A stretch of 64,000 nucleotides of DNA from Trichosphaerium sp. ATCC 40318 (Eukaryota; Protista; Tubulinea), in contig JALMLS010000520.1 of the NCBI GenBank assembly GCA_038496445.1, positions 124,001 to 188,000 on the forward strand, read 5' to 3'. The position numbers and the translations under genes are program-made. The number at the start of each line of letters is the position of its first letter. Within the stretch, counting starts at the first letter, position 1. Positions 1 to 64,000 of this stretch are shown here, in pieces. Below the pieces are notes generated by a model. It had not been told where the DNA came from, made no database searches, and saw only the letters and a list, made by a program, of their open reading frames with translations.

Positions 1-1916
1 TTCGCAGACGAAAGTATAGTTCTTTTTGTATTCATTATTTGTTGCAAAATACCGATTGTGTAGTGCCAATGACTTATTTCCTATGATAGTATATTAGAAA
101 GTATTAGTTGGATACTATCTTACCCATATTTCTATCAACATACTCCATGCCATGCCTACAAGACAAACAAAGTAAATGACCAAGATACAAATTTTTAAAG
201 AAGAAAAAAAAAAGAACATACGGAAAAATAGCTGGCGTAGGTTCCCAAAGAGTGACGCCAGCGCCATTGCCTTTGTAATACCACCAAGAATCTATGTACA
301 TTATTTAATTAGTACTGGAACAGAAGGAGACATGTTAAAGACGCAAAACTAACCGAATTGGTAACTGTGTACAGGAACATTCGTTTTGGTGATGTAGTCA
401 TAGACAGCAATCATAGTGTCTTCGTAGTTTTTACTTATTAAAGTAGTTAGAATCAAAAAAAGGGCGATATGATACAAGGTACTTTGGTTCTGTGACATAG
501 TAGTAGTAAGCGCCGTTGTCGGTCCAATAACTGAGGTACTACAAAAGAAAGTCGGTTTTGTTTACATTGGCGGGTGTTCTGCTAACGTACTTGAATGAGT
601 TTATCGCCGTCATCTTCAATTCGTTTTTTCTCATGTTCATCCAACAGTATAGAACCCCATTTGTACATATTGGAGTTCACACCATGGCCACCTGGAGAGG
701 AAAATATAAGATTAAAATAGGTATTATAGACTTACCAACAATAACTGTTGTGTATTTGAAACCCGCTGGTATCTCATTAACAGTTCCCATAGGTCCTAAA
801 TATGTACCTTACTATTTATTAAAAGAAATCAACCCCATACCGTTAGCAAAAACACCATCAAGTTGCGTTGAGATGGTGCTACCACCAATCATAAAGTTAT
901 CTAGTGGAGAAAAAATAACATTTCTGAGAGTCGTATTATAAATCATTACAGGTCCTGAGTGTGACATAAGTACATATACGTATAAGTGTAGTAACCAATG
1001 TACCTCCGCTGATGTTTTCAATATCCTCAGGATTATGGAATCGTCCCACTTGACCTGTTGCGGTTCTGTTCATAAATGTAAAATAGTTGAAGGCCGTTTT
1101 AGCTTCAAAGGAAGGAAAACTCATCATCACCTTAAAGAAGTCCTATCAAAACACTTGTTAATTGTTTCTGTATGTGTACGTCTTTATTATCCCCAGAGCT
1201 GCTATGCGAAGCGCCCTTTGGTAAGGATTGTATACATTTTATCACTTCCGTGTCCTGATACTGTTGGAACTGATTTGGGGTTAATACGTGAAAAAGTCTT
1301 CAAGAGTTTTACCTCCGTGATGTAAGGTGTGCCATCGCCTGTCCATGAAAGCGTAGTAGAATCATATGAACCCAGCTTATCACGTCCCTGACGAGAAGAT
1401 GTTAAAAATCACGTGATACATGATAGATGTCAAGCGTATTACGTACCGTTCCCTTTTGTACGCTTAAAAGCGCGAGAGAGCCATCTGCGCTCTTGTACCT
1501 ATAAAATTGTCAAAACATGTAAAATAGAAATACAACTTTTCGTTGGAATATCTTGAAGAACATTCCGAACACTTAAAATAGTTTTTTGGAAGGTGTATGT
1601 ATCACGTAACGCAACACGTGATTTCGAACGAAACAATGCTAAAAAATAAACCGAAAAGTTTTTTGTTTTTACGCGCTACCATTTCCCTTCTGAATGAAAA
1701 GCAGCACCGGCACCAGTTAACCATACTGTGTTATCAACCAATAACGAATAATCACCTGTCTTTTCATCTACGTCCATTCGAAACGTATTACCAGCCACTA
1801 TTGAGGGTTAGGTTATTTTTAATAACCGAAAGGGTGTTGTGGGGCGCACGTGCTACAGAAATCGAGCATAGTAACAGTAATAATAGTGTAACCGCATAAA
1901 AGCTATGAGATAGCAT
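1..1916 (-). CDS. Secreted glycoside hydrolase-like protein (GH31/GH36-like), multi-exon, 3' end runs off the window
   Basis: Signal-peptide-like start MLSHSFYAVTLLLLLLCSISVA (ATG at 1916). Spliced exons give YLSYWTDNGAYYYYVTEP, YQFDSWWYYKG..GVTLWEP and LALHNRYF, motifs I recognise from an uncharacterised eukaryotic GH-like family. GT-AG introns are about 40-60 nt. Confidence 0.6.
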
Positions 1917-2076
1917 CAGTAGTAATGCCTCAAATATATTTTGGCCACGTGTTTACATACTTTGACTTCTCGCTTCGCTTTATTGTCTGTGACAAAGTTG
2001 TTACTTTGAGACAACGTGGGACTATACATTAGACAATATTGTGGGTTTGATTTACTACGTTAAAACTTCAACGGAA

Positions 2077-2907
2077 ATGTCTAAAGAGCTTACTGGACCA
2101 TCATTCCAGTTACCGCCAGAGACATTAGTACATGTTTTCAGATTTTTAACCAAAAACCAACGCATCAAGGCTTCTAGAGTCTCTCATTTATTTAATGACA
2201 TCATTCGCCATATTGTTGGTCTAAACGGTCTACTTTTAAGATCATCGTTAGATTGTCGGTTTCTCAAACAAAGTCCCTTGCTAAAGAACACGTGGATTTA
2301 TTTTGATCTTGGAGTCAAACTAGAAACACATGACGCAGCTTGCCTTCAAGGTGTTCACAGTATAAGCTTTAAAACTACATTTATTACAGACAGATGTATC
2401 CTTGAATTAGTTCGAGGAGGACATAGCATTCACGAGATAAACCTGGAATTTACAGATATAACAGATGTTTCATTGAAAGCTCTTAAAGACGTCCATACTA
2501 TCGATATTGCGTTTTGCCATAATATTACAGTTGAAGGAATAAAGGCACTCAAAGATGTTCATGACATTCACCTTAGAAACCCAAAAAAGTCATGGCTCCA
2601 ATATCTTGGCAATGTAAATACAGTTCGTATTAGTGGTGGATCATCAATAACAGATGAAGCAATATCATTCTTGACAAATGTTAGAAATCTTTACCTAAAA
2701 AGGACAGTGAACATTACAGACTCAGGTTTAAAGACCTTGGTAAATCTCGAACATCTTAGCTTGGAGGATTGTTCCTTTCACATAACAAACTCTTGTTTAA
2801 AGTACTTAACGTCTTTGAAAAGAATTGCGATCGTTAGAGGTACCAAGATTACTTATCAAGCTGTTGAATCTTTGGGAATAATATGGGTTTCTGGTGAATC
2901 CAATTAA
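2077..2907 (+). CDS. F-box + leucine-rich repeat protein (intronless)
   Basis: ATG 2077. F-box LPPETLVHVFRFL..RIKASRVSHLFNDII followed by LRRs of the type LKDVHTIDIAFCHNITVEGIKAL. Confidence 0.85.
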   Translation: MSKELTGPSFQLPPETLVHVFRFLTKNQRIKASRVSHLFNDIIRHIVGLNGLLLRSSLDCRFLKQSPLLKNTWIYFDLGVKLETHDAACLQGVHSISFKTTFITDRCILELVRGGHSIHEINLEFTDITDVSLKALKDVHTIDIAFCHNITVEGIKALKDVHDIHLRNPKKSWLQYLGNVNTVRISGGSSITDEAISFLTNVRNLYLKRTVNITDSGLKTLVNLEHLSLEDCSFHITNSCLKYLTSLKRIAIVRGTKITYQAVESLGIIWVSGESN

Positions 2908-4251
2908 AGTATCTTTACACAACCAATTTCTGCAGGCTTAGTAAACGCATCAGGTAAATAAAATCTGGCTTCATTTTTGCAATCACGTTTTTTGCTTTCA
3001 GCGCGTGGTTTAAAACACTTGACGTAACAATCACTTTTATCACTTTTTTTGGAATAATTGCAAGCCCAGAAAGGTTTAGATAAGGTGGTGCAGTAGTGTT
3101 TGGCATTAAGTAATTCCTAATGCAACATGAAGAGAGTTAAATTTTAGGAGCAGTCCTTCTCTTGTAGAGATGTTACCAGTAAACCGGTCTTTGCAAAAAA
3201 TAAAAAATTTGGTCTAAGTCGAAGTCGTTTTTGAGTCGAAAATCACAGTAATTTCTTAAGGAGTGAAACAGCAGGTCCACCTCTCAAACGAGAACACTCA
3301 AGGCATGTACGTGTTTACATCTGGTAATGTAGTAGACATGGAGAGAAGAGTGCAACGCATTTTTAACTACTTTGTGTTTTTCTCCTTCACTTCAAGACAA
3401 TTGGTTCAAACTGTACCCTGGTTATTCCGCTAAAGGCCAGTTGTTAGAGGAAGTTGTATCCACGAAAATATTTCGTATGGTTTGTTTGTTTGGTTTCTTT
3501 ATTTATGATTGAATTTACAAAGAACTTTTCTAGAATAAGACATTGCTTATTTCCGGGTGTAGTTTGCCCGCAACAAGAACTTCTCTGGCCATGAAATGAA
3601 ACCACCTTTTATGGTCGCCCGTAAGCACACAACGCGGATCATTGGTGGAACAAACACCTTCACCATCTTTCGACTGCGGGGAGTAATAAAAAACCCACTC
3701 CTATTCGTGGGAAATAATAAAAGGGTCACCCCATTAACCCGACCTGTCATTACAGTTCGAAAAAAGGGATCTGTGGGAATGTATCAAACAGTCCGTCTCT
3801 CACCTACCTTTTTACAAACCAAGAAACTTCAAGAGAAGTTGCTATGGTCGAAAAAGTTTGAGAACCGTCGTATGGTGTGATTACAGATTTTCTTCCTCAC
3901 AAGCGTGACCTTTTTGATAGTCGCCAGTTACACCCTGACACGAAAAAACAAGTATGTGTACCGCATAGTGAGTCGGTTCTTGTTTAGAGAGCATACCGCA
4001 GTACGGCGACTTTTAGGCTTTTTAAGACATGACAAGTCCTCGTGAATAATATTACCTGAATGAGATTACACGAGAAATCACGTGCTCTCAAACCATGTTA
4101 TCTAGCTAATTTACGTTTTTTAAGCGATTCTTGACCCATACTCAACATTTCGAACCTCCTGAACTTCTCATGAAAACCGAACTTTTTTCAGCTGAAATAA
4201 GTAATTATTGCTTTTTTAGTACACCCCAGCAGCGTCAAAAGCGCTTGCAAG

Positions 4252-6528
4252 ATGAGCACCAAACCACTTCCGCTACCGTACGGCGATCTTAAAAGAGATG
4301 TGAGGCAAAATGGCATGGGAGATGACCGTCTTACGCCTTATCAATGGGCTAAAGTGCTAGAGACTATATACGGCAGAGCGCAAAGGCAAGAGAAAGGTGG
4401 AGAAATTGTATACTATGGCGTCCAAAGCCCCCGTAAAGGCTCAGGAGAGTTCATAATGAAAGTAAAATCAGCTCCCATGAAGTGTTACACAGTATCACAC
4501 TTTTGTCATGAAAAAACAGCTACTACGCACCGAGTTGAACGAAAGGATAACGTTGTAACTTCTATCGGCCCATACAACATCACAGTGCAAAATAATCAAG
4601 TTTTGGTTAACAACGTGGAGATTGGGGTTGATACTACCGATTTGACAGGAATTCTACCAGATAGTGCGTAGTAGCCTCATTTTATAGCGTTAGTGCTAAC
4701 TTTTATTTCTAATAAAGCCCAACACGTTGTATTTCTCTGGGATCAACATAAATGGGATCCTCTTGCGCATGTTAATAAGTTGTGGTATCGTGCTCTGTTG
4801 TACAGCAAAATATACAAAAGATTTGACAAAGAACCTAATGGACTGGAGACAAAAGGCTTCTACATCTCAAAGAGCGGCCGATTATTAAAGTTCTTTGATT
4901 ATGACCACTCAAACCTTCGCGTGCTCCTTCAGTTTCGTAACCAGAAGATCTACAGGAACGAGTATCCGGCTAGGAAGTTGCCTGGGTTTAAATCGACTGA
5001 CTACGAGGCCAATAAATCAGTCTATGGCTTTAACCCACGTCATCTTTTGGACGCGTGTTATTGGAGGTATTTCCAAAACGCATTGAGTCGTTTTAACTTG
5101 GAGTACGATATAAATGATCCAAACTATCAAGAAGGTCAGTTTGTCTCTGGTGTACGCGAAAGTATGCAAGGATGCAGGTAAATGACAATACGGTTTTATT
5201 TGATTTAACATCTACGCGAACCATTTCGTCTACGCACATGTTTTTGATTTATTTACTCACTCGAGTAGCTGATATTTTACTTTTTTTCCTTTTTTTTTCT
5301 CAAAAATAAAGTACTTATTGTTTCTTATAGAGTCGTTGCAGCAGATGTTATTACCAAAGGATGTGATGGTGGTATATCAAAGCATAGTATTGAGACAATG
5401 TGGTGGGATTACATGCGCGAGTGCGACGAATCAGAACCTTTCGTTGAAGAGATGCATAAACTTGTTGCACCTGCACACCTAGCATCAAAAAGCTATAAAG
5501 GATGTATTCTCATGCGTACTCAAATCTTAGTCACTTCTACGTTTTATCATCGTCTTTGCAAAGAGGAGAACCTAAAGCTTACATTTTACCTTAAAACCAA
5601 GCGAGACATGCTTGGAGGTAAAATATCGAACAAAGAACTCGTACAAATGAATGAAGTACATCCTAAGGATGCTCTTACAGCAAACAAGAGCAACATTACA
5701 AAGATAAACATGATAGTAAAGGATCTCAACGAGAAATACAGTTTTCAAGGACCTAAAATTAAAAAAGCGAAGTTTGCTATTATGATGGGTTTACATGGAG
5801 TTTCTACGATGAATCATCCTTATGGTGTCCTTGAAGGCAAAGCTATTGTAATATTAGAAGAGAAAGGGTTAATCGAAAAATCAGTTGTTGAAGCTAAGGT
5901 AGCAGAAGAAGAAGATGGTGGTAATGACAACGAAGGTGCTGCCGATGCACCTTATGAGCAGTCTCAGAGAAGAAAAGATTTAGAGGAAACACAAACTGCT
6001 AGACAATTCTTCCATGACTACTGGATGTGTAAGCACGTGTCTAGAGGCCCACCAAAAGGTCCTGACTTTAAAAACGATAAAGTAGACGTAGACCAGCCAT
6101 ATCCTTTCACACCTGAAGAGTTCGACAAGTTCACTGAAATCCCTGAAATAACTGGCGAAGATTCTGATGAAAGTATTCAAAACAAAGTTAACTCTATGTA
6201 TCGAAAAGAAGAGACACAAGAGTTTTATTATTATACACCATTCCCAGAAGCTTATAGATACAGAGACGGAGAGTTGAAACGTACTACTAAAGCAGATGTA
6301 CACAACGAGAGAATGAGAGAGCTCGGTAGGAAGAGGCAGGAAGAGCGTAGAAAAATAGATGAAAAGATGGCAGCATTACGAGCAGAGAAACAAAATAAGG
6401 CCCCACCTCCACAGGCAAAACCCAGTAAAACCGATTCTAAGCCAGTCAGTGGTAAGAAGAGTAAGAAAGATAAGAAAAAGAAGGACAAGAAGGATAAGAA
6501 AGCCAAAAAGAAAAAGAGTAAAAAGTAA
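4252..6528 (+). CDS. Hypothetical ~700-aa protein with Lys-rich basic C-terminus (3 exons)
   Basis: ORFs 4252-4671, 4693-5181 and 5398-6528 join through a GTGCGT..AAAG intron (~4664-4717) and a GTAAAT..TAG intron (~5178-5330; CR/VVAADVITKG..ETMWW). It ends in KKSKKDKKKKDKKDKKAKKKKSKK. No family recognised. Confidence 0.7.
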
Positions 6529-6919
6529 TACCAAGCTACAACGATACATTCCCCAATAAACAATTTTAATTCTTGTCAACCACTTATAAATCTCAACGTT
6601 TGGTTTTTTTTCATAGATATAAATCACTGTCAAGATTACGGCGTGGTCTTCCCGAAACTGTTTTAATGTAAAAAAACACTAACTGTGGTTGTTGGTATTA
6701 GTTCTTTGAGCTTAGTCACTATGGGTATTGAGTTGTTGAAAGTTTAATTCTCATGCTAGCTCTGTCAGTCGTAGTATGAGGCGTAGAAGGTAAAGGTTAT
6801 GAGTACAGATGAAGTAAAAATGTGATTTAATACGATAATATTATTATAAGCATTCTTTTAATCATTAAGCCTCGTCGCTCCAGTAAAAACTTACGCATTT
6901 AATAAAACCTGACCCAACT

Positions 6920-8445
6920 ATGAGTTTCGCGTGCTTTTCAATAGAACAAGCGATTTCATACTACAGCAATACCCACGTGGAGAAATACAACATAATTAAA
7001 GAAAAACACAATGAAACATTTGTAAAACAACTTGAAAGTATCTTAAACGTTACAAACAAGCGCTTTCTTCAACAACTCGACGACCTTCTGTTCCAATACA
7101 ACGAAAGCATCGATAATACACTAACCCAGCACCCGACACAACCCGAGGACGTTAGTGAGCCTAAGATAAAACAAAAAAGAGTGCGTTCTAATAAATAACG
7201 TCAGGGGGGTCACTAATCTACAAAAAGGAGCAAGCCACAATTTGTACTGTTATAAATATTGTTGACTTCCCACCTGAAGTTATTTCGAATATACTAAGTC
7301 AAACAGATTCAGAGTCAAGGTTTTCTGTTGCTCAGTCATGTCATTTGATGGCTGCTATTATTCATGATGTTGTTGGTTATAAAGAAGTTTACCTTGAGAA
7401 TTATCTAGACATTCTAAAGCTACGACAGTACAAAGGGATAATGAATAATAGTAGAATCATAATTGAAGACTTCAGGCAGCGTACTTTGGCTTCTTTATTG
7501 TCTGGCTTTCGCTATATTGATGTAAAGTTTAGTGGTATTACTGATCATGATCTGGAAGAGCTTTCAGGAGTTCATTGTATTGATCTTTCTCTTTGTAACA
7601 GAATTACAGACAAGGGAAAATCTGCATTGAAAGGTGTTCGTGCCATTAACCTATCAGAGACTGCAGTGACAGATGAAGGTGTCAAAGCTCTTGCTGGCGT
7701 ACATACTATTGGCCTTAGTAACACTTCAGTTACAGATGAAGGTGTCAAATCACTTGCAGGTGTTCACAGTATTAATCTTAATGAGACGTCAGTTACAGAT
7801 ATAGGTATCAAAGCACTTGCAGGCGTACATACTATACAACTTTATAGCACTGCAGTAACAAATGAAGGTGTTAAAGCACTGAAAGGTGTACACACCATTG
7901 ATATTTCTTCCACTCCAATAACAGAGGAAGCCATCATAGCACTACAAGGTGTATATGCCATCAATCTATGTCAAACCCCAGTAACAGATAAAGGTATAAA
8001 GGCATTACAAAGCGTTCATATCATTAGCCTTGATGGCACTAAAGTTACAGATAAAGGTGTCAAATCACTTGCAGGTGTTCATACTATTCACCTATCAGAG
8101 ACTGCAGTGACAGATGAAGGTGTCAAAGCTCTTGCTGGTGTACATACCATTGACCTTAATAACACTTCAGTGACTGATGAAGGTGTTGAAGCACTTGCAG
8201 GTGTTCATACTATTCACCTTGCGGAGACATCAGTTACAGATAAAGGTATCAAAGCCGTTTGCAACGCTCGTACTCTATATGAAATATGTGTTGAGGGTTG
8301 TCAGGTCACAGATGAGTTTATTGACAACATATCAGAAGTGACCACTTCATATGAGTGTTGTCAACTACAGGTTGAGTATTGGGGAGATACTTTTTGGAGA
8401 TCTATAAACAACGAAAGGTCTGTTGCCAATATCAATAAATGTTGA
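6920..8445 (+). CDS. N-terminal helical domain + F-box + LRR protein (2 exons)
   Basis: Exon 6920-7180, intron GTGCGT..AAG 7181-7227, then in-frame F-box VDFPPEVISNILSQ..RFSVAQSCHLMAAII and about ten 24-aa LRRs (LAGVHTIxLSxTxVTDEGVKA). Confidence 0.85.
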
Positions 8446-9142
8446 ATAAATGTTGAAAAGATTTTTCTTTGAAACAATCTATATCGTTACCACTTGTAAA
8501 CGCATAAAGTGACAGCAGTTATTGAAAATAATACCAGAGTAGTGTAATTATTCTAGATGTTTGACATTGAATGCTGTAATTCAGCCATGACTTAACCTGG
8601 TAGGAATCACAGATTTCTTGTTCGCCACTCATTATGCTGCTCTGCCTCTGTTCAAGACTGTTGTTTTGAGAAGAATCATTGCCAGATCTTAAATCATTGT
8701 AGCATACAGTCTTGCGTTACTTCTCACATTTCCTGCGTGATTGGTGGATGACAGATGCCTCAATCTAGTTTACTTCAACTTTACTGTCATACAATTGAGG
8801 GATTCATTTAAATGATTCGGGACTACTAGTGATCTCTTTTTGTGTCCGTGATTTTCCGAGAGGATATAGCGCTATATCCTCAACTAGTGAATGACATTAA
8901 TAGTGTAGAAACTATACATATTATTTACTAGTGTCGGCTTGTAGTAGTTGAATTCCGTCTCCGGAATCTCAGTGAAAGGGTCCTTAAGCCACTATGGTTC
9001 TAAGTAAAGGTTAAATTTATCGGCACCAGCAACATGGTACGTTAGGTCTTTTAGCGCTCTTTTTCTTAACGTTGTAACTGTCAGGCACTACCAAAAGAAA
9101 AACTTGAAGCTCTTCAGAAACAGTTTGCAGTTTTTGATCAAG

Positions 9143-12100
9143 ATGAACTACCAACGCCAGCGCAAGTCCAAGGAATATTTAAGGCGATTGGTACGTATAT
9201 TTATAGGCCAACAAAACCGTTCAAAAACTTCTTACGCTTTTTTAAAAGGCCAGGACATCCCTGAAGCCGCTGCGACGAATATGATAAACTACGTTAAGCA
9301 AGACAGAGAAAATGCTAAAAAATACCCTCTATTGAGCCCAGACGCGAAGATATCGAAAGGAGTCACTGGTACACTAATTAATAAGATGTTGATCTCCCTA
9401 TTAATACCAAACGACTTAGACGCTACAGAAACAGACTCTCCTATTATGCGCGATATTAACCATAACGATTGTTTATATTCTAAGCCAGAAGAAGTCGAGT
9501 ACGCCTTTAAACAAACCGAAAAAATGCGCTTGTTCGTTGGAATGTTCGTAACTCTTCTTTAGTGATAGATGGAAGGGTATTGAATCCATGGGACAGCTCT
9601 TCCTATGGGCTTGTAAGGAATACAAAGATATCAACTACGTTGGTGCGCTATTAACTGATTTTCGGCCGAAACAGTTCTTTTTGTTTACTTTTTCTTTAAG
9701 GCACCAGAGAAACTTTGGATGACGGTTCGCGAGGTGGTAAGTACCAAGAGTATAATGCTCTTTTGGTTATGTTACACCACGTGTCTAAAAGAATAGTGGA
9801 TGCTTAACGACAGGAGCAACGCAGGAGAGCAAATATTGATTAACGGTTTTTTTGTAGAATATAAATGGAAGACGTTTGGTGAATCTCTTGAACTTGTCAA
9901 AAATATAGGCGCAGGTATTATTGTTTTTTGTTAGGTATGTATTTGTAATCTTTGCTGCTATAGGTTTACAAGGGTTGATCGGCTTGAAAAAAGATGACTT
10001 TATTGGCGTCAACATGAAAACAAGAGAGGAATGGACACTCACTCGCGAAGTACTAGAACACAGACTTTTAAAAAGGATTGTCAACCTAACTGAATCTGTA
10101 GGCTAATCACCTCTACGGTTTAGTAACTGTAACACTGTATACATCGTATGGAGATGAAGCTTTCATTCATATCCTTAACCAAACTGAAGCTAAAGTTGTC
10201 ATTACTGGTGAGTGCGACACCTTGTATTGGAACACATGCTGATTTATATTAGAACGATTTGACACTATAAACAACTTAACTGAAAAGTGTCCTAACTTAA
10301 AGTACATCATTGTCGTTGGTGGTCTCACGGACGCTCAAAAAGCTGCTGCTAAAGTGAAAACGTTTACTTTTGAGGAAGTAGTAGCACATGGGAAAGCAAA
10401 TCCTGTTGAGTTTCCAAAAGATGTAGATCCATCGAAACCAGGGTTTATCTGTTACACCAGGTACATAGATATGAAAGGGTTCCATGTCTGACCATACTAT
10501 AGTGGAACTACTGGTACACCAAAGGGAGTAATGCATAGCCAAAAAACGCTTCTGTCTGTTATTAGCGGTTTACTGTCTAATTTGGCAGAAGGAAGACTTC
10601 CTCTTCCTGCTGGATCTGTTCACCTTGCTTTCTTACCACTTGCTCATGTGTATGAGATGGCACTAGAATCTGTTGCTGTTGGAAATGGTTGGTCTATTGC
10701 TTACTACCAAGGCAACCCATTAAAACTTCTGGAAGATGCTCAAGTAGCGAAACCCGCTTTGTTCACGGGTACTTACTTTGCGCGTTTTGTTGGATCTTGA
10801 TTCAAAAATTTTGTGTTCTGTACCTAATCGCTTTCATGACAAGCCGCAAATAGTGTTGATATCTAACTTTTTTGTAGGCGTTCCACGACTTCTCAACAAA
10901 ATCTACAACAATGGTACGATGGCTATCACTAAATTTTCATTGTGAGATTACTAATAGCAATGATAGTTGTTGCAGCTTCAAGCGGCTTGGAGGGCATGAA
11001 GAAAATCTTGGGAGGTATGGCTGTTGCCAGTAAGAAAAAAGGACTTGCAAAAGGAAGGATTCGCTCATTCTGGGATTTCATTGTATTCAACAAAGTCAAG
11101 AACATGTTGGGTGGTAATGTAAAGATAATGATAACAGCGTACGATGTATTTCCATTGAAATATCCAACTTTATTCTTAGTTCTGCACCTATTTCTGCCGC
11201 TGTGCTTGGGTTCATTCGTATGTATATCTGTTGTGATGTAAGTGTACACATGAACCATGCGTACATTTACGTTGTTTAGGTCAAAGAGTTTTACGGATTG
11301 TCTGAAGCTATTGGTACAGGCTCAGTTGATGTGGTATGTTCCAAATGCAAGATGCAAACAATTTTTTAATTTGTATTAGGATTTTGGTGGCGCTGGCGCT
11401 GTTGGTAAACCATTACCTAACATTGAAGTAAAACTCATAAGCGGTATGAAGTACAAAATTCGTTAACATCTAGCTAATTATCTGTTAGTACCTGAGATGA
11501 ACTACCTTGTTACGGACAAACCTCAACCAAGGTAGGCAAAATAGCTTCTTGGTTTTTTTTAACATAGTTTCAAGAGGTGAGATCTGCTTCCGTGGTCCTT
11601 CAGTAATGCTGGGATACTATAAAGAACCTGAAAGAACTAAAGCAGCCCTCGGAGAGGCACGTACTAATCTTCTAAAATCTTACAGCACGCCTTTTGTCTA
11701 AAGAAAATCAGGACGGATGGTTTAGATCCGGAGATATTGGAACATTTACAGCCAATGGAGCACTTCGTATTGTTGATAGACGAAAGAACATATTCAAATT
11801 GAGCCAAGGAGAATATGTATGCCCTGAAAAGTGTGAGAACATCTATGTGCATAGCCCATTTGTAGCTCAAAGGTAGTAGTAGCTTTACATATAAGGTGCG
11901 TTAGTTAAAGTTCTTTTTAGTTTGATATGGGGAAGCTCTCTCAAGAACTTTTGTGTTGCTACTATTGTTCTTGATCCTGAAGCAGTTGGTACATGGGCAA
12001 AGAAAAACAATATCGAAGGAAGTGTTGCGGATCTTTGTAAGAACGAAAAACTCAACGAAGCTGTTCTAGCTTCGATTGATCAAGTATCCAGAAAAGGTAA

Positions 12101-12345
12101 ATCAAATAGCCAAAAACAGTTTTCAAGTACTAATAACGCATCTTACAGCGGGCCTTAATGGATATGAGATTGCCAAGAAAGTAGTCCTTCTCAGTGAGCC
12201 ATTTTCTGTAGAGAATGGATTGTTGACGCCAACATTTAAGCTCAAGTGCGTATTGAACTATTGTGTTCGGGAAATCTAATGCGCCTATAGACGATTTGTT
12301 GCTCAACAAAAGTACATGGAAGTAATGAAGAGCCTCTATGATTAA
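9143..12345 (+). CDS. ACSL: Long-chain fatty acyl-CoA synthetase (AMP-binding family), multi-exon
   Basis: Spliced motifs ICYTSGTTGTPKGV, LAFLPLAHVYE, EFYGLSE, RGEICFRGPSVMLGYYKEPERT, EDGWFRSGDIG, IVDRRKNIFKLSQGEYVCPEK and NGLLTPTFKLKR. Stop TAA at 12343-12345. Confidence 0.95.
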
Positions 12346-13177
12346 ACGGCAGTAAGTAGTAGAAAAAACTTCCAAACTCTTTTATCTCATAAACCCAATA
12401 AAAAATCACAAGTACTTCTTTAGCACACTTATTTTACTTTTTCCTGCGCAAGTTTATAAAGTTAGTAAAACAAAACCTTGATTCACCTTTTTGTGGATAA
12501 AGAATAAGTATTTTTTGGATTATTAATACTTACGAAAAGTTACTTGACCTACAAAAGCATTATTTTCGATGTAATTTTGCGTCACTCTGAATAAGCCAGC
12601 GTTCAATTATAAGCTTCCTTGTGTTTTTGGGTTTAGCGGTTTGTATTTAATTGTTTACTGTTCTGATTGCGCCTGCACAGTGATTTGAAGTTTCCTTGCA
12701 AAAAGCATACTCCTTTGGTCTAAAAAGGCTACCACTATAGTTTGTGTTATCAAACTAGCGTTGTAGAAATGATAACTTATCCCGGTCAACACAATACTAA
12801 CTGGTACAATGTATTTTGCTTTTAAACACTCATGGCGTCAAAACTCGACATTTCTTGCGATGATTTTGTAACACACACAAGCGTAAACAAAACTTCAGCA
12901 GAAAATTCATACATCAATCTATTGATATCACGTTTTTCTAACTGTTTTTAAGTAAAAAAAGGAGAAAAGTGTAGTCGCTAGCGACGCAAGTCGTTGTGAA
13001 ATAAAAATAAAAACGAAAGCGTGCATTCTCACTTCGTAGTTTTAGGCGTAACCATCACTCTGAAAGCAAAGTTTTGTTGTATACTGCGGTCACACAGTTT
13101 TGTACACTAACTTAAAAAGGAGTGTTTCAGGCATAAAAAAACCATACAAATAGCTAACCAACGATCGTTACAACACC

Positions 13178-16100
13178 ATGGCGAAGTGCCTTATAGTACT
13201 GCTTGTACTTGTATCTCTGGTATCCCAAGTAAGTTTGTACTCTAGACTTCTATCGTAATTTTATTTCTTAGCACCTAGCGCAAACAGTAAACTCTGTACG
13301 CTTAGTTAATGCGAATACTGGTAGCGTTATAAAAACGATACAAAACGGTGACATCTTCAACACTCATACCATCGGTACAACCAGCTTGAACATAGAATCA
13401 CTAGCGTCACCTGCTGGTTCCCATACATACCTACTCGATGGCACCGTAAATAGGCTTGAAAACGTGGCACCATACTTTTTGTACGGAAACAGCGGATCGA
13501 CTGTCCTCAATTGGCCTACAGCGACATTATTTGGAAGCCATACACTTCGTGTGATTGCTCACTCTGGTTCTGGAGGAACAGGGTCACAATCGCCTCCTTT
13601 TAACAGAAATTTTCAAAGCACGTGATTTTATTTTATTTCTTTTTTCAGTATTTTTTCTACTCGGGCACATTTCTTTTGTAATAATTTTTTTTGTAGTATT
13701 GAATACAGTTGCTGGTAATGCCCCAGGTAAAACAGAAGCCGAGGCGTTCACAGGATTCTTTGACGACTCAAGTGGAAATTCTGGTACGAAACTACAGCGT
13801 TTATTTTTCTTACAATATTTAACTTCTTCGTTGGACAGGTGGTCAAGCTTGTGGCGCTAATCAAGGTGGTACAAACTTGGTAGACCTTCAAATAACGAGT
13901 GATGTGGGTGGTGGATGTAACGTTGGTTGGGTAAGTGCTGGAGAGTACTTGGACTACACAATCGACTTTGCTTCAACACAAAACTACATATTGAGTGGAA
14001 GGTTTGCAGCCAACTTGAACAACCAAAAAACAATCAGAGTACTTGTCGATGGCTCTTCAAGAGGCACAATAACTTTTACAGGAACTGGAGGTACGACATA
14101 CGGTTACGTACATCATTGACTGAATCTCTTCAGGATGGCAAAACTGGGAAACACACCAAACAAACATTGGTTCTGTTTCAGCTGGTATTCACACAGTTCG
14201 TATCGAATTTGTTTCTGGTAACCTCAACTTCAATTTCTTCAACATCAACCCTTCTTCTCCTCCACCACCTTCAACTCCACCACCACCTTCATCCAACCCT
14301 CAAATATCGACTGACGGTAGAAGATTCCATCCTGTAGTTGTACGTTTATCAAGCTGTGAGAGCAGTTTTAATTAAGCAAGAGTAATACTAACACGTCATT
14401 TAGGTGACATATACTGGTCCATCAAGAAGTGAGACTTCTTCTGCTACCTTTACAAACTTCAGATTGAACTGTGCATTCACACGAGGTTCAACAACATGGA
14501 ATATTGCTGGTTTCTTTGCTGCTGACGGTAACGCTGCTGAGACATCTGCTACTTCAGGAAATAAATGGCGTTGTATCTTTACTCCTCCGTTTGATGGTAC
14601 TTTAGATTCAATATTCCTCTTGTAGCATAAGAACTAACTCATAATTAGGCTCATACACCGTAACTGCATCTTTTAGAACTGGTACTGATGTTGCTTTGAG
14701 CTCATCAGCAACTGCTGGAAGCCCTACCTCGTTCAACGGTCTTCAATCTAGCTTCTCAATCTCAGGTCTTGGAAATGATCCAAGGTGAGCTCTTTTTTGA
14801 TACTACCTTATTTGTATCCATTTTCTTAACAATTCTTGCAGAAACAAAGGTATACTTGAGTATGTTGGTGAACATTACTTGCGATACTCCCGTACAGGTC
14901 AATATCACATAAAGGGTGGTGCTGATTCTCCGGAAAACTTTTTGGGTATGTCGCACGATAAACATTCTCATTTCAGCTTGTTCTAACGTTTTTTCTAGCA
15001 TACTTTGAGTTTGATGGTACAGCAACCAACAGACAAATATATGCTCCTCATAGCAATGATTTCAATCCTGGTGATCCAACATGGCAAGGAGGAAAAGGAC
15101 AAAATATTATTGGCACGTGACTTTTTTTTCTTTATTTGCTTTATGGCTGAGAAAAAAGTCACTTTTATTGTTTCGATAAAACTAACAGAAAAACGCGTTA
15201 GGTGCCATCAACTACTTAGCATCAAAAGGAATGAACTCCATATACATGGTGACAATGAACGCTCCTCTAGGAGATGGTAAGCATCGGTGTTTTAAAAGAA
15301 AGCCTAAGAAGCGATACTTCTTGGAATTAAAACTCGTCTAAATGATATTTCCACAGGCAAAGACGTATACCCATGGACAAATCAAAATGCCAGATTTACA
15401 TTTGATGTTAGTAAATTGGATCAATGGGATATCGTATTCACGCACATGGACACTAAAGGCAAGCGAATAAAGTCACGATGTTTGCATGAAACGAAAATCT
15501 GACTGTGTACTATTTTAGATATCATGCTTCATATCGTCACTCAAGAGACTGAAAATGATCAACAACTTGATGGAGGAGCTCTTGGACGTGAAAGAACAGT
15601 CTACTACAGAGAACTTATTGCAAGATTTGGATACCATTTAGCAATCACATGGAATCTCGGAGAAGAAAACACAAATACGAACGCTCAGAGAGCTGATTTT
15701 GTTGACTTTTTCGCTGATCTTGATGCATACAAACATCATATTGTATATCACACATTCCCTAGCCAACAAGTACGCCAACAAATACATCTAACAGAACAAA
15801 GGATTTTTTCTAATCTTTTGTTAATAGAACACTGTATTCACCCCTCTCATTGGTAACCCTAACTTCCGTGGTGCCTCTATCCAAAAGAATCCAAATCTAC
15901 AAGCTCCAGAAGTTAAAAAATGGTGGACTGAATCGGTTAGTTTTTAAGACAAGGCATTGGCTTCAAGTACTTACTAACGCCGCTTAGGAAAATGTTGGAC
16001 CTAAATGGGTTGTTTCATCTGACGAGACAGGACCTGCTAATACAGGTGTAACTGCTGATCCTCCTAATGCTAATCACATTACTCATCGTACACAAGTTAT

Positions 16101-16612
16101 GTGGGGAAATATTCTACAAGGTATGGAGCATCAAAGTACTCAACCTCGTCAGCTTCTTACTCTTTAACAGGCGGTGCTGGATGCGAGTGGTATTTCGGTA
16201 GACAAGACCAAAGTTTACAAGACTTCAGATCACGTGATTCTGTATGGGAATGGACAAAACACGCACTAGACTTTATGGCTGAGTACGTTATTCAAAAAAA
16301 AAGCAACACAACTAAAGTTACTAAATATGTCTTAGTATGCCTTTCGTAAGCATGAGACCATGTGCAAACAATCTTGGTTCTGGCTATTGTTTTGAACACA
16401 ATAGTTTCTCGATCTTGTCATTACCAACTGGAGGAACATTGAATGTTAGCAGTAGAATTGGATCAGGAACATGGGTTGTTCAATTCTATAATCCTAGAAA
16501 TGGTAATTTCAATAACGTTCAAACCATCAATGGTAACTCAATCACTGCACCAAATGGCCAAGATTGGATCGCTATTGTAAAACCTCAAGGATTCAATATC
16601 CCAACAAACTAA
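13178..16612 (+). CDS. Secreted modular carbohydrate-active protein: CBM6-like + DUF5060 + GH-like barrel + putative collagen-binding-like C-terminal domain, multi-exon
   Basis: Signal peptide MAKCLIVLLVLVSLVSQ. CBM6-like PGKTEAEAF..VGWVSAGEYLDY..TGGWQNW, then a Pro-rich linker. Conserved stretches GFFAADGNAAETSATSGNKWRC, KGGADSPENFL, GAINYLASKGMNS, YYRELIARFGYHLAITWNLGEEN, WGNILQGGAGCEWYFG and QFYNPRNG..DWIAIVK. Confidence 0.8.
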
Positions 16613-17679
16613 AGCAATAAACAATAGTTATAGACGCAAAATCAAGTTGACAATTGTTTTTTTGATTGAAGATTTAAATACTAACTATTCAATTCCACGG
16701 CAAAATAAATGAAAACAGTAATGGAGTCAAGAATATCCACTTCAACACGTGTCTTTATTGATTAGTTAAGTAAAAGTATTGTGTTAACTGGCGGCTGTTG
16801 TATGATAAGAAACAAATACCACAAAGAAAGTGTTTTCGTACCATTTCATTTTGTCGTTCCGTAGTCTGTCGTGGTGCCGTGGGTTGTTCTACGGCTTCAT
16901 TGCATCCATTCAAACGAGATTTATGTGGTGTGTGCAGTATACTTCTCGCAGTTACTAGTGAGATTCATACAACTCAACGAGATGTTGTCGTCTTAGTATA
17001 AATCACAACAGAACTTGTAGTTTATCATACTATGAGAAATTGTCCAGTGTTATTTGTCGGCACATTACTTGTAGGCAATGACATAGGACTTGTAGTTATT
17101 GAAGTGGAACAACAGGGTAAAGTTAAAAATTTCATCTTGGTTTTTTTTTCAAAGATACAATGATCCACTGCTATCCTTTGTTTTTTTATCGTCACTGTTG
17201 AATCACATACTTTTACAAGAAGATCAAAGCATATTGTCATGCTAAGAACTCAATAAGATTTTGATATCGTTTAGGACAAAGCTATTTTTTTACGTTTGAC
17301 CTTTTGAATGGCGAGATATTCCATGCCGCCACCTTCTAAGCTTAACACGTAATCTATAGTAACGTTTACAGTAACCAATATAGCATGAAATCAGTAGTCT
17401 CTATTGTAAACCTGCATAGTTCAAAGACTATGTTTACCATAAACAAAAATCTTGGAATTTTTTACGAAATACATTTCACAGAGCAAAGAGAAGTGTTTGA
17501 AAAGCTGAAATTTATACTACACTATCTTTTAACAATATTTTCTACATCAACTTCTCTATGTGATGTTTATGCGAAACAGCAATTAAAGAATAAATGTGAT
17601 TTAATTCACTTTTCAAAAATATCACAAAACTAAAACTATCCAACGTAAACAACACCTCACGAATTGAACATAACCCCCC

Positions 17680-18085
17680 ATGAAAACTACTACTCTTATT
17701 GTCTTTGTACTTGCGGCTTTAACTTTCGCCTTGGCGGTCCAATCTCATGAACTCAATGAAAGAGCTAAAAGAGCAACTGAGGTAAACCTCTTTCCTTACC
17801 ACTTAGACTTCTTTTTCACACCATTTCTTTAGCAAGGACCATTACTTTGTGGCGAAACATGTGACACAAATGGATGGTGTCCTCCTGGATGGCGTAAACG
17901 CGGTCGCGAAAAGCGTGGTCAATGTACGTGAACAATGAAAAAAAAAGTATCCGAATGTTGGTTGTACTTACTTTTCGTTTTTTCAAGGCTCAACTGCATA
18001 CTGCTACCCAGGATCTCCATTATGTTTCCGTATCAGAAGTGATAAATGGTGTTGCTGGAGTGAAGCAGCATGTGGAAGTTGCTAA
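17680..18085 (+). CDS. 96-aa secreted cysteine-rich prepropeptide with basic processing sites (3 exons; missed by the ORF track)
   Basis: Exons 17680-17781, 17833-17923 and 17988-18085 with GT-AG introns give MKTTTLIVFVLAALTFALAVQSHELNERAKR-ATEQGPLLCGETCDTNGWCPPGW-RKRGREKR-GQCSTAYCYPGSPLCFRIRSDKWCCWSEAACGSC*. Confidence 0.8.
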
Positions 18086-18433
18086 GATCCTCCCAAACCA
18101 GTGCTCGTCACCCTTTTATGATAAAAAACTTACTTGAATAAATACTTGTGTTTGTTCATCTCCTGTTGCTTGATAATAGTCTATGAGTTTTTTGTTGCTG
18201 GGTGGATCTGCCTGGTGGTTACTTTAAACACGGACGTGTATCTGTTATTAAAAAATTATAAGAACCAGGTTATCTGAAACCGCTTACGCCAAAAAGTCTC
18301 TACATGTTCCGTTTTGTTTGTATGCATTTGGAAACGCTTCGGTGACTGTTTTTGAAACACTACTATCGCGTCGCACGTGTTTTCTCATCAAAATACGCTG
18401 GTTTATTATTGCTTAAATTCCCAAACAATTACA

Positions 18434-19771
18434 CTAAGGTCCTGATGCTCTGAAGCTGTCTACATGATACACCCAGAATGCAGGTCTTCCCATATCTTTC
18501 CAAGTACTTGTACCTCTTGGAGAAACGTCTTCTTTAGAGACAATGGTAAAACTACGTACAAGTGTCATACCAAGCCATGTTTGACAAAAGAACAAAGAAA
18601 AAACAATACATAACCAAGAGTATGGTGTCTTGATGAACGAAAAAATACCAATGCATATAAATAAAGTAATCTCTGCTGCCAAAGTCTCAATGATACGCCA
18701 CTTAAGGTTCCCTTGAATAATAGTTTTGGAGATATCGTGTATTCTTAAGGCAATTTTAGCCCTAAGCCTGACACCTGCAACCAGAGTGAAAATTGACAAA
18801 AAACCAAAAATGCAACCATAGAAAGTAGTCTTGAGGAGTGTTAACGCTTGAGTTATTACTGGATCAAAGTATAGCCTTGATATGAAAATGGTTATAGTTA
18901 CCGATAGCATCATGGGTAGGTACAGTGAAATACTTATAAAATAAAGGTACTTGTAGTCTGTCAAAAAGTGCCTATGCTTTGCTGAAGAAGGTTTCATTAC
19001 AGCTGTTTCGTACCAGTATAGAGCTATAAGATACTGGGACGATATAGTGAGAGGGAATGAGAGTAAGAATAACAGCTCTTGAACCGATACTGAGAAAGCA
19101 ACAGGCGAAACAAAAACAACCAAGAAAGGAACACGTAACAAATTCCCAATAAGTTCTTGCCACATAGTAACTTGTGCTATGCTTAGAGTGGATCCACGAG
19201 CATACCTGAATACCTTGAGTTTAAATACAACATATAAAGCAGCCAAGGTATGACAAAGAATCATGAAAGCGCCCAAACTGTACGGTACAGGACCTTGAAA
19301 GAGTTGTTTCATCTTGTTTTTCTCTGGACTCAAAAAAGCAGTGACGTTTGAAAAATCCACGTGTTTATAATCGTCGTAAGAAAGAGTTACGGTAACAACT
19401 GGTAATGGATCTCTACCAATACCATACTCATATTGATATACTTCAAAAGGCTCCCTTGTTTCAACAATAGCAAGTGCACCACTTTCGATCCAGTTCTTAT
19501 ATTGTTTGAAATACCTTTTCGAAAAACGCGCCAATACAATAGTGGCTGTCTTGTTGATGTTGTATTGCTCCGCCAGTACTATTGTTGCGTTATCTATTGT
19601 ATACCCTACAACAGTCCCTAGACTCAATCCAAACGCCATTGCTTGTGATTCGTATGCTTCTGAAAGCTCTGGAGAGCCTGATAGTATAAGAACGCTTAAA
19701 GATGATGGGAAGGCGCAAAAAGCAAGGAAAATGAAAATAGTAACTCGCATTATGTTTTTTTCTTGATGCAC
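18434..19771 (-). CDS. Seven-transmembrane receptor-like protein with signal peptide and extracellular (PA-like) N-terminal domain, intronless
   Basis: 445-aa ORF. Signal peptide MRVTIFIFLAFCAFPSSLS, about 130 aa of soluble domain, then seven hydrophobic segments (e.g. SQYLIALYWYE). Confidence 0.7.
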   Translation of the reverse strand: MHQEKNIMRVTIFIFLAFCAFPSSLSVLILSGSPELSEAYESQAMAFGLSLGTVVGYTIDNATIVLAEQYNINKTATIVLARFSKRYFKQYKNWIESGALAIVETREPFEVYQYEYGIGRDPLPVVTVTLSYDDYKHVDFSNVTAFLSPEKNKMKQLFQGPVPYSLGAFMILCHTLAALYVVFKLKVFRYARGSTLSIAQVTMWQELIGNLLRVPFLVVFVSPVAFSVSVQELLFLLSFPLTISSQYLIALYWYETAVMKPSSAKHRHFLTDYKYLYFISISLYLPMMLSVTITIFISRLYFDPVITQALTLLKTTFYGCIFGFLSIFTLVAGVRLRAKIALRIHDISKTIIQGNLKWRIIETLAAEITLFICIGIFSFIKTPYSWLCIVFSLFFCQTWLGMTLVRSFTIVSKEDVSPRGTSTWKDMGRPAFWVYHVDSFRASGP

Positions 19772-20664
19772 AGTAATAGTCGCTGCCTTAAAAGCAAAAT
19801 AGACTAATTAGGTTATTTTTAAGTTTCTCCGCATGTTTTTCGGGTATTTTTGCTCAACTGTTCGCATATTGGGTAGTGAATAAGAGGAAATATTTAATGT
19901 TGAACGTACACCTTCTTGATCAGGTTCAGTGAACAGGATCAACTTTAATTAAGTGCCAAAGTGCTCTCACAACCTAAAAATATCTGCAATCGAGCAACTG
20001 GCTTTTGTACAGAAAACAAGTAGAACAAAACTTCATAGACCTTTGCAATGAATGACCTCAAGTATCTTAAATGATATTAAAGCTGAAGATGAATAAAAGA
20101 TTTGTATCAGGTGAAAGAGAAGTCATCTTACATTTTCAAATAATCAAAGCTTCAGTTTTTTATTGTTCGTATAACATGTATTCTGATTAACCATCATAGC
20201 AAAGAACCCCAGCAGTGAGATTTACAAACTTTATAATGGTTAAGAGCCGCGCACTCTAACAACAGCTATATCAGCTTAGCACCGCTGATTAGAATTGAAT
20301 CAAGGATCACAAAACGAAGAAAAACGCATGGACATTTAAAACGGGCTCAATTTAAGTTGCATTCAAAAAAAGATTGGTTTGTTCACAGTATTTCCCTAAG
20401 GAGATACTTTGCATACAATGTTATACAATTTTCATAATCCCTAGTTTGTAGAGTGTAGCAGCCAGAGCTTTTGACACTGGGTTGGTATAGATATTATCTA
20501 TGGCAAGTTTGATAGCTCATGTTAAAAGCCAGGAAACAACTGAACCAAAGTAGGATAAGCATGTCTTGTTTCAGGGATTTTATTCTACATAAAATCACGT
20601 CTGTTGCAGTGCTATACAAATTCCAAAGAGTTATTTATAATGTCTAGTTTGTATGCAAAAGTGC

Positions 20665-22868
20665 TCAGTACTGAGGCTTGTCAAAATAGGGGTTGATTCT
20701 AACTTGAGTTTCAAATTTATCCAAAAGCCCCCGGGCTTCAAGTTCTTTTAGAAACATATTATCCATTTTGGTGTATGAAAATGAAGTGCTCCTTTCTGTA
20801 ACATTTTTACAACCAGTTAGATCAATTTCATAAATACCAATTAAACCTTTTACGTCCTTGTCTGTAATATCTGTATGCTGCAAGTAAATTGTATGAACGC
20901 CTTTGAGTGCTGATGTACCAGTAACAATAGGGCATTTGGAAAGATCAACGGCGTGAACACCAGCCAAAAAAAAGAGAGTTTTACCTGTTATACTAGTACA
21001 TGAAAGATCAATTGTATGAACGCCTTTGAGTGCATGAATGCCTTTGTCTGATATTTTAGTGCCACTAAGGTAAATAGTATGAACACCTGCAAGCGCTTTC
21101 ACACCTTCATCAGTTACACACGTGCCATTCAAGTTAATATTGTGAACGCCTTTGAGTGCTTTTATACCTTCATCACTTACTTTAGTTTCGGAGAGATCAA
21201 TGATATGAACACCGCTGAGTGCAAGAATGCCTTTATCTGATATGTTAGTACCACTCAGGTTAATGGCATGAACACCAGCAAGTGCCATAACACCTTCATC
21301 TGTTACTTTAGTACTCTCTAGATTGATAGTGTGAACACCACCCAATGCCTTAATTCCTTCATCTGTTACAGAGCTGCCATACAAGTTAATGGTGTGAACT
21401 CCGTTTAAATCTTTTAAGCCTTCATCCAATAATCTATTGCAGTAACTAAGATTTATAGTGTGTACACCCTTTAGGCAGGCAACATTTGTAACACTGGTAT
21501 CGCAAAGATTAATTGTATGTACACCAGCAAGGGCTTTGATGCCTTCGTCTGATATATATCTACAATAACTAAGATCTACTGTATGTGCACCTGTTAGTTC
21601 CTGTATACCTTCATCGCTTACATTCGTTTCACTGAGGGAAATAGTGTGAACGCCTTTAAGTGCATTAACATCAGTAACTTCGATGCAACAAGTAAGATTA
21701 ATCTCATGTACACCCTTTAGATAGGCGATGCCTTGATTTGTCACTTGAGTTTCTTCAAGATAAATTGTATGTACACCAGCAAGCCCTTTGATGCCTTTAT
21801 CTGATGTATTTGTATGCGAGACATCGATAGTGTGAATACCAGAAAGATGAACTTCGTCTATTAAATCATATGGTAAGACAAGTTTTTTACATCCTGAAAA
21901 CCAACATGTCGTATTGTTGTGCTCGGCATCAACAGTTATCAGAGTGTTTGTCATTACACCTAGAGATAGATAATAAATGATCAATCTCAAACATGTGCTG
22001 TATAAGACACATAAAGCATAACCTACCTTTGTAGTGACGGATAACAATTGCGTCTTGCGGTTTGACTTTTGCAGTGACATAGCCAATGATATGATGTATT
22101 ATATCTGCGAATAATTTACATGTCTGTGCTGCACTGTACCTTGCTGTAGACGTGTATTGTAGAACCAAGCACATAGTCTCTGGTGGGAGGTCTAATAAAC
22201 ACGTTCTGGTTGCTTTTGGCCTTAACACTTGTCAGTAAGTGCAAAACGATTACTAGTTTCCGAAATTCGTAAAAAGAACGTTTCGAAAAAAAAAAAGTGG
22301 AACAAAACCTTGGTCTATCTATGCTGCGTAGGCTCCGTGAAATAGCTTGTCAACAGACCGCTTTTTGAGAGCCAGTTTAGGAACGAAAAAAACACCGCTT
22401 TTTGAGAGCTAGTTTTAGGAACGAAAAAAACACGTGAGTGGCCAGTATCATTTTTTTCGAAATTTCTGAAAACGGTTGAAAAAGCTATTTTGGCGCGAAA
22501 AAATTCGGAACACGTGAACGCAAATTCTGGCTATCTACTACAAAATACAGTATGTGGGTAAACTGTGACACGTACGGTGTTCGAAAGAGCTTTTTCGTTT
22601 GTGGTTCAGGCGCTATATTGTCTTCGCCGTTGTAGGTAGAACGGAGGAGCGCTTTAGTAAAGTTTGAAAGTACTGTGGCTAACTTGGACTTCATTTCAGC
22701 TGCCGCTGAGGCAATAACGCTATTAATCGCTATGGTGATGTCATTATCAAACATTTCGCGCTGTATTGGTGTTGCTGTAGATTTTAAGTGTTGAAAATCA
22801 GTATTATGCATTTGGAGATAGTGTTCGTATGCTGCGTGTAAATTCATTGGGAACGGAGGGTTTTCCAT
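20665..22868 (-). CDS. N-terminal helical domain + F-box + LRR protein (paralog of 6920-8445)
   Basis: First exon MENPPFPMNLHAAYEHY..PEPQTKKLF (ATG 22868). F-box exon LLDLPPETMCLVLQY..RYSAAQTCKLFADII. An intron at HYK/GVMTN matches QYKGIMNN of the paralog, followed by about 15 LRRs (LKGVHTINLS). The first-intron boundaries are less certain. Confidence 0.8.
22357..22432. repeat. ~38-bp direct tandem duplication in the probable first intron of the F-box/LRR gene
   Basis: accgctttttgagagc(c/t)agttt(t)aggaacgaaaaaaac occurs twice in succession. Confidence 0.8.
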
Positions 22869-23019
22869 TGTTGTTAAAGAAACGAAGGCTTTGAACAAAC
22901 GAAAAACCAAGACTTAACGGTTTGCGAACTTAAAATTGGGCTAATCCACTGAGAAAAAAAAACTATTCACAAACAAGTCGAGTCAAATTTGATCATTCGT
23001 TTGGTAAGAAATTTATTCG

Positions 23020-26000
23020 TTAATCACGAAGTGGTATATCTTCCATCTCTACATTAATTCCAAGCTTTTTGTACATAGAAGAAGCCTTTCTCACGACAGC
23101 ATCACTAGTAGCAACACTACTACTACCATCAGTGGGTTCATTAGGACCAATATTAGTGTTAGATCCTAGACCACCTCTCCTTCTTATCAAAAGAACAATG
23201 ACAACAGCAATAATGATAATAATAATCAGAGTACAAACCCCAATTATTGCACCAATAATAAGACCAACACTTGAAGATGTTTTAGTCCCTTTGATACCTG
23301 CGCTTGGAGGAGATATGCTAGAATCTCTTATACGCCATGAAGGCATTGCGCCAGCATTAACACCAGTAATTAAGCTAAAAAAAGATAAATCAGTTATTTG
23401 TGATGTTTGCACAGAAAATAAAGAGAATAAAGAAAGAATATTGTTGCCTGTACCTCAATGTCTGTGTTTGGTTGCTCATTATCTTTTGTGATATACTATC
23501 GAATATAGTCATTATATCTGAAGAACCCTCTTTGTTGAGCTTATTACTGTCAAGGGTTATAATTGCAGTGCTTTGTTTTTGTTGAACTGTAAAACTACTG
23601 CTAGACAAGTTGAAAAGCGTAGCCAACTCGTTCTTCATTACTTCTAAATCTAAAGCTTCTCCACCTTTCAAAAAGAAGCTTATTTCAACAACTGGAGCTC
23701 CTATAAACGAAAAAAAGTTAGATATGACGCAGAGAATATTACAAAGTACCTTGGTTTGTTATATTATCAACAGAAAAAGGCCAAGCAGCAACACTTATTT
23801 GAGACTTCCCACTAAAGTCTTGCATATTTGCTACCTGAGCAAAAAGCTCTTTTCCTTGTATATCACGCCAATTTGTTCCCATAAGTGGGTGAAGAGTGAT
23901 TACATTATCACCGCATTCAAATAACCAAGGAAGACCATTTAGTGTTCCTTGTGTTATATCAGCAATCAGACAACGATCAATAGCAGAAATAAATACTGTA
24001 CCTTTTACACGAATATCAACATTACCAATAATCTTTGACTGCTTACAGTCTAAGTTCTTATTGTATTCTACTGAAACTAGACCTCCAACTGACCAAGTAC
24101 CACCTTAGAAAAAGTAAGCTAATATCACACTATTTTTTAGAAGGGTACCTGTTGGTGGTGTTACAGCAACTGTAGAAAGAGTTGTTCTATCAATACTCAA
24201 AAACTTTCCAGATAATTTAGGGATTGCTGTACCCGCACCACAGAACTACAAATAAATCAGATGATGAGATTAATAGCAAAACAGTTTTAAAGATGATTCA
24301 CTATTGGTTTACTACTTTGAAACAGTTAGACACGTACAGCTTCAACTTTAATATCATATTTATCATCTTTGACTCCAGTTGTATCCCAAGTAAAGAACAT
24401 ATTACCTTGAAGATCCAAATTGTTTTTATTGGCAATACCTATTGACGTCCATGTTGACCCTTAAAAAACAAAGGTAAGCAGTTTGTTTGTTGAAAAAAGA
24501 ACCAAAACTCACCTGCAGTAATAGCAGATCGTCTGAAGAATCTAAGCTGAAGGGTAGTAAAGCTACTCCAATCAGCAGATCCAGCATTAGCTACAATCAA
24601 GTCCACTACAAGAACATTAGTAACCAGGAAAGTAGGATTAAATGTAACCATTTGGTGAGGGCGACTTGGCATCAACAAGTAATTCATCTTGTGTTCTCCA
24701 AACCATAGAAACACATGGCTTTTTCCATTCAACATCGAATGTGAGCTTGGACATGATTGGTTCTCTTGGTAGAGAATCTCCCTGCCAAGCTTCAAGTTCA
24801 CACTTTGTAGCGAACCACAACTCGAACTGATACTTATATATCTCTTGGAGCGATCGCTGTGCAGTGATTGTATTGATCACAGGTTTTCCTGGCTCAAGTG
24901 TAAAATCTAATGGCCAACCAACGCTTCCAGCTTGTGTTTGGCCAATATTGAGGCCGCCAAGATCCTTAGAGCCATTGAACGTCATTGTGTATGTGACTTC
25001 TACACGGTGTTATCAGGTACAACTTAAAGGATCATACTATCAGCTGTTGGACTATCATTGATTAATTCTATTCGCCAAAATGCTACAGTATCAACAGTGT
25101 CATCGTCAATATACTGGTATTGCGCTTGGCCTGGTGCAAACCTCATGACTGGTTTGTAAATACTTGCAGTGTCTACAACAAAATGTAAATCATTCGAGCA
25201 AACAAAATTGATGTGTACTTAATTCGTGAGGACAAGAAGACTCTCCTGATATGGTATTGAACACTGGTGTTCCATAAACTGGATCTAGAAGTAATATAAG
25301 TTTGAACTACACGAGAAAGAGTTTAGACTTTTGAACGCACCATATTTGACACCAACAACAAATGAATCTCCAAACTGTGGATCTCCAAGATGATAAGATA
25401 TTGCTGTAGCGTTAGACTTGGTAGAACTGGAAGAGCGTCCAAAGTCCATTGACGCTTTAAAGAACGTTTGCGACTCAAACTGCGAAATGTTAGTTACCAC
25501 TTTCTAATCACGTGTTTGACATTACCTGATTGAAATTCGTCTCAAACTTTGTTGATAAGCCAACAGAGTTTTCAACAACCATATCAAATTCAAAAGATTG
25601 AGAAGATGTACTAGGAGATAGATTAAAATAGATCAATATCTCGCAAATTTGAACCTTGAAAATACTGCTTCACTGTCAACGCCCACACCACCTGAGAATG
25701 CAACTGAAGGTTTTGAAAATGTAGCCTTTGAAACGGGTAATTAGGGAGAGTATTAAAGAGCGGTGTTTTGGTACTTACGATTTGGGCAAAGAAAGAGGTG
25801 AGATCTGATTGTAAACCTGAAAACTCAGCAATCATTGTATTCAGCAACCCTTCAATGTATGCTTTAGGATCATTTGTACCACTCAAACTTGGATTCTTCA
25901 TGACGTCAGTGATTGTATTTAGTCTTTGGAAGAAAAGAGTCAAACTTGCAGCAACAGGCACTAAAAGATGTATCATCAGCTTTTGTTTAGAAGTGAATAT

Positions 26001-29000
26001 CACGTACCTACTCCAACACCTCCAGCACTTATTCCGGAAACTGTGGAAATAGTGACCAAGCTGACAGTAGCAGCAAGAGCTGTTTTATGAGAATCGACCC
26101 ATGCTGCGTTTGATGCTTTCAACCCATCTCTTATCAAATGAAGTGTTGTGTTCAGAGTTTTGAGTGAGCTTAAAAGTTCAGCATCTGTGATAAGTATTAG
26201 TATTAATATACGAGTATCTTGAATAATGTGGTGTTTGTCATACTCGAGTTGAACCCAGAAACAGCCCTGTTTGTCAAGTTCCGCTTGTATTCAATAATTT
26301 TTCTCCAGTTGGCTGATAGGCAAGTTAGCAAACAAAATAAGAATCAACATGTTTGTACCTAAGCCTCGCTCTAATCTACTGATTGTTCCATTTGCACCCT
26401 TGTATTTTATTATATTCAGAAAGATCCTTTTGTAGTACGTACAGGTAATGCAATATCTTGTTTTGCGAGCTGTACTGCAGTTACTAAATCTGGTATTTGT
26501 TTATTGAGAATATGATTCTCTGTGTATGCATAGATTGAATCTATGTACAAACTTAACAACAATATTGAAAACCCAGAATTGTACCTTGAACAAAGCCACC
26601 CGGTTTAAATGCAATACTTCTTTGCTCTTTCAATGAACAGTTTGATGACTCGAAAGTCAGTTCCTTGGTTACTGAGTAGATGATCGTCATTGCAGCTAAA
26701 CAACTGTTAATAACTGTATAATACCACAACTATGACACTTGCCTCCAATAATGACATCACTGTCTGAACCAGCGATCCATGGATCAGTTGAAGTTGATAT
26801 TGTTTGACTTGCAGATATATCCATTGTGTAAGAGTTTTGTGTTGCATAGCCAACATTTGCGGATTGCTCTGTAGCAACACCTGAAACAAATCAGTACGTA
26901 CTTACCTTACGTTGGTTATTGATTGGTAGTGTACCTATAAATGTGGCAAACTTAAAAGCTGTTTCAATCCCAATTCCAGCGGAAAACTCAGTGTCAAGAC
27001 CAAGAAGACCAGTTGAAGATGCAAAAGCACCACTTGAGGTTTTCAAAGACATACCAACATCATAACTAATGGATGAAGAAGTTTCTAAAGAAGCGTATGA
27101 TTCACCACCTGGTGGATCTCTAAGAATGTACAGAGGAAGTGGCGATGTCTCAGAAACAAAGCTACAAAGGAATTAGACTCAAGAAAGTGACTTGGTTATA
27201 CTACGTGCTTTTGATCCAAAGCCTCTTCACCTGTAACAATCATTTCAAAAAGAAAAGTTTCAATAGGCAACAAGTCACCATTCGAAGCTTGTAGTTTGAG
27301 ATTGAACTCAATGGCTTTTAAATGGCTTCCTGAAAAGTTTGGTGCAACAGGTGTAAACCAATACGTCAATGTAGTGCTTCTTGATGCATCACGATAGAAA
27401 GTACGTGTCTGAGTGATCTTTGGTTGCTTGTTGATACCAACAGATACTCTATCATTGATATGAACAACAGAATCACTTGGACAAGGTCCAGTCGCCCAAG
27501 CGTTTTGTTTGCAAGGATAAGTCTCAGAAACACCGAGATCAAGCATGTACAACTCTGCCATTGCTCCAATGAACGGTTTACTCTGAATAGGCCAAGCTTA
27601 ATGCGCAAAGGTTAGGTACTAACAACAACATACAAGTGACGTACAGACAGAAATGATATTACCGAGTGTATCTCTTACATCGCAAGTCGGTTGTTTCAAG
27701 TTTGTTGAAAGTAAAGTGAGTTCGATGTTCTTGTTAACAAATCGGTATTTGATTTCTTTTGTCTAAAAACAAATGGTTTAGTAAAGACACTTTTGTTTGT
27801 GTCTTACTTTGTCAAGAGTCATATTAAAGTTTAAGACACCCTGTGTTTGCATGGAGTCATGTACAAGAGTTGCCCATGTCGCTTTATCAGGACCATCAAT
27901 CCAATCTGCTGACCAAGTATTAAAGTCATTTTCAAGCTCCATTATCAGTGGAACGGATGGTAAGTTAACCTACAATGAAAAAACCGTTAAACTGATTCAA
28001 CAAAAACGGAAAATGATTGATCTTTTGTAAAGAAAAGGACGATTATGTGAATAAAGTTAAGCGTACCATTGTTGGAACTGCGCCAATTGTAATCTGATGT
28101 TGTACAGATGCAGGACAAGAAGCGTATTTAATCTTGAGTTTAATCTTGCCAATGTCATTACAAGAACAAGCATCATATGATCCAGCAACAAATGAAGTAC
28201 TTGTTTCTGTTGTTGTTGTATCTTCAAAGTCACTAGCAAATGTGTAAATACGATGATGCAACTTTAATTTCTCATACGCTGTAATATCATTCAACACAGA
28301 TAATGTCCTTGTTGGTGGAGAGAAAGTATGATTTGCCAATTTCACAGTGACATCATGAACACCAGCAGATACTTACAATAAACGTGAGCAACACAAACAT
28401 TCATTTACTGAATAAGACATACCTGCGACAACATAAGATCCTTGAGCATCTGTTGAACCAAGTAACGATCCATCAACATAAACGATAGCATGTTCAACAC
28501 CACACGATGTTCCAGGTATTGTTACCTTGGTTTAGTTTATCAGCACACATGTTACAACAAAGAGTTTAAGCGTACTCTACCACTTATCGCAATTGCCGAA
28601 ACATCAATGAAAGAAAGATCTGTTTGTTGTAAAAATGTTGTTTGTTTTATCACAGGTGAAGTTTCAGCCTGAACTGTAAAGTTATGATCTAGAACAAAAT
28701 TTGTTAACAAACTTTCTTTTAGTATCAAAAAGAGACTTACATTTTATTCCATCAAAGTACTCCGCTTCTAGTTTAACATCCAAAGTGTTTCCACCTTGGA
28801 TACCAGGATGATCACCAGGCACGACAAACTCAAGGGTGTAGAATCCATTTGCAATTGTTGCTACAGTAGAAATGAGAACGTATGTAATAATTTAACTCTA
28901 ACATACCAGTACTTGTTGTTGTAATGGAAGCACTTTGCAAAGCAAGTGTAGATGCTCTAATAGTAACACCTACAAGACCATGGTCACCTATAATATGAAG

Positions 29001-30612
29001 TTGGTTCTTACTTTTGTTCTTAAGATGTTAAATAATTTCATTTATATCTTATGACGTACTTGGAGTCTTTACTGTGCCCTTAAAACCAACAATATAGTCT
29101 ATGATGATACTATGGGTTGTTATTGAGTGCGAATTGATGACTTTCTGATACTCTATGCCATCCGTAATGGCAGCAGGAAGAAACGCTATAAAGAAAACAA
29201 ATAAGCTTCTCGTTTAAATATTATTATGCAGCGTACTCAGTTCAATTGACAAAGTATCACCAGCACTCATACGCGCTGACATTGGTTCTACATAAGCAGA
29301 GCCTTCTGAACCTGTTGCCAGAATGACCGTGTCACCAGCAACTGTACGAAGTTCTAAAAAAGTAACATCATTCAGCTTCGGTTTTAAAAGAATACACCTC
29401 GTTGGAATGATTTCTCATACCTGAGTTGATACGTGCCAAAGATCCATAGTTATTACACAATGACCGCCATGACATTTGTATTTGATTTCGTGAAAGTGTT
29501 ACAACAAAATTATCAAAGAGAGGTCGATTTCTTTCAAATCCCAAACAAATCTCATTTCCAGCTGGTGCGTTACACAAGTAAACACAGTCGCAAGTAATAT
29601 CACTTCCATCAAACCCAACTGATAATTGAGATAATCTAGACTCTGGACCAACACAAAAACGTGCTGTAGGAGCACCAGTAACAGTGGGGACAGTAAACCT
29701 TTTAATCAAAGTTAGATTTCAAGTGGTTTTTAACAATACAGCAGTACGTACTCTTCACATGTTTGTGTGAGAACTGTTTGATGAGTAAATGGTTCTGGAG
29801 TGTTGTAAGTAAATGTTGTAAATCTGTTCGGAGGATAGAGTCGCGGACAAGTGTATGCTATTTAAGACAAAGACAGTAAGTAAACGATTATCAACTTTTT
29901 CTTGTTCATTGCCTGTGCATGTATCTGGCGCATTATCACCTCCTGCAGTTCTACGATACCCTGGCAGACATGTTTCACAATCATAGAAAAATGATCCAAC
30001 CACTTGACCTGCACGAGAGGTTAGAAATTGAGAAAGGAAGAAAAAAAACAATTGTAAAGCGGTTTACGTGTACATACATAAACATCTTTCAGAAACGGGC
30101 TTAGAGGTATCTTCAAAACATGCAGCAGACTAAGAAAAAAACATGAGTAAAGAACGTGAAGTTACGCAAAGCTAAAAACCTCAGCGTACTCTCCCTGGCA
30201 TATCAGCTACGCGCGTAGCACATGCATTATTATCGAATGGCACGTAGCGCACCCAATATGAACTATAGCGACAATCTTTACAAGAATTCACCCTTGTATC
30301 GAATCAGGTACAATGACCCGGGTCACAAGAAATCAAAATTATTTTCAATGATCTTCGTTTACGCGTTCAATCCAAGCGTCAAAAACAAGTTCAGTAACGT
30401 ACAAGCAAAATCCAACATAGTTAGCGTTGAAAGGATAAGGAATAGGAGATTTTGGTATGAACGAGGGCCACCGGTTAGTGTCGGGGTAGTATCGATAGCC
30501 AAACACGCCAACAGCCAACATCAAAGCAATAAACGCTGAAAAACAATTTGTAAAGTGTATTCATGTTATATTCTTACGCACCTTTGAACATCCCTACGCG
30601 AAGCAAAGCCAT
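23020..30612 (-). CDS. Very large multi-exon type I membrane/surface protein, copy A
   Basis: Signal peptide MALLRVGMFKAFIALMLAVGVFG (ATG 30612). Cys-rich segment CETCLPGYRR, beta-sandwich/carboxypeptidase-regulatory-like repeats, LYILRDPPGGESYASLE and YHLGDPQFGDSFVVGVKYDPVYGTPVF. A single TM (VGLIIGAIIGVCTLIIIIIIAVVIVLLI-RRR) precedes a short tail. Confidence 0.8.
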
Positions 30613-31585
30613 GGTGGAAGTTTGGAACGCGAAAGAAGCGATCACAACTTAACTACTCAAACCTTTTTTTTTGTAGTTTTATTCCGAACGCTCCCTTTTT
30701 GCCATAGTGCTAAGTCAACAAACAAACAACTGTTTTCTCCAATTTGTATAGTTTAGTAATAAAAAAGAGAACATCAATCTTAACATAGAAATCTCTGCAC
30801 ATGTGCAATGACCATTGCAATTACCATTGCCTGAAAAACTTAAAACAGGCTACTCGTTTTTCTGTCTGTAGAAGAAACAATTCCGTTCAAATTTCTAGTA
30901 TTCAAAAAATTTTGTTGGGAAGGTCACCATGACACTGTTGTAAAAAATAAAAGCATTTGTGACGGTTCATAATCACACTATGCTGAAGCCACATATTGAT
31001 GCAACAGCCATGTATTGCAATAAAAACGGGAACACAATTCAGCCTGGTAAAGCTTATGTTGACTACAATGTTTAAATGAATACGTTCTATTGGATACAAT
31101 GCCATGGTACAAACGTAAATACAGAGTTAGTCTATTACACGGTATTTCCTGGAAGTTCCTGGAAATGGCCAAGATCATATCAAAATGTGTAAAACAGCAT
31201 TTGTACGTAATATGTATGTAGCATTGCATTAACTGCACAATTGTAGCACTAATTGTAGCTAAGCAGGAAATACAAACATGCAATATGTTTGACACCAAAA
31301 GCTGTCAACTAAAGGCTTTGCTAAAATAGTACTGTTTTCATTGAGTTGAGGTCAGCAATCTACCAATACTTCGAAAAACTGACAACTTTTCGGAGAAAAC
31401 AAACAGTACCAAAGTGAAAACAAGTAAAGCTCATAGCTGACAGAGGGGTTGTTCTATAACGTTTTCAGGCATGAACGTGTTTGACTTTGTTGTTTTGTTC
31501 CAGTAACAATTCTCACAACCAAGCTCGCCTCGGCTTCATTCAGATACCTCAAGTTTGACGAATATCAGATTTAATAATTAAAGCG

Positions 31586-32398
31586 ATGAAGAAACAACAG
31601 AAAAACGCAGTTCTGAGCCCAGCTCCAGAATTACCAAATGAAATCACCGCTGGGATACTCTCCAATACTTCAAGAAAAGTTTGTCAAATATGCAGGCGTG
31701 TTTCTAAGCTTTGGAAAGATATATTAGATACCAACGTAATCCCTAACAAGCCTGGTATCGTTTTTTACGTTGAGGGTATGAAAATAACAAGTACTGGTGG
31801 TACAAATGACAGGCCTCTTAACTTCGAATCCATTCTTGGCGTATACCGGTCGTACAAACCTGCTTTGCTTTCGGCAATAGAAGCAGTTGAAGAATACGTC
31901 GACATTGAAGAAGAAGAAAGTGATAGCAAAAAGAAAGAAGCGTCAGACGAGGAAGACGATGTGTATGTGTCCAAGGAGAGAAAGAAACTTTGTTTGTTAC
32001 ATAACAAACAGAAAGAGTGGGGATTGTGGTGCAGCGTTGAAATCAAAACCTGTGATGTTAAGCAATCTGTATTGGATGGAGAAAGTCATATCTTTTTGGT
32101 TTGCAGTTTAAAATATCAGAAAGATACGTATTGTGACAGATATTGTGAGCTATTGGGCGCTTACACGGATGAATTCAAAGCATATGATTGTGGTATTGAG
32201 TATATGAAACAGGAGCTAGAAGAGAGCGATTCAGACGATGACGATGATGACGAAAGTGAGTCGTGTGCAGAGCAAATGTTCAGGTACCTTAAAGAAAAGT
32301 ACGATAACGATATGTGTTGGAGCGATAGGGATTTTGATGATGTTCCAGAAAATGCACGTTGTTTGAGCATTAAAAAAATGAAGATTCGAGAAGAATGA
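31586..32398 (+). CDS. F-box protein with acidic tracts (intronless), in the spacer between the inverted paralogs
   Basis: 270-aa ORF with F-box PELPNEITAGILSN..CRRVSKLWKDIL and D/E-rich stretches. Confidence 0.8.
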   Translation: MKKQQKNAVLSPAPELPNEITAGILSNTSRKVCQICRRVSKLWKDILDTNVIPNKPGIVFYVEGMKITSTGGTNDRPLNFESILGVYRSYKPALLSAIEAVEEYVDIEEEESDSKKKEASDEEDDVYVSKERKKLCLLHNKQKEWGLWCSVEIKTCDVKQSVLDGESHIFLVCSLKYQKDTYCDRYCELLGAYTDEFKAYDCGIEYMKQELEESDSDDDDDDESESCAEQMFRYLKEKYDNDMCWSDRDFDDVPENARCLSIKKMKIREE

Positions 32399-33128
32399 TA
32401 GCATTAAACAATCAACGAAATGTTAAATAAAAAACAAACCATTTCTCGTCTAAGTTTTTAGTATCTCAGCTAAAAAACGTGATATCCCTTCGTGTGAAAC
32501 AAGGTTATGTTCAATGCGTTCTAGGTGTAACGTAGGTTCTACTTTCGAATACCGCTTAGTTTAACAATGTGAGGTGGCGGAAACTGTATTGTTCATCAGA
32601 TTGTTTGCAAAGGATAGAATCAGACTGGTTGTTTAACGTATGCTGATTGTACAACTCACACATTTTTATGGTTGTTTTTAATTTCTGGTTTAGCTGTTCA
32701 ACGATTGTTACGAGGAATCACGAGACTGGAACTTCACTTTTAGATTTTAACTCGGAGAAAACACGTTATTTTTACGTGATTATACCGGAGCTTGTTATAT
32801 TTCATCAGTGTCCAGGTACCACGTATAGGAATCCTACACAATGGTTTTAAGGTTAGTGAACACGAATAATATTTATCCTCGGATTGGCACGGACCACTTG
32901 TATATTCACGTTAAATCCCTAATATTCAACCACAAAAAACCAAACAACAACAAACTTACAGCGATTTCTGATATTTATTGAGTGGTTTGTGAATTAGAAA
33001 AATGGTTCGTTGAATTAACAAAAAGGGTTGTTTCAGTGCTATAGCGAGGCGTTTAGAATAGAAACTACCAAAAAATTATTAAGTCTGGTACTCGGACTTG
33101 ATTACTTTTCTTACACTATACTTACAGC

Positions 33129-36100
33129 ATGACACATGTATTAAAAGGTACAAAAAAAAGACTGAACTATATCCCGTATTTATTGTTTTTACTAGTTTAC
33201 ATCGTGCTGACATTGGCTGTTGCTGGCACGTTTGCCTATCTATACTACCCCGACATTGATCGGTGGCCCTCCATCATACCAAAATCTCCTATTGCTTACC
33301 CTTTCAACGCTAACTATCTTGATACATGCTTGTACGTCGCTTCATCGTTGTGAAAATCTTGTGATTGGAAACAGTATTTTCAAAGCACCGTGATGGTTTC
33401 ACTACATCCGCTGTTCCGCTGTTTTTCTGACTCGATTAAGGGTGGATAAGTGCAGAGCTTGTCGCTATGATAATTGGGTACGCTATATACCGTTCGATAA
33501 CAACCGATGCGCTACACGCCAATCTGTTATGCCAGGGAGAGTACGTTCTATTTTTCACGCATTTTCTCGAGCTTTACAGATTTTTTAGTCTGCTCATTGT
33601 ATTGAACATCCAAGTGTGCCAGTTTCTCAGAGATGTCAATGTATGTTATTGTCTTTTTTCGTTTTCTTCTGACTCCCGCACAGGTGCAGTGCTAGGATCG
33701 TTCTTTTATGACTGCGAAACATGTCTACCAGGGTATCGTAGAACTGCAGGAGGTGATAATGCGCCAGATACATGCACAGGTAACGAACAAGAAAAAGGTG
33801 ATAATCGTTTTACTTACTATCCTCGGTTTAAACAGTGTACACTTGTCCGCGACTCTATCCTCCAAACAGATTTACAACATTTACTTACAGCAATCCAGAA
33901 CCGTTCTTTTATTATACAATTCTCACACAAACATGTGAACAGTACGTACTGCTTTATTATTAAAAACCACTTGAAATCTAAGTATGATTAAAAGGTTTAC
34001 TGTCCCCACTGTTACTGGTGCTCCTACAGCACGTTTTTGTGTTGGTCCAGAGTCTAGATTATCTCAATTATCAGTTGGGTTCACTGGAAGTGACCTTGCT
34101 TGTAACTGTGTTTACTTGTGTAATGCACCAGCTGGAAATGAGATTTGTTTGGGCTTTGAAAGAAATCGACCTCTCTTTGATAATTTTGTTGTAACACTTT
34201 CACGAAATCAAATACAAATGTCATGGCGGTCATTGTGCAATAACTATGGATCTTTGGCACGTATCAACTCAGGTATGAGAAATCATTCCAACGAGCTGTA
34301 TTCTTTTAAAACCGAAGCTGAATGATTTTACTTTTTTAGAACTTCGTACAGTTGCTGGTGACACGGTCATTCTGGCAACAGGTTCAGAAGGATCTGCTTA
34401 TGTAGAACCAATGTCAGCGCGTATGAGTGCTGGTGATACTCTTACGGTTGAACTAAGTACGCTATTGTTTAGAAGGAAAATACTTATTGTGTGATAGCGT
34501 TTCTTCCTGCTGCCATTAAGGACGGCCTAGAATATCAGAAAGTAATTAATTCGCATTCAAAAACAACCCATAGTATTATTATAGACTATATAGTTGCTTT
34601 TAAGGGCACAGTAAAGACTCCAAGTACGTTATGCACAACCTACGTACCTCCTTCGAAAAAAGTAAGAACCAACTTCATATTATAGGTGATCATGGTCTTG
34701 TTGGTGTTACTATTAAAGCATCTACGTTAATTTCACAACATCCTTCTATTACAACAGCGAGTACTTGTACGTTGAAGAAGAGGTGGAACAGAATACAAAT
34801 TCTTACGGTTTTTTTGCTAGTAACAACTGCAAATGGATTGTACACCCTTGAGTTTGTCGTGCCTGGTGATCATCCTGGTATCCAAGGTGGAAACACTTTG
34901 GATGTTAAACTAGAAGCAGAGTACTTTGATGGAACAAAGTGTAAGTCTCTTTCGATACTAAGAAGGATGTTAGTTGACTTATTTCTAGATCATAACTTTA
35001 CAGTTCAGGCTGAAACTTCACCTGTGATAAAACAAACAACATTTTTACAACAAACAGATCTTTCTTTCATTGATGTTTCGGCAATTGCAATAAGTGGTAG
35101 AGTACGCTTAAACTCTTTGTTGTAATATATGTGCTGATAAACTGAACCAAGGTAACAATACCTGGAACATCGTGTGGTGTTGAACATGCTCTCGTTTATG
35201 TTGATGGAGCTTTACTTGGTACAACAGATGCTCAAGGATCTTATGTTGTCGCAGGTATGTCTTATTCAGTAAATGAATGTTTGTGTTGCTCACACGTTTA
35301 TTGTAAGTATCTGCTGGTGTTCATGATGTCACTGTGAAATTGGCAAATCATACATTCTCTCCACCAACAAGGACATTATCTGTGTTGAATGATATTACAG
35401 CGTATGAGAAATTAAAGTTGCGCCACCATATTTACACATTTACTAGTGACTTTGAAGATACAACAACAACAGAAACAAGTATTTCATTTGTTGCTGGATC
35501 ATATGATGCTTGTTCTTGTAATGACATTGGTAAGATTAAACTCAAGATTAAATACGCTTCTTGTCCTGCATCTGTACAACATCAGATTACAATTGGCGCA
35601 GTTCCAACAATGGTACGCTTAACTTTATTCACATAATCGTCCTTTTCTTTACAAAAGATCAATCATTTTCCGTTTTTGTTTGAATCAGTTTAACGGTTTT
35701 TTCATTGTAGGTTAACTTACCATCCGTTCCACTGATAATGGAGCTTGAAAATGACTTTAATACTTGGTCAGCAGATTGGATTGATGGTCCTGATAAAGCG
35801 ACATGGGCAACTCTTGTACATGACTCCATGCAAACACAGGGTGTCTTAAACTTTAATATGACTCTTGACAAAGTAATACACAAACAAAAGTGTCTTTACT
35901 AAACCATTTGTTTTTAGACAAAAGAAATCAAATACCGATTTGTTAACAAGAACATTGAACTCACTTTACTTTCAACAAACTTGAAACAACCGACTTGTGA
36001 TGTTAGGAATACACTTGGTAATATCATTTCTGTCTGTACGTCACTTGTATCTTGTTTGTTAGTACCTAACCTTTGCGTATTAAGCTTGGCCTCCTCAGAG

Positions 36101-39100
36101 TAAACCGTTCATTGGAGCAATGGCAGAGTTGTACATGCTTGATCTCGGTGTTTCTGAGACTTATCCTTGCAAACAAAACGCTTGGGCGACTGAACCTTGT
36201 CCAAGTGATTCTGTTGTTCATATCAATGATAGAGTATCTGTTGGTATCAACAAGCAACCAAAGATCACTCAGACACGTACTTTCTATCGTGATGCATCAA
36301 GAAGCACTACATTGACGTATTGGTTTACACCTGTTGCACCAAACTTTTCAGGAAGCCATTTAAAAGCCATTGAGTTCAATCTCAAACTACAAGCTTCGAA
36401 TGGTGACTTGTTGCCTATTGAAACTTTTCTTTTTGAAATGATTGTTACAGGTGAAGAGGCTTTAGATCAAAAGCACGTAGTATAAACAAGTCACTTTCTT
36501 GAGTCTAATTCCTTTGTAGCTTTGTTTCTGAGACATCGCCACTTCCTCTGTACATTCTTAGAGATCCACCAGGTGGTGAATCATACGCTTCTTTAGAAAC
36601 TTCTTCATCTATTAGTTATGATGTTGGTATGTCTTTGAAAACCTCAAGTGGTGCTTTTGCATCTTCAACTGGTCTTCTTGGTCTTGACACTGAGTTTTCC
36701 GCTGGAATTGGAATTGAGACAGCTTTTAAGTTTGCCACATTTATAGGTACACTATCAATCAATAAACAACGTAAGGTAGTGATACGTACTGATTTTGTTT
36801 CAGGTGTTGCTACAGAGCAATCCGCAAATGTTGGCTATGCAACACAAAACTCGTACACAATGGATATATCTGCAAGTCAAACAATATCAACTTCAACTGA
36901 TCCATGGATCGCCGGTTCAGACAGTGATGTCATTGTTGGAGGCAAGTATTGTGGTTGGGTTAATATACAGTTATTAACGGTTGTTTAGCTGCAATGACGA
37001 TCATCTACTCAGTAACCAAGGAACTGACTTTCGAGTCATCAAACTGTTCATTGAAAGAGCAAAGAAGTATTGCATTTAAACCGGGTGGCTTTGTTCAAGG
37101 TACAATTCTGGGTTTTCAATATTGTTGTTAAGTTTGTACATAGATTCAATCTATGCTTACACAGAGAATCATATTCTCAATAAACAAATACCAGATTTAG
37201 TGACTGCAGTACAACTCGCTAAACAAGATATTGCATTACCTGTACGTACTGAGAAAGAGTAAGTTCCTGAATTTAATTAAATACAAGGGTGTAAACGCAA
37301 CAATCAGTAGATTAGAGCGAGGCTTAGGTACAAACATGTTGATGTTTCTTTTACTTATTTGCCTATCAGCCAACTGGAGAAAAATTATTGAATACAAGCG
37401 GAACTTGACAAACAGGGCTGTTTCTGGGTTCAACTCGAGTATGCCAAACACCACATTATTCAAGATACTCGTATATTAATACTAATACTTATTACAGATG
37501 CTGAACTTTTAAGCTCACTTAAGACTCTGAACACAACACTTCATTTGATAAGAGATGGATTGAAAGCATCAAACGCAGCATGGGTTGATTCTCATAAAAC
37601 AGCTCTTGCTGCTACTGTCAGCTTGGTCACTATTTCCACAGTTTCTGGAATAAGTGCTGGAGGTGTTGGAGTAGGTACGTGATATTCGCTTCTAAACAAA
37701 AGCTGATGATACACCTTTTAGTGCCTGTTGCTGCAAGTTTGACTCAATTCTTTCAAAGACTAAATACAATCACTGACGTCATGAAGAATCCGAGTTTGAG
37801 TGGTACAACTGATCCTAAAGCATACATTGAAGGGTTGCTGAATACAATGATTGCTGAGTTTTCAGGTTTACAATCAGATCTCACCTCTTTCTTTGCTCAA
37901 ATTGTAAGTACTGAAACATCGCTCTTTAAAACTCTTCCTAATTATCGTTTCAAAGGCTACATTTTCAAAACCTTCAGTTGCATTCTCAGGTGGTGTGGGC
38001 GTTGACAGTGAAGCAGTATTTTCAAGGTACAAATTGCGAGATATTGATCTATTTTAATCTATCTCCTAGTACATCTTCTCAATCTTTTGAATTTGATATG
38101 GCTGTTGAAAACTCTGTTGGCTTATCAACAAAGTTTGAGACGAATTTCAATCAGGTAATGTCAAACACGTGATCAGAAAGTGGTAACTAACATTTCGCAG
38201 TTTGAGTCGCAAACGTTTTTTAAAGCGTCAATGGACTTTGGACGCTCTTCCAGTTCTACCAAGTCTAACGCTACAGCAATATCTTATCATCTTGGAGATC
38301 CACAGTTTGGAGATTCATTTGTTGTTGGTGTCAAATATGGTATGCTTCCTCCTAATATTCTTTCTTCTTTTCTCATAAATTATTACTTCTAGATCCGATT
38401 TATGGAACACCAGTATTTGATACCATATCAGGAGAGTCTTCTTGCCCGCACGAATTGAGTACATCAATTTTTTGTTTGGCTCGAATAATTTACATTTTGT
38501 TGTAGACACTGCAAGTATTTACAAACCAGTCATGAGGTTTGCACCAGGCCAAGCGCAATACCAGTATATTGACGATGACACTGTTGATACTGTAGCATTT
38601 TGGCGAATAGAATTGATCAATGATAGTCCAACAGCTGATAGTATGCATGCCTCAAACAGCTTTTGTATTACATTTTTTCTTACTGTTTTGTCTAATAGAA
38701 GTGACATACAGTATGACGTTCAATGGCTCCAGGGATCTTGGCGGCCTCAATATTGGTCAAACACAAGCTGGAAGTGTTGGTTGGCCGTTAGATTTTACAC
38801 TTGAGCCAGGAAAACCTGTGATCAATACAATCACTGCACAGCGATCGCTCCAAGAGATATACAAGTATCAATTTGAGTTGTGGTTCGCTGTAAAGTGTGA
38901 ACTTGAAGCTTGGCAGGGAGACTCTCTACCGAGGGAACCAATCATGTCCAAGCTCACATTCGATGTTGAATGGAAAAAGCCATGTGTTTCTATGGTTTGG
39001 AGAACACAAGATGAATTACTTGTTGATGCCAAGTCACCAAATGGTTACATTTAATCCTACTTTCCTGGTTACTAATGTTCTTGTAGTGGACTTGATTGTA

Positions 39101-40612
39101 GCTAATGCTGGATCTCCTGATTGGAGTAGCTTTACTACCCTTCAGTTTAGGTTCTTCAGACGATCTGCTATTACTGCAGGTGAGTTTTGGTTCTTTGATA
39201 AACAAACAAAACTGACTTGCATTTTAAGGTTCATGGACGTCAATAGGTATTGCCAATAAAAACAATTTGGATCTTCAAGGTAATATGTTCTTTACTTGGG
39301 ATACAACTGGAGTCAAAGATGATAAATATGATATTAAAGTTGAAGCTGTACGTGTCTAACTGTTTCAAAGTAGTAAACCAAAAGTGAATCATCTTGAAAC
39401 TGTTTTGCTATTAATCTCATCATCTGATTTATTTGTAGTTCTGTGGTGCGGGTACAGCAATCCCTAAATTATCAGGAAAGTTTGTGAGTATTGACAGAAC
39501 AACTCTTTCTACAGTTGCTGTAACACCACCAACAGGTACCCTTCTAAAAAAAAATAGTGGATATTAGCTTATTCGTTCTAAGGTGGTACTTGGTCAGTTG
39601 GAGGATTAGTATCTGTTCAATACAATAAGAACTTGGATTGTGAACTCTCAAAGACTCTTGGTAACATTGATGTTCGTGTAAAAGGTACAACTATTGTTGG
39701 ATAGCGAATATCCTTTATTTCTTACATCTTCAAATAAGGCACAACAAATAGACTTCCATGGCTTTTTGAATGCAGCAAAGATACAATCATTCTGCATCCT
39801 CAACTAGGAACAAATTGGCGCGCTATACAAGGAAGAGAGCTTTTTGCTCAGGTAACAAGAATGCAAGATTTTGTTGGAAAGCCTCAACTAAGCGCTGCTG
39901 CGTGGTCATTTTCTGTTGATAATATAACAAACCAAGGTACTTTCTAAGATACTCGTACAGGTAACCGCTTTATCATTCTAAAACGAATTTAGGAGCACCA
40001 GTTATTGAAATAACCATTTTCTTGAAACAATCAGCAATTGTAGATTTAGAACTGATGAAGAACGAGTTGGCTATGCTTTTCAACTTGTCAATCAGTAGTT
40101 TTACTCTTCATCAAAAAGACTTTACAGCAATCATAACGCTCGAGAGTAGTAAGCTCAATGGACAAGGTTCTGATATAATGACTGTATTCGATAGTATATC
40201 ACAAAAGATAATGAGCAACCAAACACAGACATTGAGGTACAGGCAACTATATTCTTTCTTTATTATCTTTATTTTCTTCTTTTCTCAAACAACTGATTTA
40301 TCTTTTAGCTTAATTACTGGTGTTAATGCTGATGCAACGCCAACATGGCGTATGAGAAATTCTTATGTAGGTCCTGGTTCCACAGGAGGATCATCTTCAA
40401 GCGTTGGTATCATTGTTGGAGCAGTAGCCGGTATTTGTATTCTGATTGTTATTATCATTGCTGTTGTTGTCATTGTTCTTTTGATAAGAAGGAGAGGTGG
40501 TCTAGGATCTAACACTAATATTGGCCCTTCTGAAACTACAGGTGGTAATACCGCTACAGGTGGTAACGTGAGTGTACTTAGGACTTCAGCTTACGATAAA
40601 CTTGCTAAATAG
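33129..40612 (+). CDS. Very large multi-exon type I membrane/surface protein, copy B (inverted paralog of 23020-30612)
   Basis: ATG 33129. ORFs 33984-34325, 35334-35636, 36120-36485 and 38180-38392 are nearly identical to minus-strand ORFs 29368-29709, 28043-28345, 27196-27561 and 25285-25500. TM VGIIVGAVAGICILIVIIIAVVVIVLLI-RRR; stop at 40612. Confidence 0.8.
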
Positions 40613-41210
40613 CGTGCTTTGTGCATATTAATGCAAATAAACTAGCAACCAATGGTTGCCTCTTTGAAATATAAACTTGACGTGTATCTAGTGCGATTAG
40701 CACCAAGTACAAACAACGCCTTTGAATAGTGTAAAACGAAACTGCTGTTGATCAGCGATAGCAATTAACAGGTTCAATGTACTGTATTTTCCTTCTTATT
40801 TACACTTGTACACAACAATGCCACTTTTTTGAGAACCCTTCTTGTTTCCCATTGATACAATTGGATTATCATCCAACATTACCGCTCTTCCTCTCGTTTT
40901 TCATTAAAATAACTCCTCTCTTTTGCAGCCAGGGAAAAACTACCCGAGATTGCCAACAAGTGCCTTGTAATCTGCTTTTTTATACCATGAAGATAAGTGC
41001 ATTGATCTCTCAATTGCCCGTTTGCATGCCAACTCTTGTACTCTCCATTTAGTCTGCCAATGAGAAGATTGCCTGAGTCTAATAATTGGCCATTGTCATA
41101 CCACCTCTTGTACTCTCCTTGTAGTCTATCATATATGTAATTAGAGAGCTCACGCAACTGGCCATTGTCATACCACCTCTTGTATTCTCCATCTAGTTTA
41201 CCATTTGTAT

Positions 41211-43330
41211 CTCTTTCTACACCGAACAACGGAAATATCCGTTTTTTTAAAGATACAACTGTAAAAAATAAAAATTGTGACTTACCAGCGCTGAGTTGAA
41301 CTCCATTGATGCAGCAGTAGTATGTAACACTAGCAAAGACGTTTGTAGAGCATACATTCAGAATTTGAGCTTCCGTTTAAAGAAAATTTTTTTGACGGAC
41401 CTTAACCAAAAAGTCCACAAATCATCAAATGGAGCATGGAAACAGCACCTCCAGTAACACTACGGGCCCCTCCTTTGCTAGTTCAAGTGATGATGAAGAA
41501 GAAACAGAGAAAATTCCAATACAGTTTGAAAACACAAATCAAGTACTTATATAACGCTTTCTACGCACAAAAACGTAACTGAAGGAGTTTTAGGAGATTT
41601 CAGAAGAAAAAAAGTTCAAATACAAAAAACCAGGTCGGGAAGAGCGTAGCCATGTGTTGATTGATAAAGCATCCGGATTGAAGCCTTTGGATATGTTTTT
41701 GAGTTTTGTCAGTGAGCGGTATTGGAAAAAAATTGTTGTAGCCACCAATAATTATGCAAAAAAAAAGGTACATGCAACTTTGGAGTTTCACTAACACTAG
41801 TAGAAAGGAGTACAACTAGACTTGACACTGAAAGAACTAATGAGGTGGTTGGCAGCATCTATAATACTTGGTGCACATAGGATGGGTCCTAGAAAAGCAT
41901 GGCAAACAAACACTTGTTACGATATGCCAAAATTAAGACAGATCATGATTCGAAACCGCTATGAAGATATTGCACGTTGCTTACATTTACCTACCACTGG
42001 AACTAGTGATGCTGATCCATACCAAAAGATTAGAACTCTTGTTGATACATTTAGACATCAATGCATCAACAACTATCTACCACATGAAAAACTGGCATTA
42101 GACGAAGCCACTCCAGGATATGCAGGGAGAACAAAGCTGATTAAAAGAACCAAACATAAAAAGGTATCTTCCGGCTTTGACATTAAATGCGTGGTAGACT
42201 CTGAATCCAAGTACCTTGTTAATTTTTTGTTAAACAAAGAACCACATGTGTCTATTCAAGGGTTGACTCCAACAGCAAACAAAGCATATCACCTTATTTC
42301 ACAGCTTAAACAACATGGTCATGAAATTTTTATGGATAATCTGTATATGCGTCCTAGTTTAAAAGTAGCTGCCTATCAAATTGGACAATATTGCACAGGT
42401 ACATGGAGGAAAAATTATGGTGTACCAAAAGAGATTTATCGTACCAAAGAAAAAGGCAAAGAAGCCAAAGCAAAAGCAAGAGAAGTTATTCTATACAGTG
42501 CTGAACCATTAGATAATGTAACATTCATGGTTGGTCTTGGTCTTTATGACAAGCGCCCATTTTATTTTTTAACAACAGCATCATACGAGTTTGAAGAAGT
42601 TATTGGAGGCACACGACAAAAACTTAAACTTGATTGTATCCATGCTTACAACAACTACATGAATGGAGTAGATGTTTTTGATCAATACATGCAAGTAAGT
42701 GTTTACAGGCCAAGTGTTAAATGGTGGAAGCGCTTGTATGCTTGGATAATTGATGCTGCCATCATCAATTCATTCATTTTATACAAAAGTTGCCGTCGGA
42801 ATACTACCAAGTTGTCTGATTTTAAAACAACACTAGTTGATGAATTACTACAAAGGTACACATCTTTACTAGTTGATCAATTAATCAGTGTAGATTTGCG
42901 GAGTCTGATACTGATGAAGACAGCACACCAATAGTCAGTTTGAAAAAAAAAAAATATAAAACTACTACAAGTTTACCTGATTCTCGTCTAACTGCACAAC
43001 GCCACTTTCCTTCCAAAAACACTCGTAGATTGTGCATTGTGTGTAAATTAACCAAAGAAAAGGCTAAAGAAACACAATATTATTGTAAAAGCTGTAATGT
43101 GCCTCTGTGTGCTGCTCCATGTTTTATGTTGTTTCATACAAAAAAACATTGCAAATAAAAAATTTTTCCTATCATGACTATGTGCACAACTGAATTGTAG
43201 GTCAGCACTGCCTAACAGCATGTGTTTATACATCAGGGTACCTTTCATCCATTTTTTTGCAATTGGTGTTGTTAAATTTCAATTTTCAAAAAAACGGATA
43301 TATCCGTTTTTTACTCAGGGCAAGAAAGAG
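41211..43330 (+). mobile_element. Complete piggyBac-superfamily DNA transposon, 2,120 bp, imperfect TIRs, 2-bp AT target-site duplication
   Basis: Left end AT|CTCTTTCT..aacggaaatatccgttttttt; right end aaaaaaacggatatatccgtttttt..AGAAAGAG|AT. It encloses a full transposase gene and interrupts a reconstructable host ORF. Confidence 0.9.
41429..43158 (+). CDS. piggyBac-type (DDE_Tnp_1_7/PGBD-like) transposase with C-terminal Cys-rich domain, 4 exons
   Basis: ATG 41429. Introns at about 41543-41593, 41768-41803 and 42856-42893 keep the frame. Motifs PLDMFLSF..IVVATNNYA, catalytic LALDEA, IFMDNLY and YMNGVDVFDQ, KWWKRLYAWIIDAAIINSFILY, and C-terminal RRLCIVC..YYCKSCNVPLCAAPCFMLFH. Confidence 0.93.
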
Positions 43331-44117
43331 ATAGTTTGCACAAAGAGATAACAAGCCATTATTAAACCACTGTTTGTGCTCTCCATGTTTTATATCATGT
43401 TTCCAATGCTCTTGAACAACAATTTGGTTATTAGTTCTTCGCTTTTGCCATTTTCCATGCTTTTTCATCTCACAATCAAACCTTGTGTTCATCGCTGTCC
43501 TAGTAGAAAGAAGTGGATAAATTAAATACACATATCTGTCTAACTCGATGATATCAAGCTGAAGCTCAACTGGAAGGTATAATAGATGGCAATCATCAGC
43601 TTTTGCAGAAAATATGCGTTTATTGTTTGTTAGGAGATTCATTTTTCGAGACTATTTTTAAGTTGTAAATGGTGTGAAGGCACGTGTTAAATAGTAAATA
43701 TTTGGAACTTAACCTTAGCAATAAACTTAACGGTAGACAGTTATCATTCTGTGTAGCAGATAGTATCAACTTTAAGCTGTATATGAACTGTTACGACTCT
43801 AGCTTCATTTTGAGGTAAAAGTCTTTTTTTTTTGAAGTCTTGTGTTTTTGAGAATTAAGCACGTGTACTGACTTACGCAGTGGTCATTGACAATAATCCT
43901 GTAACTTCAAAACATTTGCTTTCAAGATTAATTAATAACGTGTTGTGATTGTTTCAGACGACGAAGCGTCATCTGAATACTAGTAGTTCCGCATATTGTA
44001 TCTATTGTACATAACTTATGCTGTATTTATTCAAGGCTTTTGTGTACATTACACCAGACTTTGCGAAAGTATACTGCCCTTATAGATTCGTATTAATCTT
44101 GGGAAAAAATGTATAGT

Positions 44118-45784
44118 CTATCCAGTGTAGCCAACATAATCATAATTTCTACACCTGAACTCAGATTTTGTTTCACGGCACTTCAAATACTCTTCTAAAA
44201 TTTTATGTGTGATTTTAGTTGCATTAATCATAGATAATCCTGCATGCCCAACAGGATCACCTTTACCAACGTTAATCTCATATCGTGATTTGTGTACAAT
44301 ATGCCTCAGCTTTATATCCTTGAATAAAAAGATTAGAAGAAAATAGTTAGTAAAACACGTGAAAAAAAATAAAAGTCAAAGTCATGTAAGTACAGGAAGC
44401 TTTTTCATTCTGTCGCTTGGTTCATAATTCTTTGTTATCCATTCATCTCCATACCTAAATGAATATCAGTACCCAAATAATAATTTCAATATCACCACAA
44501 TGGTTCAAAAAAAAAGAAAAAAAACGCAAAAAAGGCATACCAATTTGGGAACGCTCTTGGCCAGTGATAGCCATAAATATGTATATGTGTTCGATGTGTG
44601 AAATCGTATGTGAGTATATTGGTGTTACCAGTGGCATGTTTAGGTCCAACAACACCTATACGATCCATCCTATTCAACACAGAAATGAACCTACAAAACA
44701 GTGTTATCAACATTTTTAACAGTACTCTTTTTCTTGTTTACCTTTCAGTCCAGTTTGCCGATATATACTGTGTGTCATCGTTCACTCTATAAAACCACTT
44801 AACACCATCTCTATGTGCAGTCATCACAGCATCATTATGTGCCCAACTAAACAGTTGATAAGCTCACAAAATTAAACTACAGCTAAGCACACAAAAACAA
44901 CCTCCCTTAATTAAGAAAAGGTAAACTTGGTTGCTGGTTTGTTTACTTATTGCATACGCTGAGTGTTTTTTATATGGCAAGATCGTCCAAGTAACATAAG
45001 CCATGTTTGCATCAGTTTTCTCAGCCCATGCTCTGATAAACTCCACAACAGCTTTCTGACCATCTCTATTCGCATAGAAAGGGTCTATACTATCAACACC
45101 AAAGTAGAGACAGTATCTATAACCAGGAGATAATGTAGGAGAAAGCGTGGGAAAGAAATCCTGCGAAGAAAAAAAGAATCAGCTCCAAGTTTCTCAACTT
45201 TCAACACGTGCTTCAACACTGCATTGATCACTCGTACCTTTATCAAATGCACTTCATGAAGCGCTCCTATATCGAGTTTATCTCCAGCAGATGATAGTGC
45301 AGTTGTTATAGCCACGTCACAAACACCATCGTTGTTTCTTATCGGATACGTTATAACATCAGTTTGGCCATCAATGAAAATATTGATTTGCTCCATGTTG
45401 TACGGAGACGACGATGTAGGCGCTAAGTATCGTTTTGGATAAGTTTTAGTAGGTCTACAAAGGAAATTAGTACGTCTTTAGACGTCATTTATAATCACGT
45501 GCTGTGGCTTTGTGGTCGTAATGTCAGGAACGACTATTGTCTTAGAAGTCTCTTCTGATACATCAATTCGTGCCTGAAGCGCTCCATTAAATTAAATTGT
45601 ATTACTTAGGCGTATACGCGTACTGGAGCTGATCCGCGGAAGGATATACCAAATACAAGAATAGTTGTTAGTAAACAAAATCCAACAACGAGACCTATTT
45701 GCTGCTGAGATAACGCTAGCGGTTTGGGTTTACTAGTGGGTAAAGAGTTAAAAAAACTACAGAAAAAAATACAATAATACCCAT
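44118..45784 (-). CDS. Type II membrane glycosyltransferase (GT-A fold, GT2-like), multi-exon
   Basis: N-terminal TM (IGLVVGFCLLTTILVFGI) and Pro/Thr stem. WFYRVNDDT is DxD-like, followed by IGVVGPKHATGNTNILTYDFTHRTHIHIYGYHWPRAFPNWYGDEWITKNY. Confidence 0.75.
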
Positions 45785-46312
45785 AGCGTTTAATTCACGC
45801 GTATGGGAGCAGTATTAATCGATAATCACGTGATTTGGGGAAAGCCACGTTGTTAACCCCAAAAAAGCTATAAACCCATACCTATCCATAGTGAACGTAT
45901 GTATACCAAGCACAGGTGGCACAGGATAACTTTTATAGTATTCTGAAGAATTTGGCTAAGTCTTCGTAAAAAGGCTCTGGGAAAATGTGAGACAAACTTC
46001 AGAGTTACTTCGAATGTCGCGATAAGCTAATTTCAATGTCTATTACTCTTAAGACAGTAACAAAGTAAAGTAACATTGAAGTGAGGTTAAGTTCGTTTCA
46101 AGTACTAGAGGATTCACTGGGGAACACAGTGTTGGGCTAATGATCAAGTATTTTGAACATTGTGTTTGCACAAACTCTAAATGACACTGTCTTATACCCG
46201 TATCGAATTTTACTTACGACCGGGATTTCAGTAGCAATAGCAGGTAAACAAAGAGTAATAATGGTATTATTAAACAGATAATAAGTTGTGAAAGTAAACA
46301 TACGTTTATTGC

Positions 46313-47414
46313 TTACGCGATATTCACGTCTCTGGTGAGATCAATGATTGTTTGACCATCTGGGAAGCAGTCAAGACAGTCGCTCGTTGTAGCATTCAAT
46401 GCTCCCAATGAACCAACCTTGAAGACGTTCAATTGAGTCATAGGGAATTTGAAGCTAGTAACACCGTTACAGATCCATGCGTTTTGCAATTTTTGCTCCT
46501 GCATTAGTTTCTTGAAAAACCCGAGATCAGGGTCACTAGGGATAGTTGTACCAGCAATATCGCCTTTAATATTGGGGAAGAAAGGATGAAGGTGAAGAAA
46601 TGATGTGAAAGTGTATCCAGAGTTAAGATCTGCGTTAACTGCGTTGGTAATCTGAGACGTTGGTGATACGCCAGAATCAGGTCCAAGTTGTAGGTAAATA
46701 CGCCAATCGTTACTCTAGAAAAGAGGTAAGTAACCGTATAGAATTGTAGATAAACTATTCTATGTAAACACGTGACGCAAGCACAGATCATTGGCGTTGC
46801 TTGAATGCTCGGTATTGGTTTACTTCAAAATGTTGTGAAATAAACATCACGTGCCTTTTGAAGAATCCACGCTCCATACTCAGACGAAGTAGTTTGCATT
46901 GGATATTTCTCATTTTGTATGTTGAACAATAGATATTCCATGCACGTGATATTGGAAAGTGTACCTACTTTTCCATCCAAAATAACATCAAAATTGTGAG
47001 TCGAAAATCCAGCTCCAGCGAAGATTTTACGTTGTCTCTGTTTAGCTGTAGTTAGCTTTGTTGATGTTATGCAGTTTTACGTACTTCCAGAAGAGCTCTT
47101 TGGTCGAGTGGGTTTACAACTGATGAAAACGTCTTTAGTAGCCAATTCATCCAGTTATTGTAAGAGCTTGGCGGTGCTGGAGGGCTCAGCTTTGTTGAGA
47201 GAATAGCAGGGCTAAAACAGAAATAAAAATAAAAAGTAAAAAGGAGATAAAACGAGGTTTTAGACTCAATCACGTGCGTGTTTGGTTGATCAATTTTGTA
47301 AAGGACATTTTTGCCAACAGTGTTCCATACTTTTGGCTGAGTCTGCCACTGGCACTGAGATGCAGCGTGCGCGATAAAGCAGCAAAACAGAATAAAAGCA
47401 ACTTGAACTTTCAT
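46313..47414 (-). CDS. Secreted protein with JAB/MPN-like HxH..PSxxD metal-binding motif, multi-exon
   Basis: Signal peptide MKVQVAFILFCCFIAHAAS. Spliced SEYGAWILQK/SNDWRIY..SFLHLHPFFPNIKGDIAGTTIPSDPDLGFF..AWICNGVTSFKF; two introns use GC donors. Confidence 0.65.
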
Positions 47415-47925
47415 TTTCAACACTGTTTTTATTTTATTTTTGACCAAAACCGACTTTTTTGACTTGTGGCACTCTACAGATAAAAGAGTTTAGTAGCACG
47501 CTTTGAGGCATACAAATGATAGTACGTGAATAAAAGCTATGCTGGAGTGGACAAGCAGTTATTCATAAGTAATTTAGCTTTCAATTCTTGTTTGTTAAAA
47601 AACCACTTCGGTATCCTGTTCATCTCTACTGTTATGTATTATACCGTCGAGACCAGCTCGTCGTATTAGTGTGTTATTCAAAAGGATGAAGCTACATAAT
47701 AGCCTAGTATTTTTGAGTACGCAGTTCACTTGCAAAGTAATTGCTAGCTCCAAAAACTCAACCTTTATATCTACATGAAGCTGGTTTATTACCTAATTTT
47801 GACCAAACGCTCTTGTTGGATTAATAAAGACTCATATTAACTTAATTCTTAACCACTAACTAAGAGCTCTTTTATTCCTGACTAACTATTTTAGTGTAGG
47901 TATTACACGTTTTGAAGTTTTAATT

Positions 47926-50900
47926 TCAAAAATAAGCGCTACAAAATAGGTAGAAAAAAATCAGAAAGATAACACCCGCAGCAATTCGGCACAGGCATTT
48001 GGCGCCTTTCTTTTCTTGCTTCAGCTTCTTAAATTCTGCCTCTAGGGATTTGGCATCTTTCTTTTCTTGCTTTAGCTTCTCGACTTCTGCTTCTAGGGAT
48101 TTGACATCTTTCTTTTCTTGCTTCAGCTTCTTGACTTCTGCTTCTAGAGATTTGTTTTCTTGCTTTAGGTTCTCAACTTCTGCTTCTAGGAATTTGGCAT
48201 CTTCCTTTTCTTGCTTTAGCTTCTTGACTTCTGCTTCTAGTAATTTGGCATCTTTCTTTTCTTGCTTCAGCTTCTTCTTGATTTCTGCTCCTAGGGATTG
48301 TACTAACTTATCTGGTCTGCTTGGTTGCATAGGTTGGTTTGGTTTTGCAGCTGCCCACAATTGCCTTTGTGGAGTAAATTAGTATGCTAATTTGTGCCAA
48401 ATGTGGTACCGTTTAGTTTGGAAAGGCTCATCTGACAACTCATCAGATTCACTAGCATCTTCCTGGTTTGAAAGCCCTTTGATTTTAGCTTGTTGTTTTA
48501 TGCTTGTGGTAATCGTTGCCTTATTTAGCTTTTGGCTCGATTTTTTCTTTGCTGATTTACTTTTTTTCTGTACTGGTTTCTCTACAACCGTAATAACATA
48601 TCGTGCTACCGCTTGAACATCTAAATCAACAATAAACACCTTTAAAAATCACTTAAGACTACTACCTTGACCCACAACTAACTCATCATATTGATATTTA
48701 TCAATCTTTCCTTTTACTGCTTTTGACTTGTGATTTACCACTGCGTAATGACTTTGGTAGCCTGGTTTAATAGATTTGCCCTCAAAATTGATTGTGTCTC
48801 CGGGGTTTTCTATTACCTAGTACTGCTGTAACTAAAATGCAAGGCTGTATATAACTATATTTTCATACAGGATATACATTTCCAGGTGTAACTAGACTAA
48901 GGATGAGTGTTTTTTCACCTTGAGAGCTGTCATATTTGCAAGCATATTTGATACTGCTCTATTGTATTTTTGAGAAGAAAAAAACCAATGCGTAAATAGT
49001 ACTGTAAAGTAGATCCCTTGTCCAAAATATCCAGCATCTAATCCACATACAGTTCCAAAACCAGCTTTTACAATACTTTCAGCTGCCTTTCGGCTTGTTC
49101 CATGTACCATTAACACAACAGGTAACTAACACAATTGGTTTGTAAGGATAACAAGTAAGCAATAGTACCTCTGAAGTTGAACTGCTAAGTGTGGGTAAAG
49201 ACGAAAACCTGTCGATAATACTTTTCCTTTGAGTTCTATCCCAATCTTTTTTACAAAACAAATCAGGTAGTTCTCTAAATATGATAAGTAGTGATTTTAA
49301 TACTGAAACGTACTGGTGCCTATGGTTAAGTATTTTATTGTTCATTCCAAAGGATCGAAGTAAGACGTCATTGCAAACGAGATGTGCTGATACAACTTTG
49401 ACTTGATTGTATCCATGCATTTTTGACATTTGGTTACGAAGCAGCTCCAATTCTCTTTTGGCCACAGTGTCATTCTCATCAAAAAGGTTCAATGTTCTGA
49501 AATGAGTTGCTTTTTCAATAAAACCTCTTTAATTGTATTAGCACAAATTTAAAGACATGAACCTTAACTCGCTTTTAGATCTATCCCAACTACATGCATA
49601 GTTCAATCGTGGGTTTAAATTCCAAGAGGGTTCAGCCGTCAATCCTTATCCACAAGTTTAAAGGCTGCAAATTTATGTAACTTGTACCTGCTAAAGTATC
49701 ACTTAATACTTTATTTGGTGTGAATGACTCAATAACGTATTTGTTACTGACGACATAACTAGATCTGTTACTGACGACATAACTAGATCTGTTACTGACG
49801 ACATAACTAGATCGCTACACAAGTTAAAAGGTTGATGGTGCTATCGGATGTACCCTTTGTGCTGATAGAGTGCGATATGACCTGTCGAATTTAGCACAAT
49901 AAATACATAATTGTCTACCACCACCTGTACAAAAAGTAAACAACGTGGCTTACAAAACACATACATAGTTTTGAATTGCGAATTGAGTTCAAACACCATC
50001 CTTCTTTCGCACACAATTGAGGAATGTCAGCTTGTTTTTTAGTTCTCCACATATCGTCTGGTATATCGTACAGAATACCTTCCATTAGGTTTCCTTGTTG
50101 ACTCCAAAAACTCTATTAATGAAATAGTTAGCAATGTAATTATTGAAAGTATACTTTACCGAAGATTGCACAAACATGGGATTGTAAGTACAAATAAGTG
50201 TACAAATACCAGTTTGCATTGCAACATTAAAATAAGAACGTGTTGGCTTAAGTACGATTAGTTGACAGTTTTGAAATAACAGGCCAGCATGTACCAAGCG
50301 CTGCAACCATATTGCAAGATTGCGTCTCCATTTTGGGTTATCTACCATTGCACATGATAGCCATAGTTTGCGACTGTGTTGCTGATTGGTTGGAAAATGG
50401 GACAAAACAGTACCAAATATCTTGACATAAGCAGGAACATCATCAACCACCTTCATCAAGATTGTTTTAAACCCAAAATGTTTTTGTCTAATTGATGAGA
50501 ACTGTTTGTCATTTGTTAAAACGCAAATTGATGAGACGTGTTTATGTTGTACTAATAAAAGAGTTACGGAAGTTGTATTGTGGTTGTAATGTAGATTCAC
50601 CTGCATAATTTAAAGGTGTCATTCCTTTATTGTCTCTTGTTTCAGCATTTGCATGTAATGTAATTAAATGCTCAACAATTTTGTCATAATCGTTCATAGC
50701 TAGTTTGTGTAAATTGTATTTTCAATATACGTGTATAGGACCAGCAATTATAAGTATATTCACTGTATACTTATGACTGTACCTGCAAGGTGTAAAGCTG
50801 TCGTTCCATTATTATCTGTAGCATTGACATTTGCGCCTGCACTTGTCAATAATTTAACAATATCAGTGTATCCCACCATTGCTGTGAAGTGTAAGTAACA

Positions 50901-51721
50901 TGCACTGTATACCTATGACTGCACCTGCTATGTGTAAAGGTGTCTGTTCTTCTTCATCTGTAGCATTGATATTTGCTTTTGCACTTATCAATAATAAAAT
51001 GGTATCAATGCGTTCCTTCATTACTTTGAAGTGTAAGTAACATGCATTGTATGCTTATGATTGTACCTGCAACATGTAAAGCTGTTTTTCCATTATTATC
51101 TGTAGCATTGACATTTGCGCCTGCACTTGTCAATAATTTAACAATATCAGTGTATCCCTCCATTGCTGTGAAGTGTAAGTAACATGCACTGTATACCTAT
51201 GACTGCACCTGCTATGTGTAAAGGTGTCTGTTCTTCTTCATCTGTAGCATTGACGTTTGCACCTTCACTTATCAATAATAAAATGGTATCAATGCGTTCC
51301 TTCATTACTTTGAAGTGTAAGTAACATGCATTGTATGCTTATGATTGTACCTGCAACATGTAAAGCTGTTTTTCCATTATTATCTGTAGCATTGACATTT
51401 GCGCCTGCACATAAACACAACGATGCAATATTTGGCATATTAAAATGAGCTAAAACGGTTAAAACTCATTAAGTCATACACAAACCTGAAGACAGCATAA
51501 TTTCATTGGCTTTATCTGCTTTCTGTAGCTTCTTCTTTAGCTTACTAACTTCAAACAAATGTAAACAAAGCTACTGAGATAAACTGCACCTGTAATACTC
51601 TTGTAATTGGAATGTTGAGAGAAATATTTCAATTCACCTTGGTAATATTAATAGATATTGTATTAAACAGACATTCGTTAGTACCCTTTAATTTTTTCTT
51701 GTCTTGGCTCTCGTTTGACAT
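47926..51721 (-). CDS. Ankyrin repeats + PARP-like (HYE) ADP-ribosyltransferase + coiled-coil repeats + C-terminal TM anchor, multi-exon
   Basis: ATG 51721. About 6 ankyrin exons (GANVNATDNNGKTALHVA). Catalytic LMVHGTS..GFG..DAGYFGQGIYFT/SSIKYA..VTPGNVYP..GYQSHY..YDELVV. 17-aa repeats KSLEAEVKKLKQEKKDA and TM IAAGVIFLIFFYLF. Some internal junctions are uncertain. Confidence 0.75.
48005..48295. repeat. 51-bp coding tandem repeat (coiled coil)
   Basis: About 5 imperfect copies of ttttcttgcttcagcttcttgacttctgcttctagggatttggcatcttt encoding (K/F/S)LEAEVKKLKQEKKDA. Confidence 0.9.
49742..49813. repeat. Perfect 24-bp tandem repeat x3
   Basis: tgttactgacgacataactagatc x3; reads in frame on the minus strand as RSSYVVSN x3 right after a splice acceptor. 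Confidence 0.9.
50778..51411. repeat. 284-bp tandem repeat made of two 142-bp ankyrin exon+intron modules
   Basis: gcattgacatttgcgcctgcac recurs at 50821, 51105 and 51389. The introns are duplicated along with the exons. Confidence 0.9.
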
Positions 51722-52959
51722 AACGTGTGGTTGCTGACAGATACTTGAAGTTTTAGTTTTCCTCAGCTTTTTGTGTGAGTTGTGTTCTTCAGGTTCGCTT
51801 CAAAAAAAAAACTCAAACGCTGTTAGACAAATGAGCGCATTGCGTTTTTAGCAAAGAGTAAGGTATTTTGGGGTGCTATAGTTTTTTCCGAATTTTCCGA
51901 AAACAAAAATTCGAAAGTGTAGAAAGATGCATTGCTAGGCCAGTCCACTAAACTAGAAAGCGCCTGGTTCACTTACGGTCGGGTCCTCGCTGTGCTCGGA
52001 ACTAGAACCCGACATTTGCTCACATATAGTGATCCATTGGTGGTATAGGCATTTGGTTTTTGTATCGAATTCTATTTTTTCGAATTTTCTGAAGACAATT
52101 TTTTCTTTGAAAAATTCGGAAAAACGTGGGTCCATATTTTGGTTGCTTTCAAAATCGCTTTTTTACAAATATGCGCTGACTACTCTAATAATAAGAGGTA
52201 ACGTACCTTGGCTTTTAGATCACGAGATAGTTGTTTCGTGATAGGTTTTGTCGTATACCTTAGCTAAGGCTATAAGATGAGTTGCTGTAGGTACGAGGTA
52301 AGGAGAATTTTGGTTTCGAACAATTTTCAACAGTTTCGAACAAATTCAACACACGCACCTCTATTTCAAGACTAATTTTACGGCACTTATTGTTCCAACT
52401 CAAACAATGCTGTCCTTTGTAGTATGCTAACGTACCTTAAGTGATATTGTTAAGTCACGTCAAGAGAACGCTTCAGTTTTTTTTTTAACTTTTCTGTCAA
52501 AAAGGAAACCCAGCAACAGCGTTTCATTTTTTTTCAAAATTGTAGCACAGCACCCTGTGGTCTCTTTGCACAGGTTTTTTTTTTTGAACGTTTTTTTTTG
52601 TTGAGTAAGGAACAGTTACCGATTTATGTCAAACTCTGGTACAGGAACATTATTTTCCCATTTACGCCACACTCGTAACAAACAGTGTGTTGTACATGTT
52701 TATCCGGGGATCAGCTCTGTTGAGAGCGGTTTGCATCACACCTTTCCACGTTGTAAAAAAATTACTAAACTAAGAAAACCAGACCGTTAACTTGACATGA
52801 CTTGACAATTTAGGAAAGACTTTACTAAACAAGGAAGAAGCATAGTTTATTACTTCATACATCCAGTAAATCCAAGGCCTTGGTAGAAGTATGGTTTGCA
52901 CCATTTATTGGCTGAAAGCACGCCATGCAAATTTGTTAACAATAGTTACTGTTTGATAG

Positions 52960-53770
52960 AAGAAAGTCAACTGAGACTGTTACTCCGCTAGAAAAAGCAG
53001 AACCAACAACATGAACGTTACTTAAAGAAATAGCTTCAGTATGATAAGATGAAAGAAGACGAAGACTTTCAAAAAGATCAATTGAGGGCTGTATGAGAGT
53101 GATGTCTACGTGGAGAATATACAGAAGAAAATTATATGATTTGAAGGGAACGTTAGTAATAGGATTTACTTAGAAGAAATAGAGACGAAGAAAGACGTAG
53201 TCAAATTGATGAAGAAAGATATATTGGAGGAGTAGAAGAGATGGCAAACAAACTAAAGATAAGAAAGGACTAGAAGAATAGCAAGAACAGGAGCGGCACA
53301 TAGAACGATACGTTAAGAAAAATACTGAAGGATATAGCAGAAGTTAGAGAAGGGTATGGTAGCAGGATCACCGTAATTTAGAGATGGACTAACACAAGAT
53401 AAGCTAATGGCACAGATGGGTAATTGCGGAATGAAGGGCGACCTAAGAGATTGGTTAGAGTATGTAATAGAAAACTTTGATATATTTGCATCTAAGACAT
53501 TGCGTTTATTGTTGAGTAGAGATCACAGAATCGACCTCCAAGATAAATTGGTATATATGGTTATGAAGGTTTCCATGCTGTCTAGAAAGACCTACGAAGA
53601 AAACACAGAAGAAATAGAAGAAAGATTTTTTGAATAAGAGTTTTATGACGTGGAAGTCATAACTAAAGGAAAGAGTTCTTGTAAGGTGGAAAGTCAAGAA
53701 TCACATTGATTAACCCAGAAGGTTCTGGAGCACCTACTTAATGTAATAAGCCCTTAAGGAAAAACAATAA
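52960..53770 (+). pseudogene. Purine-rich decayed coding remnant (possible retroelement relic)
   Basis: Strong A/G strand bias, E/K-rich short frames broken by many stops, no introns, ends near aataaa. Composition differs from neighbouring host genes. Confidence 0.3.
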
Positions 53771-54183
53771 ACTAGACACAAGCTAACATTTGGGTGTTCT
53801 GTTGACTATTCCGATTCGGTTTTCAAAGAGCAAAGCATCATAAAACTGAAAGTTGTGGCTTTTTTTCAGTCACTATGTGCTTTTTTTTCATCCAAACTAC
53901 TTTCATATATTGAGTGAGTTTAAGATATCTACATTTTAGAGGTAAAACTAAATCATGGTAGTGTAATATCCAGATCAAACGTAAGTCGTAATTGTAGAAA
54001 TATTCTGTTTATTAAGTGCATTTATAATATAAGTCAACCTAAGGTCCGAGGTAGGCTGCACGGTTTCTTTTTTTTTGCAATTTGAGCCAATCTTGATGAG
54101 ATTCCAATAACTCTTGTATTTTGTACTTGTAACGAAGTACTGCCCAGTTTCTTTCAAAGAGCTCTTCTGCACCCTTTGATATA

Positions 54184-55046
54184 TTAGCACACAAACAGAA
54201 GCAAATGAAGGACCTTTTTCTGTTGGAAAGGTATTGATAGTTCTCCAAGCTCTTTGTCGCCATACTTATTGAAACTAATATCGTAGTTATTTGAAATGGT
54301 AGATCTCAATCTTTCGATTTTTCGCTTTTTTCTTATGCTGTCGATATCACACTGCGTCAGACTTAGGACTCTTATACGTGCTAATTCTGCTTTACATCTT
54401 ATTCTTTGCATCCAGGCGAATCTCTAACAGAAAAAATCAGAAAAAAACCAGAAGGATTATGTTTCTTGTATGGATCGTTTATTTAATGGATTTTGTTTTT
54501 GTGCTTTTTAAACGATTTAGACTCACTCAATAACGTACCTCTGCTTCTGTTTTTGCATACATGACCAGTGTTTTAGAGTGTGTTTTCACATAAAAAAGAG
54601 GTTCTTTTCCTACTTTTCCGTATACACTTGTATCATGTATGATGTCAACGCTGATAACATTGTCTAAATAGACGCCCACTTTTGGATGAGTTTTTCCTTG
54701 TAAATAGGATGTAACACTCTAGTATATTTTAGCTTGGTTGTAAATGTAGTAGACAATAACTGAGTAGTCATGTATCAATGGATGGAGGCTTTCATGCTTG
54801 TTGAATTATTTACAATTTACGTGCCCGCCAGTATTCAAGTCTTTCATCTGCCAAAACAAAGAAGCTGCTTCTCCACACTTGGCGCTTGCGTTCACCTAAC
54901 TGAAGTTTTGTTAACAAGCCTGACTTTGACCATGCTAGTTGCTAAAAATAGAAGTTAACAATCGTAAAAAAAAAATAATACTGTGCCATCATTAAATTAA
55001 CAGGTGTGTAGTAAAGAACTGATTCTATTGTTGGTTTCTTTTTCAT
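54184..55046 (-). CDS. PH-domain protein, multi-exon (5' end uncertain)
   Basis: Spliced KSGLLTKLQLGERKRQVWRSSFFVLADERLEYWR/SVTSYLQGKTHPKVGVYLDNVISV..LFYVKTHSKTLVMYAKTEAE/RFAWMQRI fits the PH-domain pattern. Confidence 0.7.
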
Positions 55047-55209
55047 AAGTTCATATGTAAAAGTTCTTTTCATCGTTAAATGTGCATAATCTACACAAAG
55101 GTTAGACTAGACTAGTTAAAGAAGAAAGAACAAATCATTTTTTTCAATTTTGGAAAAATGTAACCGGACGTCACATATCAGATGTGACTCAAAAACAATA
55201 ATTAGATAA

Positions 55210-56013
55210 TCATCTGCTCTTAAACGTTATTAACAAGGTACCTTTAACATTATAATTTTCCAGAGTCATTTTGTCTTCAAGTTGTCTTTTTCCACACAAA
55301 TGGAACGTGGCTGATTTAAATTTTTCAGACACGTGTTTCATCATACTGCGTACTACTTCCTCTATAGTGGTATCCCTTGAAAATTCTTTTACCCAACTGG
55401 CCCCTTCAATTTTGGAAACACAAGAGAGTAGTATTTGAAGATGTATAGTATTGTTTTGTCCCACATGATTATCTTGCTGCTTCTCACTATTTCTCTGACA
55501 TTTGTTTAAGGCATCAAGATTACTAAACTGTTGTTTTTGAAGTTGATTACTGTCTTCTTGTCTACCATTGTTGTAATTACCGCACATCTTTAATGATCCG
55601 TTACGATGCCATTCCTTACATTCACCTTCTCTTTTGTCCTTGCTGTAGGTACGTTGTACAGACAACTGTCCCCTATCATACCACTCTGAATACTCTCCTT
55701 CTAGTTCGCCGTTTACATAGTTACACTGTGCCATCAAGCCGCCGGTTTCGAACCAAAGCTTACAACCGCCGTGCTTAATACCGTGTCGCCAAGAATACCG
55801 ACATAGGAGCGCAGGAGGGTTATTTTTCCCATTAAGAAACCAGTATTTCAGCCATGTACCATGTTTATTTAGGTCAGCATCATACCTAGTTGTTTGCGCT
55901 GTATGTTTTGATAGCAGAGGCCATTTAGAATACAGTAGCTTGTCCAAATCAATAATATCAAGATGTAACTCTGTTGGAAGGTCTAGCAAGCCGCAGTACC
56001 CAGGCGCTATCAT
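55210..56013 (-). CDS. F-box + MORN-variant repeats + C-terminal ubiquitin-like domain (intronless)
   Basis: LLDLPTELHLDII; repeats such as KHGGCKLWFETG and LEGEYSEWYDRGQL; C-terminal DTTIEEVV..FHLCGKRQLEDKMTLENYNVKGTLLI resembles the ubiquitin fold. Confidence 0.8.
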   Translation of the reverse strand: MIAPGYCGLLDLPTELHLDIIDLDKLLYSKWPLLSKHTAQTTRYDADLNKHGTWLKYWFLNGKNNPPALLCRYSWRHGIKHGGCKLWFETGGLMAQCNYVNGELEGEYSEWYDRGQLSVQRTYSKDKREGECKEWHRNGSLKMCGNYNNGRQEDSNQLQKQQFSNLDALNKCQRNSEKQQDNHVGQNNTIHLQILLSCVSKIEGASWVKEFSRDTTIEEVVRSMMKHVSEKFKSATFHLCGKRQLEDKMTLENYNVKGTLLITFKSR

Positions 56014-57086
56014 TTTGAGCTAATTTAACTATTAGTCGTGTAAGATTGTTTTACAAGGCGTACATTGTTGGTCATAGAAGTTGCTTCTGCGCAAGAATTA
56101 TGTTCCTCGTTAAGTTACCATCTTCATTGAACGATTGGATAAGGATCTTAGAATATGTTGCGCGCTTTTGGTTGCCTTGCGAACTAGAAATTATAAATAA
56201 CCAATATTAACTCTTTGGAATTTTTTTTACCCAGCACGTGTTAGCGGGCGTGATTTAAAAGAATCATCCGTGAAACAAGAGGTGCTTATCCTAAAGAGTG
56301 GCGTTTGTACATAGACGATCAATCCCAATGTTTGTTATTAAATGTCCGCTTACAGTTACGTACTCAATGCATTTGGGTGTCTTACACAAACAATAAAATG
56401 TATCAATAAACTAAAAAGCGATTTTGCTATTATTGTATCTATTGTTCAAGGACATTAGCAATACTACGCCCTTTTGTTTCTTGTAACAACGTTTCCGCAA
56501 TGCTACGATAGCACCCGCCCAACCTACAACCAAAAACCAGGAAAATACCAAAAAAAAATCAATACAAAATAATCAAAAACAAACTGGAATGTGATGACGA
56601 GTCCATGGAGTAGAAATTTTGTATCTCACAAGCTACAACACAAATCTTACTATGAACGTGTTCCTATCAGGTATGTAAGTCTGTATGGGATCACAAAGGA
56701 ACAAATAAGCGGACCATTATTGCCCTACAATAGTATTGTTATTGTAACGCAGAACAATAACCTCTAGTCATGACATTTCAGTTCTGTTTGAAGAATTCGT
56801 TCAAGCTAGCGTGTCTACGAAGCACACGATATTGCTAGTTTTAAAAGAAGTCAACGCTAAAAGTCGGTTGCCAAGCATTATTTATATTTAGTGAATTCTC
56901 TTTTCGATCGAATTCTGTGGGGTTTCCGCTGTTTTGGGGTTGTGGATAAAATTAGGATAAGCCCACAAACATAGCAAATGCCTATAATAACCGAAATAAG
57001 ACGAAATAGACGATTCCGGAGCTTTGGCAAAAATGTCACGAAAACTCTCAAACAATTACAAAAAACATGAAAGTACATAAACCAAC

Positions 57087-58527
57087 ATGTCCAAAACAAA
57101 TCGCAACACGTCTGTAACAGATGAAAAGACAAAGAGTAAATGCCGAGGAAGGGTTGAAGGCCATGAGGTTCGCTTTAAGAAAAAATAGCTCCAACTAGCG
57201 CAAATGTTTCTATTGAGTTAACCCTACGTCAAGGTAGTCATTGGTGAGTACAACGAGATGCCTCTTGAAGATCAATTATTTCCTGAAGAAAAAGAAGCTT
57301 TAGAGAAACTAAAAAGCACTTGTGATCTCGCTTTTAGTACGTTAAAAGAGTACTTTCACACACACGAAGCATTAAACTGTTTTTTTGTTTGACAAATCAC
57401 GTGATTGTTCTATTTTCGATTATCTTGGCAACCAGAACTTTGTGGTGAATTTTACACGTTATCACGCCTCTGTCATAAGATAGAGAGCTAGTGTTTTAGC
57501 TGCTTCTTATCGTTGCTTTTGATACACTTGTTTTTTTTGTTCTTACTGAACTAGAACACACCGACAGATACCTCCTTGGATGCCTCATGTCTCGTAAACT
57601 TGATGTAGATCGTACTGTTAAGATGTTAGAGAACCTGGAAGTTTTCTTCAAGAAACATAACATTACGAAGATACCAAAACTATCTGATGTTGATCCAAGT
57701 ATCATGAGAACTGGGTACAATCAATCAACAAACACTTCGCTTCTGTAACCTGTCTAAGTGCTAATGGTTGGTAGATACGCCTATAATATACCTAATTCAC
57801 GCTCCAAAGATGGATGTGGCATCTTGTATTTTGTTCCAAGACTTCTAGAGCCAGGAACTTATAAGGAAGATTCCTACAAAAAAATGGTAGAATCTATAGT
57901 TTGGCAGAATCTTGTTGGCGCTTACTGCGAGGGAAGGTATATTGATGCTTCTCTAATAAATGTCTTGATTTATACTTATATACTTCTAGCATCGATATGG
58001 CCAGAAACGGTATGGTAGTGGTAGAAGACCTGAAAGGTTTTACAATGAAAAATATTGATATGAAATTTCAAAAAAAGATTATGAAAGATGTCCAGGAAAC
58101 GTTTCCTATGCGTATAAAGAAGATTTTAATTCTTAATCCTCCTGTAATTATGAAAATTATATTTGCATTTGCAAAGCTTTTCATGAAGAAAAAGTTAATG
58201 AAGAGGGTACTAACGAAACAAAAAAAAACAATTCGTATTTTTTTCCGTTTGTTAATCAAGTCTACTTACTACTTGTTTAGATTGAAATAGTAAAAGATCC
58301 TTCCAGGATTCTTGATTTTGTTGATAAAGATCAACTTCATGTCGACTTTGGAGGCACTCTTGACTACAGTATTGGTGCGTATTTGTAAAGAAAAAGAAGT
58401 GGTGAAAATTAACGTAATGGTAGCTGAGGTTTGTGATTATAACATGGAATACGATAAGAGATATTGGGCTGAAAATGGAGAAGAAACACAAACAAAGAAA
58501 CGACATCGTAAGGTCGAAAAACCTTAA
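57087..58527 (+). CDS. CRAL-TRIO (Sec14-like) lipid-binding protein, multi-exon
   Basis: DRYLLGCLMSRKLDVDRTVKML; NGMVVVEDLKGFTMKN..QETFPMRIKKILILNPP..KLMKRI..VDKDQLHVDFGGTLDY. Confidence 0.9.
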
Positions 58528-58954
58528 ACTGCTTTCTTAAGTACTCACTTGAAAAAAACAATTTTGAATACTTTATTCATACCTCACAGTCATGTGAGAT
58601 GGTCTCGTCACTATGTAGTATAAAATGACATGTTAATATAGTCTTATTTGACTTGCTGCAACGTAAAATAACTGAATGCAATGTGTTGTTCAAAGGGTAG
58701 CTACCTTAGAGGTGTAGATGACGCGACTAGGTTCGACTTAACTGTTCAAAAAATAAAACTGTGAAGTAGGCCAAACTCTTAACTCTGTCGCATAGCTGAA
58801 ACATGACATTGGCATAAATGAGCCACTATTTCAGCCGTTAACTAGAAAGTCTTGTTAGGTGGTTCACTTGCCAATCAGCCTGGTTTGACTTCAACTGTAA
58901 GTGACTTCAAGGCTATGTTATGGTTTTTTTTATTACTTTGCTTGGTTTATTGTT

Positions 58955-61150
58955 TTAATCTTTTTTTGATTCATTGTTATCAATAGCAGGCTTATCAATA
59001 TTTGCATCTTCCATTACTGTAGTTGTATTTGCATCATCTTTAGACTCAGTAGCTTCTTCTTTTGCTTTCTTTTCAATAAAATTATTTCTATACCTCTCTG
59101 CTCTTATTTTATTACTCTTTTTCTGTGGTTTAGGCTTCTTAGGTAGGTTCTCAAAATCTGCAAAAGCGAAGCATTGTTAACAGAGTCCTTTCAAAAACAA
59201 GAAAAAGAGCAGAAAGAAAAAACGCAGTCATGTCTCATTCGGTTGAGAAAGGTCATAATGTCATTTGTCCTTAGTTACATGGAAACCACACCAACAAGGT
59301 GAGTATTTCAAAAAGATTTTTAGGATTCATCAGCCAAAAAAAAAAAAAGAAAAAAACAAGAATGCTCAACGAACTACACGTACCAACATTTGGTGGACCT
59401 AGCAATTTTTCCCAATCTACTGTCTGATCTTCTTCCCATTTCGTGTACCTAAACAGTTAAAGCGGTCCACAGAGTTACACAAGCAAAGATAAATTAAACG
59501 AGTTGAATCAAACATCCAATTGAAACATTGCAAAAAAAAACAATAATAATAAGAATGTGCATACGTTTTTTCTTCTTCATTTATTTTCATCATATGTGGT
59601 ATCACGTATTCATTCTCAAACTTATCAATATCGGGCTAGAAATCAACATGTTAGCGAATAAAAATAATTTTTCTGAAAAACAACAAACCTGGCACTCAGA
59701 CCAATCAAGAGGCCCGTGTTGTCCAGGATCTTTATTATAATACTCAAACAAGCACTACCATCACATTAGTAACGTTTTAAAACCTAAAGTATAAACGCGT
59801 AGCGAAAACACTAAGAAATTCGTTAAAACAATCAAATTACTCTACCTCTCTTAATAATAGCCCTAAGCTTGGTGCAAGAGGTACAGAGCATACTTTATCA
59901 CGTTTAAGAGCTTCTTTAATAGCATCAACTCCTTTCTCTTCCCGTATAGCCATAACTGCTAAACCTACAGAGAAAGAAAAAAATGTAAGTACTGGAATTT
60001 CAAAATTCAATGAAGGCGTACCAACCATATGTCTAATCTGATGAAGTAAAAAACTTTGTCCTTTTAGTGTTATTCTTACAAGCTCTGCATCGCCATATTT
60101 TTTAGCTTCTCCACACTTACAAGAATGTTACTTTTTTCAAAACAAAAAAACACGTTTTATAATTTTTATGGCTATGCGCGTAGTGGCGTTAAACGCAAGT
60201 GAAAAAAGTAAAGTGTTACGCACTTCAACTACTTTAATAAACCGTTGTGCTGGTCCAGCATTTGGTAGCATCCCTCTAGTGAAATTATGGTACCATTTGG
60301 TGCCAACGTATTCTGAGAGAACAGAGTTTACTTGGGCTTGAATTTCGGGCGTAAAAGACCATTCTTTATCAGCAGGCCAAGCTAAAGAACGAATAAAGTT
60401 GTCAGGACAAACTTGTATATCTTCTTTGTATAAGAAATCGGAATAAGGCGTACATTTAGCCTTAAATAGCCATGTAGGTAATGTATACGAATATATTCTT
60501 CCAGTAGCACGACGTTTTGCGCAAAACTTTTTAGGTACACGATAGAAATCTTGAAAAACGTTAAAAAAAAAGTGAGAATAAACTAAAAAAAGTAGCATAC
60601 TCCAGACGCGAATATCATCAGGAACCTCTCGTTTAATGGCTGTAAGGAGTTGTTTAGGTTCAAGACCAAGTTCTAGCTTTAACGATATGACATTTGTGAG
60701 AGCTGATACGCCCTTGTCAGTGCGAGAACAAGCCTTCCAATCAACCTAAAATTAAAAAAATATGTCAAAAAGAAATGCTCTTAGATTAATTCAAAGTGAC
60801 CGCAAGGGTAGTTCTACGCCAGTTTTGCTTTGAATTGCGTTTTAACGCTTAATTATTCTTGCCTTTGTAAAAGTTCCTTTGTTTAGCTCGTGTATGCCCC
60901 CAGCTCTGCATATAGCTTCTTCCAGTACTTTCTCAATGGATATAACCTGAGGATTCCTAATTTTGTTATTCTAGTCCACTTACAACGCATACCGTTGTAA
61001 TCCAGAGTAATTAGCGCCTAAATAGCCAATAACTAACGCAACTTTGCGCTTTAACCTTACAACCTTGTCTCCTTCAGCTTCTGGCGACTCTGTATCATTT
61101 CTGGTGCGTTTTACGCGTTGATTACCGCCACCCGTGTTTTTGCGTTTCAT
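58955..61150 (-). CDS. PUS1: tRNA pseudouridine synthase (TruA family, PUS1-like), multi-exon
   Basis: KRKVALVIGYLGANYSGLQ, catalytic CSRTDKGVSA, RIYSYTLP, YVGTKWYHNFT, GQSFLLHQIRHMVG and VPLAPSLGLLL. Confidence 0.92.
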
Positions 61151-61322
61151 TTGAATGGGTGTGTATCTAAACCTTCTCGTGTATGCTAAACGGCGAAAAA
61201 TGGTGACAAACAGTGAACAAATAAGCTAATTAACTTTTCAAATGTCAGTCAACAATTTTTTTCGATTTTTTTTACATTTGTACATTTTAACTAAAAACGC
61301 ATTCTAGTGTAGTTTATCATGC

Positions 61323-62251
61323 TCAAGCATCATTAGTAGTGCTAGATTCCTTAGCCTTCTTTGCATTTTCATAATCAGCGTCATCTGTAGGTAACTCAAA
61401 GCGACACAAAGGGCAAGTATTTGTCTATTTTTAAACAAAATTAGTTCTCGCTTCGAGATTAGAAAATGGTTTCTCTCTTGTGTACCTGGTTTAACCACGG
61501 CATAAGACAATCCTTGTGGAAGTAATGATTGCATGGTAACTGTAGAACACTATCATCATGCTTGTAGTTCTCTTTACACACGCCACAATCAAGATGTTTT
61601 GAAGCAAACGCATCATCCACTGTTTGTTCGTTTAATTTTGATACAGCAGAAACTGACGCGGGTGGTGGCGCTCGACTATGGTGAGTAAGTTAGTATGATG
61701 AGAATTATTATCAGAAAAGTTAGTCTAGGGTTGTTTTGTTTGTAGTGGCGTTTAGAAATCGGAAAAGACGCCAAATGAGTCCCGTTAGAAATTCTGTTTG
61801 TTGAAATCACGTACTGCCCATCTTCCATTGATCGAGCTAAAAGATCGTCTAAAGTTGTAAATGCGCCGTTTCCGCCTGCCAAACCGCCGAATAAGCCACC
61901 ATTTTGTAACTGGTTAAAAAGGGCACTATAAAGACAGTTAACGCTTTAATCAACACTAAAATGGGCGTACTTTGCCATGTCATTCATTTCTACTGTATTC
62001 CACATGGCGTTTCCGCCCTGGCCAATATTGAATTGCATTTGATTTACAACCACTCCACCGGGCATATTGGCGCCATTGTGAAGGTTTGTGTGTAAGTATT
62101 GTACAAAAGTGTTAATATTTGGTTGTTGATTAGCAGGTTGTTGTTCCGGCCGTTCAACCTCCTCTATAAATTCGCTGGCGCAAAATCGGCATCTTAAACC
62201 GTCTGTATTGTTTGGTATTGCGTCCCTTTCACACTCATGGCAGTAATACAT
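61323..62251 (-). CDS. RING-H2 E3 ubiquitin ligase with N-terminal zinc ribbon (RNF126/RNF115-like)
   Basis: MYYCHECE..CRFCASEFIEE; PPPASVSAVSKL; CGVCKENY..LPCNHYFHKDCLMPWL..CPLCRFELPTDDADYE. Confidence 0.9.
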
Positions 62252-62509
62252 TTAAATAAAATACACAGGGTTGTTTGCCACGTAATCCGTAATCAATAAA
62301 CACGGGAAGAATAGCTGAGACTATTGTTAACTTAAACGTCACGTTGCAAAATGCAAGTTAGCTGTTTGGCTGCTCTAGCGGAAGAACGTAACTACACAAC
62401 GTCCATGTACTGGTTAATTGGTGTAATCAAATAAGAGACTGGGTTTTTAGAGTTAGTCTTGATTTAGTCAAAATGATTTGTTGGTTGAGGTTTGTTTTTT
62501 ATTCTCACC

Positions 62510-64000
62510 ATGTTACGCATCTCTACCATCGCCCGTCAAACTTCCAAGCCTGCACGCCGTCAAGCCCGCCATTATTCTTCAGGTTACATTTTCTACGCAG
62601 TACTCGTTACTTACAATGCTTTAGAGCCAAGTAAAGTCGGTTTTATCGGTCTTGGCCAAATGGGCGCTAGAATGGCTGCCAATTTGCTAAAGAAAGGCAA
62701 GAGCGTTGTAGTACGTTATTACACCTCGCAAAACTTTCCAAAATATTAACTGCTTAATACAGGGTTACGATATTAACGCACAAGCGCTTGAAGGATTAAA
62801 AGAACACGGTACCGAACTCTCCAACGCTAAAAGTCTTTTTTTTTTAATTCCATTCAAACTTGGCCATACTTTGACGCCTATTTCGCCTGTAATGGCACCA
62901 ACAAATTAGTGTAGCACACGCCATTAATTTACGCCGCTTTAGCGAGTTTTTTACGCATCTGTTTGCTTCATAACCGATTTTTATGAAAAAATATTAATCT
63001 ATTCTCTAGGAGGCACAGCTGCATCATCCCTTCGCGATTTTGCTGATTGTGATATTGTTGTTACAATGTTAACATCTAGTCCACATGTTAAAGCAGTTTA
63101 TTTGGAATCTGAAGATGCTCTTGTAAAAGTCCTCAAAAACAAAGCTTTGCTCATTGATGCTTCCACAATAGACCCTGGAGTAGCAAGAGCTGTTCATACA
63201 GCCATGGCAGATAAGGTACGACATTATTTCATTCACGTGTTGATATCAAGTCAACGTTACTCCCACATGCGCCTATGTGATACGTTTGTAAATGTAACGT
63301 GTCAAACAAGGAGAAATGACATTTTGTTTTCGATGCAAGATTTCCTTTTAAGTTTTAAGCTTTTGTGTTTATGTGTTGCCACTAGGGACACAAAATGGTT
63401 GACGCACCTGTTTCTGGTGGTGTACTAGGCGCAGAGAGTGGTACTTTGACGTTCATGTGTGGCGCACAAGATGCTGCTTTTGATCAAGCGAAACCAATCC
63501 TTGAACTTATGGGTAAAAATATTGTACACACAGGTGGTCCAGGAAACGGTCAAGGTACGTTCCTAGGGTTCTATATTGAAAGATTAGATAAATATTAACT
63601 TGACCTTTTTTTTATAGTGGCTAAAGTATGTAACAACTTGGCACTTGGTATTGAGATGGCTGGTATTGCTGAGGCAATGAACTTGGGTATAAAGCTTGGT
63701 ATGGATGCTAAGACGCTTGCTGGTATTTTCAATACATCATCAGCAAGATGCTGGAGTTCTGATACATACAACCCTGTACCAGGTGTTATTGATGTACGTC
63801 TCTAAACCTTTTTTTTTTTTCAAATTTATTTTTGTTGCTTCTTTGTTTGTTTTGAGCTTCTAGTGGCTGACGTTAATGAAATCAGGGTGTTCCAGCCAAT
63901 AAAGACTATGCTGGAGGTTTCGCTTCAAAGCTAATGGCAAAAGATCTTGGACTTGCAAACTCTGCTGCTAATGATAGTCAAGTACCTCTACCACTTGGTG
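62510..64000 (+). CDS. HIBADH: 3-hydroxyisobutyrate dehydrogenase, mitochondrial; truncated by the window end
   Basis: Arg-rich transit peptide; [17 protein letters not shown]; [21 protein letters not shown]; [13 protein letters not shown]; [16 protein letters not shown]; [17 protein letters not shown]. Confidence 0.95.

Follow-up and report, generated by a model that had tools for sequence, protein, structure and literature searches.

A piggyBac-superfamily transposon lineage that targets TATA, probably with a 2-nt duplication

Results

A TATA-targeting element interrupts an F-box/MORN gene

The 64-kb window, i.e. the whole stretch of Trichosphaerium DNA that we analyzed, carries a cut-and-paste DNA transposon of the piggyBac superfamily that belongs to a separate, TATA-targeting lineage. 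Comparison of its junctions with those of 13 related families suggests that insertion occurs through a 2-nt staggered cut of TATA (T^AT^A), which would duplicate AT; we assign this reading a probability of about 0.7. The features that underlie this conclusion are collected in Table 1.

At its left and right boundaries the element reads GTAT/CTCTTTCT and AGAAAGAG/ATAG (the slash marks the junction), with the flanking AT dinucleotides at 41209-41210 and 43331-43332, respectively, as read from the sequence. The perfect inverted repeat runs outward through TAT and ATA, for a total of 11 bp (41208-41218 versus 43323-43333). In a control, 11-bp perfect inverted repeats were found between random 300-nt flanks in 4.6% of trials; therefore, the terminal inverted repeats (TIRs) by themselves are weak evidence for an element. 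The host reading frame, the host repeat period and the 13 related families, on the other hand, make a chance reading negligible. Internal to each TIR is a palindromic repeat, which is a likely candidate for the transposase binding site. This copy of the element looks recently inserted, because its TIRs are perfect and its exons and both host halves are open, and we infer that it may be currently active. A scan of the 64-kb window and five related loci revealed no convincing further copies of the element or MITEs.

Table 1. Positions of the element, its transposase gene and the host gene within the window
Feature	Position	Strand	Length or evidence	Remarks
piggyBac-superfamily element	41211-43330		2,120 bp	interrupts F-box/MORN host gene
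Left target remnant TAT	41208..41210	+		AT 41209-41210 = left copy of putative 2-bp duplication
Left TIR CTCTTTCT	41211..41218	+		first base is the piggyBac-type terminal C
Left subterminal palindromic repeat	41225..41248	.	24 nt	core AACGG-AAATAT-CCGTT
Transposase exon 1 (predicted)	41429..41542	+		acidic N-terminus
Intron 1 (predicted)	41543-41593		51 nt, GT-AG	alternative acceptor 41596
Transposase exon 2 (predicted)	41594..41767	+		start of DNA-binding domain
Intron 2 (predicted)	41768-41803		36 nt, GT-AG	
Transposase exon 3	41804..42855	+	PF13843 E 4e-46	RNase H-like core
Remodelled omega loop	about 42120-42180			within transposase exon 3
Intron 3 (predicted)	42856-42893		38 nt, GT-AG	alternative acceptor 42923
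Transposase exon 4 (predicted)	42894..43158	+		linker and Cys-rich domain; stop codon 43156-43158
Right subterminal palindromic repeat	43289..43312	.	24 nt	
Right TIR AGAAAGAG	43323..43330	+		last base G
Right target remnant ATA	43331..43333	+		AT 43331-43332 = right copy of putative duplication
Interrupted host gene, 5' half	43331..43642	-		F-box-like N-terminus and first MORN repeat
Interrupted host gene, 3' half	40879..41210	-	PF07661 E 9e-15	72-nt MORN repeats
Uninterrupted host-gene paralogue	55210..56013	-		reference for empty site

The host gene fixes the net insertion at 2122 nt

The two halves of the host gene represent consecutive stretches of the uninterrupted paralogue: the 5' half matches paralogue residues 7-97 (44% identity, E 4e-23) and the 3' half aligns from residue 100 onward. 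MORN repeats in the host gene have a period of 72 nt, and successive copies are spaced by 72, 72 and 2194 nt, from which a net insertion of 2122 nt (2120 + 2) follows. After removal of 2122 nt, the frame across the junction had 106 open codons to one side and 109 to the other; when 2 or 4 more bases were removed, the best frame extended for 19 or 9 codons on the shorter side. Thus, the frame and the 72-nt period are kept by no net insertion other than 2122 nt, and a 4-bp duplication is excluded. A reading made from the sequence alone before this analysis (the sequence-only reading) had claimed that excision of the element plus one AT restores the host frame and that excision of a 4-bp duplication breaks it; the open frame, the repeat period and the match to the paralogue agree with both claims. 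A 4-bp duplication at this locus, a Tc1/mariner-like TA duplication (TA/TCT...AGA/TA) and a donor flap kept at the junction were each rejected, because each would need a net insertion of 2124 nt, with which neither the host frame nor the 72-nt period is kept. Two natural readings fit the observed length, namely a duplication of AT by an element of 2120 nt or the blunt insertion of a 2122-nt TC...GA element.

The empty site used in this comparison is deduced from one locus and its paralogue. A frame test on eight related loci found no long ORF spanning the junction under any model, and a search for homologues of the host gene returned nothing at E 1e-15.

The surrounding window is eukaryotic and intron-rich, has a G+C content of about 37%, and includes F-box/LRR and F-box/MORN genes; gene architectures of this type are common both in amoebae and in the giant viruses of amoebae. 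Genes of this type at 2041-2907, 7345-8445, 20665-22086, 31586-32398 and 55210-56013 are intronless, and their neighbours are intron-rich. Two inverted copies of an intron-rich gene region, each ~8 kb long (about 23000-30500 versus 33200-40600, 80-99% identity), flank the F-box gene at 31586-32398. We also observed a tandem array with a period of 142/284 nt at 50761-51410, the minus strand of which encodes ankyrin-like fragments in shifting frames and probably carries one short intron per repeat, and a coiled-coil-like ORF composed of 42- and 51-nt tandem repeats at 47929-48378.

The transposase has a piggyBac fold and a predicted three-intron gene

The transposase was searched exon by exon, and the joined model was checked for frame only. 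PF13843 and PF13842 are the only families that match it, and the PIF/Harbinger-type DDE_Tnp_4 domain of ISL2EU and Spy is not among its matches. Exon 3 encodes the DDE_Tnp_1_7 RNase H-like core, in which the equivalents of D268, D346 and D447 are the codons starting at 42101, 42335 and 42671, as aligned to the piggyBac structure 6x67. The AlphaFold model of this exon (pLDDT 92) demonstrated the fold, matching piggyBac (6x67) with a TM score of 0.86 and piggyBat (9c0f) with a TM score of 0.79 in Foldseek. The C-terminal Cys-rich domain is found in predicted exon 4 (PF13842, E 4e-8; hhalign probability 97.5), and exon 2 matches the N-terminal region of family alignment A1 (hhalign probability 95.9, E 5e-9). 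The RNase H-like core with its Asp triad and the Cys-rich domain are those of the piggyBac superfamily.

Removal of three predicted GT-AG introns (51, 36 and 38 nt) yields a stop-free frame of 534 codons, or 523-533 codons with the alternative acceptors. The sequence-only reading had described an intact element with its DDD triad and Cys-rich domain in place. Both of the latter are present, as shown above, and the exons are open; the transposase is not a single ORF, however, and would be intact only if the three short predicted introns are spliced.

Fourteen families share the same junction

The closest relatives of the transposase, which are 30-40% identical to it, came from metagenome and Logan assemblies. 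We retrieved 24 related loci, and 13 further families had readable ends (14 including the window element). The junction nTAT/C...G/ATAn is common to all of these families: positions -3 to -1 are TAT and TIR position 1 is C at each of the 31 tabulated junctions. With a 2-bp duplication, the element ends are thus the C...G of piggyBac, and under blunt insertion the element would start at T rather than C. The base outside of TAT is variable (C 14, T 7, G 5, A 5 in 31 junctions). Left and right 4-mers were equal in none of the 11 sites with both flanks, and none of them reads TTAA, which together with a net insertion of element + 2 differs from the 4-bp TTAA duplication of canonical piggyBac elements. 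The sequence-only reading had named the flanks of other copies as the check on its claim, and the flanks of these related families agree with a net insertion that is not of the 4-bp TTAA type.

Because TAT was found at all 31 junctions, the target is TATA and not any AT, and AT as the whole target was rejected. As read from these junctions, the conserved target is TATA, with flanks leaning to AC-TATA-GT. Therefore, the earlier proposal of a 2-bp AT duplication in place of TTAA holds with respect to net length (element + 2) and needs correction with respect to the target. The accompanying argument that AT target sites would greatly outnumber TTAA sites is not upheld, since TATA is the rarer sequence in the window (274 versus 447 occurrences of TTAA).

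Support that is independent of the motif came from three sources. First, an unbiased inverted-repeat search of eight loci placed the end of the repeat at TAT or no more than 3 bases outside of it. Second, both ends of each of two collapsed multicopy unitigs (L011 and L019) coincide exactly with TAT/ATA. Finally, two copies from one assembly, ERZ22157276 (L023 and L024), are 99.6% identical and diverge within a few bases beyond the junctions. The one-sided ends of L002, L007, L008, L012 and L013, and also L021, were located by the motif and are not independent. Ends of L005 and L015 were not recovered. One exception was found, in that the same right end is TAT (ATA) in L008:3330-3340 and TAA (TTA) in L009:2265-2275; the left end of L008 is degenerate.

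A second piggyBac element lies at L024:5760-7665, ~1 kb from the TAT-ended element, which shows that both types coexist in one genome. It has a canonical Y-I-P-N-K loop and a likely TTAA/CAC end (one end only), and it likely provides a small internal control for the pairing of loop and target. At another locus, a Tc1/mariner transposase gene (L007:157-1005) lies directly upstream of a TAT-ended element for which no left end was located, and it may have inserted into that element. Scans of viral contigs and prokaryotic genomes gave nothing useful, and a search for related loci with the broad alignments A1 and A3 gave no usable pattern.

TAT-ended elements form one clade with an altered omega loop

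A quick maximum-likelihood analysis of 156 cores gave a midpoint-rooted tree, with no named reference elements, in which every TAT-ended element that was placed fell into one clade of 48 rows (SH-aLRT 99). The L014 element is absent from this tree, and L023 and L024 are represented by the cluster member P0030. The clade retains the Asp triad, Y439 and N440, and a hydrophobic residue is retained at the V414/L416 position. In the Y283 column, 30 of 42 clade proteins have R, while 87 of 103 proteins outside of the clade have Y. The R275, P288, K290 and K294 columns are likewise altered across the clade. In the window protein, A, R and S stand in place of R275, Y283 and K290, respectively, and its loop so differs from the canonical TTAA-reading omega loop. 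The remodelled loop and the 14 families thus strengthen the initial view that this piggyBac lineage is non-canonical and differs in its target geometry.

A subgroup of the clade (P0003 and P0164, the latter from L021:461-2305) shows a faint match to the Tudor-like Pfam family PF21743, perhaps reflecting an additional N-terminal module.

Proposed mechanism of insertion

Structures of piggyBac showed that R275, Y283 and K290 of the omega loop organize the melted TTAA target, that A3 stacks on Y283, that N440 reads A, and that V414, L416 and Y439 hold the methyl group of T (Chen et al. 2020, PMC7351741). By analogy with these structures, each 3'-G end of the element would be joined to its own strand of TATA at the position between the initial T and the following A, and the 2-nt stagger (T^AT^A) would leave AT duplicated. 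Provided that the terminal base of the element is G, as in other piggyBac elements, the strand-transfer product would be G-A0-T1-A2-N3, compared to G-T0-T1-A2-A3 in piggyBac. T1 and A2 would be unchanged, consistent with the conserved contacts N440 and Y439 and the hydrophobic residue at V414/L416. Positions 0 and 3, the two that depend on Y283, would differ, and Y283, on which A3 stacks in piggyBac, is lost along with R275, P288, K290 and K294. The remodelled omega loop would then alter the target as well as the distance between the two cuts, and excision would probably still proceed via a hairpin.

Because TAT is invariant, the cut is not placeable from sequence alone, and a 2122-bp element of the same lineage, 5'-TC...GA-3', that inserts bluntly into TA^TA without duplication would leave filled and empty sites no different from those of the staggered insertion, again with 2122 nt gained on balance. 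Furthermore, the T beside the terminal C is as invariant as the C itself (31/31). We nevertheless consider blunt insertion unlikely, as it shifts the terminus away from the C...G that is conserved in, and needed by, piggyBac-like elements (PMC5381638, PMC10045372) and gives up the register in which T1 and A2 fit the conserved contacts of Y439 and N440. Within the TIRs of piggyBac-like elements, conservation is highest at the terminal C (PMC5381638), which favours an element end at C. Together, the agreement of the T1/A2 contacts and the conserved C favour AT duplication over blunt insertion. One consideration counts against a 2-nt stagger: the active sites of the piggyBac dimer are stated to mandate a 4-bp offset (Chen et al., PMC7351741), so a 2-bp offset would need a real change of architecture.

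Two other explanations were weighed. The ends might include more of TAT/ATA (ATC... or TATC...), with insertion deleting 2 or 4 target bases; this is formally compatible with the data, because the palindromic target equals the outer TIR bases, but it requires new termini as well as new chemistry, to our knowledge no such target deletion occurs in piggyBac or IS4-type enzymes, and we judge it quite improbable. An ordinary piggyBac element that duplicated 4 bp (TTAA or a variant) and later acquired mutations in its flanks, or a chance pattern at one locus, would have precedent in single-copy elements whose non-TTAA flanks were ascribed to mutation (PMC5381638) and in the ~12% of Pokey 4-bp sites that are not TTAA (PMC3849761), yet it has hardly any remaining probability, given that it demands a net insertion of 2124 nt, incompatible with the host frame and period, that none of the 11 complete sites has equal 4-mers or TTAA, and that the same junction pattern recurs across families only 30-40% identical.

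Discussion

The TATA-targeting element resembles Trichoplusia ni piggyBac and piggyBat (6x67/6x68 and 9c0f) in its fold, in the DDD triad plus D450, in Y439/N440, in the C-terminal Cys-rich domain, in the terminal C...G, and in the combination of a short TIR, subterminal repeats and a strict palindromic tetranucleotide target. It differs from them in that the target is TATA rather than TTAA and the net insertion is element + 2 rather than + 4; in that its omega loop lacks R275, Y283, K290 and K294; and in that its ends begin with CTC, CTT, CCT or CTG, its identity is ~20-25%, and its gene has three predicted introns.

The PHIS group offers a parallel, in that ISL2EU makes a 2-bp AT duplication and Spy inserts bluntly with no duplication. 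These are the same kinds of junction as in the two leading models for our element, although its transposase (PF13843, with a piggyBac fold) belongs to a different family.

Pokey of Daphnia is likewise a member of the piggyBac superfamily, and Pokey-related clades had been suggested at the outset as a possible precedent for AT-type duplications. This suggestion did not hold, because Pokey makes 4-bp duplications, of which 88% are TTAA and the rest TTAT, ATAA or CTAA, and it favours 28S rDNA (PMC3849761). In contrast, the element described here lacks a 4-bp duplication and resides in a protein-coding F-box/MORN gene. The non-TTAA sites of Pokey retain the middle T and A (PMC3849761), and these are the two bases that are conserved here in the strand-transfer register.

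Single-copy piggyBac-like elements flanked by ATAG, TTAT, ATAT or ATAA have been reported, and the odd flanks were ascribed to mutated TTAA sites (Bouallegue et al. 2017, PMC5381638). Of the five unusual flanks in that list, four are compatible with nTAT or ATAn; in most of these five elements the 5' and 3' flanks are unequal, as observed here, and some of the elements may belong to the TATA clade. Furthermore, the largest mining screen kept only matches to TTAACC with no more than 2 mismatches (PMC13461360). Ends of the form CTATCT, GTATCT and ATATCT fail this filter and TTATCT passes it as a TTAA variant, so that the lineage may have been dropped or misread.

None of the papers covered by a literature search describes a TATA-targeting or 2-bp-duplicating piggyBac element. 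In Repbase and Dfam, piggyBacA and piggyBacX are divergent piggyBac subgroups with non-TTAA flanks, and there is about an even chance that one of them is the same lineage as the TATA clade. The clade apparently occurs in microbial eukaryotes and is known mostly from environmental sequence. Our broader interpretation, which we hold tentatively and at slightly less than even odds, is that this branch of piggyBac has so far escaped description, is widespread and has been mobile recently, and that its target (TATA) and its cut spacing (2-nt or blunt) were changed via the omega loop.

A TTAA target with a 4-bp duplication is treated as defining for piggyBac, and cryo-EM work tied these features to seamless excision (PMC7351741); this lineage departs from that rule. 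If our interpretation is correct, the lineage would represent the first natural departure from the 4-nt offset that the piggyBac dimer is believed to impose and could supply transposases whose target is orthogonal to TTAA, and the gain for engineering would be a different and somewhat rarer target, not a commoner one. A clade with another target and offset makes the link among target, cut spacing and seamless excision directly testable, and it raises the questions of whether excision with a 2-nt offset is footprint-free and whether the omega loop is enough to set both target and spacing. Altogether, the cutting geometry of the piggyBac family may be more flexible than is usually stated.
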